A DNA stretch of 63,998 nt, counting the filler, from Collodictyon triciliatum (taxonomy: Eukaryota): the NCBI GenBank assembly GCA_043381765.1. It is 5 parts of 5 records of this genome, joined end to end, with 100 filler letters (N's around TTAATTAATTAA, not from the genome) between each part and the next. Parts side by side here need not be neighbours in the genome. Positions count along the whole stretch, not along the records: positions 40,978 to 54,525 come from JBHJMP010001967.1; 4 more parts are not named here. One strand, 5' to 3'. The position numbers were made by a program, and so were the translations under genes. Under the pieces are notes generated by a model that was given only the letters and a program-made list of their open reading frames with translations, did not search any database and had not been told where the DNA came from. This document shows positions 1-63,998 of the stretch, one piece after another. Within the stretch, counting starts at the first letter, position 1; each line of letters opens with the position of its first letter.

Positions 1-90
1 TTTTATTGTTTTATTGTTTTATTGTTTTATTGTTTTATTGTTTTATTGTTTTATTGTTTTATTGTTTTATTGTTTTATTGTTTTATTGTT
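1..90. repeat. (TTTTATTG)n tandem repeat
   Basis: About 11 tandem 8-mers read directly at the window start. Confidence 0.95.
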
Positions 91-728
91 TTTTGTTTTC
101 TGTAAACGATCGCTTTTTGGCTGCTAATGTGTATTTTCGTAAATCCAACACATTTCATCGCAATCGATTTTCCTCATTCCACCCTAGGAATTCTATTCCA
201 GATATGTTCGTCTAAACAGGAAAATTCAATGAAAAGTCCGACTAGCACTTGTAGTCGCTCGTAGCCGCTGTAGCCAAAGCCACACGCGCCGCCTTCTGAT
301 TGTGGAACTTAATGCATATCCCTTTTTCAACCACTATCCCAGGCGTTTAGGAGAAGGAATCAAAAGCGAAGCAGATGAAAAGCAGATGAAAAGCAGATGT
401 AAAGCAGATGAAGAGCCCAAAACCCAAAGTCAGGGTGAGCTGCGAAGGCGAGTCGAAGCGAACAGAATCGAAAAGCCGACGCAGTTTGTGTGCCATGGAA
501 GTTGTCGCCGCCCTGTCTCAGAAAACCAGACTTCTTCCGGAGTCCCCGATCGTCCTGTTTGCCTTTACCTGCAGCTTGTGGTTAGGGCTGGCCGAAGAAG
601 ATAGAAAAAGAGAGAAACAAAAAAAAAACAATGTCTGAATAACTAAGTCGAGGAGGATAAAAAGCAGCTACGGAACTGACCTCTATGATACTGCGTTGGT
701 ATGTTCTAGTCGATCCGCTCCTGCAAGA

Positions 729-2362
729 ATGCTGACCTCGCTTCGCCTTCTCCGCCCCTTCACCCAGATCGTAAGCCTTCCGTGATTTTTCTTTCCTCTT
801 TTCCTTTTTTCCTCTTTTCCTTTTTTCCTCTTTTCTCTTTTCTCTTTTCTCTTTTCTCTTTTCTCTTTTCTCTTTTCTCTTTTCTCTTTTCTCTTTTCTC
901 TTTTCTCTTTTGTCTACACTCTCCATATGCCTAATCTATGTGAAACGTAAGGAACCGCACCCCTACCGACCTAGAAACCCGAAGATCAAATCATTTTTTC
1001 ACACGTGGATATAAGAGTTTCAACCACTCAAACCAAACACATGTACTACTTTGCAGCGCGCCGTCCACACTCTGCCCGCCCTCCCCTACGACATCTCCAA
1101 AGGACTCGGCGATGTCTTAAGCCCAAAGATCCTTGATTTCCACTACAACAAGCACCACCAGGCCTACATCACAAAGACCAATGAACTCATCAAAGGTTCT
1201 TTTCTTTCCATTTTTCTCTCTTTGTTTATTCTGTTACATGCCCCATTTATTGCGGCCAATTGTTTCGGTTCGTCATTTAACTTATTAGTATCCGCCATTG
1301 AAGTTAACAACAAAATAAACAAAGCTCAATAAATCACAGGAACCATTTGGGAGAAAGCTACACTTGAGGAGATCATCCTTGGCACCGCAAATGACGCCAG
1401 CTCTGCGGTTCTCTTCAACAACGCCGTAAGCAATATCTATTCGCGTGCTGACATCAATAATGTCTATGTGTGGCTGCAATCCCTTCGTACTTGGAATATT
1501 GCCCACATTTTTGTTTTCTTTTCATGCTCAACCCTCTTGCTAACCTTATGTATGGATTTGATTGTGAACAGGCCCAGGTCTGGAACCACACCTTCTACTG
1601 GTTCTGTCTGACTCCGAACCCATCTGCGCCTCCAAGTGGTGATTTTGTCAAAGCCGTCACCAAGGACTTTGGCTCCCTGGACAACTTCAAGGACCAGGTT
1701 TCCCCTACTGATTTTTTTTTTTGTTTCCTAGGCGTATTTTGGTCCACAAGAAACACCGTCGTTTACCTGCCTCATTCTTGCTCTTCTATTCGATGTCTTC
1801 TTCAAACTGTGCTATCCAAGCAAAGCGGATAAGCAAATGTCACGATACGACACTAAATACATCCATATCATAGTTTGGAAACTTGGCGGTCGCTAACTTC
1901 GGAAGCGGATGGACATGGCTGGTTTACAATCGCGCCAAGGGTGCACTAGAAATCAAGTGAGATTACTTACCAAAAATAAAAAAAAAGAAGAGGCAAATGC
2001 ATATGGGGACTGAAAACATAAACTGACTGGGTAAGAGTCTAACATTTATTCTAACCAACTCAATATGAAGGAATACATCGAACGCCGCAAACCCAACCAC
2101 AGATAACCTCATCCCTATCCTCACCGTCGATGTTTGGGAGCACGCATACTACCTTGACCACCAGAACCGCCGTGCCGTATGCATAAAAATATTTATCCTT
2201 TTTCTTTGCTTTTCTTTTTTTTTTTCTGATACCATTCATCCATACATACTTCGGTCATTCTTCGTAATAACGCCGCGCCGCTTTCAGGAATATGTCAAGA
2301 AGTGGTGGAACATCGTCAACTGGGACTTTGTCAGCAAGAACTACGAGAAGGCCCGCTCGTAA
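729..2362 (+). CDS. sodB: Iron superoxide dismutase (Fe-SOD) with N-terminal mitochondrial-type presequence; 7 exons
   Basis: Exon 1 (729-770) reads [14 protein letters not shown], then a GT-AG intron 771-1056. The spliced product continues [76 protein letters not shown], ending at TAA 2360-2362. AQVWNH and TSNA are Fe-type signatures. Confidence 0.95.
786..911. repeat. (TTTTCTC)n microsatellite in SOD intron 1
   Basis: Tandem 7-mer read directly. Confidence 0.9.
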
Positions 2363-3162
2363 GTCTCCCACAAGCCCTCACAAACCAGTCGCTGAAGCAC
2401 TGCGATGGAGATGAAATAAACCAACCAGGCAAGCAACAGCACATCGGGGACGTGTGAAACCCGCATATTCCTTTCCATCACCAAAATATCGACGGTGGCA
2501 ATCATGTTAGAAGAGAGCCTTTCCATGACGATTCAGAGACAGCCGCATGATACTCTCACTCAGCAAAAATAACGTCATCAGCTTGCACTCTGCAAGCAAG
2601 TCTCAGATGTGTGAATTCTCGTCCTTCTCCCAAAGTCAGAGTTAGGGATATAAGGAAATGGAAATGAAAATTGTAATGTATGAGTCGAAGTCAATATCTA
2701 AATTATTTGATTATTATCATTCACAGGCTGAAACTCTCTTTGTTTCGGTGCGTTCAATTATTCTATTATTCATTTCGTATACACAAAAAGAAACACACAT
2801 CCACAAAAGCACGGGGGAGAGCGAGGACCGGAATGATGAACCGCGTCTGGAATCAGTCTAGAGTCTCTCTGCATGCCTCACGCACTTCCCAACCTGCGTG
2901 CCATCTGGCCCCGACCCGCCTGCTGCAGAAGCACGCTCAGATAATTGTTTACAGACGACAGCCGAATCCTACTTGCATTTGCGGAGGCAGGCATTTTAAA
3001 AGAAGGAGCCAAGGGGATGAATGAGGAAAGGAAAAGATAGACAGAGAAAGAAATAATCGCAACAATCAACATCTCATGCAGATAAATACAAGACATCCAT
3101 CATGTCATGAACCTAACAAAAAATAAAATAATAATAAAGAATGATTCACAATCAAATGAAGG

Positions 3163-6100
3163 TTAGGTTGGTACAAACCGTTCTGCTTGCTCCACCCTGA
3201 CAAAGTGAGAGAGCAAGTGCTGGTTATTCACGCACTTCCGGATTATTTCGCACAGATATTGATTCAAGCTCTCCAGTTCCAGCAGACGCGAAACGGGTGG
3301 CATGTTTGGCGCATTGCCCATCACAATCATACCCGCTGCAGGCAGCCTTCGCTGAGCAGGAAAGTGCCGCAATCCTGGTTGCATCACACGGCGCATCGGA
3401 GCTGTCACGGCTGCTCTTTGGGCGTGCGAATCAATGCGGATGGAGACCGAATGAATTACAGAGTGTGGAAGTGATGCATGCTGATGGGGGCGAGACATAG
3501 CGATTGGTTTCGGTGGGGTTTTTCGGAAACGCACTCGATTCTGGCTATGATGAAAACCTGTGTTGTGGCGACGAGGCGTGTGGCGGCTCAGTGTAATCTT
3601 AACTGGGGTGGATGCATTGGATTTGGCCGCTTGCTCAGACGGATACTTGGCTTCGTTTCGCAGTATGGGCGTACCCCTCTCCTTCTCGGCGGGTGTGTAA
3701 AGGATATCAGAGTGCGTGGTAGAGCGTTTTGGTGTTATTTCAGGTTGAAGGTCTGCTCTTTGGTCACTGGTCTCTTGATTCCCACAAGCAGAGATGTTAT
3801 GGTGGGGCTTGGTGGCACTGGTTTGCTGAATTTGTTCGGAGGATACAAGCGAGTCGCTGTCGTGATTGGGACTTCTGGGAGTGATTTGTTTGGAAAGTGG
3901 TGAATAGGATGCTGTCTCGCAGAATGAGCATGTCCTTGAAGGCGATGGTGAGTCTGGAACGTTTGGTGTTGGTGTTGGTGTTGGTGCTGATTGCTCTGTT
4001 GCGCTTTCCCTCGCACCCAACGTGTTTTCCGGTGTCACCGGTGGAAGAGAACTCAAGGATGACATGGCCATGTCTTCTAAAGATTTAAATTCAACAGAGT
4101 CAAGAGATGACACCAATTTTTCCACAACCGATTTCACATTTTCCAGCCATGCGAGCGCCTCGTTGAACTCTTTTGAAGTAGACTTTTCGGGTGTGCTGTG
4201 TTTGTCTTGGTGCACCGTTGGAATGGGTTTGTATTCAATAATCTCATCTTGTCGTTCCATATTCAATCTGGATAGTTTGAACTGCAACTCGGTGGATTTG
4301 AATATCAGGTCGATTTTTTTGGGAAGAAGCTCCTCTAGCTTCTTTTGGGTGGCGATCTTTTCGTTTGTCTGGCAGCTCGGTTGATTGTCCGGTAATTCGC
4401 ATACTATGCAGTCCAGGATACTTTCTTCGTTCGAATGGGATGCTAATGCATGGGATTGAGCGGCTTGTGTTGTGTGACAGCATCTAGCTGGCCCGTCATC
4501 GTCAAGCAGAATACTCTCTAATCGCAAAATATCTCTGTCCAGCTCTACTACCTCCTCTTCCAGTTTTTGAAGTTCGCACCTGGTGAGCTGTATTGTTTCT
4601 TTCAACTCATCCTTCTCCTTGACTACCTTCGTTACGACAGCACTCCCTTTAAGAGCCTCTGTAAGTTGGTCAGGTTCTTGGGATTTGGTTTTGTGTTTCT
4701 GAGGGCAATTTGATACTGCTTGATAAAATTCATTGACTGTTCCCAAAATATTCGTCTTAAGAGTTTTCAGTACAGCGAGCAAGACTTCGATGGATGGAGT
4801 AATATTTTCTGGCTGATGGATAGCAATTGTGTTCACTAACGTGTCCTTGGTTCTTGGTGTTGTCTGAGTGTTTTCATCTATACTTTGTGTTGGTCGGAAA
4901 ATGCTCACTCCAGGCACAGAAAGCCTGTTTTGTGAATCTTGCTGGTGCCCAATGTTCATTATATGCTTCTTGGGAGTCACTTGGAGGATTCGTTGACTGA
5001 CCAAACGATTCCCAGGTGATTTCTGCTTTGGTTTAGGGGAAAATATTTGGTCTGTTGCATCGCTAAGAACCGTGACGTTTTGGTCAATTTGAGGTTCAAT
5101 CGCCATCGTGGAATACTTTAGAGGACTCTCTGCGGCTGGTGTGATGATTTGGTTTGTCGTGTTCTCCTTCTGGTAATCGTCGGGTTCATTCTTGCATTTA
5201 CCCGGTGTTGAATCCTAAAGTTTGAATATATCAGTAAACGTTGGGGAAGCAAAACGCGCATCTTCTATCAAAATACGAAACCTGAAATATATATTCTCTA
5301 AAGAAAAAATGGTAATAATTCGTAATCGAAGGCAAATTTGTTGAATGAAACATATATTGGTACCTTTTTCCCATGTTTACATTTTTCTTGGTATTCACGT
5401 CTGGATTTAGGCTTTCGAATCAATTGGTTACTATCAACACTGCTGAGCCCAGGGTATAATTTCCATGTCCCTGGCTTTTTCATATGCGAAACAGCATATC
5501 CCGCACGCGTAGGAGTTAATGATATTTCGATGCGAGAATTAGAATGAGAATGTGAGTGAGAATGTGAGTGAGAATGTGAGTGGGGGTTAATTGAACAAGC
5601 ATTCATCTTGGCTTCTTCATTCTTTAACTGAATTGGCTGTGTAGTATTTGATTCGCTTGTACGGTCAACTGCCTTGCCAATTTTTTCACAGCTGACTTTA
5701 ATAATTAGCTCATGCAATTGCTCATCGCTGGGTTTATTTGTCGTAGGTAACGAGTATTCACCCGAAGAAACCATTGAGACACACATTTCTTTCAACCTCG
5801 ACATATATGTTTGTAGAGCACCGCATAATTCAGACATACTTTGCTCTGTATCAACATCTTTGTTTTCAACAGGATGAACACCGCCACGAGAGACATTGTC
5901 GGAGGTAATTTCTTTGATGGCTCGATTTAGTTTGCGTCTAAGCGGTGAATTCGTGGCAACGTGGAGCGAATCTCGTGACTTAAGTAAGCTGGTGTGCTCC
6001 TCTTGGAGTTTGTTGAGTTCGACCGTGGCGATTTCCAAATGATGTTCCATACCTTCCAGGCTGATCCTCATTCTGTGAAGCTCCTCCTTAAGTTTGGTGT

Positions 6101-9100
6101 TTTCTCTTTCTAATTTACTTCCCTGGAGTCGCCCTTCTGTCTCCTCGATAAACACATTTGATAGACTTTTGGAAATGACCGAAGCTTGTGATGAGCATTC
6201 GTCTAAATCCCTGTTCTTCTGTTCGAGTTGAAGAGTCAGTTTCTCATTCTCTTTCTTAATATCTTTCTTTTCCTTAAGTGCTTCCGATATTTCAAACGTG
6301 ATTTGATGTATCTCTTCCACTGTAACATCTGATAACACAAGAGTTTGTTGACTCGCATTTGAGGTACCTTCTTCCTTCTTCCGGTCTTTCTTTAGCATGA
6401 CTTTAACATTCCTGCAAAATTCATTGAAGGCACGATGAACATCATCCACGTTGATCAGATGATCTGGGCATTCTTGCTGTTGCGTCGCCGTCTTCAGCGT
6501 GATTCCATCACAAGCCCTTGCTGGGAATGTTGGTTGGTTTAATTGTTCGAATGTGCTGCGTAGAGCAGTTGTAAATGTTCCGCCATTTGAATGTTCAGGA
6601 ATGAGATTTGCATCAGCTCTGGCTTCAATAGACCACTTCGTAGGAGATGAACAGGAGTCGGTTTGGTCAAGCAATCGAGTGGAACTCTTTCTTTGAGCAG
6701 ACTTGTTTAAAATAATATCTTGACTAGGAGGACAGCAAGAAACCGCGCTGCTCTCCGTGCATTCAAAACGTATATTTTCTACTTTATCGCAAGCATGCTT
6801 GGATATGCTGTTGGGGACTGGTGCTACACTTATGTCATTCACATCGACGTGCATGTGCTTTTCTATCCCCTCAAAAATTGTTTCGTTGGAAGAATCAGAT
6901 GTATCAAGCACAGTAAACGGTGGTTCGAATTCGACAACTTTACTCGATGCTTTGGTTTCCCCGTGTTTGGAATGTCGGTCCTGTATGATGCTCCTTTCTT
7001 CTGATGATTCCAATTTCATAGAGGTCTTATTCAATTCTGGTAATAATTGGTCTTTCTGTGATATTAATATCGCAACTGCTTGGAATAATTTTCTTGTGCG
7101 ATTCAAATAGCCAGAGAATCCATCAAAATGAGAAGCTTTTTGTTCAAGCCTAGCATGTTGATCATAGAGCCCAACTTCAAGACGACTTAGCTCTTCGAAC
7201 GCAAGTTCTAAAGCATCTTCATACGTTTTTGCCTCATCGGCGAATAATCCGGCCTTTTCTGTCGTATTTTGATAAAGGGATTGGCAGAGCGAAGCTTTTC
7301 TGTGTTCCAACTGTTCATCTTCAACAAGAAGCAGTCTTTTTGTGGATAGGGCAACATCATCTGTTAATGTTGTTGACGTTTCCATGTGTTGAATCTCTGT
7401 TTCGTTTGGATTATTAATTTCTACCAATCGGTTTCCACACTTGACACAGTCGCCTTTCACGATTTCTTCAATTTGTAATTCGGCGTTTGCAAAACGATTT
7501 ACTAAGGAGTGTTCTTCCGCTTGTCGTAAACCCTTTAAAGGAAAAATGAATGTCAATGGATTATATTTCAAAATGAGGTCATTTCTTTAATATTGATCAG
7601 GAAATTAAAGATAGATTTCTCAAAACAATTTAGTTGATAGATTTACAGTTGATATTGTACTGGATAATAATGTTACCTGGGGTTGGTGACCACCAAGTTG
7701 TTCAAATTTTGTACTTTCTCTTTGTGCAAATGAGTCTTTTCCTTTGTTTGTGGTAGACCCGCCTGTATGAACACTAACCCTGGTCTTTGTCGACGCTACT
7801 AACTCCGAATCTGAAGAGGAAGAGTCACTCCAGTCCTTAAACGGGGAAGACATAAACGACATTTTGTGTGCAGCGTGTCGGTGGGATGGTATTGGAGTTT
7901 TGACTGTGGTTATGACATTCTGAATCATTGTAATTTCATCTTTGAGCCGTCCGTTCTAGAAATAGACATGTAATTTAGCATTTTACTGATGAATATTTGA
8001 TTTCTTTGTTACGTTTGAAGAAAAATAGATTAATAATTATCAAGTCTCCTTATGTGGTGAAATGAAACCTATATTTCGAGTTGATTGCAAACCTCTTCTA
8101 ATGTTTTATCTAACTTTGTCCTGAGCTCTTCAATTTCTTTATTCTTTGAATGAATTTCATTTTCAGATATCTTCAGTTGTTGTGGGTTCACTTCGACTTT
8201 CAGATTTAGGTCCGATATTTGATTCTTCAGCTTCTGTATCGTGTCCTCGTAGGAACGCGCGTCATTGGATATCTGAAGTGTCGTTCCTTTTTTAAATTCG
8301 TCAAACTTCTTGGTGACATCTGAGACCATCGCTCGTTGGCACTAAAGGAAAAGCAAATAGCACATTTAAAACTAAAAGGGACAGTTTGGCTGGGTTAACC
8401 GTTATAAACAAGGTAACTCTACTTTAGTACAGAATATTTTTTTTTGTTTTTTTATGAAAATGGCAAAAGAAAAACAGTTTAACAGAGAATAGAATTGATA
8501 GCTAACCTCGTTTTCAGATAGCAACGAAGCAATGCAGCTCTGCATTTCTTTGTTCCATTCTTCTAGTGTCTGGACACGTTTTCGTGACGCAGCAGCATCT
8601 TGTTGCAATTTTTGCATCATATCCTCATTTTCCACTTGTATTTCATCAACTGCCAGAAGCTGATTCTGGTAGTTCTATACAATAATACAAACAAACTCGA
8701 TAAATTGGCTCGACTTAACTGAAAAGTTGAACTTCATCGACGGAATGATTATAACGATTATACAACGAAATTATATTACGCGATTTCTCTACAAAGAGAC
8801 TCAATATGTGAGCTTTCTTATATTTTTGTTTTACGTTTGCACAAAAATGAAAATAATTATGAAAAAGGAATGATTGTGTTTTTTTCGTGGAAGAAAATAC
8901 CATAATCATGGTGTCTTTTCTCGAAAGTTCTTTCTCGTAAGAGGCTATTCGCGCTTCATAAGTCCTCTCCGACTTTGGAAATGAGGTTATTGGGGTGGAA
9001 CCTTTGCTGGGTTGATAACTCTCTGATTCTCTTTCTTCATCATAGTTCAAGTTGCTGTTTTCATACACAGGGAGCATCAAATATTGGAATCCCTATTATT

Positions 9101-12100
9101 GCAGATGTGGCGATACTTTTAGATAAGCAAATAAACAGTACTTCTTCTATGGTGTGGTGTGTAATTATCGAAAGATTTATCAAAGGTGATTAGAGGTGAA
9201 ACAAATTGAAACAAGAGACACAGTTGCAAGAAAATCAATAATGTTGTGTGTATAAATTGAAAGGATATTTTGCTGTGGTGGAGTATATTTCTCAAACCTT
9301 TAGTACTTTTAGTTTGAACAAAAATGCACTTATAGTTAGACTTTTCTCTTTTTCGTTACTGAAAAGCTGAAGAAGCTCCCTCTTCAACCACAACTCTTCT
9401 TTCACCTCACATTCACGTAGAAGAATGGATATGTCGCTCTCCGAGCAAAAAGCAGTAAAATTCGATGAAGAAGCAAGTTTCTAAAAGGTTCAGATAGCAT
9501 ATTTCAAACATCAAGGGAAACATATATCACAGTATATGGGCTATGTGAGGCTAAGATACACATATATATGTATAGTATATATTTATAATAAAATATAGTT
9601 ATTTACATCAATGATGAGTTCGAGCGCGGACGGTATGATTTTCTTGATAATTATTTCGTAGCCTTGATTAACTGCCTTCAAATTTTGCCTAGTGGCAAAT
9701 GTGTAAATGGCCACAGTAATCTTATGAGAGAACCAGATTGCATCAATAAAGTCCGGAACGCTGATTAGAGACACAGCTTCTCCTTGAATTTCAAAAGCTG
9801 AGGGTTCGAGAAACTTTGACTCATGGCCTGATTTCCAAAAAAAAAAAAACTTTAAGCAATCATAAAAAAAAAAAAAAGTGAAGTATTGAATATGGCGACA
9901 ATTCATGGTATGAACACAAGAGTCAAATTTCTCTATTTTGTTCGAGAGGTATAGAATAGTACATATTCTTCGATTAGACTAATATATATACCCTGAGGTG
10001 TGTATTTTAAGCATTCGAACAGAATTTTGCCGCACTGGGATATTGGTATCATATTATCCCTATAACTTGAATGATTCATACACACTTTTTGGAGTTCTTG
10101 AAGGCGTGATTCGTCAAGTTTTCGAATAAGCTATGGTATGGGAATATTCGTTGCATGTGAGTGAATCGAATTTGGAGATAAGGAAAATGGATTAAACGCA
10201 AAATACTCACTTAAAATTACAAATTAATAATGAAAAAGAAAAAGGAAGAGTACAATATGTTGGTTTGATTCGATTTTTATGAGTATGTGTCTTTCTTTGA
10301 ACATGATTCTTTGGCATGATGATAATATTGATTCAGTGTAAATCAGGTATAGAACCTTGAGAAAAGGGAAACTGGACATGAACTTGCTCTCAAATGGATA
10401 GGCTGACTCTGTTTTATCGAAAAGTTCTACAGAGCTTTCAGGCATAGCACTTTCTGATTCAGAGATACTCTGTTCGGTACCTTGAAAGAGAATTCTTTGA
10501 GTATTACCCATTCTTTTCGTTGATTCTGAATACTATTTATGGACAAGTATTGCGGTTAGTCAAATGAATACATGATTATCCAATTGCAAGTGTAATCTGG
10601 TAGTGTAAAAATAGCACAGTTAAAAAGAATTTACGTTAAGGAAAATGTATATATGTATATATATATATTTGAATTATGCCGTGCAAATTGGGAAATGTTC
10701 CATTCATACTTGTTTGATGAAGCGAATTCCTTTTACAAGTTCATCAATGTTTATAGTATCATCTGCAGACTTTCTGAGGCCCAACAAATTTACTAATGCT
10801 AAAGTCTTTATGGCGGAATAATATGCAAATAGAATTATTAGAGTTGTGAAATTTTTAACTATATATATATTATTCAAGATCACAAACCGATAAAAAGGTG
10901 TGTATTAATAATATTCAATTTATTTTGAAAAATGGTTGGGCTTTCATGTTACCTGCTCATTCTCAAGACTCGGCCGAAAGTGCCGCAAAATATCGACAAG
11001 ATTACCAATAGATATGAAGCTATGAGAAACTGTTGTACTATTCTGTCCGATGAGCTCAGAGGAGGTCGATTGCATTAATTTTCTTTGAAGAGAAGTGATT
11101 TTACTGTCGTCGATTATGGTTACAAACTATGAAAGTCGAAATTTAGACAATCGCTGAAAAGAGAAGGTTTTATAATAGACCTTGAATTTTGTATGTCGAA
11201 AAAAAGCTTTTCATTTCTTTTATTTTCTTTTTTTAGAGAGTTTTTTTTAATATATAATAGGAGAACGGGAAGAGTGGAGTCGTACATGAAAAACTTCGTT
11301 CTCGAGTGACTTTGATTTTAGGTGGACAATAACTCTGTAGTACAAGTCTGGTGAGTAAAATTCCATAGACTTTTGATCATCTGATTGTCCTAATCCCTGT
11401 AAATGAAAAGAAAAAACATTAAATACCTTTACAAATAGAACAATTTCCTCCGACTTCTTGTTGATATGTATATTGCATTCACTTTGAAAATGTTGAGAAA
11501 ATTGCCTGAAAAGAGGCATGATATGTATAGTTTGAAGGGACGTGTTAGACACAAACACCACCAAGAAATAGAACAAACAAAATAAAAAAAATACGCGACT
11601 GAATGAAGTTGTACAAAGTGAAAAAGAGAGCGTCTTATGGCAAGAAAAGCATACTCTTTGGAGCCAGTGCATTCCGGATAAGAAGTCTTTGAAAGCAATA
11701 ATCCCGGAATTAGACGGGTCTAAATTGAATAAAAGACTACTGATTTGATCCTCAGACATATTTGTTTTGGAGGAGATGATTTGGCGCAGAACATCGACAG
11801 AAAGGTCCTTATTAGGGCCGAATACATCGAACCACCGGCCAAACTCTGGCTTCATTACATCGCAGACGAACTAGAAACGTTGTTTGATTAGTCCGGGCAT
11901 CAACACATTCCATTCTAAGTGCTATATTTGCAGATACAGATTTCATACGGTTTACTGAAATTGATAGAAACATGAATATGTGTCCATAATGAGAAGATGA
12001 AAATATGTGCAATATCATAGATGCAAGACCTCTTTGACGGCTGGATATACTTGTTTGGACGAGGGAGAGAGTGAATTTTCGCTGGATACACTCGAGGCAG

Positions 12101-13065
12101 CGTCCCCCGAGTCAGAGATCTTCACAGCCTAAAATAACGTTCGTATTGTAAGGAGTATTATGGGCGCCATTGTACCATCATATTGCACTGCAATCAACAG
12201 ACGCGGCTATTTCTTAATAATGTTTTTGTATCTTTTCTTGTAGAATTTGCATTTCAGCTTCATGTATACAGTTCTAAGAGGGACATAAACAACTTTGCTC
12301 TTTATAAAACAAAAAAAAAACAAAACAAATATGTATAGTAAATAATTGGCTGTTTTTCTAATAACAGTAATTTGTTTCGTTGCATGTACGTGAATCACAA
12401 AGAAAACAACTGTCGAAGAAAGAATACAAATATGTTAAATGCTTCAATTACCAATCGAAACCAACGTGCTGCTTGAGTAAAGTCTCTTAATAGAATCGCG
12501 TTTCCTGATGTCTGTGGGCCGAGACTTCTGAATATGGTGGTTGCCTTTTCACGCGTCAAGGCCGGGTTTGTTTTTAACACAAATGAGCTGAACTCATCAA
12601 CTGTAACCTATTATAAAAATCGATAAAATGAACCTTATCTTTAATATTAATAAAAAAAAAAAGGATGTTTATTTCCATGAGTATTCATGATTCGGAGTAG
12701 TCGAATTAGTTAACACAGGATAGAAATTTCATTGATTTGACAGGACTATAATTACATATCAATGCAACAGTTAAGCTTATTTGAATATATTGTTTCACAA
12801 AAGTATGTAAAAATCATAATAAAATTCCAGAATGGAGGACAAGTAATTCACATTTGAAAAAAATACGGGAATGGTTATATAGGAAACGGAAGAGAAGCAA
12901 GAAACGATCGGAAATACCAGTTCGCGAGAACCAAGAGAGGCGATCCAGTCTTCGAGTTCTCTTTCAGCAATAGAAAAGAAAAACTATGACGCTCTCAAGT
13001 TAGAATTATGCGCAGGAGCAACGAGGAAAAGATACATGGTCTAGTTCAAATTTTATGCCAAGCAT
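3163..13065 (-). CDS. Large multi-exon protein: N-terminal EF-hand-like segments, then long coiled-coil and low-complexity regions
   Basis: ATG at 13065 (MLGIKFELDH|FFFSIAERELEDWIASLGSREL|VTVDEFSSFV...). EF-hand-like loop LFNLDPSNSGIIAFKDFLSGM near 11700. Two large exons (ORFs 5298-7571 and 3163-5106) are heptad-rich in E/K/L and flanked by GT-AG sites. Could be more than one gene. Confidence 0.6.
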
Positions 13066-13461
13066 GTCTTTTTTTTCTTTATCGCTTGTATATTTAGAGT
13101 CATTTGAGTGTTTTGTCTGTTTATTTTATATGTTTTCATTTTATTAGGAGGAGTTCATTCGATCCCATAGCTTTATGTTTATGTTTGATAGTTTTTTTTT
13201 GGCGGAAACGCTTTATAATAAGCACATTTATACATTTAGCTGCGTATTTGTACCTGTGAAAATCCGAAGGCGACATCTGGATGATCATTCATTTTAAACA
13301 TGTCCGACCTAGTTCATTTCGACAAGACATTATCAGTGCTTCAGTTTCTTCCCTTTTTTCCCATTTATTGGACCAAGAAGGTTTATGTATCAGTGACTGA
13401 TGAGCCACCGCGGTTTTCTTATGTGTTCATAGGGTAATTTTGGGTAAAAATAATATGGGAA

Positions 13462-13559
13462 TCTTTTTGTTTTATCTTTTTGTTTTATCTTTTTGTTTTA
13501 TCTTTTTGTTTTATCTTTTTGTTTTATCTTTTTGTTTTATCTTTTTGTTTTATCTTTTT
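13462..13559. repeat. (TTTTTGTTTTATC)n 13-mer tandem repeat at contig end
   Basis: Read directly. Confidence 0.9.
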
Positions 13560-13659
13560 NNNNNNNNNNNNNNNNNNNNNNNNNNNNNNNNNNNNNNNNN
13601 NNNTTAATTAATTAANNNNNNNNNNNNNNNNNNNNNNNNNNNNNNNNNNNNNNNNNNNN
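13560..13659. other. Artificial contig linker N44-TTAATTAATTAA-N44
   Basis: A 100-nt spacer with stops in all six frames, recurring four times in the window. Confidence 0.95.

Positions 13660-13744
<85 letters not shown>
13660..13744. repeat. (TAT)n microsatellite
   Basis: Read directly. Confidence 0.95.
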
Positions 13745-14472
13745 TAGTGTTTCATTTACATACTTATACTTTTTTTCACACGAATACAATGCCCAGGTTT
13801 GTTCGGAGGTTTGAGGGGCATATAACCGCATTCATGAACTTGGTATATCATACAGCCCTTTGTTTGCAATTTTTGGATTGCGTATTAGAAGACAAAGTTT
13901 GTTGAATTTAAAAATACAGATTGCGAGCCAAATTAACTTTTATTCTTCTGAATAATTAGTTTATGATATACAACACCAACAACAAAGAATTATGATATAC
14001 TAGAGTCTATTCTAGGAAAATTATAATTTACAGAGCAACAATGTGTGGTCGATATGAAGTGATGGCTAGTGCTGACTAAAATCCGATGCGTATTCATATA
14101 GCCTGCATAATTGCACGACCTTCACAAAAGGACAGTCTTACATAAAATAGCGAGCTACACGGACACAGCCACTGATGTTGCATTCCACCCACTTCACTCT
14201 CAACTGGCGACTTCGTGCTTGAATGAGAAAGTAAGAATATTTAATGAAAAGGAAAGTGGGAGCTCTTCATGATTATTGTCTACTTTTATCCAGTATCATA
14301 AATGCAAGTGGTAAAAATAAACGTGGGATGTGATGGAGTAATTCAGGTGTATTTGAATATTTTCCCCTGATTCTATGGTTTATCTCTTCCCGTATCAATA
14401 TAAAAGCTATACCACAATGCTATCATGTTTGCTAGAATTGATTGAGAATATTTATGTCGCTTTACTCCTTAC

Positions 14473-14582
14473 TTTGTTTTTGATTTGTTTTTGATTTGTT
14501 TTTGATTTGTTTTTGATTTGTTTTTGATTTGTTTTTGATTTGTTTTTGATTTGTTTTTGATTTGTTTTTGATTTGTTTTTTG
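14473..14582. repeat. (TTGTTTTTGAT)n 11-mer tandem repeat
   Basis: Read directly. Confidence 0.9.
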
Positions 14583-14901
14583 CGTTAAAAGAAAATATAT
14601 TTAGTTTATGTGACAATAACACAAGCAAACTATGTATGTAATCAAATAAAACATGGGGAGAAAATCGTCAGGGTAGGTGCCTACAGATAGAAAAATGACA
14701 AGCAAACGAACAAAACCATATTTTCTAGCAGGCAAACTATCATATCCAATCAGGTATATGGTTTGTGGTAGCGGTGAAGGGGTATTCATTTTTGTGTGTA
14801 TCAGACCCCGTTAAGGGATTTCATTTTAGATTGTGAGAGACCATCACACTGATGAAGCATGGCGCGAAAGAAGGATTTATCATGGGCATTGTCCATAGGG
14901 T

Positions 14902-16540
14902 TCAAAAGAATTGGGCGCCAGCGTAGAATGCAGGGATGCGGTGGGATGTTGCTTGGTCAAACTTGTTTTCCAGGACGAAGCGGTAGCGGACACCACCAGC
15001 ACGAACGCGCTCGAGGGCAGTATTGATGTTTTGGATGGGCAGAACTCCAATCCAAGGACTGACGTTGTACTAGGAAGCAAATTGCAACATTTCTTTGATT
15101 TCGAAAGTGGAGCCGATGACGCTGCCATACAGGCCGACTTGGCTCATGATAAGATTGAAGGGCGCGATTTTGATGGGTTCTTCAGGGAGACCAACCACAA
15201 CCATTTTTCCGTGAGTGCGGAGAAGTGCCAGATACCCGCCCCAGTTCATGTCGTTGCTGTTGGCTGTCACAAGGATAACATCCAACTAATAAATTCTGAT
15301 TGTAAAACAAAGTCCACTTTCTTTTTATTATATCAGTACATAAGCACATATTAACGGATTTTTGTGTTTGATTCGCATACGGTCTTTGCAGCAGCAGCGA
15401 TTTCGGCAGGGTTGCTACTGTTGATGAAGTGATGCGCTCCAAGCTTAATAGCTTCCTCTTTCTTTTTCTCTGAGTGAGAAATGGCAGTTACCTCGCCTCC
15501 TAGGGCCTGTATTTTTCTTTGTTTTAAATATATGAACACATGAATCCTCTTTAAAGCGATATATGCCGTGAAGGTATTTTATTTTGCAACATAAATATCA
15601 TAGTGTAAACAAACCTTGGCGAACTGAATTCCCAAATGCCCAAGTCCTCCGATACCAATTATTCCCACCTTGACTCCGGTGCTTACACCATGGCTGTTTA
15701 TGAGAAAAAAAAAACGTAAAAATAAAGCGCTTCGTTTCTTGTATCAAGAAATTGTGTAACTTAGGCATTTGTGAGTCTAAATGATGTCCCTACCGCCTCA
15801 GGGGAGCGAAAACTGTGATTCCAGCGCATAGAAGAGGAGCAGCGACATCAGAAGGGATACTCTCTGGGATGAGGAAGGCGAAGTCGGACAAGAGACGGAC
15901 GCGGTCGGCATATCCGCCCCTTGAGAGCTCACCGTCAGCGTAGGGTATATTGTAGGTGAAGACTTTCTTTGGGCAGCATTGATTATCCTTGTTGCTGCAC
16001 TCCTCACAATCGGGCTTCAGACAGGCAAAACACTGAGCGCCCACACCCACTCGGTCCCCTACCTTGAAGGAAGGTCGATATTGATGAGAGGTGAACGCAA
16101 GACTACGTAACATGCAAAGCTTTACAGGATGGCATCTTTTTTTATGAGACTTACCTTCAGGTTGGTCACGTTAGGGCCTGTGGCAACAACCTCGCCGATA
16201 ATCTCATGTCCAACAACCACAGGATAGACTGACCTCTTCCAGCCGTTATCGATGGTATGGATATCTGTAAAGTTGTGATAATACGGATAAGTGGAGCAAC
16301 AACATCAGAGTCTACGGTGCGGCGTTGGTTCTCATCACAGGCTGAGCTTTACAACCTGCTGCAGTCTCTGTGTGTTTGTGTCAAACGTCACTCACCCGAC
16401 CCACAGATTCCGCAGTGGGTGATTTTGATCTCAATGTCGCGCGGGCCAAGGATGCGGGGATGATATGTCCATGGCTCAAGGGTTGCTCCGGCACTCAATG
16501 CGGCATAGGAGTGGAATGTAACGCTGGTGTCAACGGCCAT
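14902..16540 (-). CDS. Zn-dependent NADP alcohol dehydrogenase (cinnamyl-ADH/MDR family) with an in-frame TAG in the last exon; possible recent pseudogene
   Basis: MAVDTSVTF..IEIKITHCGICGS|DIHT..YPVVVGHEIIGEVV..VGDRVGVGAQ..C..C..C..C..GGYAD..AAPLLCAGITVFAPL..GIIGIGGLGHLG..EMLQFAS*YNVSPWIGVLPIQNINTALERVRAGGVRYRFVLE; TGA at 14904-14902. Confidence 0.92.
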
Positions 16541-17097
16541 GTGGCTGCTTTTTATATGGGATAGAAGCGGTGTAAGTTGAAAGAAAATAAAGCATTCTTG
16601 ATGGGCATTATCATTGGCGTGCTGGGTTGAGAAGTCATTCCCACGATGCTCTGACAAGGTTGAGGCAGGGTGATGAAAAATAAATAATGGTTATTAATAT
16701 TGTGGTTTTTAAAGATTCTCTTCACTTCTTTCTTCTTTTTTTACTTTGCTTTCTTTGCTTTCTTTGCTTTCTTTGCTTTCTTTGCTTTCTATACAGCTGC
16801 GGTTGGTTTGCCGTTGATAGGTTAATTCATTCGGAAAACAGGTAAATGTCGCGCGTGGTGCTCGGCAAAGCGATCCACTTCGTTCAGATTTCATAAGGAA
16901 ATTACTTGCCTCTTCAAACTTCTGTCTTCTGTCAAACCGAACGCCTATTTGTATGTTCCTAAAGCTGGACATGGGTTTTTTATATGTCCTGTTAAATCCC
17001 AGCCGGCAATGGCGAAGCACATTCGAAACGCATTAGGTGAAGTCCCTTTGGCGAGGTGGCAAGCAGGATGACATGTGGGCCCTATTGGGTCAAAGGT

Positions 17098-17122
17098 ATT
17101 CTAGAAGCTTCTGGAAGCTTCC
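17098..17122. promoter_or_regulatory. Perfect five-unit heat-shock element (HSE)
   Basis: aTTCt aGAAg cTTCt gGAAg cTTCc forms five alternating nGAAn pentamers, about 560 bp upstream of the ADH ATG. Confidence 0.65.
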
Positions 17123-17249
17123 GCCTTCAGTGCAACCTTTACTGGAAAATACCACCTGTATTTTATATTCCTCCATAATCTAATCATCATTTATGTCACG
17201 CTGGGAATGTCTTTTCAACTTTGGTTTTTTTCTTTTAGATTTTTTTTTT

Positions 17250-17400
17250 CATTCTTCCTTTCAATTTTGTGCAGGATGGTGAAGATGTTGGCTTTGGTTC
17301 GCTAGCCATCGTTTGCATGGACGCTACTTGGTGGCCGGGTGGCAGAGAAGTAGTCGGTAATCAGGAATTGCATCCTGCGGTTTGGCCTGTAGCCTGGGTC
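17250..17400 (-). mobile_element. Dispersed repeat fragment, probable 3' end of a LINE-like element
   Basis: Clearly alignable by eye with 42056-42205 (attcttcctttcaattttgtgcagga..gatgttggctttggttcgctagccatc..ggcagagaagtagtcggtaa..gcatcctgcggtttggcctgt). Confidence 0.6.
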
Positions 17401-17522
17401 TTGTGCTTGCATAAGAGATACAAGGCGAGGTTTAATATCCTTCTCAGCTTCTTTCCACATTTTTTCCTTTTAGATTTTAAATTGAGTTGCCACACGAAAG
17501 CAACTAAAGACACTCCATCATT

Positions 17523-19030
17523 CCGTGCCTCTTTTACTTGAGTATCAAGACGGCGATTGTTACTTATCCGAAAGGATACTCCAAAGCGAAGGCAACACAA
17601 GAACCATCGCCCACCAAAGATAGTCCGTTTATCCCGCCCCAGCCCGTCGCACCGAGAACCAAGGAACAAGAGCAAATACCACAAGTCGAATCCAAGCTTG
17701 AAACTTCACATACCAATGACAGTCCGAGCAAGCAGGAGCGTATGTTTCTAAAACCACAAACTCGCAACCATACTCTGGTTAGGTAAAGTCCACTGCCAAA
17801 TGCACATGGTTCCGAAACCAGGGGACGGTCAAGTGCTACTTCCATGAATACCAGACAAACAACGACATATCGCTTTCTGTCTGGGTTGCCTAGCAAGAAA
17901 CGCAAGGAAAGTGACCCGTTGTCTCCTCAAAAGACTCATCCTGTGTAATGAAATAGAATGTAAACCTTTTCTGAGACAGACAGCTGAAAGGTCTTGTTGG
18001 AATCTATTCTTGAAGTAACAGGCATGCGCGTACTTTCATCGACCCGACAACTTTATCCGCTCTTTTACAAGTGTCGAATACACTTAGAAATCGTGGTGGA
18101 GGTGATTCACATTGGGTAGAATGGTCTGCGTGTGAGAAAACTTTCTCTCCTTTGTATCTTGCTTTCTTTTTCATCTTTTCTTCCACCAAAACAAAAAAAA
18201 ACGAAGATTTACTGTAATATACAGATGTGGTAACTTTTTTTTTTCTTCATGCAGTATTCCGCAACATTCTGTGAATTTCTTTGCTTTTACTAGCCACCCA
18301 AAGGCCAATCTAAACAGATAAAGACGCTCACTCCGCCTAATCAAAGAGAGAAGGGCTTGACCACAATAACACCAAGCCTGCACAAGCCGGATTGGGACGC
18401 GAGATGAGTCAGGCAGAGTCGATTGTAAAGAAATGGATAAAAGAATCGGAAGTCAGATATGAGAGTGCGCTCTAGCCATCCAACTTACGGCACATAGCCT
18501 TGGGGGAAGAAGTTCTTGATTTTTCTTCTTTTTCCCCTCTTTTTTACTCTATTCGAAGTGGAGGAGGAGTTCCGTCAAATGCCAAGTGGTGGAACTGAGG
18601 CTGGGCAAAAGATTATGAACTCCTCCATCCGACCAGATGGAACTGTGGAAGAATGGATTAATGACAAAGTTTAAATCGTTTCCAAGAACTTCCTCTTATT
18701 CCAGGGCCTAATTGGTGCAGAGGACTTGAATACCGAGGCTGGAGGAGAAAAAGCATCAAGATTCGATCGTGATCCGCCAGTCCGCAGAGCACAGGCCCAC
18801 AGGTAAAAATAGTTCGGGACATAGCGTGAGGAAAATGCAACCACAAGCTCAGGTTCAGACCACGAGCAAAATAACACATGTTTCAAACTCAGGCGAATGC
18901 ACTAATACATAGAAAGGTATGCCTCCATCATCGCAGCTTATTAAAAGCAGGCTTCGCAAACAAATGCAAATAGAATGAAGATGCCATTGCTAAAGTGAGG
19001 GAAACTATTACACTAGAAGGGGATGGAACC
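17523..19030 (+). mobile_element. Decayed non-LTR (LINE-like) retrotransposon, copy A: ORF1 3' half plus AP-endonuclease-like remnant
   Basis: 17523-18200 is homologous to copies at 25170-25840 and 29040-29660 (SIKTAIVTYPKGYSKAKATQEP..KKRKESDPLSPQKTHPV). Downstream broken frames hold APE-like motifs GGGV (~18560), LIGAEDLNT (~18710, GDxN-like) and SGSDH (~18855). Confidence 0.65.
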
Positions 19031-20432
19031 TCAAAGGTTTGAAAAAAACGACAAAAAAAAATAAAAAGGTTTTGGATATGATAGTACATGCAAAAAAAAA
19101 TATAAGTAAATTAAATCAGGGAAATAGGTATTCAGATCAAGAATACACAATTAAAATCAACTGGGGTTCCCAGCTGAATCTTTTTATTTTTCTTTCAATC
19201 AGGGCTTGGAGGTTTTCGATTTGGTTTGCTAACATTCTTATGAATTGTCGCCACTTGGGGTTTTGGCAGCCGAGAATGAGTCTTTTGTCAGTGAATGAAT
19301 ATTGGTGATTGATTTGAAGCCCAGTCTATGCGCTCACAGAGGTAGTGCCCGGTTGGATACCATCACACTTGAACACACAATAGATTGTGAACCACCCACT
19401 TACTAAACACTTAAGAAGTCCTAGGTCATTCAGAACAAAATTTTGTCAATCCCCTGTCGTAACTTCGGCTAGTGACTTACAGGACCAACCTTGACACAAT
19501 TTTGATTGATATTCTGGCTCGGAACTCTCCAAGAATTTTGAGTTGAATAGAATAATTTGATAGTAAGATTTATTATAATTATCATGATGACTATCATTTT
19601 TATTGCTTTATTCAATTCAAAGTGAAAGAAGGTAGAGCCATGTAATCCTGAGAGTAAGATGAAAATAAGTCAGGGAACACAAGAAACTAAGCTAAGAGCA
19701 CATTCACTAGAGCAATTAGTCATTAGCACGATTGCAGGCCCTTTACAGCGCGGTTTGGTGAGCAGAAGGCCTATGAAACAGTCGTTCACGAATATTATTT
19801 AATTTTTATTATTATCTTGCACCTAAATAATATCTCAAACACCTATATAGATATGATTTTTGGAAGACCCAGCTAATAAGCAAAAAATCTATTTTAACTA
19901 TTAAGAGGCTATGGGAAATTCTAAAATCAAACGAGAGATATGTTATAGAAAGAACAGTTGCCGACCCATTTGTTCTTCCTGACTATAGGAGCAATAACCA
20001 GATCACTAAGGCATATCTAATTACCTCAATTCAACAAAAATATGAGCTTTATGTAAAAAACCAAACATGAGTTAAATTGATGAACGGTATATATTCAATA
20101 CAACCTATAGAGGGACTTAATAGAATGAGAGAACAAAAATCCTGTAAAAGATATATATTATAAAAAAAATAAACGCATATTTACAATCAAACCACCAGAC
20201 CGACTTGTCCACGAAAGAAATAGGGCGAAATGAAATTTTTATATAATCTATAATATAAAAAGACAAAGGAATCAAATATCAAGTACAACTTATGCGGGAC
20301 ACAGACATATATGCATGTATTAATCCAAAAAATTGCGCATCTAATATTTACTCTAAAATTATTTCAAGATAATATAAATAAAGTATTGAAATGTTTATAT
20401 AATTCTTTTCAATAATTTAGAAATAAAGGGTA

Positions 20433-20516
20433 AAAGCCGACAGAACCGCTTTCGCCTCCATGGAAATAACGAGCTGAGAACAAAACGGTGAGAACCCTTC
20501 GAGTTGTGCGGTAAGG
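20433..20516. repeat. Diverged ~85-bp dispersed repeat, second copy at 25088-25170
   Basis: Collinear blocks: ttcgcctc; gaacaaaacggtgagaaccc vs ggacaagacagtagaaaccc; ttgtgcggt vs ttgtgtggt. Confidence 0.5.
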
Positions 20517-21453
20517 TTTAAATTTGATTTTTACACGAATTAGGGATAAGTGATATATCTAGAAACATAATACATGAAATTATATTCAAATTTAGTATCA
20601 TTAATCAAAAATAGTACAAGCACAAATTAATCTTCGGATTTAAATTTCGCTTCTTTATACACTGAGACTGATGGGAGGAGATGAACCTTAAAAAAAGAAG
20701 AGTATAATCAAACATATCTGATACTTCTATTAGCTCAAAATCTGTATATTAGGAGAACAATATATACTTAATATAATTTTACTATTTTTACCTTTGATAA
20801 CTTAGACTTTAGACAAAATATTATCGTTTTATATTTATATATATCCAATTATAATTGAAAATCATTGACAATTTATAATATCTGAGTCGTTGCTTATTAT
20901 TTTACTACTTATATTCCCTGAAGCCGATGTTGAATCTAATTGATATATTCCCTTCAATAATTACTAATGAATAGTTAGACTTGAATATATTCTATTCATC
21001 AATACGGCAACTTTTCATTTTTATTTCACATCATTTAAAACATCTACTCTTAAAATTCACAGAATTGTGATGATAATCACAGCCCATCTTAAACTTATTA
21101 ATTTTTTATAAATCAAGATGGATAACACGGAAAAAATTGATATTTATTTATATAGTATTTGGCATCAATTTGATTTCATTTTCCTTTTTATAATTTTTAT
21201 TGACACTGTATATTCTATAGTGGTTATTAATATTTTTAGTATTAAGATTATCAAACAATTTTTTCAATATACACAGATTTTCGCTCATCTAGTTAACACG
21301 ACAAATTTATTTGACGTTTTGATTGAAAACTACTTAATTTAAATATAATTTTTGATGAAAACAGAAAAAAGTTAAAAAAATAGATTCAAAGTATTACTTT
21401 AAACTTAAAGTAGCGTTTCTTGTTTACTAGGATCAATATAATTAAATAGCAGA

Positions 21454-24400
21454 ATGACCCCGAATTTAAAAAAGTTTTGCTGCTTAATTTTGTCTTCTAG
21501 GTACGCTGGTATTTATCATGCATAAATATTGATTGTTTGCATATACAGGATCAAAATGGCTATATTAGCCCACAGTAATTATTTATACGGCTACGGACAT
21601 GAACATCTCTTTCGAACTTTTGATGGTCACGATGGCAGTGTTGAAGTGTTTCTGCCACATCAGACGGATGAAGGGTTGTGTCGGGAAGTGATGACAGTGC
21701 CATCAGAATTTGGAATATAATTGATGTAAGTCTGCTTTTAAAACAAGAAGGACATCCTGGTCATGTTAATAGCGCATCAGTCACGTCAGATAGATCAAGG
21801 TCATATCTGTGAGTAATGACAAAACCATCAAAATTTGGGATATATCGAGAGTATTAGAGATAAATACATTGATGGATGATACACTGCTTTTCTGTGTTCA
21901 TGCGTCCTATGATGGGTCAAAGAATGTCTCTGGTGGAGATAAGTTCCACGTGAAAATTTGGAATCTCTATGATGGTTGCCGCCTTGGAGTATTGATAAGT
22001 CATAAGGGTTTGATTAATAGCATTTCTACGAGTCCAGATAGATTGACGGTTGTGTCTGGAAGTTCTGACTCTAAAATCAGGATTTGGGATTTTCTCATAG
22101 AAATCTAACTTTGGAATTAGAGGGACATTATAGACGGGTTATTCTGTTTTTGTAACGTCTGATAGTTCAAAATTTTTATCTGGGGGCGATGATTACGCAA
22201 TAAAAGTTTGGAATATTTACGATGGAAATTTAATACCTGAGTTATGTGGCCATTATAGTAAAATTTTTAGTGTAGTTGCCACTTCGGACACAAGATTATC
22301 TCCGGGGTTGAAGATAACTCCATAAAACTTTGGCAGGTTTGTCCGTCTGGATTTTTTTTATCATATCGGCTCAGAAATATGTATAGAATGTGATGCGGAA
22401 ACTTACGGTGACCTGGATGCTTTATCCTGCAATCTATTCACTGAATGGACATATAACCCATCAACAGGCGCAATCAATATTGATTAGTATATTCCATGTG
22501 GGCCTGGTACATACAATTATATTAATGGTACAAAAAGTTAAGTCTTGTCTTCTCTGAAAAATTGGAACATAAGACTCTGTTTATGGTGAGAATTCTTGCA
22601 TGGATTGTCCAGAGGGAATTTACAATTCTGTGACGGGATCTAAAACTAATGATAGCTATGGTACATCTCCTATAGGTACATACAACCATAAAAAAGGTTC
22701 TCCATGTCCTGAATTATGTATTTCATGCATTTCTGGTACATACAACCCTACGCAGGGTACACTAGTATTAATTTCTGCATTTTATGTGAATCTAGAACAT
22801 GCAATGCCGCAAATGGCTCCACAACCACCGATTCCTGTATAGGATGTGAACCTGGAACGTATAGCCATTTAAGAGGCTCTGTTGATTGTATTATCTGTTC
22901 AGCTGGTATATACAATCCATATACCGGCTCAAACAGTATTGATTCGTGTATCCCTTGAAATATTGGAACCTACAATAACATGACTGGGCAAAGCCATTGT
23001 AGCTTGTGTGAACCTGGCACATATAGTCCGACTTATGGTCAATCTTTTTGAATTCCTAGCGCACACGTATCATACAATTCAATAAAGGGATCAAAAATAA
23101 TATATGCTTCTCTTCCATGCGCATCTGGAACATATACTCTTAACATGACATTGGCCAATATAAATGACTGTATTTTTTCCTCCATTTTATAAGTCCATAA
23201 ATAAACATGAATGCAAGTCATGTACCTCTTTATTTATATAAGATGGAAGCAGTGATATACATTTTGTGAAATAGCATTGGAAAGCCACGACATATGATAG
23301 TAAACATATTGCTTACAAGCCCAAATTAATATGCGTGTATAGGAGAAAAATACGTGCGCTAATGGGTATATGGGGCCTTTGTGTAGTGTCTGAAAATCAG
23401 GATTTTTAAATCTGGCTATACATGTTACGAGTGCCCGTATAAGGGAGTCGATGAATCTTTCTGTTTTTAAGTTTATCATCCCCTTGGCTTTTGTATTTAT
23501 TATGATAGAGGAAGCAAGACACCCTAAAACAGCAAAAGTTCAAATTTTGAAAACGTTGTGTTGTATCGTGTCCACACACTTTCAGATTCTATTATACTTT
23601 GCAAACTTTGATGTTGATTGGAGCTCCAAATTGATTTTATCTATGAATATACCGGCAATATTTTCATTTTCATTTTCAGTGGAAAACTATCCCGTCAGTT
23701 GTCAATACGGATTGAAAGATACGTCAATATTTTTATTCCATGGCATCTCCACTAATTTTGGTTGCTGTTATTATTGTTGTTATTTTACTCAAAACAACTT
23801 GGAGGCTGAAGAGTGATAAGGTTGGAAATGAAGACATAACCTTGTTTAAAATTGCCAAGGAATTTATCATTTCAATTATGGTATTATTGTTTTTTGTTCA
23901 CCCTTCAATTACATCTTCCATATCAAGTATACTTTCATGTGAAAAACTGGGTGATATAAGATCCTCAAAGGCTCATATATCTATTTTATGTGATGACCCT
24001 TATTATGTTCTGTGGGAAAATATGTCTGGTGTATATTATACTCTATTGCTTTGGCGGACCACTTTCACATTGTGGATACATGTTTTACAACGTATCCTCG
24101 TTGATAAATCCTACATCCAACACATATAATCTACTTGGGTTTCTGGTGGATGGATAAAAAGAAAAGAGCTTCTATTGGGAAGTTGTTATCATGATGCAAA
24201 AGCTACTTGTGGTTATAATCAAATTTACATTCTCCGCGGCATTATATATATATATATATATATATATTGGGCCATGGCTGCTGTTATTTGTTTTTATTTT
24301 ATCTATATTTTTGAAGCCATTTATGTCGAACGTTATTAGGAAATCTCAACTCTGCTCCTTATCTATTATCTATTTTACTTTGATGACCAGTTTTCTATTT

Positions 24401-24662
24401 TGATATTCTGACATTAGATCAAATAAAGTAATCCTTCTAACAATCGTGATTCTGCTGAATGGAGCTATCGGCGCTGTTTCTATGTACAAGACTGGACCAT
24501 TTTTTGTTGGCTTTCTTTGTAAAGATAGAAAACTATGAATTCATTTATAAGAATAGCCAAACGTGTATCCTTGGTTTTTATGTTCAAAGACGTGATGCCC
24601 TCAGAAAAACGAAAGAGATAGGGATGGAGGACTTGGGTCATGGTGCAATTATATACTTTTAA
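21454..24662 (+). pseudogene. Intronless pseudogene: WD40 repeats + Cys-rich CxxGTY repeats + multi-pass TM region
   Basis: Fragments separated by many stops and frameshifts: GHDGSV, DKTIKIWD, SHKGLINSISTSPDRLTVVSGSSDSKIRIWD; CISCISGTYNP, CEPGTYS, CSAGIYNP; CANGYMGPLCSV; hydrophobic segments, THFQIL, FFVHPSIT..LSC and FYWEVVIMMQKLLVV. Confidence 0.8.
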
Positions 24663-24690
24663 GAATTATGAAAAAAAAAATACGCCAGTC

Positions 24691-24857
24691 TCACCATCAC
24701 CATCACCATCACCATCACTCTCTCACTCTCTCACTCTCTCACTTTCTCACTCTCTCACTCTCTCACTCTCTCACTCTCTCACTCTCTCACTCTCTCACTC
24801 TCTCACTCTCTCACTCTCTCACTCTCTCACTCTCTCACTCTCTCACTCTCTCACTCT
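24691..24857. repeat. (TCACCA)n grading into (TCTCACTC)n tandem repeat
   Basis: Read directly. Confidence 0.9.
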
Positions 24858-25169
24858 TGAAATATACAAATATTCGCCAGAGTTACATATAAGAGAAGGG
24901 AATGTAATGAAAGGAAAAATAGATAATAAAAAGGGGGAGAGAAGGGTATGTGAATTGATTATATCGCATTTAAATATATCAAAATTTTACCAAGAAAAGT
25001 AAGACGAAGCATTAATTTTTTTAACAATTGCGAACCAAAAAAGAAACTTTTAACTGATTGCATTACAACAGTTTATTAGTAAATGAACAAACCGGAGGAA
25101 ACAGCCTTCGCCTCTAGGACAAAAATCAGTTGCGGACAAGACAGTAGAAACCCCAGATTGTGTGGTTGG

Positions 25170-26740
25170 AGTTTTTGTGTTTTGGGTGGAAGAAGAAAAG
25201 AAAAAAAAGGAGAAAAATATGAAGTGTTCTACATATAGACCATTCTACTCAAGGTGATTCAGCCCCAAAGCGGTTTCTGGTTGTATGCGAGACTGACAGA
25301 GGAGCGGATAAAGTTGTCGGGTCGATGAAAGTACGCACATGGCAGTTACTTCTCAAATCGATTCCGACGAGTCCTTTCAGCCGCCTATCTCAGACAAGAT
25401 TTACGTCCTATTTCATTCCACAGGATGAGTCTTTTGAGGAGACAACGGGTCACTTTCCTTGCGTTTCTTGCTAGGCGACTGAGACAAAAAGCGATACATC
25501 GTTGTTTGTCTGGTATTATCTGAAGTGGCGCTTGACTTTCTCCTGGCATCGGACCATGCGTAGTCAGCAGTGGACTTTGCTTAACCAGAGTATGAATACG
25601 CGTTTGTGGTTTTAGAAACATACGCTCCTGCTTTCTCAGACTGCCTTTAGTGTATGAAGTTCCAAGCTTGGATTCGACTTGTGGTGTTTGCTCTTGCTCC
25701 TTGGTTCTCGGTGCGACGGGCTGGGACAGGGTAAACGGACTATCTTTGGTGGGCGCTGGTTCTTGTGTTGCCTTCGCTTTGGAATATCCTTTAGGATATG
25801 TAACAATGGCTGTCTTGATACTCAAGTAAATGAGGCACGTCAGTCTGAATGGGTAGTTTAAGGGGGGATTTCTTTCGGGGTTTGGAGATGCGCTGCTCTT
25901 GGGTCATGCGATGTGCGGGCTTGTCCGATGTTGGTGGTGGAGGGCTCGAGTGCGAGGATTCTGAAGAGGAACCGAGATTTCCTTCCATGTCATCGCCGTT
26001 GTCGCTGTATGCGCGTATCTGCTGTGAGTCTTGCGGGCTCAGTTGTTGCCTGGCCTTGGCTTCCTTGACCCCGTTGCTGCTTGTCTGCTAAGTGTATGTA
26101 TTCTTTTGTGGAGCTTTTACTTGTCGTTTGTTGTTTGCAGCTGGCGGACACTCTTTGGGGATGTGCTTTGGACACTTTTTACCCATGACCGTAAACTTTG
26201 CAGGGAGCTGGTTCTTGTGGCAAAGAAGCTTCACCACGGCCGTGTCTGTGAAGAAGCCTTTGTCCTTTTTTGATGTATCCACGTGGGTCGGTCTGAACGG
26301 CTTCAGCTCCTCATGAAGGAGTTGCGGCCATACTTACAGCGGTAGTTGGTAGAGCATCACCGAGGTCTCTGTTGGTTTACTTCTCTGCTGAAGCTGATCG
26401 TAATATCGCTCAGACTTACCTGTTTCAGCTCCATGAGCTTTCCGGTGTTTTCTGCAGTGCGGAAGGCAATCAGGCAAAGGCCTTCGCTGTCCGGTAAGCC
26501 CAGTTGGATGGACTCTTCCCAAAGTTTGTTCGCATTCAAGAAGGAGGCGAGCGCATCAGTGAGCCTGCGGGCCTTGTTCTTGTTTTAAACGACTTGCTCG
26601 ACCCCGTGCAAAAATACTTTCGATCGGACAGACTTGCAGGCGGTTTCCTTGCACACGTCTTCGTGGATTTACGTTCAACTCAGTTTTTCCGCACCAGCGT
26701 TGGAATCAGAAGAACTTTCTCTACTCTCTAATCCAACCCT
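25170..26740 (-). mobile_element. Decayed LINE-like retrotransposon, copy B (near-complete frameshifted ORF1)
   Basis: Overlapping broken ORFs NANKLWEESIQLGLPDSEGLCLIAFRT..VMLYQLPL..DKGFFTDTAVVKLLCHKNQLPAKFTVMGKKC..PKGYSKAKAT, with high nucleotide similarity to 29040-30355. Confidence 0.7.
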
Positions 26741-27148
26741 GACTTTTTTTTTTCTGTTTATTTCAACGTGGCGAAGCAGTGGAATACAGACAAGCTTATA
26801 GAGTAGAGAAATACATCGAGCATACTGATAAGCAAGGGCGTGACTGCGAAGCAGAAAACGCCATGAATGAAGAGCTTCTCTTCTGGCATAGAGAAAAAAT
26901 ATATGAGCACCAGCCCGACATATCCATTAAGCACGCCTTGAAGACTCCCGTCTTCTTCTGTCCGGTTCAGCAGGGCGGCACAAACACACGATCGGCTCAA
27001 CAAAACGAAAGAGAAAGGAAGATGGCACAGCAGAAACAGTCCTGCAAATCTGACAGCAACTATTTGGGGGGTTTTTTATTAGGGGAGTTTTTTTTATTAG
27101 GGGAGTTTTTTTTTTATTGGGGGATTTTAATTGGGGGGGGGGGGGGGG

Positions 27149-27220
<72 letters not shown>

Positions 27221-27320
27221 NNNNNNNNNNNNNNNNNNNNNNNNNNNNNNNNNNNNNNNNNNNNTTAATTAATTAANNNNNNNNNNNNNNNNNNNNNNNN
27301 NNNNNNNNNNNNNNNNNNNN
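27221..27320. other. Artificial contig linker
   Basis: N44-TTAATTAATTAA-N44. Confidence 0.95.
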
Positions 27321-27414
27321 TTGTTTGTTTGTTTGTTTGTTTGTTTGTTTGTTTGTTTGTTTGTTTGTTTGTTTGTTTGTTTGTTTGTTTGTTTGTTTGT
27401 TTGTTTGTTTGTTT
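27321..27414. repeat. (TTTG)n microsatellite
   Basis: Read directly. Confidence 0.95.
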
Positions 27415-27480
27415 CTATGAAAGTGATTCTTTGTTAGGACGCTCAAATATAAGTATATTTAAGTCTTCCAAAGCTCCGGG

Positions 27481-28823
27481 ATGAACGATGCAGCGAGAGT
27501 GTCTGAGTTTTTTAAGCTTCTCGGTGTGGATGAATCGTGCACCGATGAGGAGATAAGGAAGGCCTACCTTACTGTCGCCAGAAAAACTCATCCTGGTGAG
27601 TATGTTGTTCGCTTCAGTAGATATGTCTCTGCCTCTGTCTTTGCCTCTGGGCAATATCTTTCCCTTCGCATATGTGCTCTCTCAACACTCCAAAAGGAAT
27701 TAAAAATTATGATGAAATATTAATGTAAGTCGACACATATGCTGAACTTCCTTTTTTTTTGTTTTCTTTTATTTTGCTTTATTTCACCGTTTCACTTTAC
27801 TTCACTTTATTATATATTATTTTAATTAATACTGCGCATCGACTTGTTGGTCTAGATTGTGGAACAAATGTGTATTCTATTTTCTCTTTTCAATACAGAC
27901 AAAGGCGGAGATGAAGCTGAGTTCAAAAAGGTCCAGAAAGCATACGAAATCCTCTCTGATCCTATGCAAAGGCGGCTTCACGGCTTAGATGGATCAGGAT
28001 TCGGCCCCGATAGACCAGCAACTCCTGATGTCGATATCGATGTTTTGATTCTTCTCCAAAGACTCAATCGGGTAAGTTTCTGTAACTATATATATATATT
28101 TAAAAAACAAAACAAGAGAAAGCGATACATTTCAAATTCGTGTACGATAACACGTATTTATGTATTTATATATATCAACAGTTTGTCAATCGCAACACAG
28201 CAAATATCCCTCGCGACCCTAATCTTTCGAGCTACGCAGTCCCATCTGAAAGGCGCAAGTATTTCGGTAGATTAACCAATAATATGTATCACACTCTGCG
28301 AGACTGCGAAGCGATGGGAGGTGTTTCAGTGAATCTCTCGTCTCACGAAGTTGCCAGTCGAACTCCATGCGGGGTGTGTGTCGGAAGCAAGTCATCTGAA
28401 AGTTCAGGATTGAACTTTTTCTCGACCACATCAACTTCATCAGTGTTTACACGGCATGGACTTTCATCAACAGACACAAATCCTACTTCCACACCACATA
28501 GGAAGGAAACATTCTTGGAGGCATCTCTATCTAATATACCTCAGTCGCAATCTTTGCAATCTCCTGTCATCCTTCGGGCCCCTTCTCAATCGCAGCCGGG
28601 CCTCTATTTTGTGCCAACTCCCTCAAAACCCTCGTCGGAAAAGAAGACAAAGTATGCATACTACGCAGAAATGAGTCGCAAAAAATTTCACAATAATCCG
28701 GCTTGCTGGGCTCTCAACAATGCCAAGCAGTTTGGTGCCCACGTTACAGAGTTGGACAGTGTCCCACGGAAGGAAGATGGGTGGTTTTACTGTGACATCT
28801 GTCGAATGGATTCCCACAACTGA
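27481..28823 (+). CDS. J-domain (type III DnaJ) protein with two H-x4-C...C-x2-C putative zinc modules; 3 exons
   Basis: FFKLLGVDESCTDEEIRKAYLTVARKTHP|D (intron 27596-27898 restores HPD), then KGGDEAEFKKVQKAYEILSDP. The last exon carries YHTLRDC..CGVC and FHNNPAC..CDIC. Confidence 0.88.
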
Positions 28824-29039
28824 ACTCAATAAGATACCTATTGCTGTGACACTTTCCTCGAAAAAACAAAATCTTGTCTCCATGACCAAAAGGCCATTTA
28901 AACTCACTTTTGCGTTGCCCAGCTTATCCTTTACAAACCAAGTTATTTTCCCCCTTTCAGTCTCTATTCACATATTTTAATTCGTTTCGGACACATACAT
29001 ACATTTTAATAAAATAAAATAAAATGATGGGCGGACGAT

Positions 29040-30355
29040 ATGAAAAAGGAGAGAAAGTATTCTTATACACGGACTATTCTACTCGAGGTGATTCAGCTCC
29101 AACGCGGTTTCTGGTTGTGTTCGAGACTGACAGAAGAGCGGATAAAGTTGTCGGGTCGATGAAAGTACGCACATAGCAGTTACTTCTCAAATCGATTCCG
29201 ACGAGTCCTTTCAACCATCTATCTCAGACAAGATTTACATCCTATTTCATTCCACAGGATGAGTTTTTTGAGGAGACAACGGGTCACTTTCCTTGCGTTT
29301 CTTGCTGGGATATTCAGACAAAAAGCGATACATCGTTGTTTGTCTGGTATTATCGGAAGTGGTGCTTGGCCGTCTCATGGTTTTGAGACCATGCGTAGCC
29401 GGCAGTGGACTTTGCTTGACCGGAGAATGAATATGCGTTTGTGGTTTTAGAAGCATACGCTCCTGCTTGCTCGGGCTGTCTTTGGTGTGTGAAGTTCCAA
29501 GCTTGGATTCGACTTGTGCTGTTTGCTCTTGCTTCCTTGGTTCTTGGTGCGACAGGCTGGGGTAGGATAAACGGACTATCTTTGGTGGGCGCTGGTTCTT
29601 GTGTTGCCTTCGCTTTGGGGTATCCTTTCGGATAAGTAACGAAGACTGCCTTGATGCCTTCTATGTTAACCATATTCACGTCAGTCTGAATGGGTAGTTT
29701 AAGGGGGATTTCTTTCGGGGTTTGGAGATGCGCTGCTCTTGGGTCTTGCGATGTGCGGGCTTGTCCGGTGTTGGCGGTGGATGGCTCGAGTGCGAGGATT
29801 CTGAAGAGGAACCGAGATTTCCTTCCATGTCATCGCCGCTGTCGCTGTATGCGCGTATCTGCTGTGAGTCTTGTGGGCTCAGTTGTTGCCTGGCCTTGGC
29901 TTCCTTGACCCCGTTGCTGCTTGTCTGCTTGGCAGGTGTATTCTTTTGCGGGGCTTTTACTTGTCGTTCGTTGTTCGCGGCTGTCGGGTGCTCTTTGAGG
30001 ACGCTTTGGACACTTTTTGCCCATGACCGTAAACTTTACAGGGAGCTGGTTCTTATGACAAAGAAGCTTCACTACGGCCGTGTCTGTAAAGAAGCCTTTG
30101 TCCCTTTTGATATCCACATGGGTCGGTCTGAACGGCTTCAGCTCCTCGCGAAGGAGTTGCGGCCACACGTCCAGCGGTAGTTGGTAGATCATCACCGAGG
30201 TCTCTGTTGGTTTACATCTGCTGAAACTGGTCGTAATGTCGCTCAAACTTACCTGCCTCAGCTCCAGAAGCTTTCGGGCGTTTTCTGCGGTGCGGAAGGC
30301 AATCAGCCAAAGGCCTTCGCTGTCTGTTAAGCGCAATTGGATGGGCTCCTCCATC
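29040..30355 (-). mobile_element. Decayed LINE-like retrotransposon, copy C (ORF1)
   Basis: EEPIQLRLTDSEGLWLIAFRTAE..VMIYQLPLDVWPQLLREELKPF..TDTAVVKL..SKKRKESDPLSPQKTHPVE*; homologous to copies A and B. Confidence 0.7.
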
Positions 30356-30400
30356 GCTATGACATATAATTTCACAATACGCAGGCGACGCCCTTTCTTA

Positions 30401-30531
30401 AAAAAGACAAAGACAAAGACAAAGACAAAGACAAAGACAAAGACAAAGACAAAGACAAAGACAAAGACAAAGACAAAGACAAAGACAAAGACAAAGACAA
30501 AGACAAAGACAAAGACAAAGACAAAGAAAAA

Positions 30532-30594
<63 letters not shown>
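30401..30594. repeat. (AAAGAC)n followed by (AAAT)n microsatellites
   Basis: Read directly. Confidence 0.95.
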
Positions 30595-30595
<1 letters not shown>

Positions 30596-30776
30596 ATTTT
30601 CAATATTTACATATTTCTCGTCATTTTTTTATTTTTAGTGGCGCATCTTTCTGGGGAGAAAGCACTTCAGTCTGCTTAGAAAAACCCTCAAGGATTCCCA
30701 AATCTAAAATAAATGTTTTTTTTTTTAACACAGAATGCATTTCTACCAAATATTTAGACAAGTAACCTTACTTTCG

Positions 30777-33700
30777 TTAAGGTTTAATTCTCTTCCTCCA
30801 CTCAGATGCGTGGTTAGTGTCCCTCTCAGCACCCCAACCATTTTCATAGCATTCAGCGACGATACAAACTGCTTGTGGATATTTGTACTTTTCTCCAATT
30901 TTTTGTCCCCATTTATTCAATTCATCCTCCTTTATTTCAGTCATTTCTTTCAAAACACTGAATGCCTCCTTTGAACCTTGCTGTGCAATTTGCATCAAAC
31001 CGTCGAAATCTAGTATAGACTTTAAGGGAATAATTATCCCCCAGTAATGTGCTTTCTTTCTATCACTCTCAACACCCCATCCATTTTCATAGCAATCAGC
31101 CATCAGTTTTGCTTGAAATTTTGTGAACTGACCTTGTTCACAATATGAAGCAAAGTCCAAATCAAAAGAAGCAGCACCAATTGAAAGTAGGAGGTATTTG
31201 TTGAATTGACTCAACCCAATGACATTTCTGATTTGAATATTTCCTCCTTCCAACTTTCTAGGGCCCTTGATATGGACAGTCCTCATATCTTGGGTAGCTT
31301 TCGTGTCATTAAGGCTCGTACCACCCGTATCTCTGCCCAACACTGCGACGTTTTCTTCAGCTATCATATTCTTGATGAAGTACTTCCCTTGGATGTATCT
31401 CAATTCTGGTTTACGCAAACTGTGTATTTGATTTCGCGTGGCCACATTCCAAATTCGTATAATATTATCATCACTTCCAGAAGCCAACCAGTTTTCACCA
31501 TTCGGTCCTTGAACACAGCAAACACTGGTGATAGAATCTTCATGTCCTTTCAGTATTTCGACTTGATTATTTGTGACTAAATCCCAAAAACGAATTGTTT
31601 TATCTTCACTTCCGGAGGCCAACCAGTTTTCACCATTCGGTCCCTGAATACGACAAAGGCTATTGACTCCTCTTGTATGTCCTTTCAATGAATCGATTAT
31701 GTTTCCTGTAGCCATATCCCAAATACATATAGTTTTATCTTCGCTTCCGGAAGCTAGCCAGTTTTCACCTTTTGGCCCTTGAATACTGCAAACACTTTTT
31801 ACCGTGCTTTTATGAACTTTCCATGTTTGGATTTGATTTCCTGTGGCTACATCCCAAATGCGAATAGTATTATCTTGACTTCCAGAAGCCAGCCAATATT
31901 CACCATTCGGTCCTTGAATGCTGCAAACGCTGGCAATATAGTTTGTATGACCATCTAATGTTTTAATTTGATTCCCAGAATCGATATCCCAAATACGTAT
32001 TGTTTCATCACGACCTCCAGAAGCCAACCAATTTTCACCATTTGGTCCTTGAATGCTGCAAACACAAAAGATAATATCTGTATGACCCACTAGTTTTTTA
32101 ATTTGGTTTCCTGTGACTACATCCCAAATACCCAATGTTTTATCTTGACATCCAGATACCAGCCACCTCTCACCGTTTGGCCTTTGGACATTGCAAACAC
32201 TCATTATAGGTCCGACGTGGTCTACTAATTTTTTTGTCAGAGTCCCAGAGGCTAAGTTCCAAACATGAACAGTTTTATCATGACTTCCAGAAGCCAACCA
32301 GGTTTCACCATTCGGTCCTTGTATACTGCAAACACTATTGATATAGCCCAGATGGCCCTCTAGTTTACCATGAACCAATCCCAATTTCACATTATTCATA
32401 TTTGTATTATCAAAAACACAACCACCAAGCATCGAGTCAGTAAAATCAACCCCACTCAAGTTGGCACCAGTGAAGTTTGCACCATCAAGAATTGAATTAC
32501 TGAGATTCGCGTGAGGAATTTGGATGTTTGATAAATCCATTCCGTCAAACGAAACATTCATGAAATTCAAAAGTGTGATAGCATCAGATGCAGCCTTTGA
32601 TTTGCTCTCATCATTTTTTGACATGTAGACAATTCTGAATAATGATGAAATTATTTGATCACGATTCCACTCTCTATCCAGTAGAACATCATCAAGAGTT
32701 TCACTGATGAATTCCTTGACTCTTGTAAACTCAACAGGCTCCTTAATACTTCCGATCTCCTTTGAGTGGAGAGTTAAGTATTCGCACGAGTTTAATGTTC
32801 TCTCGTGAACCCATCCGAGTTTTCCAGCAAATCTGTCTCTCATCTCAGTCCAGAATGTAAGGGCACTTTCATGCAGCTTGTTCTCTTTGCAGTACTGGTG
32901 CACACTCTCACAAGCCACCCAGCAGTCCCAGTTTTGATAGGATGACTTTTCACCATGTCTAACTGCAGCCGTCTTGTAAACTTGAATCACAGCCTCATCT
33001 TTCTTCGCTTCTCTTAATAATCGAACGAGTTTGTCAATCTGTTGCATATCATACAGTAGCATAGCGGTTTTTGTTTCCTTCCTGGTGGCAGCTGTCCTCT
33101 CAAAGTGCTCAACAACTTGGTCCAATCTTAATTCGTAAAAGCTAATCAATAACAAATCACCGATATTTTCTAAAGATTTTTCTTTCTAAAAATTGAAATA
33201 TATAAATTTTACCTTTTTAGCTCAAAGTTTGTTTTCCCGATATACTCTGCAAAGCCTGACCTCTCAATATCTGAATCTTCGAAATATTTCATATCAGCAT
33301 CGAAATGTTCAACGTGCTTTTTGTAATGAAGCAGGAATGTATTTGAAAGCTTTGTACTGTGATGTGCCCAGCCAAGTTTGTTCGTAAATTTGTCTCTTAC
33401 AGCAACCCAAAATGCCATGCCTTCATTATACAACTTGTATTTGGTGAAGTATGTGTGGGCATTTTCACAAGACGCCCAACAATACCAATTATCATAGGAT
33501 GATTTTTCACCGTACCTAACGAAGGCAGTTTTGTAGAGTTGGATATTTACTTCATGTTCATTCATTTTTGTTGTGTAATTCATGATTTTGTCTATTTGAT
33601 CTGTGTTATCTAGTGACATAATGGTATTTGTTTGCTTTCGGATGAGAGCAGCTAAATGTAAGTACTCGATGACTTGGTCGAACCTGAATGCATAAAAATG

Positions 33701-36700
33701 AATTAACAAAGGGTTGACTCTCTTTGAATCGAATAAAGGAGAAAAAAAAAACAAAGGGTTGACTCTATTTTTTTTTAATTGTCATTATGATAAAATTATT
33801 AGGCATTTAAATTCTTAATATGAACCTTTTCAATTCAAAGTTTATTCTTCCAACATTCTCGAGAGATGTTGCGTAATCGACATGCTTTTCACCCAGTGTC
33901 CTTTTGCGAATATCCATAGTCTTTGTATAGGCATCCAAGGCATACTTGAAACTAAAGATACCAAGCAAATATTTATATCGAACAAAGGAAAATGATATAG
34001 TGAGGATTATTTTCTCTTAAATTACAAAAGAATTTTTTTTAATGGAATCATTAATATTTATTATGAACTACTCTTTCATATTATGGCTGACATCTCCTAT
34101 CATTTCATAGCACGCTACAACTTTCGGATGATTTTCTCCAAAATTAGATAATAAAATGTCCAGTGATTGTTTGAATGATGATAAAGCCTCGTGTTTCCTA
34201 TGACATTAGATGATTGAATAGACAAAAACATATCCAATATTATTGCATAATGCTTTTACGTATCCTTTCTAACCTATCACTAGCAAAGTAAACATTTGCG
34301 ATAAACTGCATAGTTGATGCAATAGATGCGTGCTTAGGACCCATCGACTTTTCTAGGATTGATTGTGCTCGGTGGTACATCTCGATAGAATTCCTATACC
34401 TAAAGTACCCTACTTATTAGCTATCCCAATATATTCCTTGGATTTTACAAAAGAAAAAATGGTGAAAATATGGGAGACCTGTGCTCACTTTTTCTCAGCC
34501 AAAAGTACATGCCCATAGTTTTGATACGATGTTGAGACAAGAGGGTGCTCCTTTCCCAATTTCTTTTGGCGAATTTCCATAGACTTTTTGTATTTGATCA
34601 TAGCCTGGTCGATTCTGAGATAAATTTATATCAGAAATGATTACTTTTTCATAAAAATGGAGAGGGTCAGAATAGACAAATTAAAATACGCTCAAGAGTT
34701 ACTTTGACTGTTTCACATAGATATCTCCGAAGCGGTCATACGATTGCGCGACTTGCAAATCGTTTTCGCCCAGCTGTTTAATTCTCAAGTCTAATGATTG
34801 TGTATATTCATCGAGAGCATCTTCAATTCTAAATAAAAAAAAAAGACAGTATTTTAGTTGAGGATTATAAGGTTACAAAAGGGTGAGCACTCACCTATCC
34901 TGTTGCTGGTAAATATACCCTATTTCCTCATGGATTGTGGCGACACTCAATAAACAATTTTCAATTTTCTCAATAGAGTTGAGGCATTTTTTGTAATGAA
35001 CCATGGATTCAGTCCAGCTGTTTTTTTTTTTTTTATCATATTAGTAAATTTAATCCGGATATTTTAGACAAAGGTGCATTTTTGTCTCCATTACGATAAT
35101 TATATATATATTTTTTTTACTTTTGAAGATTCTTGTAGACACGGCCAAGGTTCAGGTAATCAGCAACTTTGGATTCTATATATTGGTTTGCATTTAATTG
35201 AAAAATTCAATTATTTAATCCTTTATTCTGTTCTATGTACTTGCTTTTTTATTTTGTCGGATTACAGAACCATTAAACTACCTTCTGTTTGATATCTCCC
35301 GAGACGCATGTTAAGAACAGAGAGCAAGAATGAGTTCTCAAACGACTCCAGGAAAAATTCGACGAGTAAGTTCCCCACGTTATCGAGGGACTGAAAAAAA
35401 ATTCATTAGATCAAAGAAGTCAATTATTTGATTTTGAACCAAGAAACATTTTCCTATGAGTGATATTTATGTACATTAACTAGAGTCTTGTAAACTTCCT
35501 TGTAGTTTGCCACTCCACTCTCGTGGATTGCCCTCCAGCATGAAAAGAATTCATAGCGATATCGCCCACCGAGCATGATACTGATGACCTGTGAATATAT
35601 TTCTGTCAATAAAAATCTTAAAGTGGAATTAATCATTTATTGAGTAAAACTGTTATTATGATAGAAAAATCTTTACATGATTCTGCTTCATATATTCTAC
35701 GAGCAATTCAAATGAATTTCCTTTTAAAAGTTGATAGCATATTTCGGCAGCGAGTTCCTCATCCACCTCAACGATCTCCAGATATTGACCAAAGAGCCAT
35801 TTCCCGTAATTATGATGAGATTTTATAACATCATGGCTTTCAGAGAAGTAGACCCTTTCAGTCGTCTCCAAAAGTAGATGATGGAAGAACATGTATCTAT
35901 TTTATTATTGTTAGGCTGATTAAATCATGTTATTACGATCTAAATAATTTAAGAATGATTTAAGTTATTGTAAAAATTCTTTTTAAAAAATGTAACCTTC
36001 CGTTGCGAACGAAAAGCGAATCAACGAGAGTAAAGAAGAAGGTTTTCCTGAGAAATATCACGTTCATATAATTATTAGAATCGCAGTATTCGATAAAAAA
36101 AAAAAAAAAAAAAAAAAAAAANNNNNNNNNNNNNNNNNNNNNNNNNNNNNNNNNNNNNNNNNNNNNNNNNNNNNNNNNNNNNNNNNNNNNNNNNNNNNNN
36201 NNNNNNNNNNNNNNAAAAAAAAAAAACGGGAATCATAAGAACGAAAAAAATTCATAATCTTCTCTCAAATTCGAGTCATAAATAGGAGTTGGTCACGGCT
36301 TACTAGCTAATTAAATATTATGATAATTATGAAATAAAAATACCATTCAGCAAGCTCGAATCCTGTGCCGATTGTGTCCTTCATGTACCTGTCCAAATCA
36401 CTTTCGCTCAGGCCGATACGGGAGACAAACAAAACTTTCATTGAATTCGAGACATAATCGAGATCTGATAATTAAAGTGTGACAAAATTAACAGATCGAC
36501 TTCAGAATTTCAATATAAGGATGTTTTTTTTTTTAAAAAAAAAAAAATTCACCTCCTCTGTCATATTTCTTGCGCCAGCGTTGAATAATCAAGGTATATA
36601 GCTCAACTACACCTTTTGTCGAGAGCAATGTCCCTAATTCGTCATCAAGTTTTTCATAAACTCCGAAAACCCTGATTTCATCCAGAATTATGCGAAGGTA

Positions 36701-39700
36701 GAGCGGGTGGCCTAAAATAAGTTTGTGAAATTCATACTATGAATTCATCCATGTCAGAACTTATTAAAAAAATATGCATTTACTAGAAAAAATAATGCTC
36801 CACCAGTGTCTTTCAGGTCATCAAGAATCATCCCAACTTGCTTTTCGTTTAGAGTCTTGTCGTAACGAGTAAGGAATGATTCGACACCATCTTCGACTTC
36901 AACCTCAGTCAACTTGGCGACAGGAATGGATTCCAAACCACTTTGCTCAGCAGACTTACCATAAATTAATGAATTTCGAATTCAATTATATAATTTAAAA
37001 AAACTTCAAATTTAAAAGTAAACTCCTCTTCTATCAGTTATTTTTAATTAGAACTTAAATGGTATGAATAAATGCCTTGAAAGCTTCATGCGTGTCAATG
37101 GTCGACACAACTATGGCAGTATTAAGTGGCGTTTCTTTGGGCAACCAGGTTAGCAGGTGAGGGGCTGGTGTTCCTTGCGACGGATGGATTTGGTTGATGG
37201 CGTCGATGAGGAAGACAAACTTCTCGTCTCTTAAAAAAACAATATTTAATGATAATAATGACTAACAGAAAAATTGCGAAACCACGAAATGATAAAAATA
37301 TTACTTATTCATCTCCTGAATCATTTTCAGTAAGCCTTGGAGCCCATCTTTTTCGTAATCTGGCGGCACCATAAAGTAAACATATACAATGATTTTTTTT
37401 TGTTATCGCTTTCACTTCGTGCAAGGTGGTGTACATAATGATATTTTATTTCAAATTAAAAATAAAAAATCGAATAAATTAAATAAGAATGTATTTACCG
37501 GTTTCTTGCTTGCTTCGCCCAAAAAAGCTGGCGGATTTTGTGACTAAAGTCCAGAAGCGAATCGAAATACTACATAAAAAATCTTTTGAATAAGAATGCA
37601 TTTAATAATAAAACCATTTTTAAATCAGAAATTGATAAAAGTAACCTTTCCACGTAGTTGCTGAGGTTGGTGCATCCGACAAAATGGAAAAAGACACTCA
37701 GTCCAGGATATTTCAGCCCTTCGAGGTTTCTCGCTGTAGCAGCGATGAGCGACGACTTTCCAATCCCAGACTCAGCAGCAAGAACGATGATTTTGGACTT
37801 GTCCATATTAAGCTGGTTCAAGGCCTGATAAAAAAGTATGAGATTTTATAAATTAAGAAAGCAACAAGAAATATATAAGAATTTAATTGATTTTTTTATC
37901 AGCTTACTTGCTCCGTGATTGTCTTGAGAAGCTCCTTTCTTCCGCCAAACCCAGCCAGTCGATGCATCTTGAACTGGTGCTGTGCTTGGTCTTCAGGATC
38001 TCTCACCTAGGTTATAGTTATGACAACAAATGTAAATGAAACATATAACACCAATCAATTTAGATATCTATAAAACCAATTAAATAAAAAAAATAATACA
38101 ATTTGATTCCCAAAGTCACGCTCGATGGCGTAGGTTAGATGGTATGTCACAAAGTCTGAATACTCCTTCGCTCCTTTGTAGATAACATGTCCGAACTTTG
38201 CCTTTACTTTTCCTTTAAGTTCCTCTTGCCTCATGCGCTAAAAAAACATAAACATAAACATAAACATAAACATAAACATAAACATAAACATAAACATAAA
38301 CATAAACATAAACATAAACATAAACATAAACATAAACATAAACATAAACATAAACATAAACATAAACATAAACATAAACATAAACATAAACATAAACATA
38401 AACATAAACATAAACAAAGAAATATCCAAAAAAATATACAGCCTCTTCGCTTTCATCTTGGAAAAGCTTTCTCTCTTCCTCGCTCTTGGCATGTTGGACA
38501 GCATAATGCTCATCACGGAGGTAAAAGAAGGCGCGGCTGCATGCTGGTTTGTCAATCAGACAGGCGTGTTGAATCTGAACATGTATTATCATCAATAATG
38601 ATTTTTCAATTACTTTCACTATTATTCATGAGAAAATACAGAATATAATGTAGAAATTCGCTTCACCTCGTATTCAGTCACACTCAGCCCAGGCATTTCG
38701 TTGATGAAAGGAAAGCGACTATTGGTTTCACTGCGCCATTCTACCCAAATATCCTTCATGGTAGCATCAGGCTTTGTTTTCAGCAGCTCCTGAAGGCGGG
38801 CTTGTTTGTTCAGCTCGGTTTTGCTTCGGTCAGGAATCCAGCCGTAGCGCGCACCGAGAGAGCACACAAAATATGGGCATTTTCCGATGGAGTCCAGACA
38901 ACGAATCACAACCTAATAAATAATGGAAAAGTGAGATTTATTATTCTATAAAAAGGAAAATATCATAAAATTATCGAATATATCATGTTAATAATATTGT
39001 GATTACCCATCCCTCACTACTGTCTTCAGAGGTTAATCCCCAGCGCAAATCGATAAAGACAAGGTCCACTCCCAATGATTTCGCAAGCCTTTTCAATCTG
39101 TGATGAAGATAATAATATTGTTCATGATATAAATAGAGGTATCATATCACATAATAACATAAATTAAGAAAATAAATAGGTCAATTCACTCAGGGGCTCC
39201 GTTCTTGAAAAACTCGTCTCTTTCACGCTGCATATCACGGAAAGTGGAGGAAAGGAAAACACGGATGACACGCTCGTCAAATACGATAAGCGGCAATGGT
39301 GTCGAGGTCACGTATCTTTGTGGAGCCGGATTCCATTTCTTGTATTGCCTCTCCTTCAGGTCTTCACGAGCGAGCTTCATCTGATTTGGAAATGCGTTTA
39401 TAAAAAAAACTGAACAAATTAGTTTATTTTCAATCTTTTGTTTTAAGCGATTTCTTACCTTGTCAAGAAGAATGCAAGTGCGGATGAGCACGACAGAGCC
39501 TTTTTCTTCCAGACCAAGGCCTGCATCAATATTTAAATTTCAAAAATCAATTTATGGACATGATTTAGCATTATTCTATTCATAATAAATAAAAAATAAA
39601 AGGTTTTCTAACCATGAAATGGAAACGGGGCCTTCGCTCTTTCGTAGAGTTTCCTGGCAATATCAAACCTCTCGCGACATTTTTTCTAAAATGTGAATTA

Positions 39701-40467
39701 TTTAGGTTTTAATTTTAAGGGTTGCCATGAAGTTTAAAAAATCATTTAAAAATTATGTTTAGAAGAAATCATTACTCCAAGGCTTCCCAAATGACCAACA
39801 CTTTGTCCAATAAGATACTGGAGGATGGCATTGAGCGAATCTAAAAGAGTTATTAATTTTCACCCATCCATACAAAATAAAAGATCAATAAACAAAATTA
39901 TTCAATGACAACCCTCTTAATAAAATGTTGAAATAATAGTAAGGCAAACCAGCGTAATGGGCCTGAGAAGCAACAGCATCATAATGGATATTTAGTTTCA
40001 GAAACCAATCAACGATGAGTTTTTGATTCTCGTCAACGAGGATCTCTTCTCCAATAGGTTTGTCACTGAAAAAAATGGAAAAGAATGAACAGGAAAAAAG
40101 AAAGAACAAATATTAAAATATGTGTATAAAATGATCGGAAAAATGGAAGTGATGAAAAGATCATTGAAATCATACGCAAACAAGCGTGAATGATAGTTTC
40201 CCAAGGACTTTCCGGTAACCGTCTCAATCAGCATGGCCAAAAAGAACCCGTCCATAAAATCATCCCGGATGTTCTTCGCCTTGAGCTCGATTTTTCCCAG
40301 GTAGTGGTTCGCCCATTCGAGGACAGCCTGTACTCAGTTGCCATATTAATTTATCAATCCTCTTCAATATATAAATATTAATGAATGACAATGTGTATAC
40401 GTGGGCGTACTTCATCAATCGTGACAAGGCTAACGTTGGCCTCGGGGCTTGTTTCGGTTGCAGACAT
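30777..40467 (-). CDS. NLR-like STAND NTPase: CH - DUF4062 - P-loop NTPase - TPR repeats - pentapeptide repeats - 7x WD40 - SEL1-like
   Basis: ATG at 40467. CH-like AVLEWANHYLGK..DDFMDGFFLAMLIETVTGK; DUF4062 VIRVFLSSTFRDMQRERD..FIDLRWG..CPYFVCSLGARYGW..SVTEYE; Walker A AESGIGKSSL; Walker B FVFLIDAINQI; HPLYLRIILDE; GLSESDL; TPR exons 33826-35018; NLSNSILDGANFTGANLSGVDF; WD40 repeats; ADCYENGWG twice. Contains an N-gap in an intron. Confidence 0.85.
31430..32365 (-). repeat. Seven 132-bp (44-aa) WD40-coding repeats
   Basis: Consensus GHxxxIxSVCSIQGPNGENWLASGSxDxTIRIWDxxTGNQI; the repeat is visible at nucleotide level. Confidence 0.9.
36122..36214. other. Scaffold gap (plain Ns) inside an intron
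   Basis: Ns between poly-A runs with no TTAATTAATTAA linker; the coding frame appears to continue across it. Confidence 0.85.
38246..38416. repeat. (TAAACA)n microsatellite in an intron
   Basis: Read directly. Confidence 0.95.
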
Positions 40468-40783
40468 GTTTTGGATATTCCTATTCCTCGGTTGGATATT
40501 GCGTAAATACATTAAGTTCATGATTATAGCGAATGTCATTTTATCAAAAAGTATACTGAAGTACATCAAGTCATTCTTCTTTTCATTAAGTAATTGTTTG
40601 ATTTTTGTTGAGACGGCGATGTTTCGTTATGTGATGTAGAATTGAGTTCGATTAAGGCGTTTTGATCAAGTTATTCAAAAGTAACCATATCATATATATG
40701 GTCGTCGTTGCTTTATTTGTAAATGAAGGACTTTTACTTCTACACTTTTTTTCCGTGCTCTGTCTTTGTGTGTTTTGAGTTTT

Positions 40784-40877
<94 letters not shown>

Positions 40878-40977
40878 NNNNNNNNNNNNNNNNNNNNNNN
40901 NNNNNNNNNNNNNNNNNNNNNTTAATTAATTAANNNNNNNNNNNNNNNNNNNNNNNNNNNNNNNNNNNNNNNNNNNN
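40878..40977. other. Artificial contig linker
   Basis: N44-TTAATTAATTAA-N44. Confidence 0.95.
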
Positions 40978-41052
<75 letters not shown>

Positions 41053-41473
41053 AAAAAACAAAAAACAAAAAACAAAAAAAACATCAAAATTAGAACGTAA
41101 TTTATAATTTCAAATGAAAAAATGCGTTGGGAGTCCACAGCTTTCTAGCAAATTTAAAAAAAATAGTACCAAAAATATATACCATTAGAATCCAACAACA
41201 GTAAACAGCCTCCAACCAAATGTCTCGAGTGAGTCAGTGCCATTTACAAAACTAGAAAAATACGACAAAAACAAAATTAATGATCAAAAATTACGAGAAA
41301 TTTTAAACCCTTTTTATAGCCCTGAACCAAATGATTCGACATCACCAACATCAACATAAAATCACTTAAAATATATACCTTTTCGAATCAAAGCAAGAAA
41401 GGCTGATCGAAAGAAAAAGTTGTTTCTACAATTAGCTGTAGTATTATTTTATTTGGTTCAATACTCTAATAAT

Positions 41474-41542
41474 TGTTTTGTTTTGTTTTGTTTTGTTTTG
41501 TTTTGTTTTGTTTTGTTTTGTTTTGTTTTGTTTTGTTTTGTT
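41474..41542. repeat. (TGTTT)n microsatellite
   Basis: Read directly. Confidence 0.9.
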
Positions 41543-42049
41543 GCTCAGAGGCGCTCATACCACGCGTACAAGCTTATCTCCCAGCAAACAATCTGCGTGC
41601 TGATGGGCTAAAATACAGATGCTGCGCTGCAAAGGTTATTTTATTTTAAAACCATTTGATTTACCACAGTACTAAAATTCCCTTCTCGAGTCTCACATAT
41701 CCTCAGACGAGAAAAATCAACAAATAATAACACCCCATGCCAACAATCTACCTTTTAATATCGTATCATAAAGGCAAGCTTATCTAACAGAAAATTGAAA
41801 GAAGTACAATCTCATACACAATCATCAATCACCCCGACGGATGTTTGAATTATAAAGACCTATCTTCACAACACTGTAAAGCAATACCACCGCCACTTTT
41901 CCTTCTCAAGCATAATTGCATCTTTTCAATATATATATTGTATCGACCACAATCTTTAAAATGTTATTACGGAATTTATGGATTATCACAAGACGTTAAA
42001 AATCAAAATTTTAGTAAAACTAAGCTGTTTATGTTGACAGTGCCGATTT

Positions 42050-42550
42050 TTCTTGATTCTTCCTTTCAATTTTGTGCAGGACCGTGGGGATGTTGGCTTT
42101 GGTTCGCTAGCCATCTTTTGTATGGGCGCTACTTGTCGGCCGGGTGGCAGAGAAGTAGTCGGTAATTAGGATTGCATCCTGCGGTTTGGCCTGTGGCCTG
42201 GGTGTTACAAAGGGGTGTCTGGGGGGCATGGGGGATTTTCCAAGAAGGGCAGACATGGAATAGATGGGGGACAATTCTGTTGGGTGTATTTTTGTGGGGT
42301 CGAAGCTCGGCGTAGATATGGTATCTCATTCCTCTCTCATGGAAGCACTCTGTTGGAGACGCCATTTTCTTCGAATGTTGTGGTGTATGCTCCGTTGTCT
42401 GGCAAAGCACACCCCGGCTGCCCTGGATTGGGTATAACTGAGGGCACAGGAGGAGGGCTCAGGGAATGCGTGATACAGGGCCGGAATCACACACACCGCG
42501 CACCCTGTGGGGTTCGAGCCACGTTCGCGCAGGTCAGACATGTTGATAGT
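42050..42550 (-). mobile_element. Probable 3' remnant of a LINE ORF2 (C-terminal zinc-knuckle-like motif)
   Basis: GC-richer island. The minus strand reads IVPHLFHVCP, resembling the HxxxxC half of the CCHC at LINE RT C-termini. Part of it is repeated at 17250-17400. Confidence 0.5.
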
Positions 42551-44299
42551 GCCGATAAAGAAGAAAAATAGACATAACCCATGATTGGTACCCAACTGTT
42601 ATTCCAATTAAACTTATATGACAAATGAAAAGGTCGTAGAATCAAAATATTTCCCTTTATTCTATTCAAGGTCGTAGAACCAGTCAAAGCACATATTCAA
42701 GGATACGAGCTGTAGATCGAATGTAGAAATTCATTTCAGAACGAGCATTCTAATGGTTACTAGTGATTTTTATTTTCTGATTATGAGAAATAAACATCAT
42801 CCAACATGAATACATAAATCTGCTCTTGGTTTAAAAGAGATTAAATCCACACATGCACCTTGCTTATTGCAGTACTTTCTTCTTTCCAAAATATGGTAAA
42901 TATTCACATTCTGGCTGTATTTGCACCTTTATATGGTGCCATCTTGCGATAATTTTTTGAAAAAAGGGAGATGTAATTCTAATTGAATGGTATTATGTAC
43001 GGCTAAAATTAAGATAATTAGATAATGATGACTTTCATTTTCCTGTATTCATTTCCACTATACTTTCACTAGGCACTCCAGATTTCTATGATTTCACACG
43101 TTTTAAGGTATTACTTGTTCTATATATTATCACAGAAAATATAGGTGACTAGCTGCATTTATGTGATATAACTGCTTAATGATATAAATTATTCTATTTT
43201 ACACTAACAATAAAATTGAACTACTCCTTATTACAAAGTAAACACTATCCGCTTGAGGTAGCTGTAATCAACGGGAAGGGTTCCATTTCACAGAATCTAT
43301 ATTTTCTCTCATGCATGCAAATATGGGCCAATTAATTTTACTATTATTGGGAATGAAGTCATAAAAACTATACATTATCTAAAGTAACATATCATGTGAA
43401 ATTTTTGATACAAATAAATTTGTTGAATTTTGAACTATTTTCTAATATAATCCTCATAAAAAGTCATTCAGCTAGACAAATGAATTTAGGCACGCACACT
43501 TTAATATGACACATGAACAACAAATGATTCTTAAAACATTCTTTTTGGTGTGATTATAACTATGGAATGATGAATATAAAGAGATTGAGCCAAAAATTGA
43601 AAATTAGAATGAAAGATATTGTTATGAAATATATAGAATTTATAGAAAGGCTCTATTCTGATAAATTTATTGAGAGAATAAAAATGAAGCTTCAATCGTA
43701 GGGGCTGAAGTTAACAAAATTACAATCTCAATAATATAGCCATTTTTTGATATCATGATAATTTTACTTTGTACCATTTTTCTTCAAATATAGAGGCAAG
43801 ATGGATACTTGTTCGGGTGCTCAAGTGAAGGTGATAGCTAATTATGAATGATTATTCCACCAATCATAATAAGCAATTCGTTGAAACTATATCAAATCCC
43901 CATAGAGAGCCGTGTGGACATATTTAAGCGCCTTATTTCTTTTTTTCGGAATCATTGAAAGGTTTCTCTTGCAGAATGCGATAAAGATGATTTAATCAAT
44001 TTTTAATTGCCTCATATATTCTTGTAAGCTTTCATGCATTTATAAAAAGAATTCATTCATATTGTACAATTAATATCAACAATATTTCACAATCCTATTC
44101 TTAAGGCCGAAAGATACAAGAACAGTAGTTGATTTAAAGAGAAAAAATAATTGGAAAATCGGCTCTTGCCTCCAGAAACGCTTTTTCAAACAGTAACCCA
44201 TTTCATAATGATAAAAATATGATAAATATGAAGTTATATATAGATATAAATATATAAATCAAAGCAATCATGGTAATTATCTATATTAAAAGCGTTAGC

Positions 44300-47200
44300 A
44301 TGAAAGCATCATTTCTCGGAATCATCCTCTTGGTATCGCTTGGTACAACCCGTTCCTTACACAGGTTCTTAAATATGCCATTTTAATTTTTTTCCAACAG
44401 CCAACTAAAATTTTTTATTAGGTCAAAATGCAAGCATACTAAGGAGGAGTTGCTTTCTATGAATGTCGAACATGCTTTTAAAATTCTGCTTCAATTCTAT
44501 GAAGAGTCTTGTTATTCCAATCCTGGTGATATTATACCGCATTATTCTCATGTAATGGAGGGTGCAGAAATCACAAAATTCCCAGAAGACAACGGATACT
44601 ACTTTGAACTGGAATCTGCAAGAAAGAATATTTGCCAAGATGATGAATATTATGATAATCCTTTAGTCCGCACTAGAGAAGAACCAAAATTTATGAAAAA
44701 AGAAGACACTCCCAACCAATTTGAGACTCTTGTCTTATTATATGATAAGCTGGGTGGCGATGATTGGTTTTTTAATTTTGGGTGGAAAGAAACGAATACT
44801 CCTATTTGCCTATGGGAAGGAGTTGAATGTTACTGGGACTGCACGGACGAAGAATATTCGGTACTTTGTAAAATGGGCACTTTTCATATTTTTATTCCCA
44901 CGATTATATGATATTTATTTTGACTTAAACATAAAATTTAGTGGTATTTAAATCAACTTTTATATAAATAGAAAAATACATGCCCTATAATTGGATTGTG
45001 GATGTCCAGCAATAACCTGAATGGGGACATTGCAGAGGCTTTTTCTATAGTCGAAAAACTTCCGTTCCTTCTTGACATGCACCTGAACCTCAATAATTTG
45101 CACGGGAGTATTCAAGGATTAACTCTACCTATTCTGCAGAATCTAAATCTTAGATATAATTTTATTTCTGGCTTACTTCCTGACTTTCAAGGAATTCCCA
45201 CTATTGAGGGACTTTTCTTCTCTTTCAACAAACTAAGTGGTAAGCTAAGTCTGAAAACATTTTTGTGCCGATAGCTTGTGAATTCTATTTTATTGAAGGT
45301 TCAGTTCCGAATTTCAGTGGCATTCCTTATGTTCTGGATATTAGAATTTTCGGAAATGAATTGAGTGGTAAGGAAGTAGTGATAAGTTGTATGTTTTAGA
45401 ATTCAATTTACTTATGATTAATTATATACTCCATAATATACTATATAATACGACAACTTATGATTATTTTAAAATTTAAACAAGGGATAATACCGAATTT
45501 CAACAACATTGGATTACTGAATCTGATTAATTTAGGGAACAATACTCTGAGCGGTAAATCTTCGATTATTTGCTAAATCATTGTGAAAAAGAAAGTACAT
45601 AAATGTTTGAATAACACTACAGGAATGATTCCAGAATTTCAATACACCCCGACGCTTCTAAGAATATACATGGAATTCAATCAATTGAATGGTGCGTTTA
45701 ATTGATTATTTATGAATTATCATGAAAAATTATGGTATCAAACTGTAAATAAACAAACAGGAGCGATTCCGGAATTTAAATTCACTCAAATGCTCCAAGT
45801 TTTGTTCTTAAGAGGAAATCAACTAATAGGTATTTTTTTTATTGGAATCCTTTATATATAGAAATTAATAATTCTAACATTCTCCGAATAACCATAAAGG
45901 AACTGTTCCGGAATTTCGATACACTCCGGCACTTCAAATTTTATACATGGATGCTAACCAGCTTAGTGGTTCTTATTTATTGATGCTTTTATTTTGACTA
46001 CTATATTTTAAATATTTTAATAAACTTTTAGGAACAATTCCAGAATTTCGATACACACCTACACTTCTAGAAATATCCTTGTTTTACAATCAACTAAGTG
46101 GTAATTTTGTTTCATCAATAATTTTACTTTGATGGGCATATTGTCAATATTTAAATAAAATTTTAGGAACAATTCCAGAGTTTCGATACACTCCGACACT
46201 TCAAAATTTACACATCGGAGCTAATCGGCTGAGTGGTGCTTTTTTTTATCAATAATTTTATGTTGAAGACCGTATTGTCATTATTTAAATAAACTTTTAG
46301 GAACAATTCCAGAATTTCGATACACTCCGACACTTCTAGAAATATCCTTGGCTTACAATCAACTGATTGGTACTTTTCTTTTATTAATGATTTTATGTTG
46401 ACAACCGAATTGTCATTATTTAAATAAACTTTTAGGAACAATTCCAGAGTTTCGATACACTCCGACACTTCTAGAAATATCCTTGATATTCAATCAACTG
46501 AGTGGTGCTTTTCTTTTATTAATAATTTTATGTTAACGACCGAATTGTCATTATTTAAATAAACTATTAGGAACAGTTCCAGAATTCCGATACACTCCGA
46601 CACTTCTAAGAATATACTTGATATACAATCAACTGAGTGGTGCTTTTTTATCAATAATTTTATCTTGGCGACCGTATTGTCATTATTTAAATAAACTTTT
46701 AGGAACAATTCCAGAGTTTCGATACACTCCGACACTTCTAGAAATATCCTTGGATTACAATCAACTGAGTGGTGCTTTTCTTTTATTAATAATTTTATGT
46801 TAACGACCGAATTGTCATTATTTAAATAAACTATTAGGAACAATTCCAGAATTTCAATATACTCCGACACTTCTAGAAATACACATGGGAGTTAACTTTC
46901 TGAGTGGTCCTTATTTATTTAATTTTGCTATGAAGAACTAAGTGATATAAGGCTTTCAATAACATCACAGGAACGATTCCAGAATTTCGATACACTCCGA
47001 GCATTTCAGTTTTATGGATAGCGGACAACTATCTGAGTGGTAATTTTCATTATTGTTTTATATTCAGATAAGTAAAATACACTCACCATCAACTTTGAAT
47101 GATAATACAGGAAGCATACCAGAATTTCGATTCACTCCTGTGATTCAATCTTTGAATTTAGCAGGAAACTGGCTTCGTGGTATTGTGAATTTTATGATAT

Positions 47201-50200
47201 TTGATTATCTTTTTTTTAAAAAAAAATTATTTTTGTCATAGGAACTGTTCCAAACTTCAGTGGAATTCCACACGTTACAGAAATTATATTGTCAAGCAAC
47301 GAACTTGATGGTAAGAAAAATTGAGATAAAATAAACAAATGCTAATATTTTATGATAGGGACAGTCCCAAACTTCAGCGGAGTCCCGAATCTTGAGGGTA
47401 TTTACATAACTAACAATCAGCTGACAGGTAATAATTTTTTCAATTAAAATTGAAAAATTGATTGATGGCTAATGTCTCTTTGCAGGAACAGTTCCAAACT
47501 TCAGTGGAATCCAAAACATCAAAGAAATAAATCTTTCATCGAACAAATTGAGCGGTTTGTTTTTTTCTAAATAAACTATTATTAAAAAATATTCTGCTAA
47601 AATGAGACGTTTTCAGGAACAATTCCAGATTTCAGCAACGTTTCTAGTATCGAGATTTTGGATCTTGTTGATAATGAATTAAACGGTGAAATATACTAAA
47701 AGAAATTTTAAAAGAAAGAAAAGTTAAAATTTAGATTAGTTCCTTAATATCACGCTTAATCATTAGGTCAAATTCCTACATTTAATAATTGCTTACAATT
47801 AAAAAGAATCTTGTTGTTCAGAAACTGTCTCAATGACTCCCTTCCTTCATTCAATTTGCCGTTATTGAAGATGTTCGATGTCAGTGAAAATTTCTTGACA
47901 GGTACTATACCCAACAGCTGGAGTTCTCTATCAATAGAGGAACTAGACCTCTCAAATAACAGGATGAATGGAACTATTCCAAGCGTTTTTGAAAAATTTG
48001 AAAAGTTGGAATCTTTGACCTTGTCTAATAATCAATTTCATGGAACTATGCCTAATATGTTTTGGAATCTCCCTAATCTCATCTCCGTAGACTTGAGAAA
48101 TAACTCATTTTCAGGGGAAGTAAGTTATTTCATATCACCTGACAATGTGAATTCGAATTATGTGTACAATTACGAAACGCTGATTCTAGATGACAATCAA
48201 CTCTACGGGGAACTGGGCGTTAATGTTTTCGATTATGTAACAAATGTGAGGACCATAAGCATAAAGAACAATATGATATCGAAATTAGGTGATATAACTT
48301 TTTTATCCAGATGGACTTCACTAGACTTGTCTGGGAATCCAATATTTGGTAGCATATCTGAATCCTATTATCTATTCATCAAACTCGAGTATTTAGGCTT
48401 GAAAAATACGAGTATGAATCATGGCTCTTCGGATTTTATTCCCTCCTTTATGGATATCACCGAGTCCTACAGTTTAGAAAAGACGACAGACAAATATTCA
48501 TGTCCGTTGATTGTCTCGCGTTTAGGGTTGATAGAAACGGAAGTGGATATTGACCCAAATTACCATGACTTTGGTATGTGCAAATGCTTGCCGGGATACT
48601 TTGGATTCGGAAACCGATGTATCAAGTGCCCAAGAGAATGTGATTGCAATGACGGCGTTTCCTTGGAAAAGTGCTACTTCACGCCAGAGCTTGTTAAGAT
48701 AGCCCAAATAGTTCCATGCATGAATCCAAACGTGTGCAAATTTTATATTCCAGAATACATGCCTAAAAGAATGCTCATTAGCAATGATACATATGATTTC
48801 CCGTGTGAGAAGGGGTACACAGGGAGAAGTTGCTCTTCATGTGAGGATGGATACTTATTTGATAGCGGTGAATGCAGAGAATGCTCATCAGATTACTCTG
48901 CAATCAAAGTTATTGTGTTTCTTCTTCTGCTGTTTTTCGGAGTTGTCTATCAGGTTGGATTTGCTTGGGTAGGTGAGAGCGTAGATGACATCGAGGAGAA
49001 ATATTGCACCAGAGGCGGACCCGAGGACCAAATTGATTCAGGTAAGATAACTGTCGATGTATTCAAATTAATAATAATTTTACTATTCATTCTTGTATTC
49101 AATTTTTTTTTGTATCAGCATCGTTGGACATTTTCCTGTTTTACACACAAATCCTACAAGTTCTTGGCGATATTGTATATTTGCCGGAGATAAACCTTGC
49201 TGGAAAATTCGTCGGCAATTTGTTTTCATTAAAATTGCCAACCCTGGAGTGCATCGTTGGGAATCGCCCCCACATCACATCGCTATTGAATTTGGCTCGG
49301 ATCCCCACCATCCTTTTCATAGCTTTATTGGGATTGAAAAAATTTATCGCAAAAAGGGACAGGAAAAACGTCGAAAAGGTTTGTGAATTCGGTATATATA
49401 AATACATGTATTACAACATCGAAACTGACTTTGATAACGAACAGGTTGTCGGAGTCATGTTTATTTTCCTGGAAGGGACATATTTCTCGGTGGTGCAAGA
49501 TGTAGTGAGCACTTTTGGATGCACCATATATGATAAAGGGTTTGATTTGTGGTTTGTCAACACCTATCCATGGATACAATGCAACCCTATGACTGGCGAA
49601 TATGCAAAAATGATATCTGCTGCAATACCAGGCTTGCTGTATATGATTTTGTATCCGAGTTTCTTGTGGTTTATAGTAAAAAGAGCGAGGAGGCTTAAAA
49701 AAATTCAGCGTAAAAGTAAACAAGAAGACCTGGAGAAAACTGATTTGGTTTGATTAAATACGAGAAAATCAAAAAAACTGTAAAAATTTTAATCTATTCT
49801 ATCACACAGGTTACAAGTGACCCAAAACAGGAGTGCGAAATACATATTGAAATCAAGAGTATTGAACCTAGTAAATACACCTATGAAACGAACATTGACG
49901 GTGTTGAAGTAAAAAATTTCGACAATGATTCCAGCATTCCATCGGCTGTTCAGAGCAATTTAGATGATGAAAAGCGGAGTGATGCGAACAGACAAACTGG
50001 AGAAAATGATAATATCGAGATGAGTCAATCAACTTTTGAAATCATTTGCCAGGTTCAAGTGGATCGAATATCTGCTATCTACGAAGAGGTAAGGAGAATG
50101 ATAAATGTGTAAATGATTTTTATTTTGCAGCATCAGTTTCAATACTAACATAAATGAATGCGAAGAAATATGACTGGTGGGTGGTTATCAGAGTATTTCA

Positions 50201-50694
50201 ATCGATTTTGTTTGGATTTACTGCATTTGTTGTCCCCTACACATCACCGGCAATTCTCTATTTTGTCTTCTTCATACTGATTCAGGTTGGCACCTTATAT
50301 ATGAACTTGATAAATTGGGTTGAGTCATTTTAATTTTAACTTATAGATGTCGATTACGCTTCAAAATCGATTTGAGCCGTACCTTTTGGACTCTGATGAC
50401 AGCTTTTCGATAAACTGCTGGTTGCTGCTCTATCTCTCGTTTTTCGGTGCGCTAGTTCAGCAACTAGTTCCCGGAAATGACTGGATAGTTTACACAGTTA
50501 TCGGGCTGAATGCCGTGTTCATCGCCGACTTTATCATTCCTTTTGTTTTGGAAGCATTCAGTTCAGTGCTTGCTCTACTATTTGGTGTTGCAGCAAAACT
50601 CACTTCCAACAAGCCCAGAATCGTTGAATTGAAAAACAAGATTTCTGAGCTCATTGAAAAAATGGTGAGCACGTTTCTCAATCAAATCCTTTGA
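44300..50694 (+). CDS. Cell-surface receptor-like protein: signal peptide - LRRNT - ~30 LRRs - Cys-rich region - multi-pass TM domain
   Basis: Signal peptide MKASFLGIILLVSLGTTRS; LRRNT LYDKLGGDDW..GW..ICLWEGVEC; plant-like LRRs (LxLxxNxLsGtIP), 18 of them on single 69-nt exons at 45299-47685; CKCLPGYFG..CEKGYTGRSCSSCEDGY; several hydrophobic helices (DIFLFYTQILQVL, WWVVIRVFQSILFG, WLLLYLSFFGAL); stop at 50694. Confidence 0.9.
45900..47039 (+). repeat. Tandem array of ~132-135-bp exon+intron units, one LRR each
   Basis: Recurring ..ttag|gaacaattccagartttcgatacactccgacactt..aatcaactgagtg|gtgctt.. units; introns 46505-46570 and 46772-46837 are identical. Confidence 0.95.
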
Positions 50695-50796
50695 GAAATA
50701 ACTTTGAAAGTTTTGCCATATTTCTCCAATCTACAGCAATCCAAAGGACTAAAAATAAAAATAAAAAAAAGTTCAATCATTCCATTTTCATGGACT

Positions 50797-50849
<53 letters not shown>

Positions 50850-51599
50850 AAAAAAAAAAAAAATGAACGAGCATCATAACAAGTTTTATACAACAACGGA
50901 TGTATTTTTATTCGGTTTAAAGTGTTCAAGGGGTAATATTGCACAGGAGCGAGATAGGTGCGCAAGGTAGAGAGCCGACGCGAGAAGAAGACGCTCTTGC
51001 TAAGAAGCTGTCGCTCGAAAAACATTAGGAATAGCGAGTTACTCAGGCAGGCGGCCCAACTGGTTGATTTGTTGCGTGGGAAGCAGTCGTCGGATAAGTG
51101 ATGGTGGAACATGGATGCATTTTTCGGCGATACGAAGCTCCCATCCTTTTGGAATGTGACTTGTTGAAGGATGAAGGAGCTGTTTCCTTCTCTTGGATTA
51201 ATGACACAGAGGCCTTTTGCTCTATCCCAGCAAAGTTGACCCGTAACAGCATGTAGTTGGGCTGACTCGCACATTTCACACTCTTTATACAGAATCTTCC
51301 ATCGTGCTAGTAGCGGCTCGGGCGTGTTTGGTGGTTGATGGGATTCTGCTCTCACAAAATTGTGCCTTGAAGTACGAGCATAAAATATTTTTAGTACATG
51401 TTTGATATATCAAATGCTTCACAAATCCCAACAGCTTTGTATGAATTATTGACATTGTTGGAAGACCCAAATCTCGACGGAAAGAGTGTTTTGTTGCTTT
51501 TCAGCAAAAGGTTATTTTAAGAAACATATATCTTTCTTCAAGTGTCCATGAGAATTGAAACATCTCATTTTTTTTATTATTATTCATTTCTTGCTTTTA

Positions 51600-51856
51600 T
51601 CTGTTGTCTGCTCGATAATGAAAGCTTTTCCTATTTTGTTCTGTTTAGATATTCGACCGCTTATTTTTGCAAACTTCCCTTCTACCTAAACAGTGAATCT
51701 CCGTTGTCGATGTCCAGCTGCAGACTCGACATGTTTGTGCGTTTGAGCGACTTGGAAAAGTCAACGACATGTCAAATCAAGAGCATGGATATCAATACGT
51801 TTGACGGCGTCGAGTCGCTCGAGCAAGTGATGGAGTGGATACATGCTAGCACTTGA
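51600..51856 (+). pseudogene. Possible C-terminal remnant of an Arf/Arl-like small GTPase
   Basis: PLIFANFP followed, after a frame change, by MFVRLSDLEK..DGVESLEQVMEWI*, resembling an Arl C-terminus. No G1/G3 motifs are seen. Confidence 0.25.
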
Positions 51857-52213
51857 ATCGAAAACACTCACTCACCAAAGTATGCTTCTTTTCATGGCTT
51901 TGTTTGGGACGGTCATAATGTAAAAAGAGAAAACAAATAAAATGAAAATGAAACACAACAACAAATAAACAAACCACATTCTACTCTATCTCTATTTTAG
52001 TTTAAAAAATAGATAAGTATGTTCCAGACAAATGAATTGTCACAGAGGAAGAAAAATAATCAAATTGACATTATGCGAATTCTTCCTTACTTATCCCTTC
52101 TTTTTTTTTTTAATAAATTGAAAAAACTGTTTGAAAAAATTGGATTTTTGGTTGTTTTTTAAAGTGTAAGTGTTCTGTTTTATTTATTTATTTTTAGCTC
52201 TGTTTCGAAATGT

Positions 52214-54108
52214 TTAGATTCCAGCACCGCCTGTCACCTCCAATGTGTGTCCCGTGATGTATGATGCGTAAGGAGAGGCCTATCAATTAATGAAAGAAAT
52301 TACAAATCAATAAAATAAAAAGTAATGTTGGATGATACTTTGCTTTTCTTCAGTCATCAAGAAAGAAAAGGTGTTGAAGAGGACAGCCCTTGATTATATT
52401 CCTTCTTTTCGAATCTATAACTGGTGAGACACTTCAATTATTGCACCAAAACTCACAATCATCAAAAGTGCTCCAGCCGCTTCTTCTGGTGTTCCAGGGC
52501 GCTGCAGAGGAACCCCTTCAGTCATTCTCTTTGGGTCGACTTTTGGAATCCCGAGCTTTACCTTTGTTGATGAATTTTTGAAAATAACATATTTTTTTCC
52601 AAGGTGTTGGTTGTAGAAAAATAATTGCCAATAACATGTTCTCTTCTCCGCTCAAAAGTATTTATAATTTATTAAAAAAAAAAGTTCTTGCAAAAATGTG
52701 AGTGGGGAAATATCATAATAATATTATTTCTGCTTCTCGCAATCTGTTTTCATAAGAATTGTGTCGTATATGATGCAGAGTGAAAAAGGTTCCGGCAATT
52801 TAATCTTAAGGTTGCATAACTTCCCCTTTGCTCATGGAAAAAGAAAATGTTCACCGACCTCAGTTCCGTCCACCACAACACTGGCTCCGGATGAGCGGTC
52901 TGCAGTCAGTCTTGTTTGAACGTACCTAATGAAGTAATAATAATCAACTAATTTGCGTGCGAATGTAAAAAGAGAAAAAATAGTGATGCACAAAAATGTT
53001 GTTGATAACGACATCACAGAGATAAAATTGCACTTTGCACTGATATGGTCATATTTGAAAGACATGGCACGATGCTAGCATCGCATAAGTATTATAAGCT
53101 CTGCTGTAATTAAAAGGTTTCTTATATAAGTTGGATTGATTTTCTATTCAAAAAAGCAAGTTTGAACTGAAAAAAATAAATTGCTACCCAAAAGCAACTG
53201 TGTTGCAGCGAATATTAAATGTACCCCATTCCTTGGCAATTGTCTTTGTTAAGCCCACAACACCCATTTTAGCCGCAGCTTATTCAAAATCAAGGCAGAG
53301 GTTACAAAATACTTTATATCTAAGCGAGTCAAATCAGTGAACTGGTGTAAAAAAAATCCACATATACCATAATTTGCCTGCCCGACATTGCCATGCAGCC
53401 CAGAAGTCGATGAAATATTAATGATGCATCTTTGTTCTGCACTTCCGTGTTTCTCCATCTTTTCTCCAATAAAAATAAATGCTGTTAGACAAAAATAATC
53501 CTAAAAAAGGCCAAAAATAACTATTATATTTCAAGGGGAAATAATAATGAAGAAACAAAAAGTGACTTCGGTCTTTGCAGCATCGCGCATGTAAGGAGCA
53601 GCCGCACGAATAAGCCGAAAGGGAGCGCTTAAATGGCAATTGATGATTGCATCCCATTGCTTGTCAGTGATTTTATGCACAACACCGTCCCATGTATAAC
53701 CCGCATTGTTTACGATGATATGAAGTTTGCCAAATTTCCTTGAGATGTGAATCATTTAATCGCCAAGATGTAAAAAGAAGTGTGGTCACATGAAGTAAGT
53801 GAAACAATAAGGCAAACTGGTGTAATAAGTCTCTTGTATTCCTTCATGGGAACAAAGGCGGTGTGAATATGTATAATCAGAAAAAGGGTGAAAGAGGATA
53901 CACAAGATAAATGAAATTGTGTCTATATGAAAGCAATAGATTAGGAATATTAAGAAGGAAAAGGAGACTATAGTTCTGATGTTCAGCATACCCTATGGTT
54001 TCGTTCACAATTCGCTCTGGAAAGGCCATGTCGGTAACATCGCCCGGAACAGAGATTGCTTGTCCTCCATCGGCATTGATTTCGCCCGCAATAGCGTCGC
54101 TTTTATCT
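52214..54108 (-). CDS. Short-chain dehydrogenase/reductase (3-oxoacyl-ACP reductase-like); 5' end not found before the contig break
   Basis: GDVTD..FGKLHIIVNNAGYTWD..IINISSTSGLHGNVGQANY|AAAKMG (YxxxK)..AKEWGTFNIRCNTVAFG..PLQRPGTPEEAAG..ASYITGHTLEVTGG; TAA at 52216-52214. Confidence 0.93.
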
Positions 54109-54396
54109 AAAATGTAGACTTATTACTTTATTGCTGAGTAAACTCATTTGTTTGCGATCTCAGAGTTCTTTTTTTGTCCTTGAACTGGTTAACTTTTTTT
54201 TTTAAAAAAAAAAACATTACGTTGTTACTTCAAACACGCAAAAAGTATTTTTAAAAAAATTGTAACTAATTCACCAAAAAAAAAAGCCTTGTTCCTAGCT
54301 TATATAAAGGAAACCCGTAACTATCAGTATGGGGACCGCATAAATGTGTGAGAGATAGAAACGAATGAATATTGGAATTATCTTAGGTACGTAGTG

Positions 54397-54525
54397 CTTT
54401 TCTTTTTTCTTTCTTTTCTTTCTTTTCTTTCTTTTCTTTCTTTTCTTTCTTTTCTTTCTTTTCTTTCTTTTCTTTCTTTTCTTTCTTTTCTTTCTTTTCT
54501 TTCTTTTCTTTCTTTTCTTTCTTTT
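54397..54525. repeat. (TTTTCTTTC)n tandem repeat at contig end
   Basis: Read directly. Confidence 0.9.
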
Positions 54526-54625
54526 NNNNNNNNNNNNNNNNNNNNNNNNNNNNNNNNNNNNNNNNNNNNTTAATTAATTAANNNNNNNNNNNNNNNNNNN
54601 NNNNNNNNNNNNNNNNNNNNNNNNN
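54526..54625. other. Artificial contig linker
   Basis: N44-TTAATTAATTAA-N44. Confidence 0.95.
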
Positions 54626-54644
54626 ATTATTATAAAAAGAAACT

Positions 54645-57141
54645 CACCGATCGATACAACTTCGGTGTTTGGCAAGATCTTTTGGGAATCCCTTTGGACC
54701 GGAGGGTCAGCGAAAGGCGAAGGTGTTGTCGGATAGATAGAATCGATAGAAGGACGCGATGTGTTATCCGGAGGTGTACTTTGAGTATTTCTGCTAGCCT
54801 CAGCTCGGTTCGAAAAAATCTCAAGTGACGGGACATTTCCGTGAGTGACTCCAGGAGATGTAGCTTTCTCCCAGGGTCTTGAGGTGATGGCGGTATGTGC
54901 ATCTTCTACAGGACCTTCCACTTCATCATCAAGTAATCCCTCGTCGGTTAATCCGAGTGAATTAACAACAGGAGCAAGCGCTTTCATCTTGGGATGTGAC
55001 TCTTCTTTTATGGGGGTTCGCTCCACTATGATATTACCAAATAAAAAAAATTAAGAAAAAGAATTACCCTTATTCTGAATGAACCAAGCACAAAATGTGA
55101 TTATGAAAAATCATTTGAGAATAAATAAGTCAATTATTTTATTTCGTTTCATTTCATTTTTTGAATTCAAAGATTGCTCAGCATTTAGTAAATCGTGCTT
55201 CAACAAACCTTCACCACTTAAGGCATAAGATGATCCAAAATCCGTTTCAGGTGTAGCTTTTACATTTCTTCCTGAGGCTATATAACCATATGTAGCGAGA
55301 GATGCTTTTGCGGCTGGGGTGGGCACCAAATTTTCATAGGAATCAGGAGATTGGTCGTGCACTTGCTTGGTTGGAGTATATGGTTCCGTTTTGTGAGGCG
55401 TATTACGTTCTGGATTCCCAAGTAAATTGGGCTTTGGACTTTCTTCTATATTGTGTATCGGGTTTCCTTGTATATTGGGTGTCGGATTTCCTTGCGTGTT
55501 TGGTGTCGGATTTCCAAATGAATTATGTGTCGGATTTCCTTGCATGTTTGGTGTCGGATTTCTGAATGCATCGGGTGTCGGATTTCCAAATGAATTATGT
55601 GTCGGATTTTCTTGCGTGTTTGGTGTCGGATTTCTGAATGCATCGGGTGTCGGATTTCCAAATGGATTAGGCGTCGGATTTCCAAATGGATTAGGTGTCG
55701 GATTTCCTTGCGTGTTTGGTGTCGGATTTCCTTGCGTGTTTGGTGTCGGATTTCTGAATGCATCGGCTGTCGGATTTCCAAATGAATTATGTGTCGGATT
55801 TCCTTGTGTGTTTGGTGTCGGATTTCCAAATGGATTAGGCGTCGGATTTCCAAATGGATTAGGTGTCGGATTTCCTTGCGTGTTTGGTGTCGGATTTCCA
55901 AATGGATTAGGCGTCGGATTTCCAAATGGATTAGGCGTCGGATTTTCTTGCGTGTTTGGTGTCGGATTTCTGAATGCATCGGGTGTCGGATTTCCAAATG
56001 AATTATGTGTCGGATTTCCAAATGAATTATGTGTCGGATTTCCAAATGGATTAGGCGTCGGATTTGGATTAGGCGTCGGATTTCCAAATGGATTAGGCGT
56101 CGGATTTCCTTGTGTGTTAGTAACCGGTTTGGTGGGTAGATAGGCTCTTGAGGTCTCTTCGTAATTTAACCCTTGACTTCCTGTTGGCCTGCAGGTTTTG
56201 CTCAATCAAAAAATTGGATATGTTCACAGTATGAGTAAATGATAGTTGTAATATATATACTAAACATAATTTTCTTGGGGTATTTGTGTGGAACCGCTGA
56301 CGCTTATGGCAGTGATTCATGAAGAATGAGTAAAGTAGAAAGAAAAGAAAAGCCTGTAACGTGGCTGAGAGCGTGTTAAACTAAAGCATATGTCAGGCTG
56401 TAATGCAAGTATATCGGTATGTACCCTACCTAATATCTAATCGAGCCAGGATAAACGCATTATTAGTGAGCATAAAGAAAATAAAACAACAAAAATAAGT
56501 AAAAATGTCACAAGCGAGTTTCTACGATTCAGTATATGTAAAATTCAATAAAGTGTGTCATTTTGTGAGAAGAAATAGGTCGAGGACTAATACATGAGTT
56601 CTCTTTTCCTTTAATTTCAGCCTTTTGTTGGATCTTTCATCCTTCATTCGATTCAATGTCTGTCTCTTACTAGTTGATGGAGTCTCCGAAAACGAGGAAG
56701 CCGCTTTGTCGGGTGCGCTTTCGTGAACCGTGGAGTGTAAATATTCCGTGGTAGCGTTTTGAGCCAAAGGCAAACGCCTGGCTTGAAATCTCTGTATTGA
56801 ATATGGAGAAGCCTGGACTGTCTCCTCTGTTAGTGAAAGAAATTCACTCCCATTCAGCTGGTGTCGAGAGACCATGTTGGCAAAGGCATCAAATGTTAGA
56901 CTTCTTAGAATTTCCTCCAGTTTTGCAGGACTCAGCTCTGTCTCTTGCTTGATCTCTTCTTTCTCCATGGGTTGGGTGTGATTTTCCTGGTTTGCCAACA
57001 GAAAGAAAAGAAACATATATCAAATGTATTATTAATGTGCGTCGATTTACAAAAAAAAAAAAAAAACATCCTCCCAGGCGAATTATCCTTTGCTCTTTCC
57101 ATTCCTGTCTTCTTTGATTCGTTAAAAGTAGCCGTATTCAT
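54645..57141 (-). CDS. SAM-like domain protein with an octapeptide (GNPTPNPF-type) repeat region; 3' end lost at the contig break
   Basis: LSPAKLEEILRSLTFDAFANMVSRHQLNGSEFLSLTEE matches the SAM pattern. Phase-compatible GT-AG junctions can join it to the NPTP ORF (55111-56205) and to the exon ending ..VVSI|gtgagt near 54645. Confidence 0.6.
55455..56115 (-). repeat. 24-bp coding minisatellite (~27 units)
   Basis: Near-invariant gtcggattt core every 24 nt. Unit variants encode NPTPNPFG, NPTHNSFG, NPTPDAFR and NPTPNTQG. Confidence 0.95.
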
Positions 57142-58004
57142 TGGAAGGTATTGTGTTTCAATGGATGATTCAGACTAAGCGCACACCGATGCGTCGTATT
57201 CTCTGAGTTATGTTTGTTTGCTTATTTGCTATTATACTTATTTAATTATTTATTATGAGGTAGTAATAAAAGAATAGCAAAGGAATGAGTTTGACCATTA
57301 GTTGAAAAAAGTGTGTGGAAGAAGGGATCTCAAACCCCCTAAAAAAAAAATATCAGCGAGACAAAACAACTGGCCTGGATAAGTGCTTCTGAAACACAAA
57401 CACAAACACAAACACAAACACAAACACAAACACAAATACACGAGGAGAAAGGGCGTTATTTGAACGACTCATTAAAGCGGGAACCATATGGCGTCTCGGT
57501 CCAACAAATTCTGATCGGAGAGGGCTTTGTGATCACAAAAGGCCTGGGAGTTTTCCATGGGGCCGCCAACAAGGATTGAAGCCTGTGTGGGTTGTGATGC
57601 GAGGCGCAGTAAGGAGCTTGGGTGGCTTCAGGGATCAGCGCTGCCAAACAAGTCTCGCCCAAATCTGTGAGCTTTATACCAGGGCTGAATAAAACCATTC
57701 GGAGATCACATTTCTGAAGAGATTCGACTGGAACTTGTCTGAATGTTTATTCTTGACCCATGATTGGAATCAATCCAAATATTGACATTTGAAACATAGA
57801 TTCTCTTAATGAACGTTCTTTTGGTGGAGAAAAGCGGATGAATACGAGCAAAGTGCGCATGGGATTTTATAGTAATAACATAAATTGATATCTATGAGGT
57901 GTAATATCTATTATAAGCGCATTAGTTTAAAATAAGTACAAAAACGTAATAAATTATATTTTCCAAAATGGGTGATTTTGCCCTTAGCCTATTTTCTTCT
58001 GGTT

Positions 58005-58130
58005 TTTTTTTATTCTGAAAGTCTTAGCTGTTGAGCCCGTCTCAACAACCTCTTTTCTTTTGATTAATTTTTTTTATTCTAAAAGTCTTAGCTGTTGGGC
58101 TCGTCTCAACAACCTCTTTTCTTTTGATTA
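58005..58130. repeat. Tandem duplication of a ~65-bp segment upstream of the cornichon gene
   Basis: ttttattct(g/a)aaagtcttagctgttg(a/g)gc(c/t)cgtctcaacaacctcttttcttttgatta occurs twice. Confidence 0.85.
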
Positions 58131-58215
58131 TATGTTTTTTTTTTCGAGAAGAAGGCTTGTCACAGACAGCACAAAGCTTACAGACACGCGCGCTCATTCC
58201 TGCTTGGCCAGAATC

Positions 58216-59086
58216 ATGCTTGACGACTCAGCCTTCTATGCGTGGGGCCTCAGCCTTGTCCTCAGTCTTGGGCAGCTCCTTGCGGGCCTTCTCTCGTACA
58301 TAGTTCTTTCCGAGTTGGAAGATGATCATCTGAACCCCGTTCATGGCTGCAAACGACTTCGTCCGCTTCTCTTTGTCGAAAGTGGCCTTTCGGTGCGTGA
58401 AAATCGACTTTGCTGCTTTCTTTCTTGATTTCATGCTGCTTCGTCCATCATGACTCACTTCCAATACGTGCCGCTTATATCTGCTGCACCAATGGGGCTG
58501 AGGCTTATTCAGGGCATTGGGCTGCGTACTTTCCTCTCACCAGGCCCAAATATATATATATATTTTCTAGGTCACGCTTTTCCTTGTCCAGTTTGCAGAG
58601 ATCGACTGGCTCGCTTTGGCTTCATCAAGCATCATGTTCCTCTATCAAATCTATGCGTATGTCTGAATCACCTTTCTCTGGCGCCTTGCCATTGCAAATA
58701 AAAGTATTTGTATAGAATATACGCGCGTGACTCTTAGTAAAACAGACACCTTGCTCTCCCTAGACTGGTTCATGGGATATACAATCTAGACCCTACCAAA
58801 ATCTTCCAGGAGATAAAAGTTAGAAAGACACATCAGCAAGGGAAGCTCGCTTCGTATGTGATTGTGTTCACAATCTTTGTTTACAAGTAAGTGATTTCGC
58901 ACGCTCCTCTCAGCTTTTTTTCTTCGGGAGAGGAGTATATAGCGGATGCCAAAAGCTTTAAATGTGGTGGATGCGATAAATGGAGTACAAGTCAATCATT
59001 TTTCTTCTTCTAGATTTCTCCGCCTCTTTGCGCGTGGTCTTTTCAAGTACTTTTCTAGGAATATACGTGGATTCAAGCTCATTTAA
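58216..59086 (+). CDS. Cornichon/Erv14-family ER cargo receptor
   Basis: LSYIVLSELEDDHLNPVHGCKRL resembles LSDLExDYINP. Also LDPTKIFQ..KLASYVIVFTIFVY|; TAA at 59084-59086. Confidence 0.8.
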
Positions 59087-59395
59087 AAGTCATTAAAAAC
59101 ATTTACATACAACACTTTTTTTCCCGCGGATATAAGGGGACGTTATGAGTGTTAAATGTTATGCAGATGAAAGAGTCTTTCTATTTCTATTTGTTTTATT
59201 GTCAGTCACCTATCTAAACTCTCCTTTTTTCTTTCTTTCTTATTCTTGTCTTTATTTATTAATATCCGGAAGATCTAAATTAAAAGATTCAAAGACTTCT
59301 GAATAACTCTTTATTTTTCCTTATTTTGGCTGCTTAGGAGTTCACAATTTTTTTGTTTGCGTCAGAAAGAAAAATAAGGACATTTGTGCGTGTGT

Positions 59396-60007
59396 TTAAT
59401 CGAAAGTCTCGTTAACCAATGATAGAAGCTCTGCATACTCGTGTACATCTCGCTGGTATTGCCTGTGCTTGCTCATCACTTTTAGAACATCCTTCAGCAG
59501 CATATGTTTCTTTAGACCCTAGTATTAGAAGGACAATTATTACAAAAAATAAGTACGATAAACAATGCCAATAATAATAATAAAAAAAAAACTATTAGAA
59601 GCATTTCATCTATTAAATCAACCAGAATGTCTGGTTTCCATGTCAGAGAATCAGCGCTCCCACTTACAACCTGATTCCTACAGCAAAATTGTTTTTTTAT
59701 ATCATTCCTATTGTGTTTTTATACATAATTTTCAGATCTTAAACTTCTATTTGGATTTTTGGGTAGTTCCTATGTAATTACTGGTGAGATGGGCCGATTA
59801 AGTCCGCGCATATCTCATTCAACTTTTGAGTGGCGAAAGACTGGCAAAGATGCTTCGTGTACGTAAGAAGCCAGTGTTTGTATTCCGATGATGATTTCAA
59901 TATCAGAGCGGCAGCCATTTGATTCTACAAATGGAATATCACAATAACATCATTTTCCCTCTCGTATTTATAATAATGTTTCTTCAGCAATACTACTAAT
60001 AATGACG

Positions 60008-60044
<37 letters not shown>

Positions 60045-63000
60045 TAGAGGTTATTACATCTGAATTTGGAGAAAAGATTGAAAACAGATAGAGTAGTATT
60101 CATCATTTCTGCCAATGATTAATGCATGTTTATAATTTAAACAAACTTCAATGTGGGCTGTAGTGATTAGAATCTTGACTTGCTCGTCAGAAACAAATGA
60201 TGATGGTGGATGTTGCTGTTGTTTGGAAATACATTCGGCCTGTCCAAAAAAAATTATGAAATTAAGAATTACAATCAAACTTATGGAAATATTCAAAAAT
60301 ACAGTCCATCTTTCTATGTCAAGCCAAGTAACTTGAAATCGCCATTCAATAAGGTGTACAAGCACATAGTATGTGTTTGAGTTTGATTACAGATAAAGAT
60401 GATAAGGGAGGCAAAGCTGGTCCTCGTGGTGTTGTCCGGGGATGGTACTCCGATTGGAGAAACTGGTCATCAATCAATCTCAACCAAGATTGAAGGCTTT
60501 TGTGGAAGGTGAATCCATATCCGTTCGTTGTAATGGCCATGGGAATTCCTTCACTATTGGGATATATCCTGTCTAAATAAAAAGAAAAGAGGAAGTCAGT
60601 TGATATACATAATAGTGTATTCATCGATACATTCACTGGTTGAACTTCAGGTTGGCGGTGCTATCGAAAGAAGAAAAAGTAGTACCAACCTAAGTCTCAG
60701 ACGCAGAAGAATAAATGAATAAAAATAGTACCAATCGTTGACGTTCCAGCAAGAAGCGGTCTGCAGTCACATGAGATGACAAGCGACACATTCTTCATGT
60801 CCCTATATATGTATTACACTGTGAATGCTTGACCGCCTTTTCATTTAGCACCCAATAAGCAAAGTAAGCGGTAGTTTTATATGAACAGAAAAGAAAATAG
60901 AATATAAACTAGTATTCAATTTTACCAAACATTGCAGCGAGCATCACTAGTGACCACCAAAACATAGTCGCCCGTGTATGAGAGGAAGCATGCATGGTGG
61001 GGTAGTGCGAGAGGAGGGAGAGTCTATGTCCAACTTACGTTAGCAACAAGTCCAATTACAGATGCATAATGAGAAATGATTGTGCCAATACTACGATTTT
61101 CATAATAAAAACCCCATGTTTTATGGGTTGATTACCCTTCGGCCTGTTGCAGAGTAGGCAAAAATAAATCTATCATTCGTGGCTACAACACACCCCTGGT
61201 TAGTTCCGCTTATAAGTGTGATATGCCCCTTGATTCTGTCCTCCCAAACGATGGCGTTTTCCTTCAAACACAATAGCCTGCTCCAGCCTAGTATCATATG
61301 CAACCCATCGCAATCAATTAAATAGCGAAAGGTGGAATCTTTCACGTTGGCTCTTAATTAAAATCATGTGTAGATTTTCCTCTTCGTTATATTGAAGTAG
61401 CTGGAACTTGAAATTGTAATTATCTTTTTAAGAAAAAAAATACGTATTATCATGACATGGATTATCAGATGTAATCTTTACCTTGTTCATAGCGTGCTTC
61501 GATGGTGATGTATTGACCCACCTCAAGATTGATTCGCTGCGAAACAACGCTTTTCGGTGTTGGTGGCACAATCATTTGAGGGTCAACATGCCGTGCCTAT
61601 TGTTGGGTAGCTTAGTTTTTTTCCTTTATTCGTTATTGGGTAGCTTAGTTAAAAACTTAAAATGATAGATAAATAAATATTAGATAAACTTCAAAACCTC
61701 GGCCGATGTATTTGAATTGATAATTTTTGAAGAAGGAGACGGTGTGATGGATTGATTCAGAGACGTAGATGAGCTTATTTCATTTCCAGGTTTCTCTGAA
61801 CTCTGTCCAATCGCTTTTGCAGATTGATTGGTCGGTGAAATGGTTGGTGCTGAACTGATTCTTTGCTTTTTGAAGGAGTTTTCTGGGGTTTGCTTAATAG
61901 AATCAGTAGATAAGTCCAATGAGCGAGCAATTTTAGCTCCATTCTCTGCGGGTGTTCCGTTTAATGTGTGAACAGCTTGTAATTGTGACGATGAATTTGG
62001 TGCTGTATCTATGGGTTTATTTATAAGGACAGCTGGCGTGTCTTGAGTCTGGATTGGTGTTTGTATTTGTATTTGAGCTGAAGGTTGGACTGGTGTTTGC
62101 GTTAGGATTGAGGTTTGAGTTAATTGCGAATCCTGGGCAATTATATTGGAACTTGACAAATTAATTTGCTCATTTTCTCCCGACTTTGATTTTGTAGTAG
62201 GAGTATTTGACTTGAGATTCTCTATTGAATTCGTTATTGGCGAACGCGCATCCCCCAAACTAAAATAAAGTAGGCAAATAAAAACCAGTTGAGTATGGTT
62301 TATATCGTCGCACTCAAGAGCTGAAGATAAGTTACTTTGGGAAAGCCAATAAGGTCCTGACAGAATTTATTTTTAACAAGGAAAATGAATAACCTCTGAA
62401 TCATCACTGGAAGAATTCGCCTCTTTCCTTTATCATTCCTGATCTCTTGTTGCGTCTTTTGTATTTCAATAGCACTGAGTGGAGTCACCTTGATTGGAAG
62501 TCAATGCATGTTAGGCCTTTCTTTTTATGCATTTTTTCCTTTATTCGATTCAAAGTGCAGCGAGGATATGCACCTTTCTTTTTATACATAATATGGTTTG
62601 TAAAATACTTTGAATCCAATAAAGGAACATTAATATTTTGTAAAATAGTCAATGCTGCAATGAAGAGAAGATTCATCTCATTTTCTTTTCTGGACAACAT
62701 ATATTAATGGGGGTTTCTTTTTTTTTCTTTTAAAAAAAATTCATTGAAGGGAGAGAATCTATAAATAAACTAGCCTGCGTCGAATTAGGCGTCACATCAT
62801 GTGGAGTGTTCTGGAGGGGTGATGCTTTGGACGTTACAGTTGGCCTGCTTGGTGTAGATACCCCGACGGGTGCAGAGTTGCTATTTTCTTGCTCTAGTAG
62901 AAGTTGTGTAGTACTCTCAAGAACTTGTCCTTTTTGAGATACAAGCAGGATGTCTCGGTATTTTGCTTGAATCATTCTGAATTGATTGAAAGAATAAAGA

Positions 63001-63905
63001 ACAAAGTCACTGGTTCAATCTAAATTTTAGTTTCTGTTCTTTGATAATCATATGGTGGATTGCAAGCATTTAGGAAGATTGAAGGGGGCTATAGGTTCAA
63101 TTCATTTCAAACTTTCCCTACACTTTCATCTCCGATATTGGGACGGGAGTTCCTACTTCATCAGGGTTTTCAAACATGACATATGCAACAGAACCATCAG
63201 TCGATGTGGCATAAAATCCGAGGCCATCAGGAGACCTGCGGTATGAGAGAACAGAAAAATGATTTGAAAATGAAGGAATGTCGATGATATAAGTAAAATT
63301 GTAAATTAGATTCATCCTACCAACTAATATCAGTTATTCCATTCTCAAAAAGATTGTGTATCACAGCAAGTGGTTTTGGTTCTGAAGTCATCCAGACAGT
63401 GACACCCTTATCCAAAGAGCCTTTGATAGTGTTGGATAAAGCATTAATAACCATTCATGCTTTTTTGTATACACAGAGAAGGATAATGTTAATGATAGAC
63501 TAAGAATATTATTTTCATTCTTCATTTCGATCTGTGCAAGTTAAAGAGGCAAACTCGTGATGGTAAAACAAACCAAGGGCACAGCAGCCCGTGTAGTTGC
63601 CTTCTTTTCCATCTTTTGAAGGAAGCTTCAAAAAAGTGGGAGAGAATTTCTACATAGATTGAAGATAATGTAAACTAGGTGAAGTATATGGATAGTTTGG
63701 GCTATCTGAGGTATATGATATATATATATATATTTCAGATTATTTGGAAGATATTAATGAAATCTTACTGCAACTACAACCACATGGCGATGGCCTATAA
63801 TGTCACCTGTACTCTTCCATGTAGACCTTTGTATATATGACATTGTGTGGCTTTTCTGGTTCGAAGACCTTGGCACCGCCAATAAAGTTCCATCTGGTGA
63901 CCAAC
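59396..63905 (-). CDS. HIRA: HIRA/Hir1 histone H3.3 chaperone (5' part outside the window)
   Basis: WD40 SWSPDGTLLAVP; DKGVTVW..KPLAVIHNLFENGITDISW|SPDGLGFYATSTDGSV; B-domain GKRRILPV; YSATGRR; C-terminal HIEV..EYKHWLLTY..ICADLIGP; TAA at 59398-59396. Confidence 0.9.
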
Positions 63906-63998
63906 TATGTTACATTAGAAAATAATCAAATAAATCAAGTAAATTTTTATCATGATATGCAGCATTTTCATTCCATAGGCTTCCTGATCTCATTGAGA

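Follow-up and report, generated by a model that had tools for sequence, protein, structure and literature searches.

The minus strand of the window (the whole stretch of Collodictyon triciliatum DNA analyzed, 63,998 nt) probably carries one 32-exon gene for an NLR-like STAND protein of the NIR(DUF4062)-NACHT class, acting as a defense- or death-type switch (probability of roughly 0.55). The sequence itself shows the order of the domains, intact P-loop motifs, and three conserved NIR active-site residues. The protein is an unusual form of a class first described in 2026, and the picture of that class is unchanged by it.

The coding model (Table 1) comprises 2150 aa without an internal stop, with a reading frame open across 6453 nt. 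Its 31 introns are 66-296 nt long and of compatible phase; 30 are GT-AG introns and one is a GC-AG intron. From the N-terminus onward, the model encodes a CH-like domain, DUF4062, a NACHT-type NTPase, a helical domain, approximately six TPRs, two copies of a degenerate-TPR linker, pentapeptide repeats, seven WD40 repeats of 45 residues, and two Sel1 repeats. All seven motif classes named in the earlier note were found on the minus strand in the order claimed, and the limits given there fall exactly on the model's stop codon (30777-30779) and ATG (40465-40467). Exon 1, for which no homologue support was found, ends at a GT donor (40410-40409), followed by an 83-nt intron with its acceptor ahead of 40327. 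At intron 16, GT is absent between the conserved TIDTH and an in-frame TAA; the GC donor results in a TH-to-SGL spacing of 8 residues, as in the relatives P0128 and P0122.

Table 1. Features of the 32-exon gene model, with positions in the window
Feature	Positions	Strand	Basis
Complete coding region	30777..40467	-	ATG 40467-40465, stop 30779-30777, open frame, homologue colinearity
Exon 1, 19-residue leader with start codon	40411..40467	-	Sole in-phase ATG exon found
Calponin-homology-like domain, exons 2-4, model aa ~20-125	39776..40327	-	Profile matches
NIR/DUF4062 TIR-like domain, exons 7-10, aa ~214-396	38440..39266	-	Pfam fragments, family profile
Arg223 codon	39237-39239	-	NIR active-site alignment
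Arg291 codon	38847-38849	-	NIR active-site alignment
Glu351 codon	38667-38669	-	NIR active-site alignment
NACHT-type P-loop NTPase, exons 11-16	37076..38237	-	Motifs, relatives' Pfam scores
Walker A AESGIGKS, Lys498	37756-37758	-	Intact motif
Walker B FVFLIDAINQ, Asp586	37202-37204	-	Intact motif
Intron 16, single GC-AG intron	36955..37075	-	GC donor at 37075
Helical and winged-helix part of STAND module, exons 17-23	35282..36954	-	tblastn colinearity with P0121, P0122, P0001
TPR array, exons 24-30	33826..35175	-	Pfam, exon lengths and phases
Exon 31, 157-codon phase-symmetric cassette	33213..33683	-	Duplicate of exon 32 start, sequence identity
Linker copy B, exon 32 start, aa 1364 to ~1543	32601..33141	-	Similarity to exon 31
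Conserved helix SKAASDAITLLNF, then pentapeptide repeats	32379..32600	-	Pfam PF00805
Seven WD40 repeats, period 135 nt	31446..32378	-	Pfam PF00400, E 1.4e-57, 7 stretches
Two Sel1-type repeats (CYENGWG...), C-terminus	30780..31094	-	Pfam Sel1

With Pfam DUF4062 (PF13271; whole-domain cut-off, 24.7 bits), two exon fragments reached 20.3 and 24.3 bits, and relatives 50% identical to the window reached 42.5-53 bits. The family profile matched the TIR-like domain of TEP1 (crystal-structure sequence 11gz_A, E 2.8e-22) in an alignment that pairs the STFRDM, GSRYG, and SVTExE motifs. TEP1 was reached by the family profile only; a phmmer search of exon 9 against PDB sequences returned one chance match (E 1). 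The counterparts of TEP1 R908, R976, and catalytic E1008 are Arg223 (STFRDM), Arg291 (GARYG), and Glu351 (SVTEYE), respectively, with TEP1 numbering transferred to the 11gz_A chain by an inferred offset of 893 that was consistent for all four named residues (R908, R954, R976, and E1008). DUF4062, renamed NIR, is described in the text of two preprints as a TIR-like NADase of bacterial defense and of human TEP1, and most eukaryotic NIR proteins are described there as NLR-like with NIR at the N-terminus (bioRxiv 10.64898/2026.05.01.722283; 10.64898/2026.09.04.749371). These reports overtake the question of nucleotide cleavage by DUF4062 raised in the earlier note. According to the same text, NADase activity was absent from human NWD1, NWD2, and NPHP3 under the conditions used; of four human members, three were inactive. 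Because these class members were inactive, conserved NIR residues are no proof of activity.

The NTPase has a Walker B extension of DAINQ instead of DGxDE, with NQ found in 95 of the 153 relatives examined. The P-loop exon matched AAA_16, NPHP3_N, NACHT, and nSTAND1 weakly (Pfam, E 0.001-0.04), and the window exons taken singly reached 13.6-15.7 bits for NACHT, nSTAND1, and NPHP3_N, under the cut-offs. These scores are weak because the domains are split over short exons; colinear full-length relatives exceeded the Pfam cut-offs (NACHT, 27.4 bits; nSTAND1, 32.0 bits; NPHP3_N, 28.7-29.3 bits). The TEP1 profile match and the intact P-loop motifs bear out the original assignment to STAND proteins of the DUF4062-NACHT (TEP1/NWD/NPHP3) type. 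No LRR family, the mark of animal NACHT-LRR proteins, was found in any Pfam scan of the exons. The gene is NLR-like in logic only.

Pfam CH (PF00307) scored 19.8 bits on exon 2 (cut-off, 26 bits), covering only profile positions 7-49 of 109. The CH regions of P0121 and P0128 scored 34.1 and 32.7 bits, respectively, and the latter is 36% identical to the CH region of the model (E 2e-32). A profile including exon 2 matched the CH1 domains of alpha-actinin, plectin, parvin, and filamin; among PDB sequences, it returned 48 matches at E up to 1, of which 44 were named CH-domain proteins and the best was alpha-actinin-4 (E 1.6e-5). The AF2 model of the P0128 CH region was all-helical and of low confidence (mean pLDDT 46.7, pTM 0.31). 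CH homology of the N-terminal domain is supported by sequence profiles, on which it rests. Actin binding cannot be inferred from one CH domain, and single CH domains often do not bind actin. For a second, upstream CH-like exon, tblastn of the first 186 residues of P0128 gave no match in the window.

Each TPR exon encodes one repeat and runs from phase 2 to phase 2; five are exactly 126 nt long and one is 123 nt long. Four single exons scored 25.1-28.5 bits each with Pfam TPR_12, under the cut-off of 30.1 bits because one exon holds one repeat; colinear relatives scored 126-136 bits. Exon 31 duplicates, in diverged form, the beginning of exon 32 together with the NFELK tail of the final TPR exon. 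It shows 42-45% identity to 32754-33152, and skipping it would keep the frame and yield a product of 1993 aa. Its AF2 model (pLDDT 74.9) has six helices in a degenerate TPR-like fold. The best Foldseek matches were kinesin-light-chain TPR domains and were weak (E 0.08, TM 0.43-0.46; none at E ≤ 0.001). The linker matched no Pfam family, and its protein atlas scores of at most 0.82 gave no lead. For the junction of exons 31 and 32, an intron of 27 nt (acceptor 33187-33186) was dropped in favor of one of 71 nt (acceptor 33143-33142) on the basis of size and reading frame.

The pentapeptide repeats matched PF00805 in three stretches (E 4.9e-15; 55.2 bits, cut-off 20.2), and the helix-pentapeptide unit also stands ahead of WD40 in the bacterial NACHT-WD40 proteins P0006, P0042, and P0043. 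Six of the seven WD40 units are exactly 45 residues long; mean pairwise identity among the repeats is 57% (range, 44-71%). The Sel1 match (PF08238, two stretches) was a marginal pass (31.0 bits, cut-off 30.7), and one Sel1-type repeat is kept in P0128, P0122, and P0001.

The single gene is well supported because P0128, a transcript-derived protein of 2619 aa from a EukProt record labeled Diphylleia rotans, follows the model colinearly, starting at the CH domain and reaching the first Sel1 repeat. Against P0128, model aa 18-1327 form a single HSP of 50.0% identity with 11 gap positions over 1315 columns, and aa 1623-2063 align at 44% identity; aa 21-996 align with P0121 in one HSP (51.5% identity). 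In the transcriptome, Trinity groups DN6756, DN3506, and DN4235 each combine TPR, linker, pentapeptide, WD40, and Sel1-like segments in one ORF, and groups DN6756 and DN9131 each combine CH, DUF4062, and NACHT in one ORF. The open model and the colinearity of P0121 and P0128 make it very probable that TPR, pentapeptide, WD40, and Sel1 repeats share one gene with the N-terminal CH-like domain, as had been proposed.

One sequencing run was listed, sharing 0.06 of sampled words and not on record as RNA; no RNA run with the gene was listed, and no transcript of the gene itself was seen. Contigs of run X1 were compared with 30700-38200, where stretches without cover are uninformative. Two contigs join across 37569-37646 (intron 13, GT..AG, minus strand), one contig joins 38004 to 38098 (intron 11 exactly, GT..AG, minus strand), and a third joint fits intron 12. 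These spliced contigs are 90-95% identical to the window and therefore represent paralogues or a relative. Intron 31 is crossed without splicing by one exact contig (32904-33238, depth 3.3); with that intron retained, a stop falls at codon 1364 and the protein ends at aa 1363, before the pentapeptide-WD40-Sel1 part. Such an early end, the GC donor required at 37075, and the absence of the gene from any run on record as RNA would fit either two merged genes, one of them a CH-NIR-NACHT-TPR gene ending at the TAA after exon 31 and the other a separate pentapeptide-WD40-Sel1 gene, or a decaying gene or pseudogene that has lost the GT donor of intron 16. Both are highly improbable, given that the equivalent junction lies within a single ORF in each of P0128, P0122, and P0001, that exons 31 and 32 join in phase over a GT-AG intron of typical size (71 nt), and that exon 32 lacks a homologue-supported upstream ATG context. 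Moreover, all 32 exons are open, aa 18-1327 align to P0128 (50%) with few gaps and aa 21-996 to P0121 (51.5%), and the GC-AG solution reproduces the spacing of the homologues exactly.

In one transcriptome record, the family is represented by 14 distinct Trinity gene groups, counted from 15 clusters that were looked up; Trinity ORFs can be chimeras of paralogues. The paralogues vary at the N-terminus (CH in P0121 and P0128, RRM in P0124, coiled coil in P0123 and P0126) and at the C-terminus (TPR only, TPR plus WD40, and additionally MIB_HERC2). Varying heads on otherwise colinear paralogues fit a swappable N-terminal module. Five other relatives longer than 1800 aa were scanned: TPR plus WD40 occurred in one (P0128) and TPR only in four. 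Among the relatives examined, the combination of TPR, pentapeptide, and WD40 is limited to this small family, whose other members so far come from one protist transcriptome only. A bacterial DUF4062-STAND-TPR protein, P0145 (Leadbettera azotonutricia), was among the next-best relatives. Our literature search found no description of a CH-NIR-NACHT-TPR-pentapeptide-WD40-Sel1 architecture; calponin, pentapeptide, Sel1, and Diphylleia are absent from the main texts of both NIR preprints, whose supplementary EukProt tables (e.g., Table S5) may list such proteins.

If the protein works like APAF-1, bacterial NIR-STAND defense proteins, and TEP1, the C-terminal repeats (TPR, pentapeptide, WD40, and Sel1) would keep the protein off and bind a trigger, trigger binding would lead to nucleotide-dependent oligomerization of the NACHT module, and the clustered N-terminal NIR domains would then hydrolyze NAD+, resulting in cell death, dormancy, or signaling. 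The CH-like domain may be a swappable accessory module, with placing or tethering the protein at a cytoskeletal or other partner as its simplest role. The C-terminal half may be a bacterial-type pentapeptide-WD40 sensor unit appended behind a complete NIR-NACHT-TPR protein, and exon 31 would derive from a later internal tandem duplication.

The protein could instead serve a housekeeping function as a scaffold or regulator, like that proposed for NPHP3 (cilia) or NWD1. NIR would then provide protein contacts or a regulated metabolic role, and CH would anchor the complex to the flagellar or cytoskeletal apparatus. The Pfam NPHP3_N and TPR_NPHP3 models match the family, the CH-like domain resembles cytoskeletal CH1 domains, and the gene is solitary, with no paralogue cluster in the 64-kb window; human NWD1, NWD2, and NPHP3 also lacked NADase activity in the tests that the preprint text reports. 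We nevertheless regard a scaffold as somewhat unlikely: the catalytic Glu and both Arg are retained, one transcriptome contains no fewer than 14 transcript groups whose end domains are shuffled (more usual for conflict genes), and the closest outside relatives include bacterial NIR-STAND-TPR proteins. In another reading, close to the guarding of actin or microtubules suggested in the earlier note, CH would be an integrated bait for a pathogen factor that targets CH or cytoskeletal proteins, with RRM and other heads baiting other effectors. The variable N-terminal module of otherwise colinear paralogues and the similarity of the CH region to CH1 of actin-binding proteins point in this direction, but the module is placed ahead of the effector domain and distant from the sensor repeats, its AF2 fold prediction is of low confidence, and a single CH domain is often non-binding to actin, which makes a bait improbable. 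A fuller version, with interchangeable baits (CH, RRM, or coiled coil) on an NADase head, an integrated decoy reporting cytoskeletal attack via NAD+ depletion, and a captured bacterial-type pentapeptide-WD40 unit, is speculative and decidedly improbable; if true, the decoy would represent an NLR-ID system outside plants.

As an NIR-NACHT protein, the Collodictyon protein resembles human TEP1, NWD1, NWD2, NPHP3, and TTC41 in having NIR directly before a NACHT-type NTPase and helical domain. The human proteins carry either TPR (NPHP3 and TTC41) or WD40 (TEP1 and NWD1/2), whereas TPR, WD40, pentapeptide, and Sel1 repeats occur together in the Collodictyon chain, which also differs in the CH-like domain preceding NIR, in the duplicated linker exon, and in the lack of a TROVE or vWA domain. 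Bacterial NIR-STAND defense proteins (PsAvs2, Vulcan, Vesta; Swarozyc), as described in the preprint text, share the NIR effector with catalytic Glu, the NTPase, and the repeat sensor; unlike them, the gene is eukaryotic, intron-rich, and much longer, with extra N- and C-terminal modules and without phage context. The helix (AAxNAxTxLN), pentapeptide, and WD40 unit is shared with NACHT-(pentapeptide)-WD40 proteins of bacteria and fungi (e.g., Candidatus Magnetobacterium bavaricum P0006 and cyanobacterial NB-ARC/NACHT-WD40 proteins) and aligns from model aa 1463-1546 onward at 29-39% identity. In those proteins, the unit directly follows NACHT, whereas in Collodictyon it follows the TPR array and two linker copies, with Sel1 behind.

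The principle expected by analogy, an N-terminal effector or adaptor, a STAND NTPase, and autoinhibiting or sensing WD40 repeats, would be that of APAF-1, a comparison also made in the NIR preprint discussion (bioRxiv 10.64898/2026.05.01.722283 / 10.64898/2026.09.04.749371). APAF-1 differs in having NB-ARC rather than NACHT and CARD rather than NIR, and it lacks TPR, pentapeptide, Sel1, and CH. Plant NLR-ID proteins likewise fuse an atypical extra domain, differing among paralogues, to an NLR-type receptor, but their NTPase lineage and repeats (LRR) are different.

NIR-headed NLR-like proteins were recognized only in 2026, and the NADase activity of TEP1 is the only function known for them in eukaryotes. 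The gene and its small circle of relatives illustrate the extent to which the class can be remodeled, with four kinds of repeat per chain and an extra CH-type head, and the in-frame duplicated cassette exon could yield isoforms containing a single linker copy or both. With its intact catalytic residues and numerous shuffled paralogues, the family offers a tractable test, in a unicellular eukaryote, of NIR-NLR cell-autonomous defense or death outside animals.

The 64-kb window contains one copy of the gene, with no second family member and no defense-type neighbors, which speaks against the switch reading. Twenty of the 50 P0128 HSPs fell outside the gene; all were WD40-only matches (21675-22307, plus strand). 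Within the locus, a run of 93 Ns (36122-36214) falls within intron 19, and a microsatellite is located at 38244-38416.

What the analysis shows for the minus-strand gene of the window is its modelled structure, the order of its domains and the conservation of its motifs. The window is eukaryotic, with 29-47% GC and a coding sequence split into short open pieces. Minus-strand open pieces between 30777 and 40467 matched, in this order, the Pfam families CH, DUF4062, P-loop/NACHT, TPR_12, pentapeptide, WD40 and Sel1. The large 3′ piece matched WD40 (E 1.4e-57), pentapeptide repeats (E 4.9e-15) and Sel1 (31.0 bits, cut-off 30.7), and the small 5′ pieces scored weakly because each carried a mere fragment of a domain. 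The model derived from splice-site enumeration, reading of the junction sequences and tblastn of relatives comprised 32 exons and 6453 coding bases (2150 codons), with no internal stops; the coordinates proposed in the earlier note coincided with both ends of its coding sequence. The 31 introns were 66-296 nt long, with GT-AG borders in 30 and GC-AG in intron 16 alone. The GC donor of intron 16 was the sole route past an in-frame TAA, and it yielded an eight-residue spacing exactly as in two transcript-derived relatives, P0128 and P0122. Exon 1 was without homologue support among the relatives compared.

Indirect evidence from the open reading frames of relatives argues strongly for one gene rather than two. 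The last exon as query retrieved P0001 (transcript-derived, 1219 aa, covering 89% of the exon), and the helical region of P0001 as query retrieved four further relatives. The full-length P0128 (2619 aa) was retrieved with a profile run against 1.84 billion representatives. Each of these sequences is a Trinity ORF from EukProt EP00002, labelled Diphylleia rotans. The spliced model aligned with P0128 over aa 18-1327 in a single HSP (50.0% identity, 11 gap positions) and in a second stretch over aa 1623-2063; therefore, P0128 alone holds the CH-like, DUF4062, NACHT, TPR, linker, pentapeptide and WD40 regions and one Sel1-like repeat. WD40 repeats were more numerous in P0128 than in the window's gene. 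Independently, TPR was joined to WD40 in P0122 and P0001, and CH was joined to NACHT in P0121 (aa 21-996 of the model, single HSP, 51.5% identity). Chimeric Trinity ORFs among paralogues could produce such joints, but are unlikely because three transcript groups agree.

One sequencing run had matching words (6% of sampled words; the record carries no RNA label). Its contigs over 30700-38200 were mostly 90-99% identical to the window and are therefore derived from paralogues or a close relative. Two GT..AG joints on the minus strand corresponded exactly to introns, one from 37569 to 37646 to intron 13 (two contigs) and one from 38004 to 38098 to intron 11 (one contig), and a third contig joint fitted intron 12. 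An exact contig at 32904-33238 (depth 3.3) left intron 31 unspliced.

In the available text of two 2026 preprints (bioRxiv 10.64898/2026.05.01.722283 and 10.64898/2026.09.04.749371), DUF4062 is renamed NIR and described as a TIR-like NADase that works in bacterial antiphage systems; most eukaryotic NIR proteins are NLR-like with an N-terminal NIR, and the NIR of human TEP1 is active, needing E1008, with contributions of R908 and R976. The nucleotide-cleavage assay proposed in the earlier note for this domain has, as far as that text goes, been published for the domain family as NADase activity, and the window's gene retains the active-site residues. A five-relative profile matched the TEP1 domain sequence (PDB 11gz_A) at E 2.8e-22, and with a single offset of 893, 11gz_A has Arg at the positions published as R908, R954 and R976 and Glu at that of E1008. 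Of the motifs of the family, STFRDM lines up with R908, GxRYG with R976 and SVTxYE with E1008; the window's gene keeps all three residues as Arg223, Arg291 and Glu351, and the Glu351 codon closes exon 9.

The NTPase has an intact Walker A (AESGIGKS) and an intact Walker B (FVFLID). Classical NACHT proteins have DGxDE after Walker B; the extension here (37190-37204) was DAINQ, not an acidic pair. Among 153 DUF4062-STAND relatives, the extension was NQ in 95 and DQ in 21, and in 25 a simple pattern picked up no motif. NQ thus characterises the wider DUF4062-STAND group and is not peculiar to the window's gene.

Exon 2 alone scored 19.8 bits against Pfam CH, below the cut-off, and its counterparts in P0121 and P0128 scored 34.1 and 32.7 bits, above it. 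Model aa 18-215 and P0128 residues 187-379 were 36% identical (E 2e-32). When a profile including exon 2 was compared with PDB sequences (E up to 1), 44 of the 48 matches had names of CH-domain proteins, the best being alpha-actinin-4 (E 1.6e-5). The AF2 model of the P0128 CH region was too poor for fold comparison (pLDDT 46.7). The CH position was occupied by an RRM in the paralogue P0124 (residues 39-107, N-terminal, E 1.1e-14) and by a coiled coil in P0123 and P0126. Other ends also differed: P0122 had a MIB_HERC2-type C-terminus (residues ~1640-1849; precomputed Pfam PF06701, also seen by eye), P0128 an extra N-terminal region that was CH-like by eye (residues 1-186), and P0133, a further relative from the profile search, a tail of ~1200 residues (~1090-2314) with no Pfam match at E 1e-4.

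The TPR exons are phase-symmetric; therefore, repeats could be gained, lost or skipped with the frame kept. The WD40 array had seven units, six of exactly 45 residues, with a mean identity of 57%. Bacterial NACHT-WD40 proteins aligned from model aa 1463-1546 onwards, and the aligned part takes in the pentapeptide repeats ahead of the propeller together with a conserved helix; in those proteins, the helix-pentapeptide-WD40 unit directly follows NACHT. This alignment suggests that the pentapeptide-WD40 unit was added behind a complete NIR-NACHT-TPR protein.

Exon 31 was 42-45% identical to the first ~150 residues of exon 32 and shared the ending ...NFELK|GT with the last TPR exon. This pattern is what a tandem duplication of the tail of a TPR exon, an intron and the start of exon 32 would leave. 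The linker was present in two copies in the window's gene, whereas all three relatives with the region had a single copy. As computed, skipping of exon 31 would keep the frame (product of 1993 aa), and retention of intron 31 would stop translation at codon 1364. The predicted structure of exon 31 (pLDDT 74.9) had six helices and weakly resembled kinesin-light-chain TPR domains (E 0.08 or worse, TM 0.43-0.46), and on this prediction we interpret it as a degenerate extension of the TPR array, not a new fold.

At E up to 0.001 the profile search returned 13150 proteins, of which 3834 reached E 1e-30 or better. Nine of the best 10 matches came from the same transcriptome record; those ranked 11-20 comprised one spirochaete, one crinoid and otherwise metagenome or assembly records. 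Among the best 150 matches, P0128 aside, six exceeded 1700 aa (P0133, P0173, P0192, P0226, P0224 and P0228); by Pfam, all six had DUF4062, NTPase and TPR, and none had WD40. Among the proteins examined, TPR, pentapeptide and WD40 occurred together only in the window's gene and three relatives, and CH only in the window's gene and two relatives. No description of the architecture was found in the literature searched, main texts of the two preprints included.

The protein is a variant within the class described in 2026, not a new class; its interest lies in the composite build and in a family that is both expanded and shuffled in a unicellular eukaryote. The repeats may hold the protein autoinhibited and sense a trigger, after which NTP-dependent oligomerisation would activate the NADase of the NIR head, with the CH domain as a putative placing or adaptor module. 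A putative integrated bait is a possible alternative role for CH. The main rival to the sensor mechanism as a whole is a non-immune scaffold role, as proposed for NPHP3 or NWD1; in the available preprint text, NWD1, NWD2 and NPHP3 were without NADase activity under the conditions tested.

Positions of features within the gene and elsewhere in the window
Feature	Position	Strand	Description
Exon 1			19 codons; carries the in-phase ATG; the CH exon follows 83 nt downstream
Microsatellite	38244-38416		long (GT)n/(AC)n, intron 10
93-N run	36122-36214		inside intron 19
TPR exons	33826-35017	minus	one TPR per exon, 126 nt (one 123 nt), all phase 2 to phase 2
Exon 31	33683-33213	minus	157 codons, phase 2 to phase 2
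Microsatellite	~30400-30540		long (GT)n/(AC)n, immediately beyond the 3′ end of the gene
VTYPKGY-type ORF	29830-30606	minus
VTYPKGY-type ORF	29247-29829	minus
VTYPKGY-type ORF	25385-25903	minus
WD40-like exons	21675-22307	plus	weak matches (25-53% identity) to the WD40 repeats of P0128 and of the last exon
Large open pieces	47760-49753	plus	by eye, LRR-like repeats, Cys-rich EGF-like motifs, hydrophobic stretches
Open frame	55111-56205	minus	364 codons, built of GNPTPNPF/GNPTPNTQ repeats
Paired 44-N runs	13560-13659, 27221-27320, 40878-40977, 54526-54625		two runs 12 bases apart at each position

The three VTYPKGY-type ORFs had a common stretch, VTYPKGY(S/P)KAKATQEPAPTKDSPF, and one copy lay directly downstream of the stop of the window's gene; they are probably a dispersed repeat or the remnant of a mobile element. 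The WD40-like exons on the plus strand are a separate WD40 gene outside the family, and the large open pieces on the same strand may encode a receptor-like membrane protein. Those of the 44-N pairs that were inspected were embedded in long poly(A)/poly(T) tracts; the pairs at all four positions, like the 93-N run, look like masking or gap filling, not biology.

Follow-up and report, generated by a model that had tools for sequence, protein, structure and literature searches.

How can two repeat units of one gene be otherwise identical in exon and intron and yet encode different residues at two adjacent codons? This question is raised by a locus in a 63,998-nt stretch of the Collodictyon triciliatum genome (five parts of five records joined end to end; hereafter the 64-kb window), in which two leucine-rich repeat (LRR) units of 135 nt each, U4 at 46436-46570 and U6 at 46703-46837, differ by exactly four bases, all within ATA TTC in the one and GAT TAC in the other. 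A first-pass annotation had noted this pattern and offered strong diversifying selection, micro gene conversion or a targeted mutational process as its cause. The explanation that we favour, with a probability of a little over one half (about 0.55), is recent homogenisation of the units combined with templated multinucleotide mutation at two tolerant positions, x7 and x8, rather than four separate substitutions or a hypermutation system.

An array of one-repeat exons in a receptor-like gene

The units belong to a receptor-like gene (Table 1), along which the Diphylleia rotans relatives P0001 and P0003 align from 44387 to 50535 (tblastn). Pfam identified LRR families and a weak LRRNT_2 in four ORFs of the window, and nothing else. 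The large exon next to the units matched LRR_8 (9.3e-15), LRR_1 (2e-13) and LRR_4 (7.3e-12), and the repeats follow the consensus LxxLxLxxNxLxGxIP, which places the product among the LRR proteins of the plant-specific-like subtype. Neither a ROC GTPase nor a COR domain was found by Pfam in the window ORFs or in three D. rotans relatives, which argues against a ROCO protein, and those ORFs, four in number, together with P0001, P0003 and P0018 likewise gave no protein kinase, which argues against an LRR receptor kinase; nor was an NB-ARC domain found in the gene. At the end of the large exon the splice joint 49037/49115 is seen in one contig of run X2, which holds no other letters. The membrane tail is multi-pass and matches no Pfam family. 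The Atlas returned uncharacterised eukaryotic clusters only, some of which carry PF06011 (TRP) in 12% of their members, an observation that we record as a lead only.

All 19 unit frames are open and all 18 introns between them begin with GT and end with AG, lie in phase 1 and measure 48-117 nt, so that the array is predicted to carry one LRR per exon. The splicing of the 69-nt exons is deduced from sequence and homology; contigs from four sequencing runs supplied joints and exact pieces in the 3' part of the gene and next to nothing on 45864-47129. Every unit retains P4, F6, N20 and L22 together with hydrophobic residues at L1, L4 and L6. The pairing of exon and intron into a 135-bp repeat had been annotated correctly and can be refined to a 69-nt exon followed by a phase-1 intron of 63-66 nt. 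Exon and intron have been duplicated together and recently, as seen from the tandem array and from the 131 of 135 positions shared by U4 and U6, whose introns are identical. Because all introns are in phase 1, such units may be duplicated, lost or exchanged in frame.

Table 1. Positions of the gene, its repeat array and the variable patches within the window.
Feature	Position	Strand	Description	Evidence
Receptor-like gene	44387..50694 (approximate)	+	LRRNT-like N-terminal part, LRR ectodomain, Cys-rich region, multi-pass membrane tail	ORFs, tblastn
LRR units	45299..47835	+	19 consecutive units of 69 nt (23 residues), a single exon apiece save the last, which opens the large exon	open frames
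Young tandem array	45987..46881	+	exon plus intron, period 135 (6.7 copies, 85% matches); further periods of 267 and 402	Tandem Repeats Finder (85-88% matches over all periods); alignment A1
Unit U2	46167..46300	+	mosaic; exon 1-36 as in U4/U6, beta-strand core unlike	
Unit U4	46436..46570	+	strand LEISLIFN; exon 46436-46504, intron 46505-46570	
U4 patch	46485..46490	+	GATATT: last base of TTG and ATA TT of x7/x8; holds all four differing bases	closes a perfect 6-bp inverted repeat as its right-hand arm
U5 x7/x8 codons	46621..46626	+	ATA TAC; nothing else in the window comes close to the U4 patch; possible conversion donor	14-mer at 46617-46630, 1 mismatch
Unit U6	46703..46837	+	strand LEISLDYN; exon 46703-46771, intron 46772-46837	
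U6 patch	46752..46757	+	GGATTA (x7/x8 = GAT TAC), 1 nt from U3 (GCT TAC)	
Large exon	47767..49037	+	more LRRs, Cys-rich region, first membrane segment	ORF 47760-49193; LRR_8, LRR_1, LRR_4
3' intron	50284..50344	+	GT..AG	joint 50283/50345 in 3 contigs of run X2

Full-length relatives were found among D. rotans transcripts only, at 27-34% identity, and with these as the nearest full-length relatives the host lineage would appear to be very poorly sampled in the eukaryote tree. Two of the three relatives scanned (P0001, P0003 and P0018) gave a weak DUF7630 in Pfam, and the Cys-rich part, used as a query against proteins of near length, gave one match, P0145, at 41% identity. A metagenome scan with a unit probe in which the variable bases were left open returned no matches, and a second with protein alignment A2 returned 31 pattern matches, none of them confirmed. 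The minus-strand ORF through the array, used as a protein query for paralogous arrays, gave 439 candidates and none that was significant. No paper was found in a literature search joining Diphylleia rotans with leucine-rich repeat.

Near-identity, mosaic units and rates at the concave face

The identity between U4 and U6 continues for 27 nt upstream of the units and 5 nt downstream of them, giving a block of 167 nt with 163 identical positions. The four differences (46486 A/G, 46487 T/A, 46488 A/T and 46490 T/A, U4 first) are flanked by 77 identical nucleotides on the left and 85 on the right; outside the six patch columns none of 161 sites differs, and inside them four of the six bases do. 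Under independent uniform mutation, four differences in 135 positions would fall within a span of five with P = 4e-5. Since 0/161 sites outside the patch differ, the neutral divergence of the pair should be less than about 1.9%, and with so many neighbouring sites identical four independent substitutions are unlikely. As had been annotated, the codon after the conserved TTG reads TTT, GCT, ATA, ATA and GAT in U1, U3, U4, U5 and U6, and the seven strands read LEISLFYN, QNLHIGAN, LEISLAYN, LEISLIFN, LRIYLIYN, LEISLDYN and LEIHMGVN. The variable codons are x7 and x8 of LxxLxLxxN, positions on the concave face that are the same as sites 19 and 20, given as positively selected in Ectocarpus LRR exons (PMC3341825).

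The statement that silent sites and introns barely change is strictly true of the U4/U6 pair alone, and does not hold across the five sister exons. Among these, parsimony places 5 changes on the 18 third positions of the scaffold (0.28 per site) and 21 on the 66 intron columns (0.32 per site), and the pairwise diversity of the intron 5' halves is 0.184. Each unit is a mosaic in which homogenised flanks enclose a divergent beta-strand core. This is clearest in U2, which compared with U4/U6 has no differences over exon positions 1-36 (0/36), 10/27 in the core with x7 and x8 excluded, and 4/36 and 2/30 in the two parts of the intron. Over U1-U7, diversity is 0.063 in exon 1-36 against 0.281 in exon 37-69; U3 and U4 differ at 7/129 flank positions; and among U3-U6, columns 14, 100 and 131 of alignment A1 pair U4 with U6, columns 51 and 53 U4 with U5. 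A pattern of this kind is typical of ectopic exchange, which would be its probable source here.

Comparing substitution at the variable codons with intron divergence over the aligned units, we observed that the x positions do change faster. In the young set 9 changes fall on the 10 sites formed by the first two bases of the five x codons, compared with 26 at 84 intron and scaffold third positions (ratio 2.9, p 0.009), and across U1-U7 the counts are 17/10 and 61/84 (ratio 2.3, p 0.003), p values that treat each base as a separate event in a small sample. The scaffold positions change at 0.18-0.31 of the neutral rate, or three to five times slower. Using the NG86 method on the young set, dN was 0.363 at the x codons and 0.021 at the other 17 codons with an exon dS of 0.179, which in this small sample corresponds to a dN/dS of about 2 at the five x codons and about 0.1 elsewhere. 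Wherever U5 carries a non-conservative replacement (E to R, S to Y, and the change at x7), the site is x3, x5 or x7. However, when the U4 patch and a GAA/AGA swap are counted once each, the young set falls to about 6 events at 10 sites against 26/84, a hand estimate that is no longer clearly significant.

A similar bias towards x sites is seen in D. rotans, where, among 14 isolated differences across the LRR region, 8 lie on x2, x3, x5, x7 or x8 (expected share 0.174, P 0.0009) in a comparison of five near-full-length isoforms forming one 90% cluster, from which two dense blocks (21 columns) had been removed beforehand. These 14 differences group into about six clusters, and being differences at the protein level they do not separate selection from missing constraint. 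Diversifying selection at the binding face is thus a plausible part of the picture, but the word strong, used in the first-pass annotation, does not fit an excess of 2.3-2.9-fold that weakens once multinucleotide events count once; any selection would appear to be moderate at most.

Origin of the four-base patch

Within U4 the patch is preceded by AATATC (46476-46481) and a loop of CTT (46482-46484), such that GATATT is the exact reverse complement of six bases located three bases upstream, the relation expected of a template-switch cluster. Of 81 alternative changes, the observed one is the only one to create a perfect repeat of at least 6 bp covering all four positions, and 79 of 4096 hexamers would give a repeat as good as that of U4. 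An unusual inverted repeat at the x7/x8 codons was found in one of nine units, U4 alone. The repeat, which is 6 bp long and AT-rich, was picked out after looking, and because it was found post hoc in the one unit of nine that stands out, its corrected p is about 0.04-0.17. The fold of the U4 segment as single-stranded DNA is weak (MFE -2 kcal/mol, z -0.93); 32/200 shuffles fold equally well, and the best fold uses another stem. A general hairpin templating of x7/x8 was rejected, given the weak DNA hairpin and the single unusual unit. Realigning the patch with one deletion, one insertion and one substitution brought no gain in economy over four substitutions, and retroelement-style adenine mutagenesis was set aside, as the four differences G/A, A/T, T/A and A/T are not adenine-specific.

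A search for donor tracts covered the 64-kb window. No second exact copy of the U4 or U6 patch and no donor cassettes were found there; all matches to two unit probes (5/5 and 11/11) lie inside the same gene, and the near matches are the neighbouring units U5 and U3. A conversion tract from U5 would be short, at most about 29 nt (columns 47-75). The outgroup units U3 and U1 would favour the U6 state as the older one, a direction drawn from two to three outgroup units in a recombining array. A U6-like ancestor would pair with the arm at 2/6 positions and a U5-like intermediate at 5/6.

Of the causes first offered, micro gene conversion or another templated event gives the best fit, given the U5 codons one nucleotide away, the reverse-complement relation and the mosaic units. 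On the reading that we favour, the array would have grown by tandem duplication of exon and intron units, and unequal exchange or gene conversion between them would keep it partly homogeneous, leaving the convex-side coding half and intron ends near uniform and the beta-strand cores different. U4 and U6 would be the outcome of a very recent exchange event, and the four-base patch may have been left by one templated multinucleotide mutation or by two. It is possible that a short template switch copied, as the reverse complement, the six bases lying three bases upstream. It is also possible that a short conversion tract from the adjacent U5 was followed by a single change perfecting the 5-of-6 quasi-palindrome. 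With either mechanism alone one coincidence is left over, at odds of about 1 in 25 to 1 in 80, namely the likeness to U5 if the event was purely a template switch and the perfect repeat if it was purely conversion. As x7 and x8 are expected to be solvent-exposed, replacements there would be tolerated and probably sometimes favoured, and because exposed positions tolerate replacement, templated events may survive at x7/x8 and not at the scaffold.

It could be argued instead that U4 and U6 had long been different at x7/x8, and that later conversion homogenised their surroundings while selection or patchy mismatch repair kept the variants. The pattern does occur on a larger scale in U2, which equals U4/U6 over exon 1-36 and differs at 6/66 intron and 10/27 core positions, and each type of patch has a near twin (U3 for U6, U5 for U4), as older alleles would. 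However, two tracts ending at most 5 nt apart on opposite sides would be needed, or one tract skipping exactly 5 nt, and where the U2 core is a long heterology able to block a tract, a 5-nt patch hardly is; we regard this history as unlikely. Slightly less likely again is that the ligand-binding face took up independent point substitutions under strong diversifying selection, a history proposed for plant R proteins and for the ROCO LRR exons of Ectocarpus, despite the faster concave positions, the dN/dS of about 2, the replacements in U5, D. rotans copies that vary mainly at x sites, and the positive selection given for the same structural positions (sites 15, 17, 19 and 20) of Ectocarpus type I LRR exons (PMC3341825). 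For four fixations between U4 and U6 beside 0/161 neighbouring changes, the rate would have to exceed the neutral bound more than 36-fold; taken overall, the excess is modest, with p values based on single bases; and relaxed constraint at exposed sites together with multinucleotide mutation would give an equal picture.

An error of assembly, in which the patches represent alleles, or stem from an array that is longer or differently ordered, and the identity arises through collapse, polishing or haplotype merging, appears distinctly improbable. Identical flanks of 77 and 85 nt could confuse a short-read assembly, and pieces from the four runs give no usable cover of 45864-47129. Both patches are nevertheless in frame with a plausible LRR, and an error may misplace a patch but not create one, so that both variants would still exist in the same context; moreover, adjacent units differ in both intron and core, so that the array is no simple collapsed repeat. 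We give the least credence to programmed diversification of x7/x8, germline or somatic, resembling VLR assembly, immunoglobulin conversion or diversity-generating retroelements. The changes are multinucleotide, in frame and limited to binding-face codons, and templated exchange would be helped by flanks that are conserved on both sides of a variable core, but the gene is intact and needs no assembly, and nothing supported the annotated suggestion of a targeted process in a window that yielded no donor cassettes and one unit in nine with an unusual inverted repeat. Scarcely more probable is a version in which the uniform flanks act as homology arms, with micro-conversion and hairpin switches rewriting x7/x8 at a raised rate; were this true, we would have a protist with built-in, possibly even somatic, diversification of an LRR receptor surface.

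The templated mutation that we infer carries a warning for studies of repeat proteins. A nonsynonymous cluster within otherwise identical repeats mimics intense selection or hypermutation, where a templated multinucleotide mutation would be more economical. Should such arrays prove numerous across the genome, they would be well suited to measuring what conversion, template switching and selection each add to the diversity of protist receptors.

Comparison with known systems

In plant LRR resistance and receptor-like proteins and in lamprey VLRs, variation is concentrated at the exposed xxLxLxx beta-strand positions, and exchange between repeats adds diversity. Unlike in plant R proteins, no kinase or NB-ARC was found in the gene described here, and unlike in lamprey VLRs, there are no flanking donor cassettes in the 64-kb window and the germline gene is complete.

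The patch shares with template-switch and quasi-palindrome mutations a cluster of nearby bases turned into the perfect reverse complement of a neighbour, and adjacent replacements that mimic selection. Short template switches yield mutation clusters and perfect inverted repeats without selection (PMC5453318), and in yeast they produce several adjacent amino-acid replacements that resemble positive selection (PMC8604942). The copied fragment here is 6 bp, under the 14-bp filter of the human study by Löytynoja and Goldman, who dropped events with copied fragments < 14 bp as too noisy (PMC5453318). The classical quasi-palindrome model also wants a prior near-perfect repeat, which is absent here unless a U5-like intermediate is assumed.

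The closest likeness in architecture is to arrays of brown algae and ciliates. According to Zambounis et al. 2012 (PMC3341825), Ectocarpus ROCO type I exons show positive selection at positions 15, 17, 19 and 20 of GxxPxxLxxxxxLxxLxLxxNxLx, which correspond to x3, x5, x7 and x8 here. Both systems have fixed-length exons of one LRR each, frame-neutral duplication and shuffling, and variation on the concave face. The Ectocarpus exons are 72 nt long (24 residues) and are joined to a ROC-COR GTPase, whereas those described here span 69 nt (23 residues), alternate with phase-1 introns of about 65 nt, have a Cys-rich region and a multi-pass tail as partner domains, belong to a different lineage, and carry at most a putative signal of selection. 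The LRR arrays of Tetrahymena (PMC6564038) are alike in their equal-length exons of a single intron phase, attributed to clonal expansion and unequal crossing-over between repeats, but they use 90-bp exons in phase 2 and number tens of thousands genome-wide, compared with 69 nt, phase 1 and one gene in view. LRR arrays with one repeat per exon, diversifying through the duplication of exons, are already known from brown algae and ciliates, where they have been discussed as candidate immune receptors, and the gene described here adds a third, independent example, which differs in the length of its exons (69 nt), the phase of its introns (1) and its domain partner.

The array-bearing gene and other repeats in the window

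The 18 introns that part the 19 leucine-rich repeat (LRR) units of the array are 48-117 nt long, and all (18/18) start with GT, end with AG and lie in phase 1. Exons measure 69 nt (23 residues) rather than 72, and introns in the young part of the array are 63-66 nt. An upstream exon carries a cysteine motif resembling LRRNT; 3′ of the array follow a large exon with further LRRs and a Cys-rich region, and then a multi-pass membrane tail. LRR families are the sole Pfam matches in the gene, and Pfam found no kinase, ROC/COR or NB-ARC domain. The tail appears similar in sequence to uncharacterised eukaryotic clusters only, which we treat as a lead. The only relatives spanning the LRRs, Cys-rich region and membrane tail are Diphylleia rotans transcripts (EukProt), aligned along the whole gene by tblastn with 27-34% identity in the protein alignment A2; one more protein, of 294 residues, matches at 41%. 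A protein search with a minus-strand ORF that reads through the array returned no significant match, and two metagenome scans, one with a unit probe and one with A2, were both empty.

Sequencing run X2, which may be RNA, yielded contigs that agree exactly with the 3′ part of the gene and have spliced joints at 49037/49115 and 50283/50345. No contig fell on the LRR array, and splicing of its exons is predicted from splice sites, frame and homology. X2 contigs also remove a 66-nt GT..AG stretch from within a continuous ORF. This stretch, an extra ~22 residues relative to the D. rotans protein P0003, probably represents an in-frame intron. The contigs that splice it out share about 85-90% identity with the window, a divergence suggesting that they come from a paralogue or related strain. 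In the array, intron lengths of 63 and 66 nt are divisible by three. An 88-codon ORF reads through the U5 intron in open frame, and retention of that intron would add 21 residues without a stop; the U4-type intron contains an in-frame TAA.

A second repeat protein with very similar internal repeats is encoded by an 802-residue frame, whose WD40 blades are near-identical save for a few positions, with a recurring SVCSIQGPNGENWLASGS.DKTIRIWD. They are reminiscent of the WD40 repeats of fungal NWD/HET-E proteins, which undergo concerted evolution. Two open frames have a near-identical common segment (…VTYPKGY.KAKATQEPAPTKDSPF.L.QPVAPRTKE…), which suggests a dispersed repeat or mobile element with at least two copies in the window. 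Long low-complexity, coding-like repeats comprise (NPTPNPFG/NPTPNTQG)n over about 360 residues and one (HK)n and one (FV)n tract, the latter two originating from dinucleotide microsatellites. Runs of N look like masked stretches, often beside homopolymer or microsatellite tracts.

Positions of the features discussed
Feature	Position	Strand	Remarks
Receptor-like gene	roughly 44.4-50.7 kb	+	~6.3 kb; holds the LRR array
19 consecutive LRR units	45299-47835	+	69 nt each; every frame open
Unit U2	46167-46300	+	exon plus intron
Unit U4	46436-46570	+	exon plus intron
AATATC	46476-46481		in U4
U4 patch, GATATT	46485-46490		final G of TTG, then ATA TT of x7/x8
Read-through ORF	46537-46803	+	88 codons
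Unit U6	46703-46837	+	exon plus intron
Continuous ORF	49046-49753
GT..AG stretch	49377-49442		66 nt
802-residue open frame	30777-33185	-	pentapeptide-like, Sel1-like, about eight WD40 blades
Frames with common segment	25385-25903; 29350-29829	-
Low-complexity repeat	55111-56205	-
Low-complexity repeats	38160-38648; 29830-30606
N runs	13560-13659; 27221-27320; 40878-40977; 54526-54625		44-N pairs, 12 bases between
N run	36122-36214		93 N

Divergence within and between LRR units

As first annotated, units U4 and U6 (135 nt each) are identical except at four positions (46486, 46487, 46488 and 46490), reading ATA TTC and GAT TAC respectively. The codon series TTT, GCT, ATA, ATA, GAT in the five sister units (U1, U3, U4, U5 and U6) and all seven strand strings (LEISLFYN, QNLHIGAN, LEISLAYN, LEISLIFN, LRIYLIYN, LEISLDYN and LEIHMGVN) were recovered unchanged. 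Identity between U4 and U6 extends a further 27 nt on the upstream side and 5 nt on the downstream side, so that 163 positions of a 167-nt block agree; if mutation were independent and uniform, four differences in 135 would fall within five bases with P = 4e-5. The proposal that silent sites and introns barely change holds for this pair only and fails across the five sister units, where parsimony gives 5 changes at 18 scaffold third positions and 21 in 66 intron columns. Pairwise diversity is 0.184 in the 5′ halves of the introns.

The array is a mosaic. Tandem Repeats Finder reports a period of 135 (6.7 copies, 85% matches), and also 267 and 402. The units are near-uniform over exon bases 1-36 (GTIPEFRYTPTL) and over the final 30 bases of the intron; among U1-U7, exon bases 1-36 have a diversity of 0.063, versus 0.281 for the beta-strand half of the exon. 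Between U2 and U4/U6 there are no differences over exon bases 1-36 (0/36), 6/66 in the intron and 10/27 in the core, x7/x8 already excluded. Among U3-U6, U4 agrees with U6 at columns 14, 100 and 131 and with U5 at columns 51 and 53. This mosaic carries the signature of unequal exchange, or of gene conversion, acting repeatedly among the units, divergent cores having persisted within homogenised flanks.

At the exposed concave-face positions of the beta strand (x2, x3, x5, x7 and x8), codon positions 1 and 2 carry 9 changes at 10 sites in the five young units, against 26/84 in introns and scaffold third positions (ratio 2.9, one-sided p 0.009); for U1-U7 the counts are 17/10 and 61/84 (ratio 2.3, one-sided p 0.003), each base being treated as its own event. 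We estimate that the excess drops to about twofold, no longer clearly significant, once the GAA/AGA swap in U5 and the patch in U4 are each scored as a single event. Scaffold codon positions 1 and 2 evolve at 0.18-0.31 of the neutral proxy rate, and in the young set the Nei-Gojobori dN is 0.363 for x codons and 0.021 for the other 17 codons, with an exon dS of 0.179. These rates are compatible with moderate diversifying selection, and are matched equally well by unconstrained exposed positions together with multinucleotide mutation.

Five near-full-length D. rotans isoforms (P0001, P0126, P0123, P0125 and P0121; two Trinity genes, one 90% cluster) were also compared, after removal of 21 columns in two dense, frameshift-like blocks. 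Across the 662-residue LRR region 14 isolated differences remain, eight of them on x2, x3, x5, x7 or x8 (expected share 0.174, P 0.0009), in about six clusters, several limited to one beta strand. One repeat of these isoforms (98-99% identical), for example, has E/K, H/D and E/K at x2, x3 and x5. Recently diverged D. rotans copies therefore differ in concave-face patches, the protein-level counterpart of the patch in the window; these are compatible with both selection and tolerance.

Origin of the U4 patch

Outside the six patch columns U4 and U6 differ at 0 of 161 sites, which keeps the neutral divergence accumulated after the most recent homogenisation below about 1.9%. For four changes to be fixed independently within six bases, the rate would consequently have to be more than 36 times neutral, far beyond ordinary positive selection, and one complex event is the likelier origin. 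The patch is no evidence for the strong diversifying selection first suggested, nor for a dedicated hypermutation process. VLR-type cassettes do not fit, as the window has no donors, and neither does retroelement mutagenesis, as the changes are not adenine-specific. The U4/U6 pattern is real, in a poorly sampled protist lineage; an assembly artefact is a possible but unlikely source of it.

The U4 hexamer GATATT exactly reverse-complements AATATC, three bases upstream, a relation of the kind that a short template switch produces. Among the 81 ways of altering the four positions, the observed change alone gives a perfect repeat of at least 6 bp covering all of them, and of all 4096 hexamers 79 do as well. 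Short template switches are a documented source of mutation clusters mimicking selection (PMC5453318; PMC8604942). The U5 patch, ATATAC, is one base from that of U4, and the U3 patch, GCTTAC, one base from that of U6, with no further near copies of the U4 or U6 patch within the 64-kb window. A conversion tract from U5 of up to about 29 nt would yield a 5-of-6 quasi-palindrome in U4, and the remaining A-to-T change would be precisely the one completing the palindrome. A pure template switch, conversion from U5 with a point change, and a two-step course in which U5 conversion is followed by perfection of the quasi-palindrome are all compatible with the sequence; if one mechanism acted alone, a single coincidence, of the order of 1 in 25 to 1 in 80, is left over. 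Several points count against templating: the repeat is short, AT-rich and was found post hoc by looking for one, its DNA hairpin folds weakly and is not the favoured structure, only 1/9 units has the unusual inverted repeat, and a U6-like ancestor would match the arm at just 2/6 positions. The best reading of the four-base patch is templated multinucleotide mutation, in an array that evolves in concert and at sites where change is tolerated or mildly favoured.

Comparison with known LRR exon arrays

The closest described system is the ROCO type I LRRs of Ectocarpus, in which each LRR is one 72-nt exon, the exons are shuffled, and sites 15, 17, 19 and 20, structurally x3, x5, x7 and x8 of the Collodictyon gene, are under positive selection (PMC3341825). 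The 90-bp LRR exon arrays of Tetrahymena have phase-2 introns and have been attributed to clonal expansion together with unequal crossing-over (PMC6564038). The Collodictyon gene lacks a ROC-COR domain and differs from both in exon length, intron phase and partner domains; it operates like these arrays, yet is a member of neither family.
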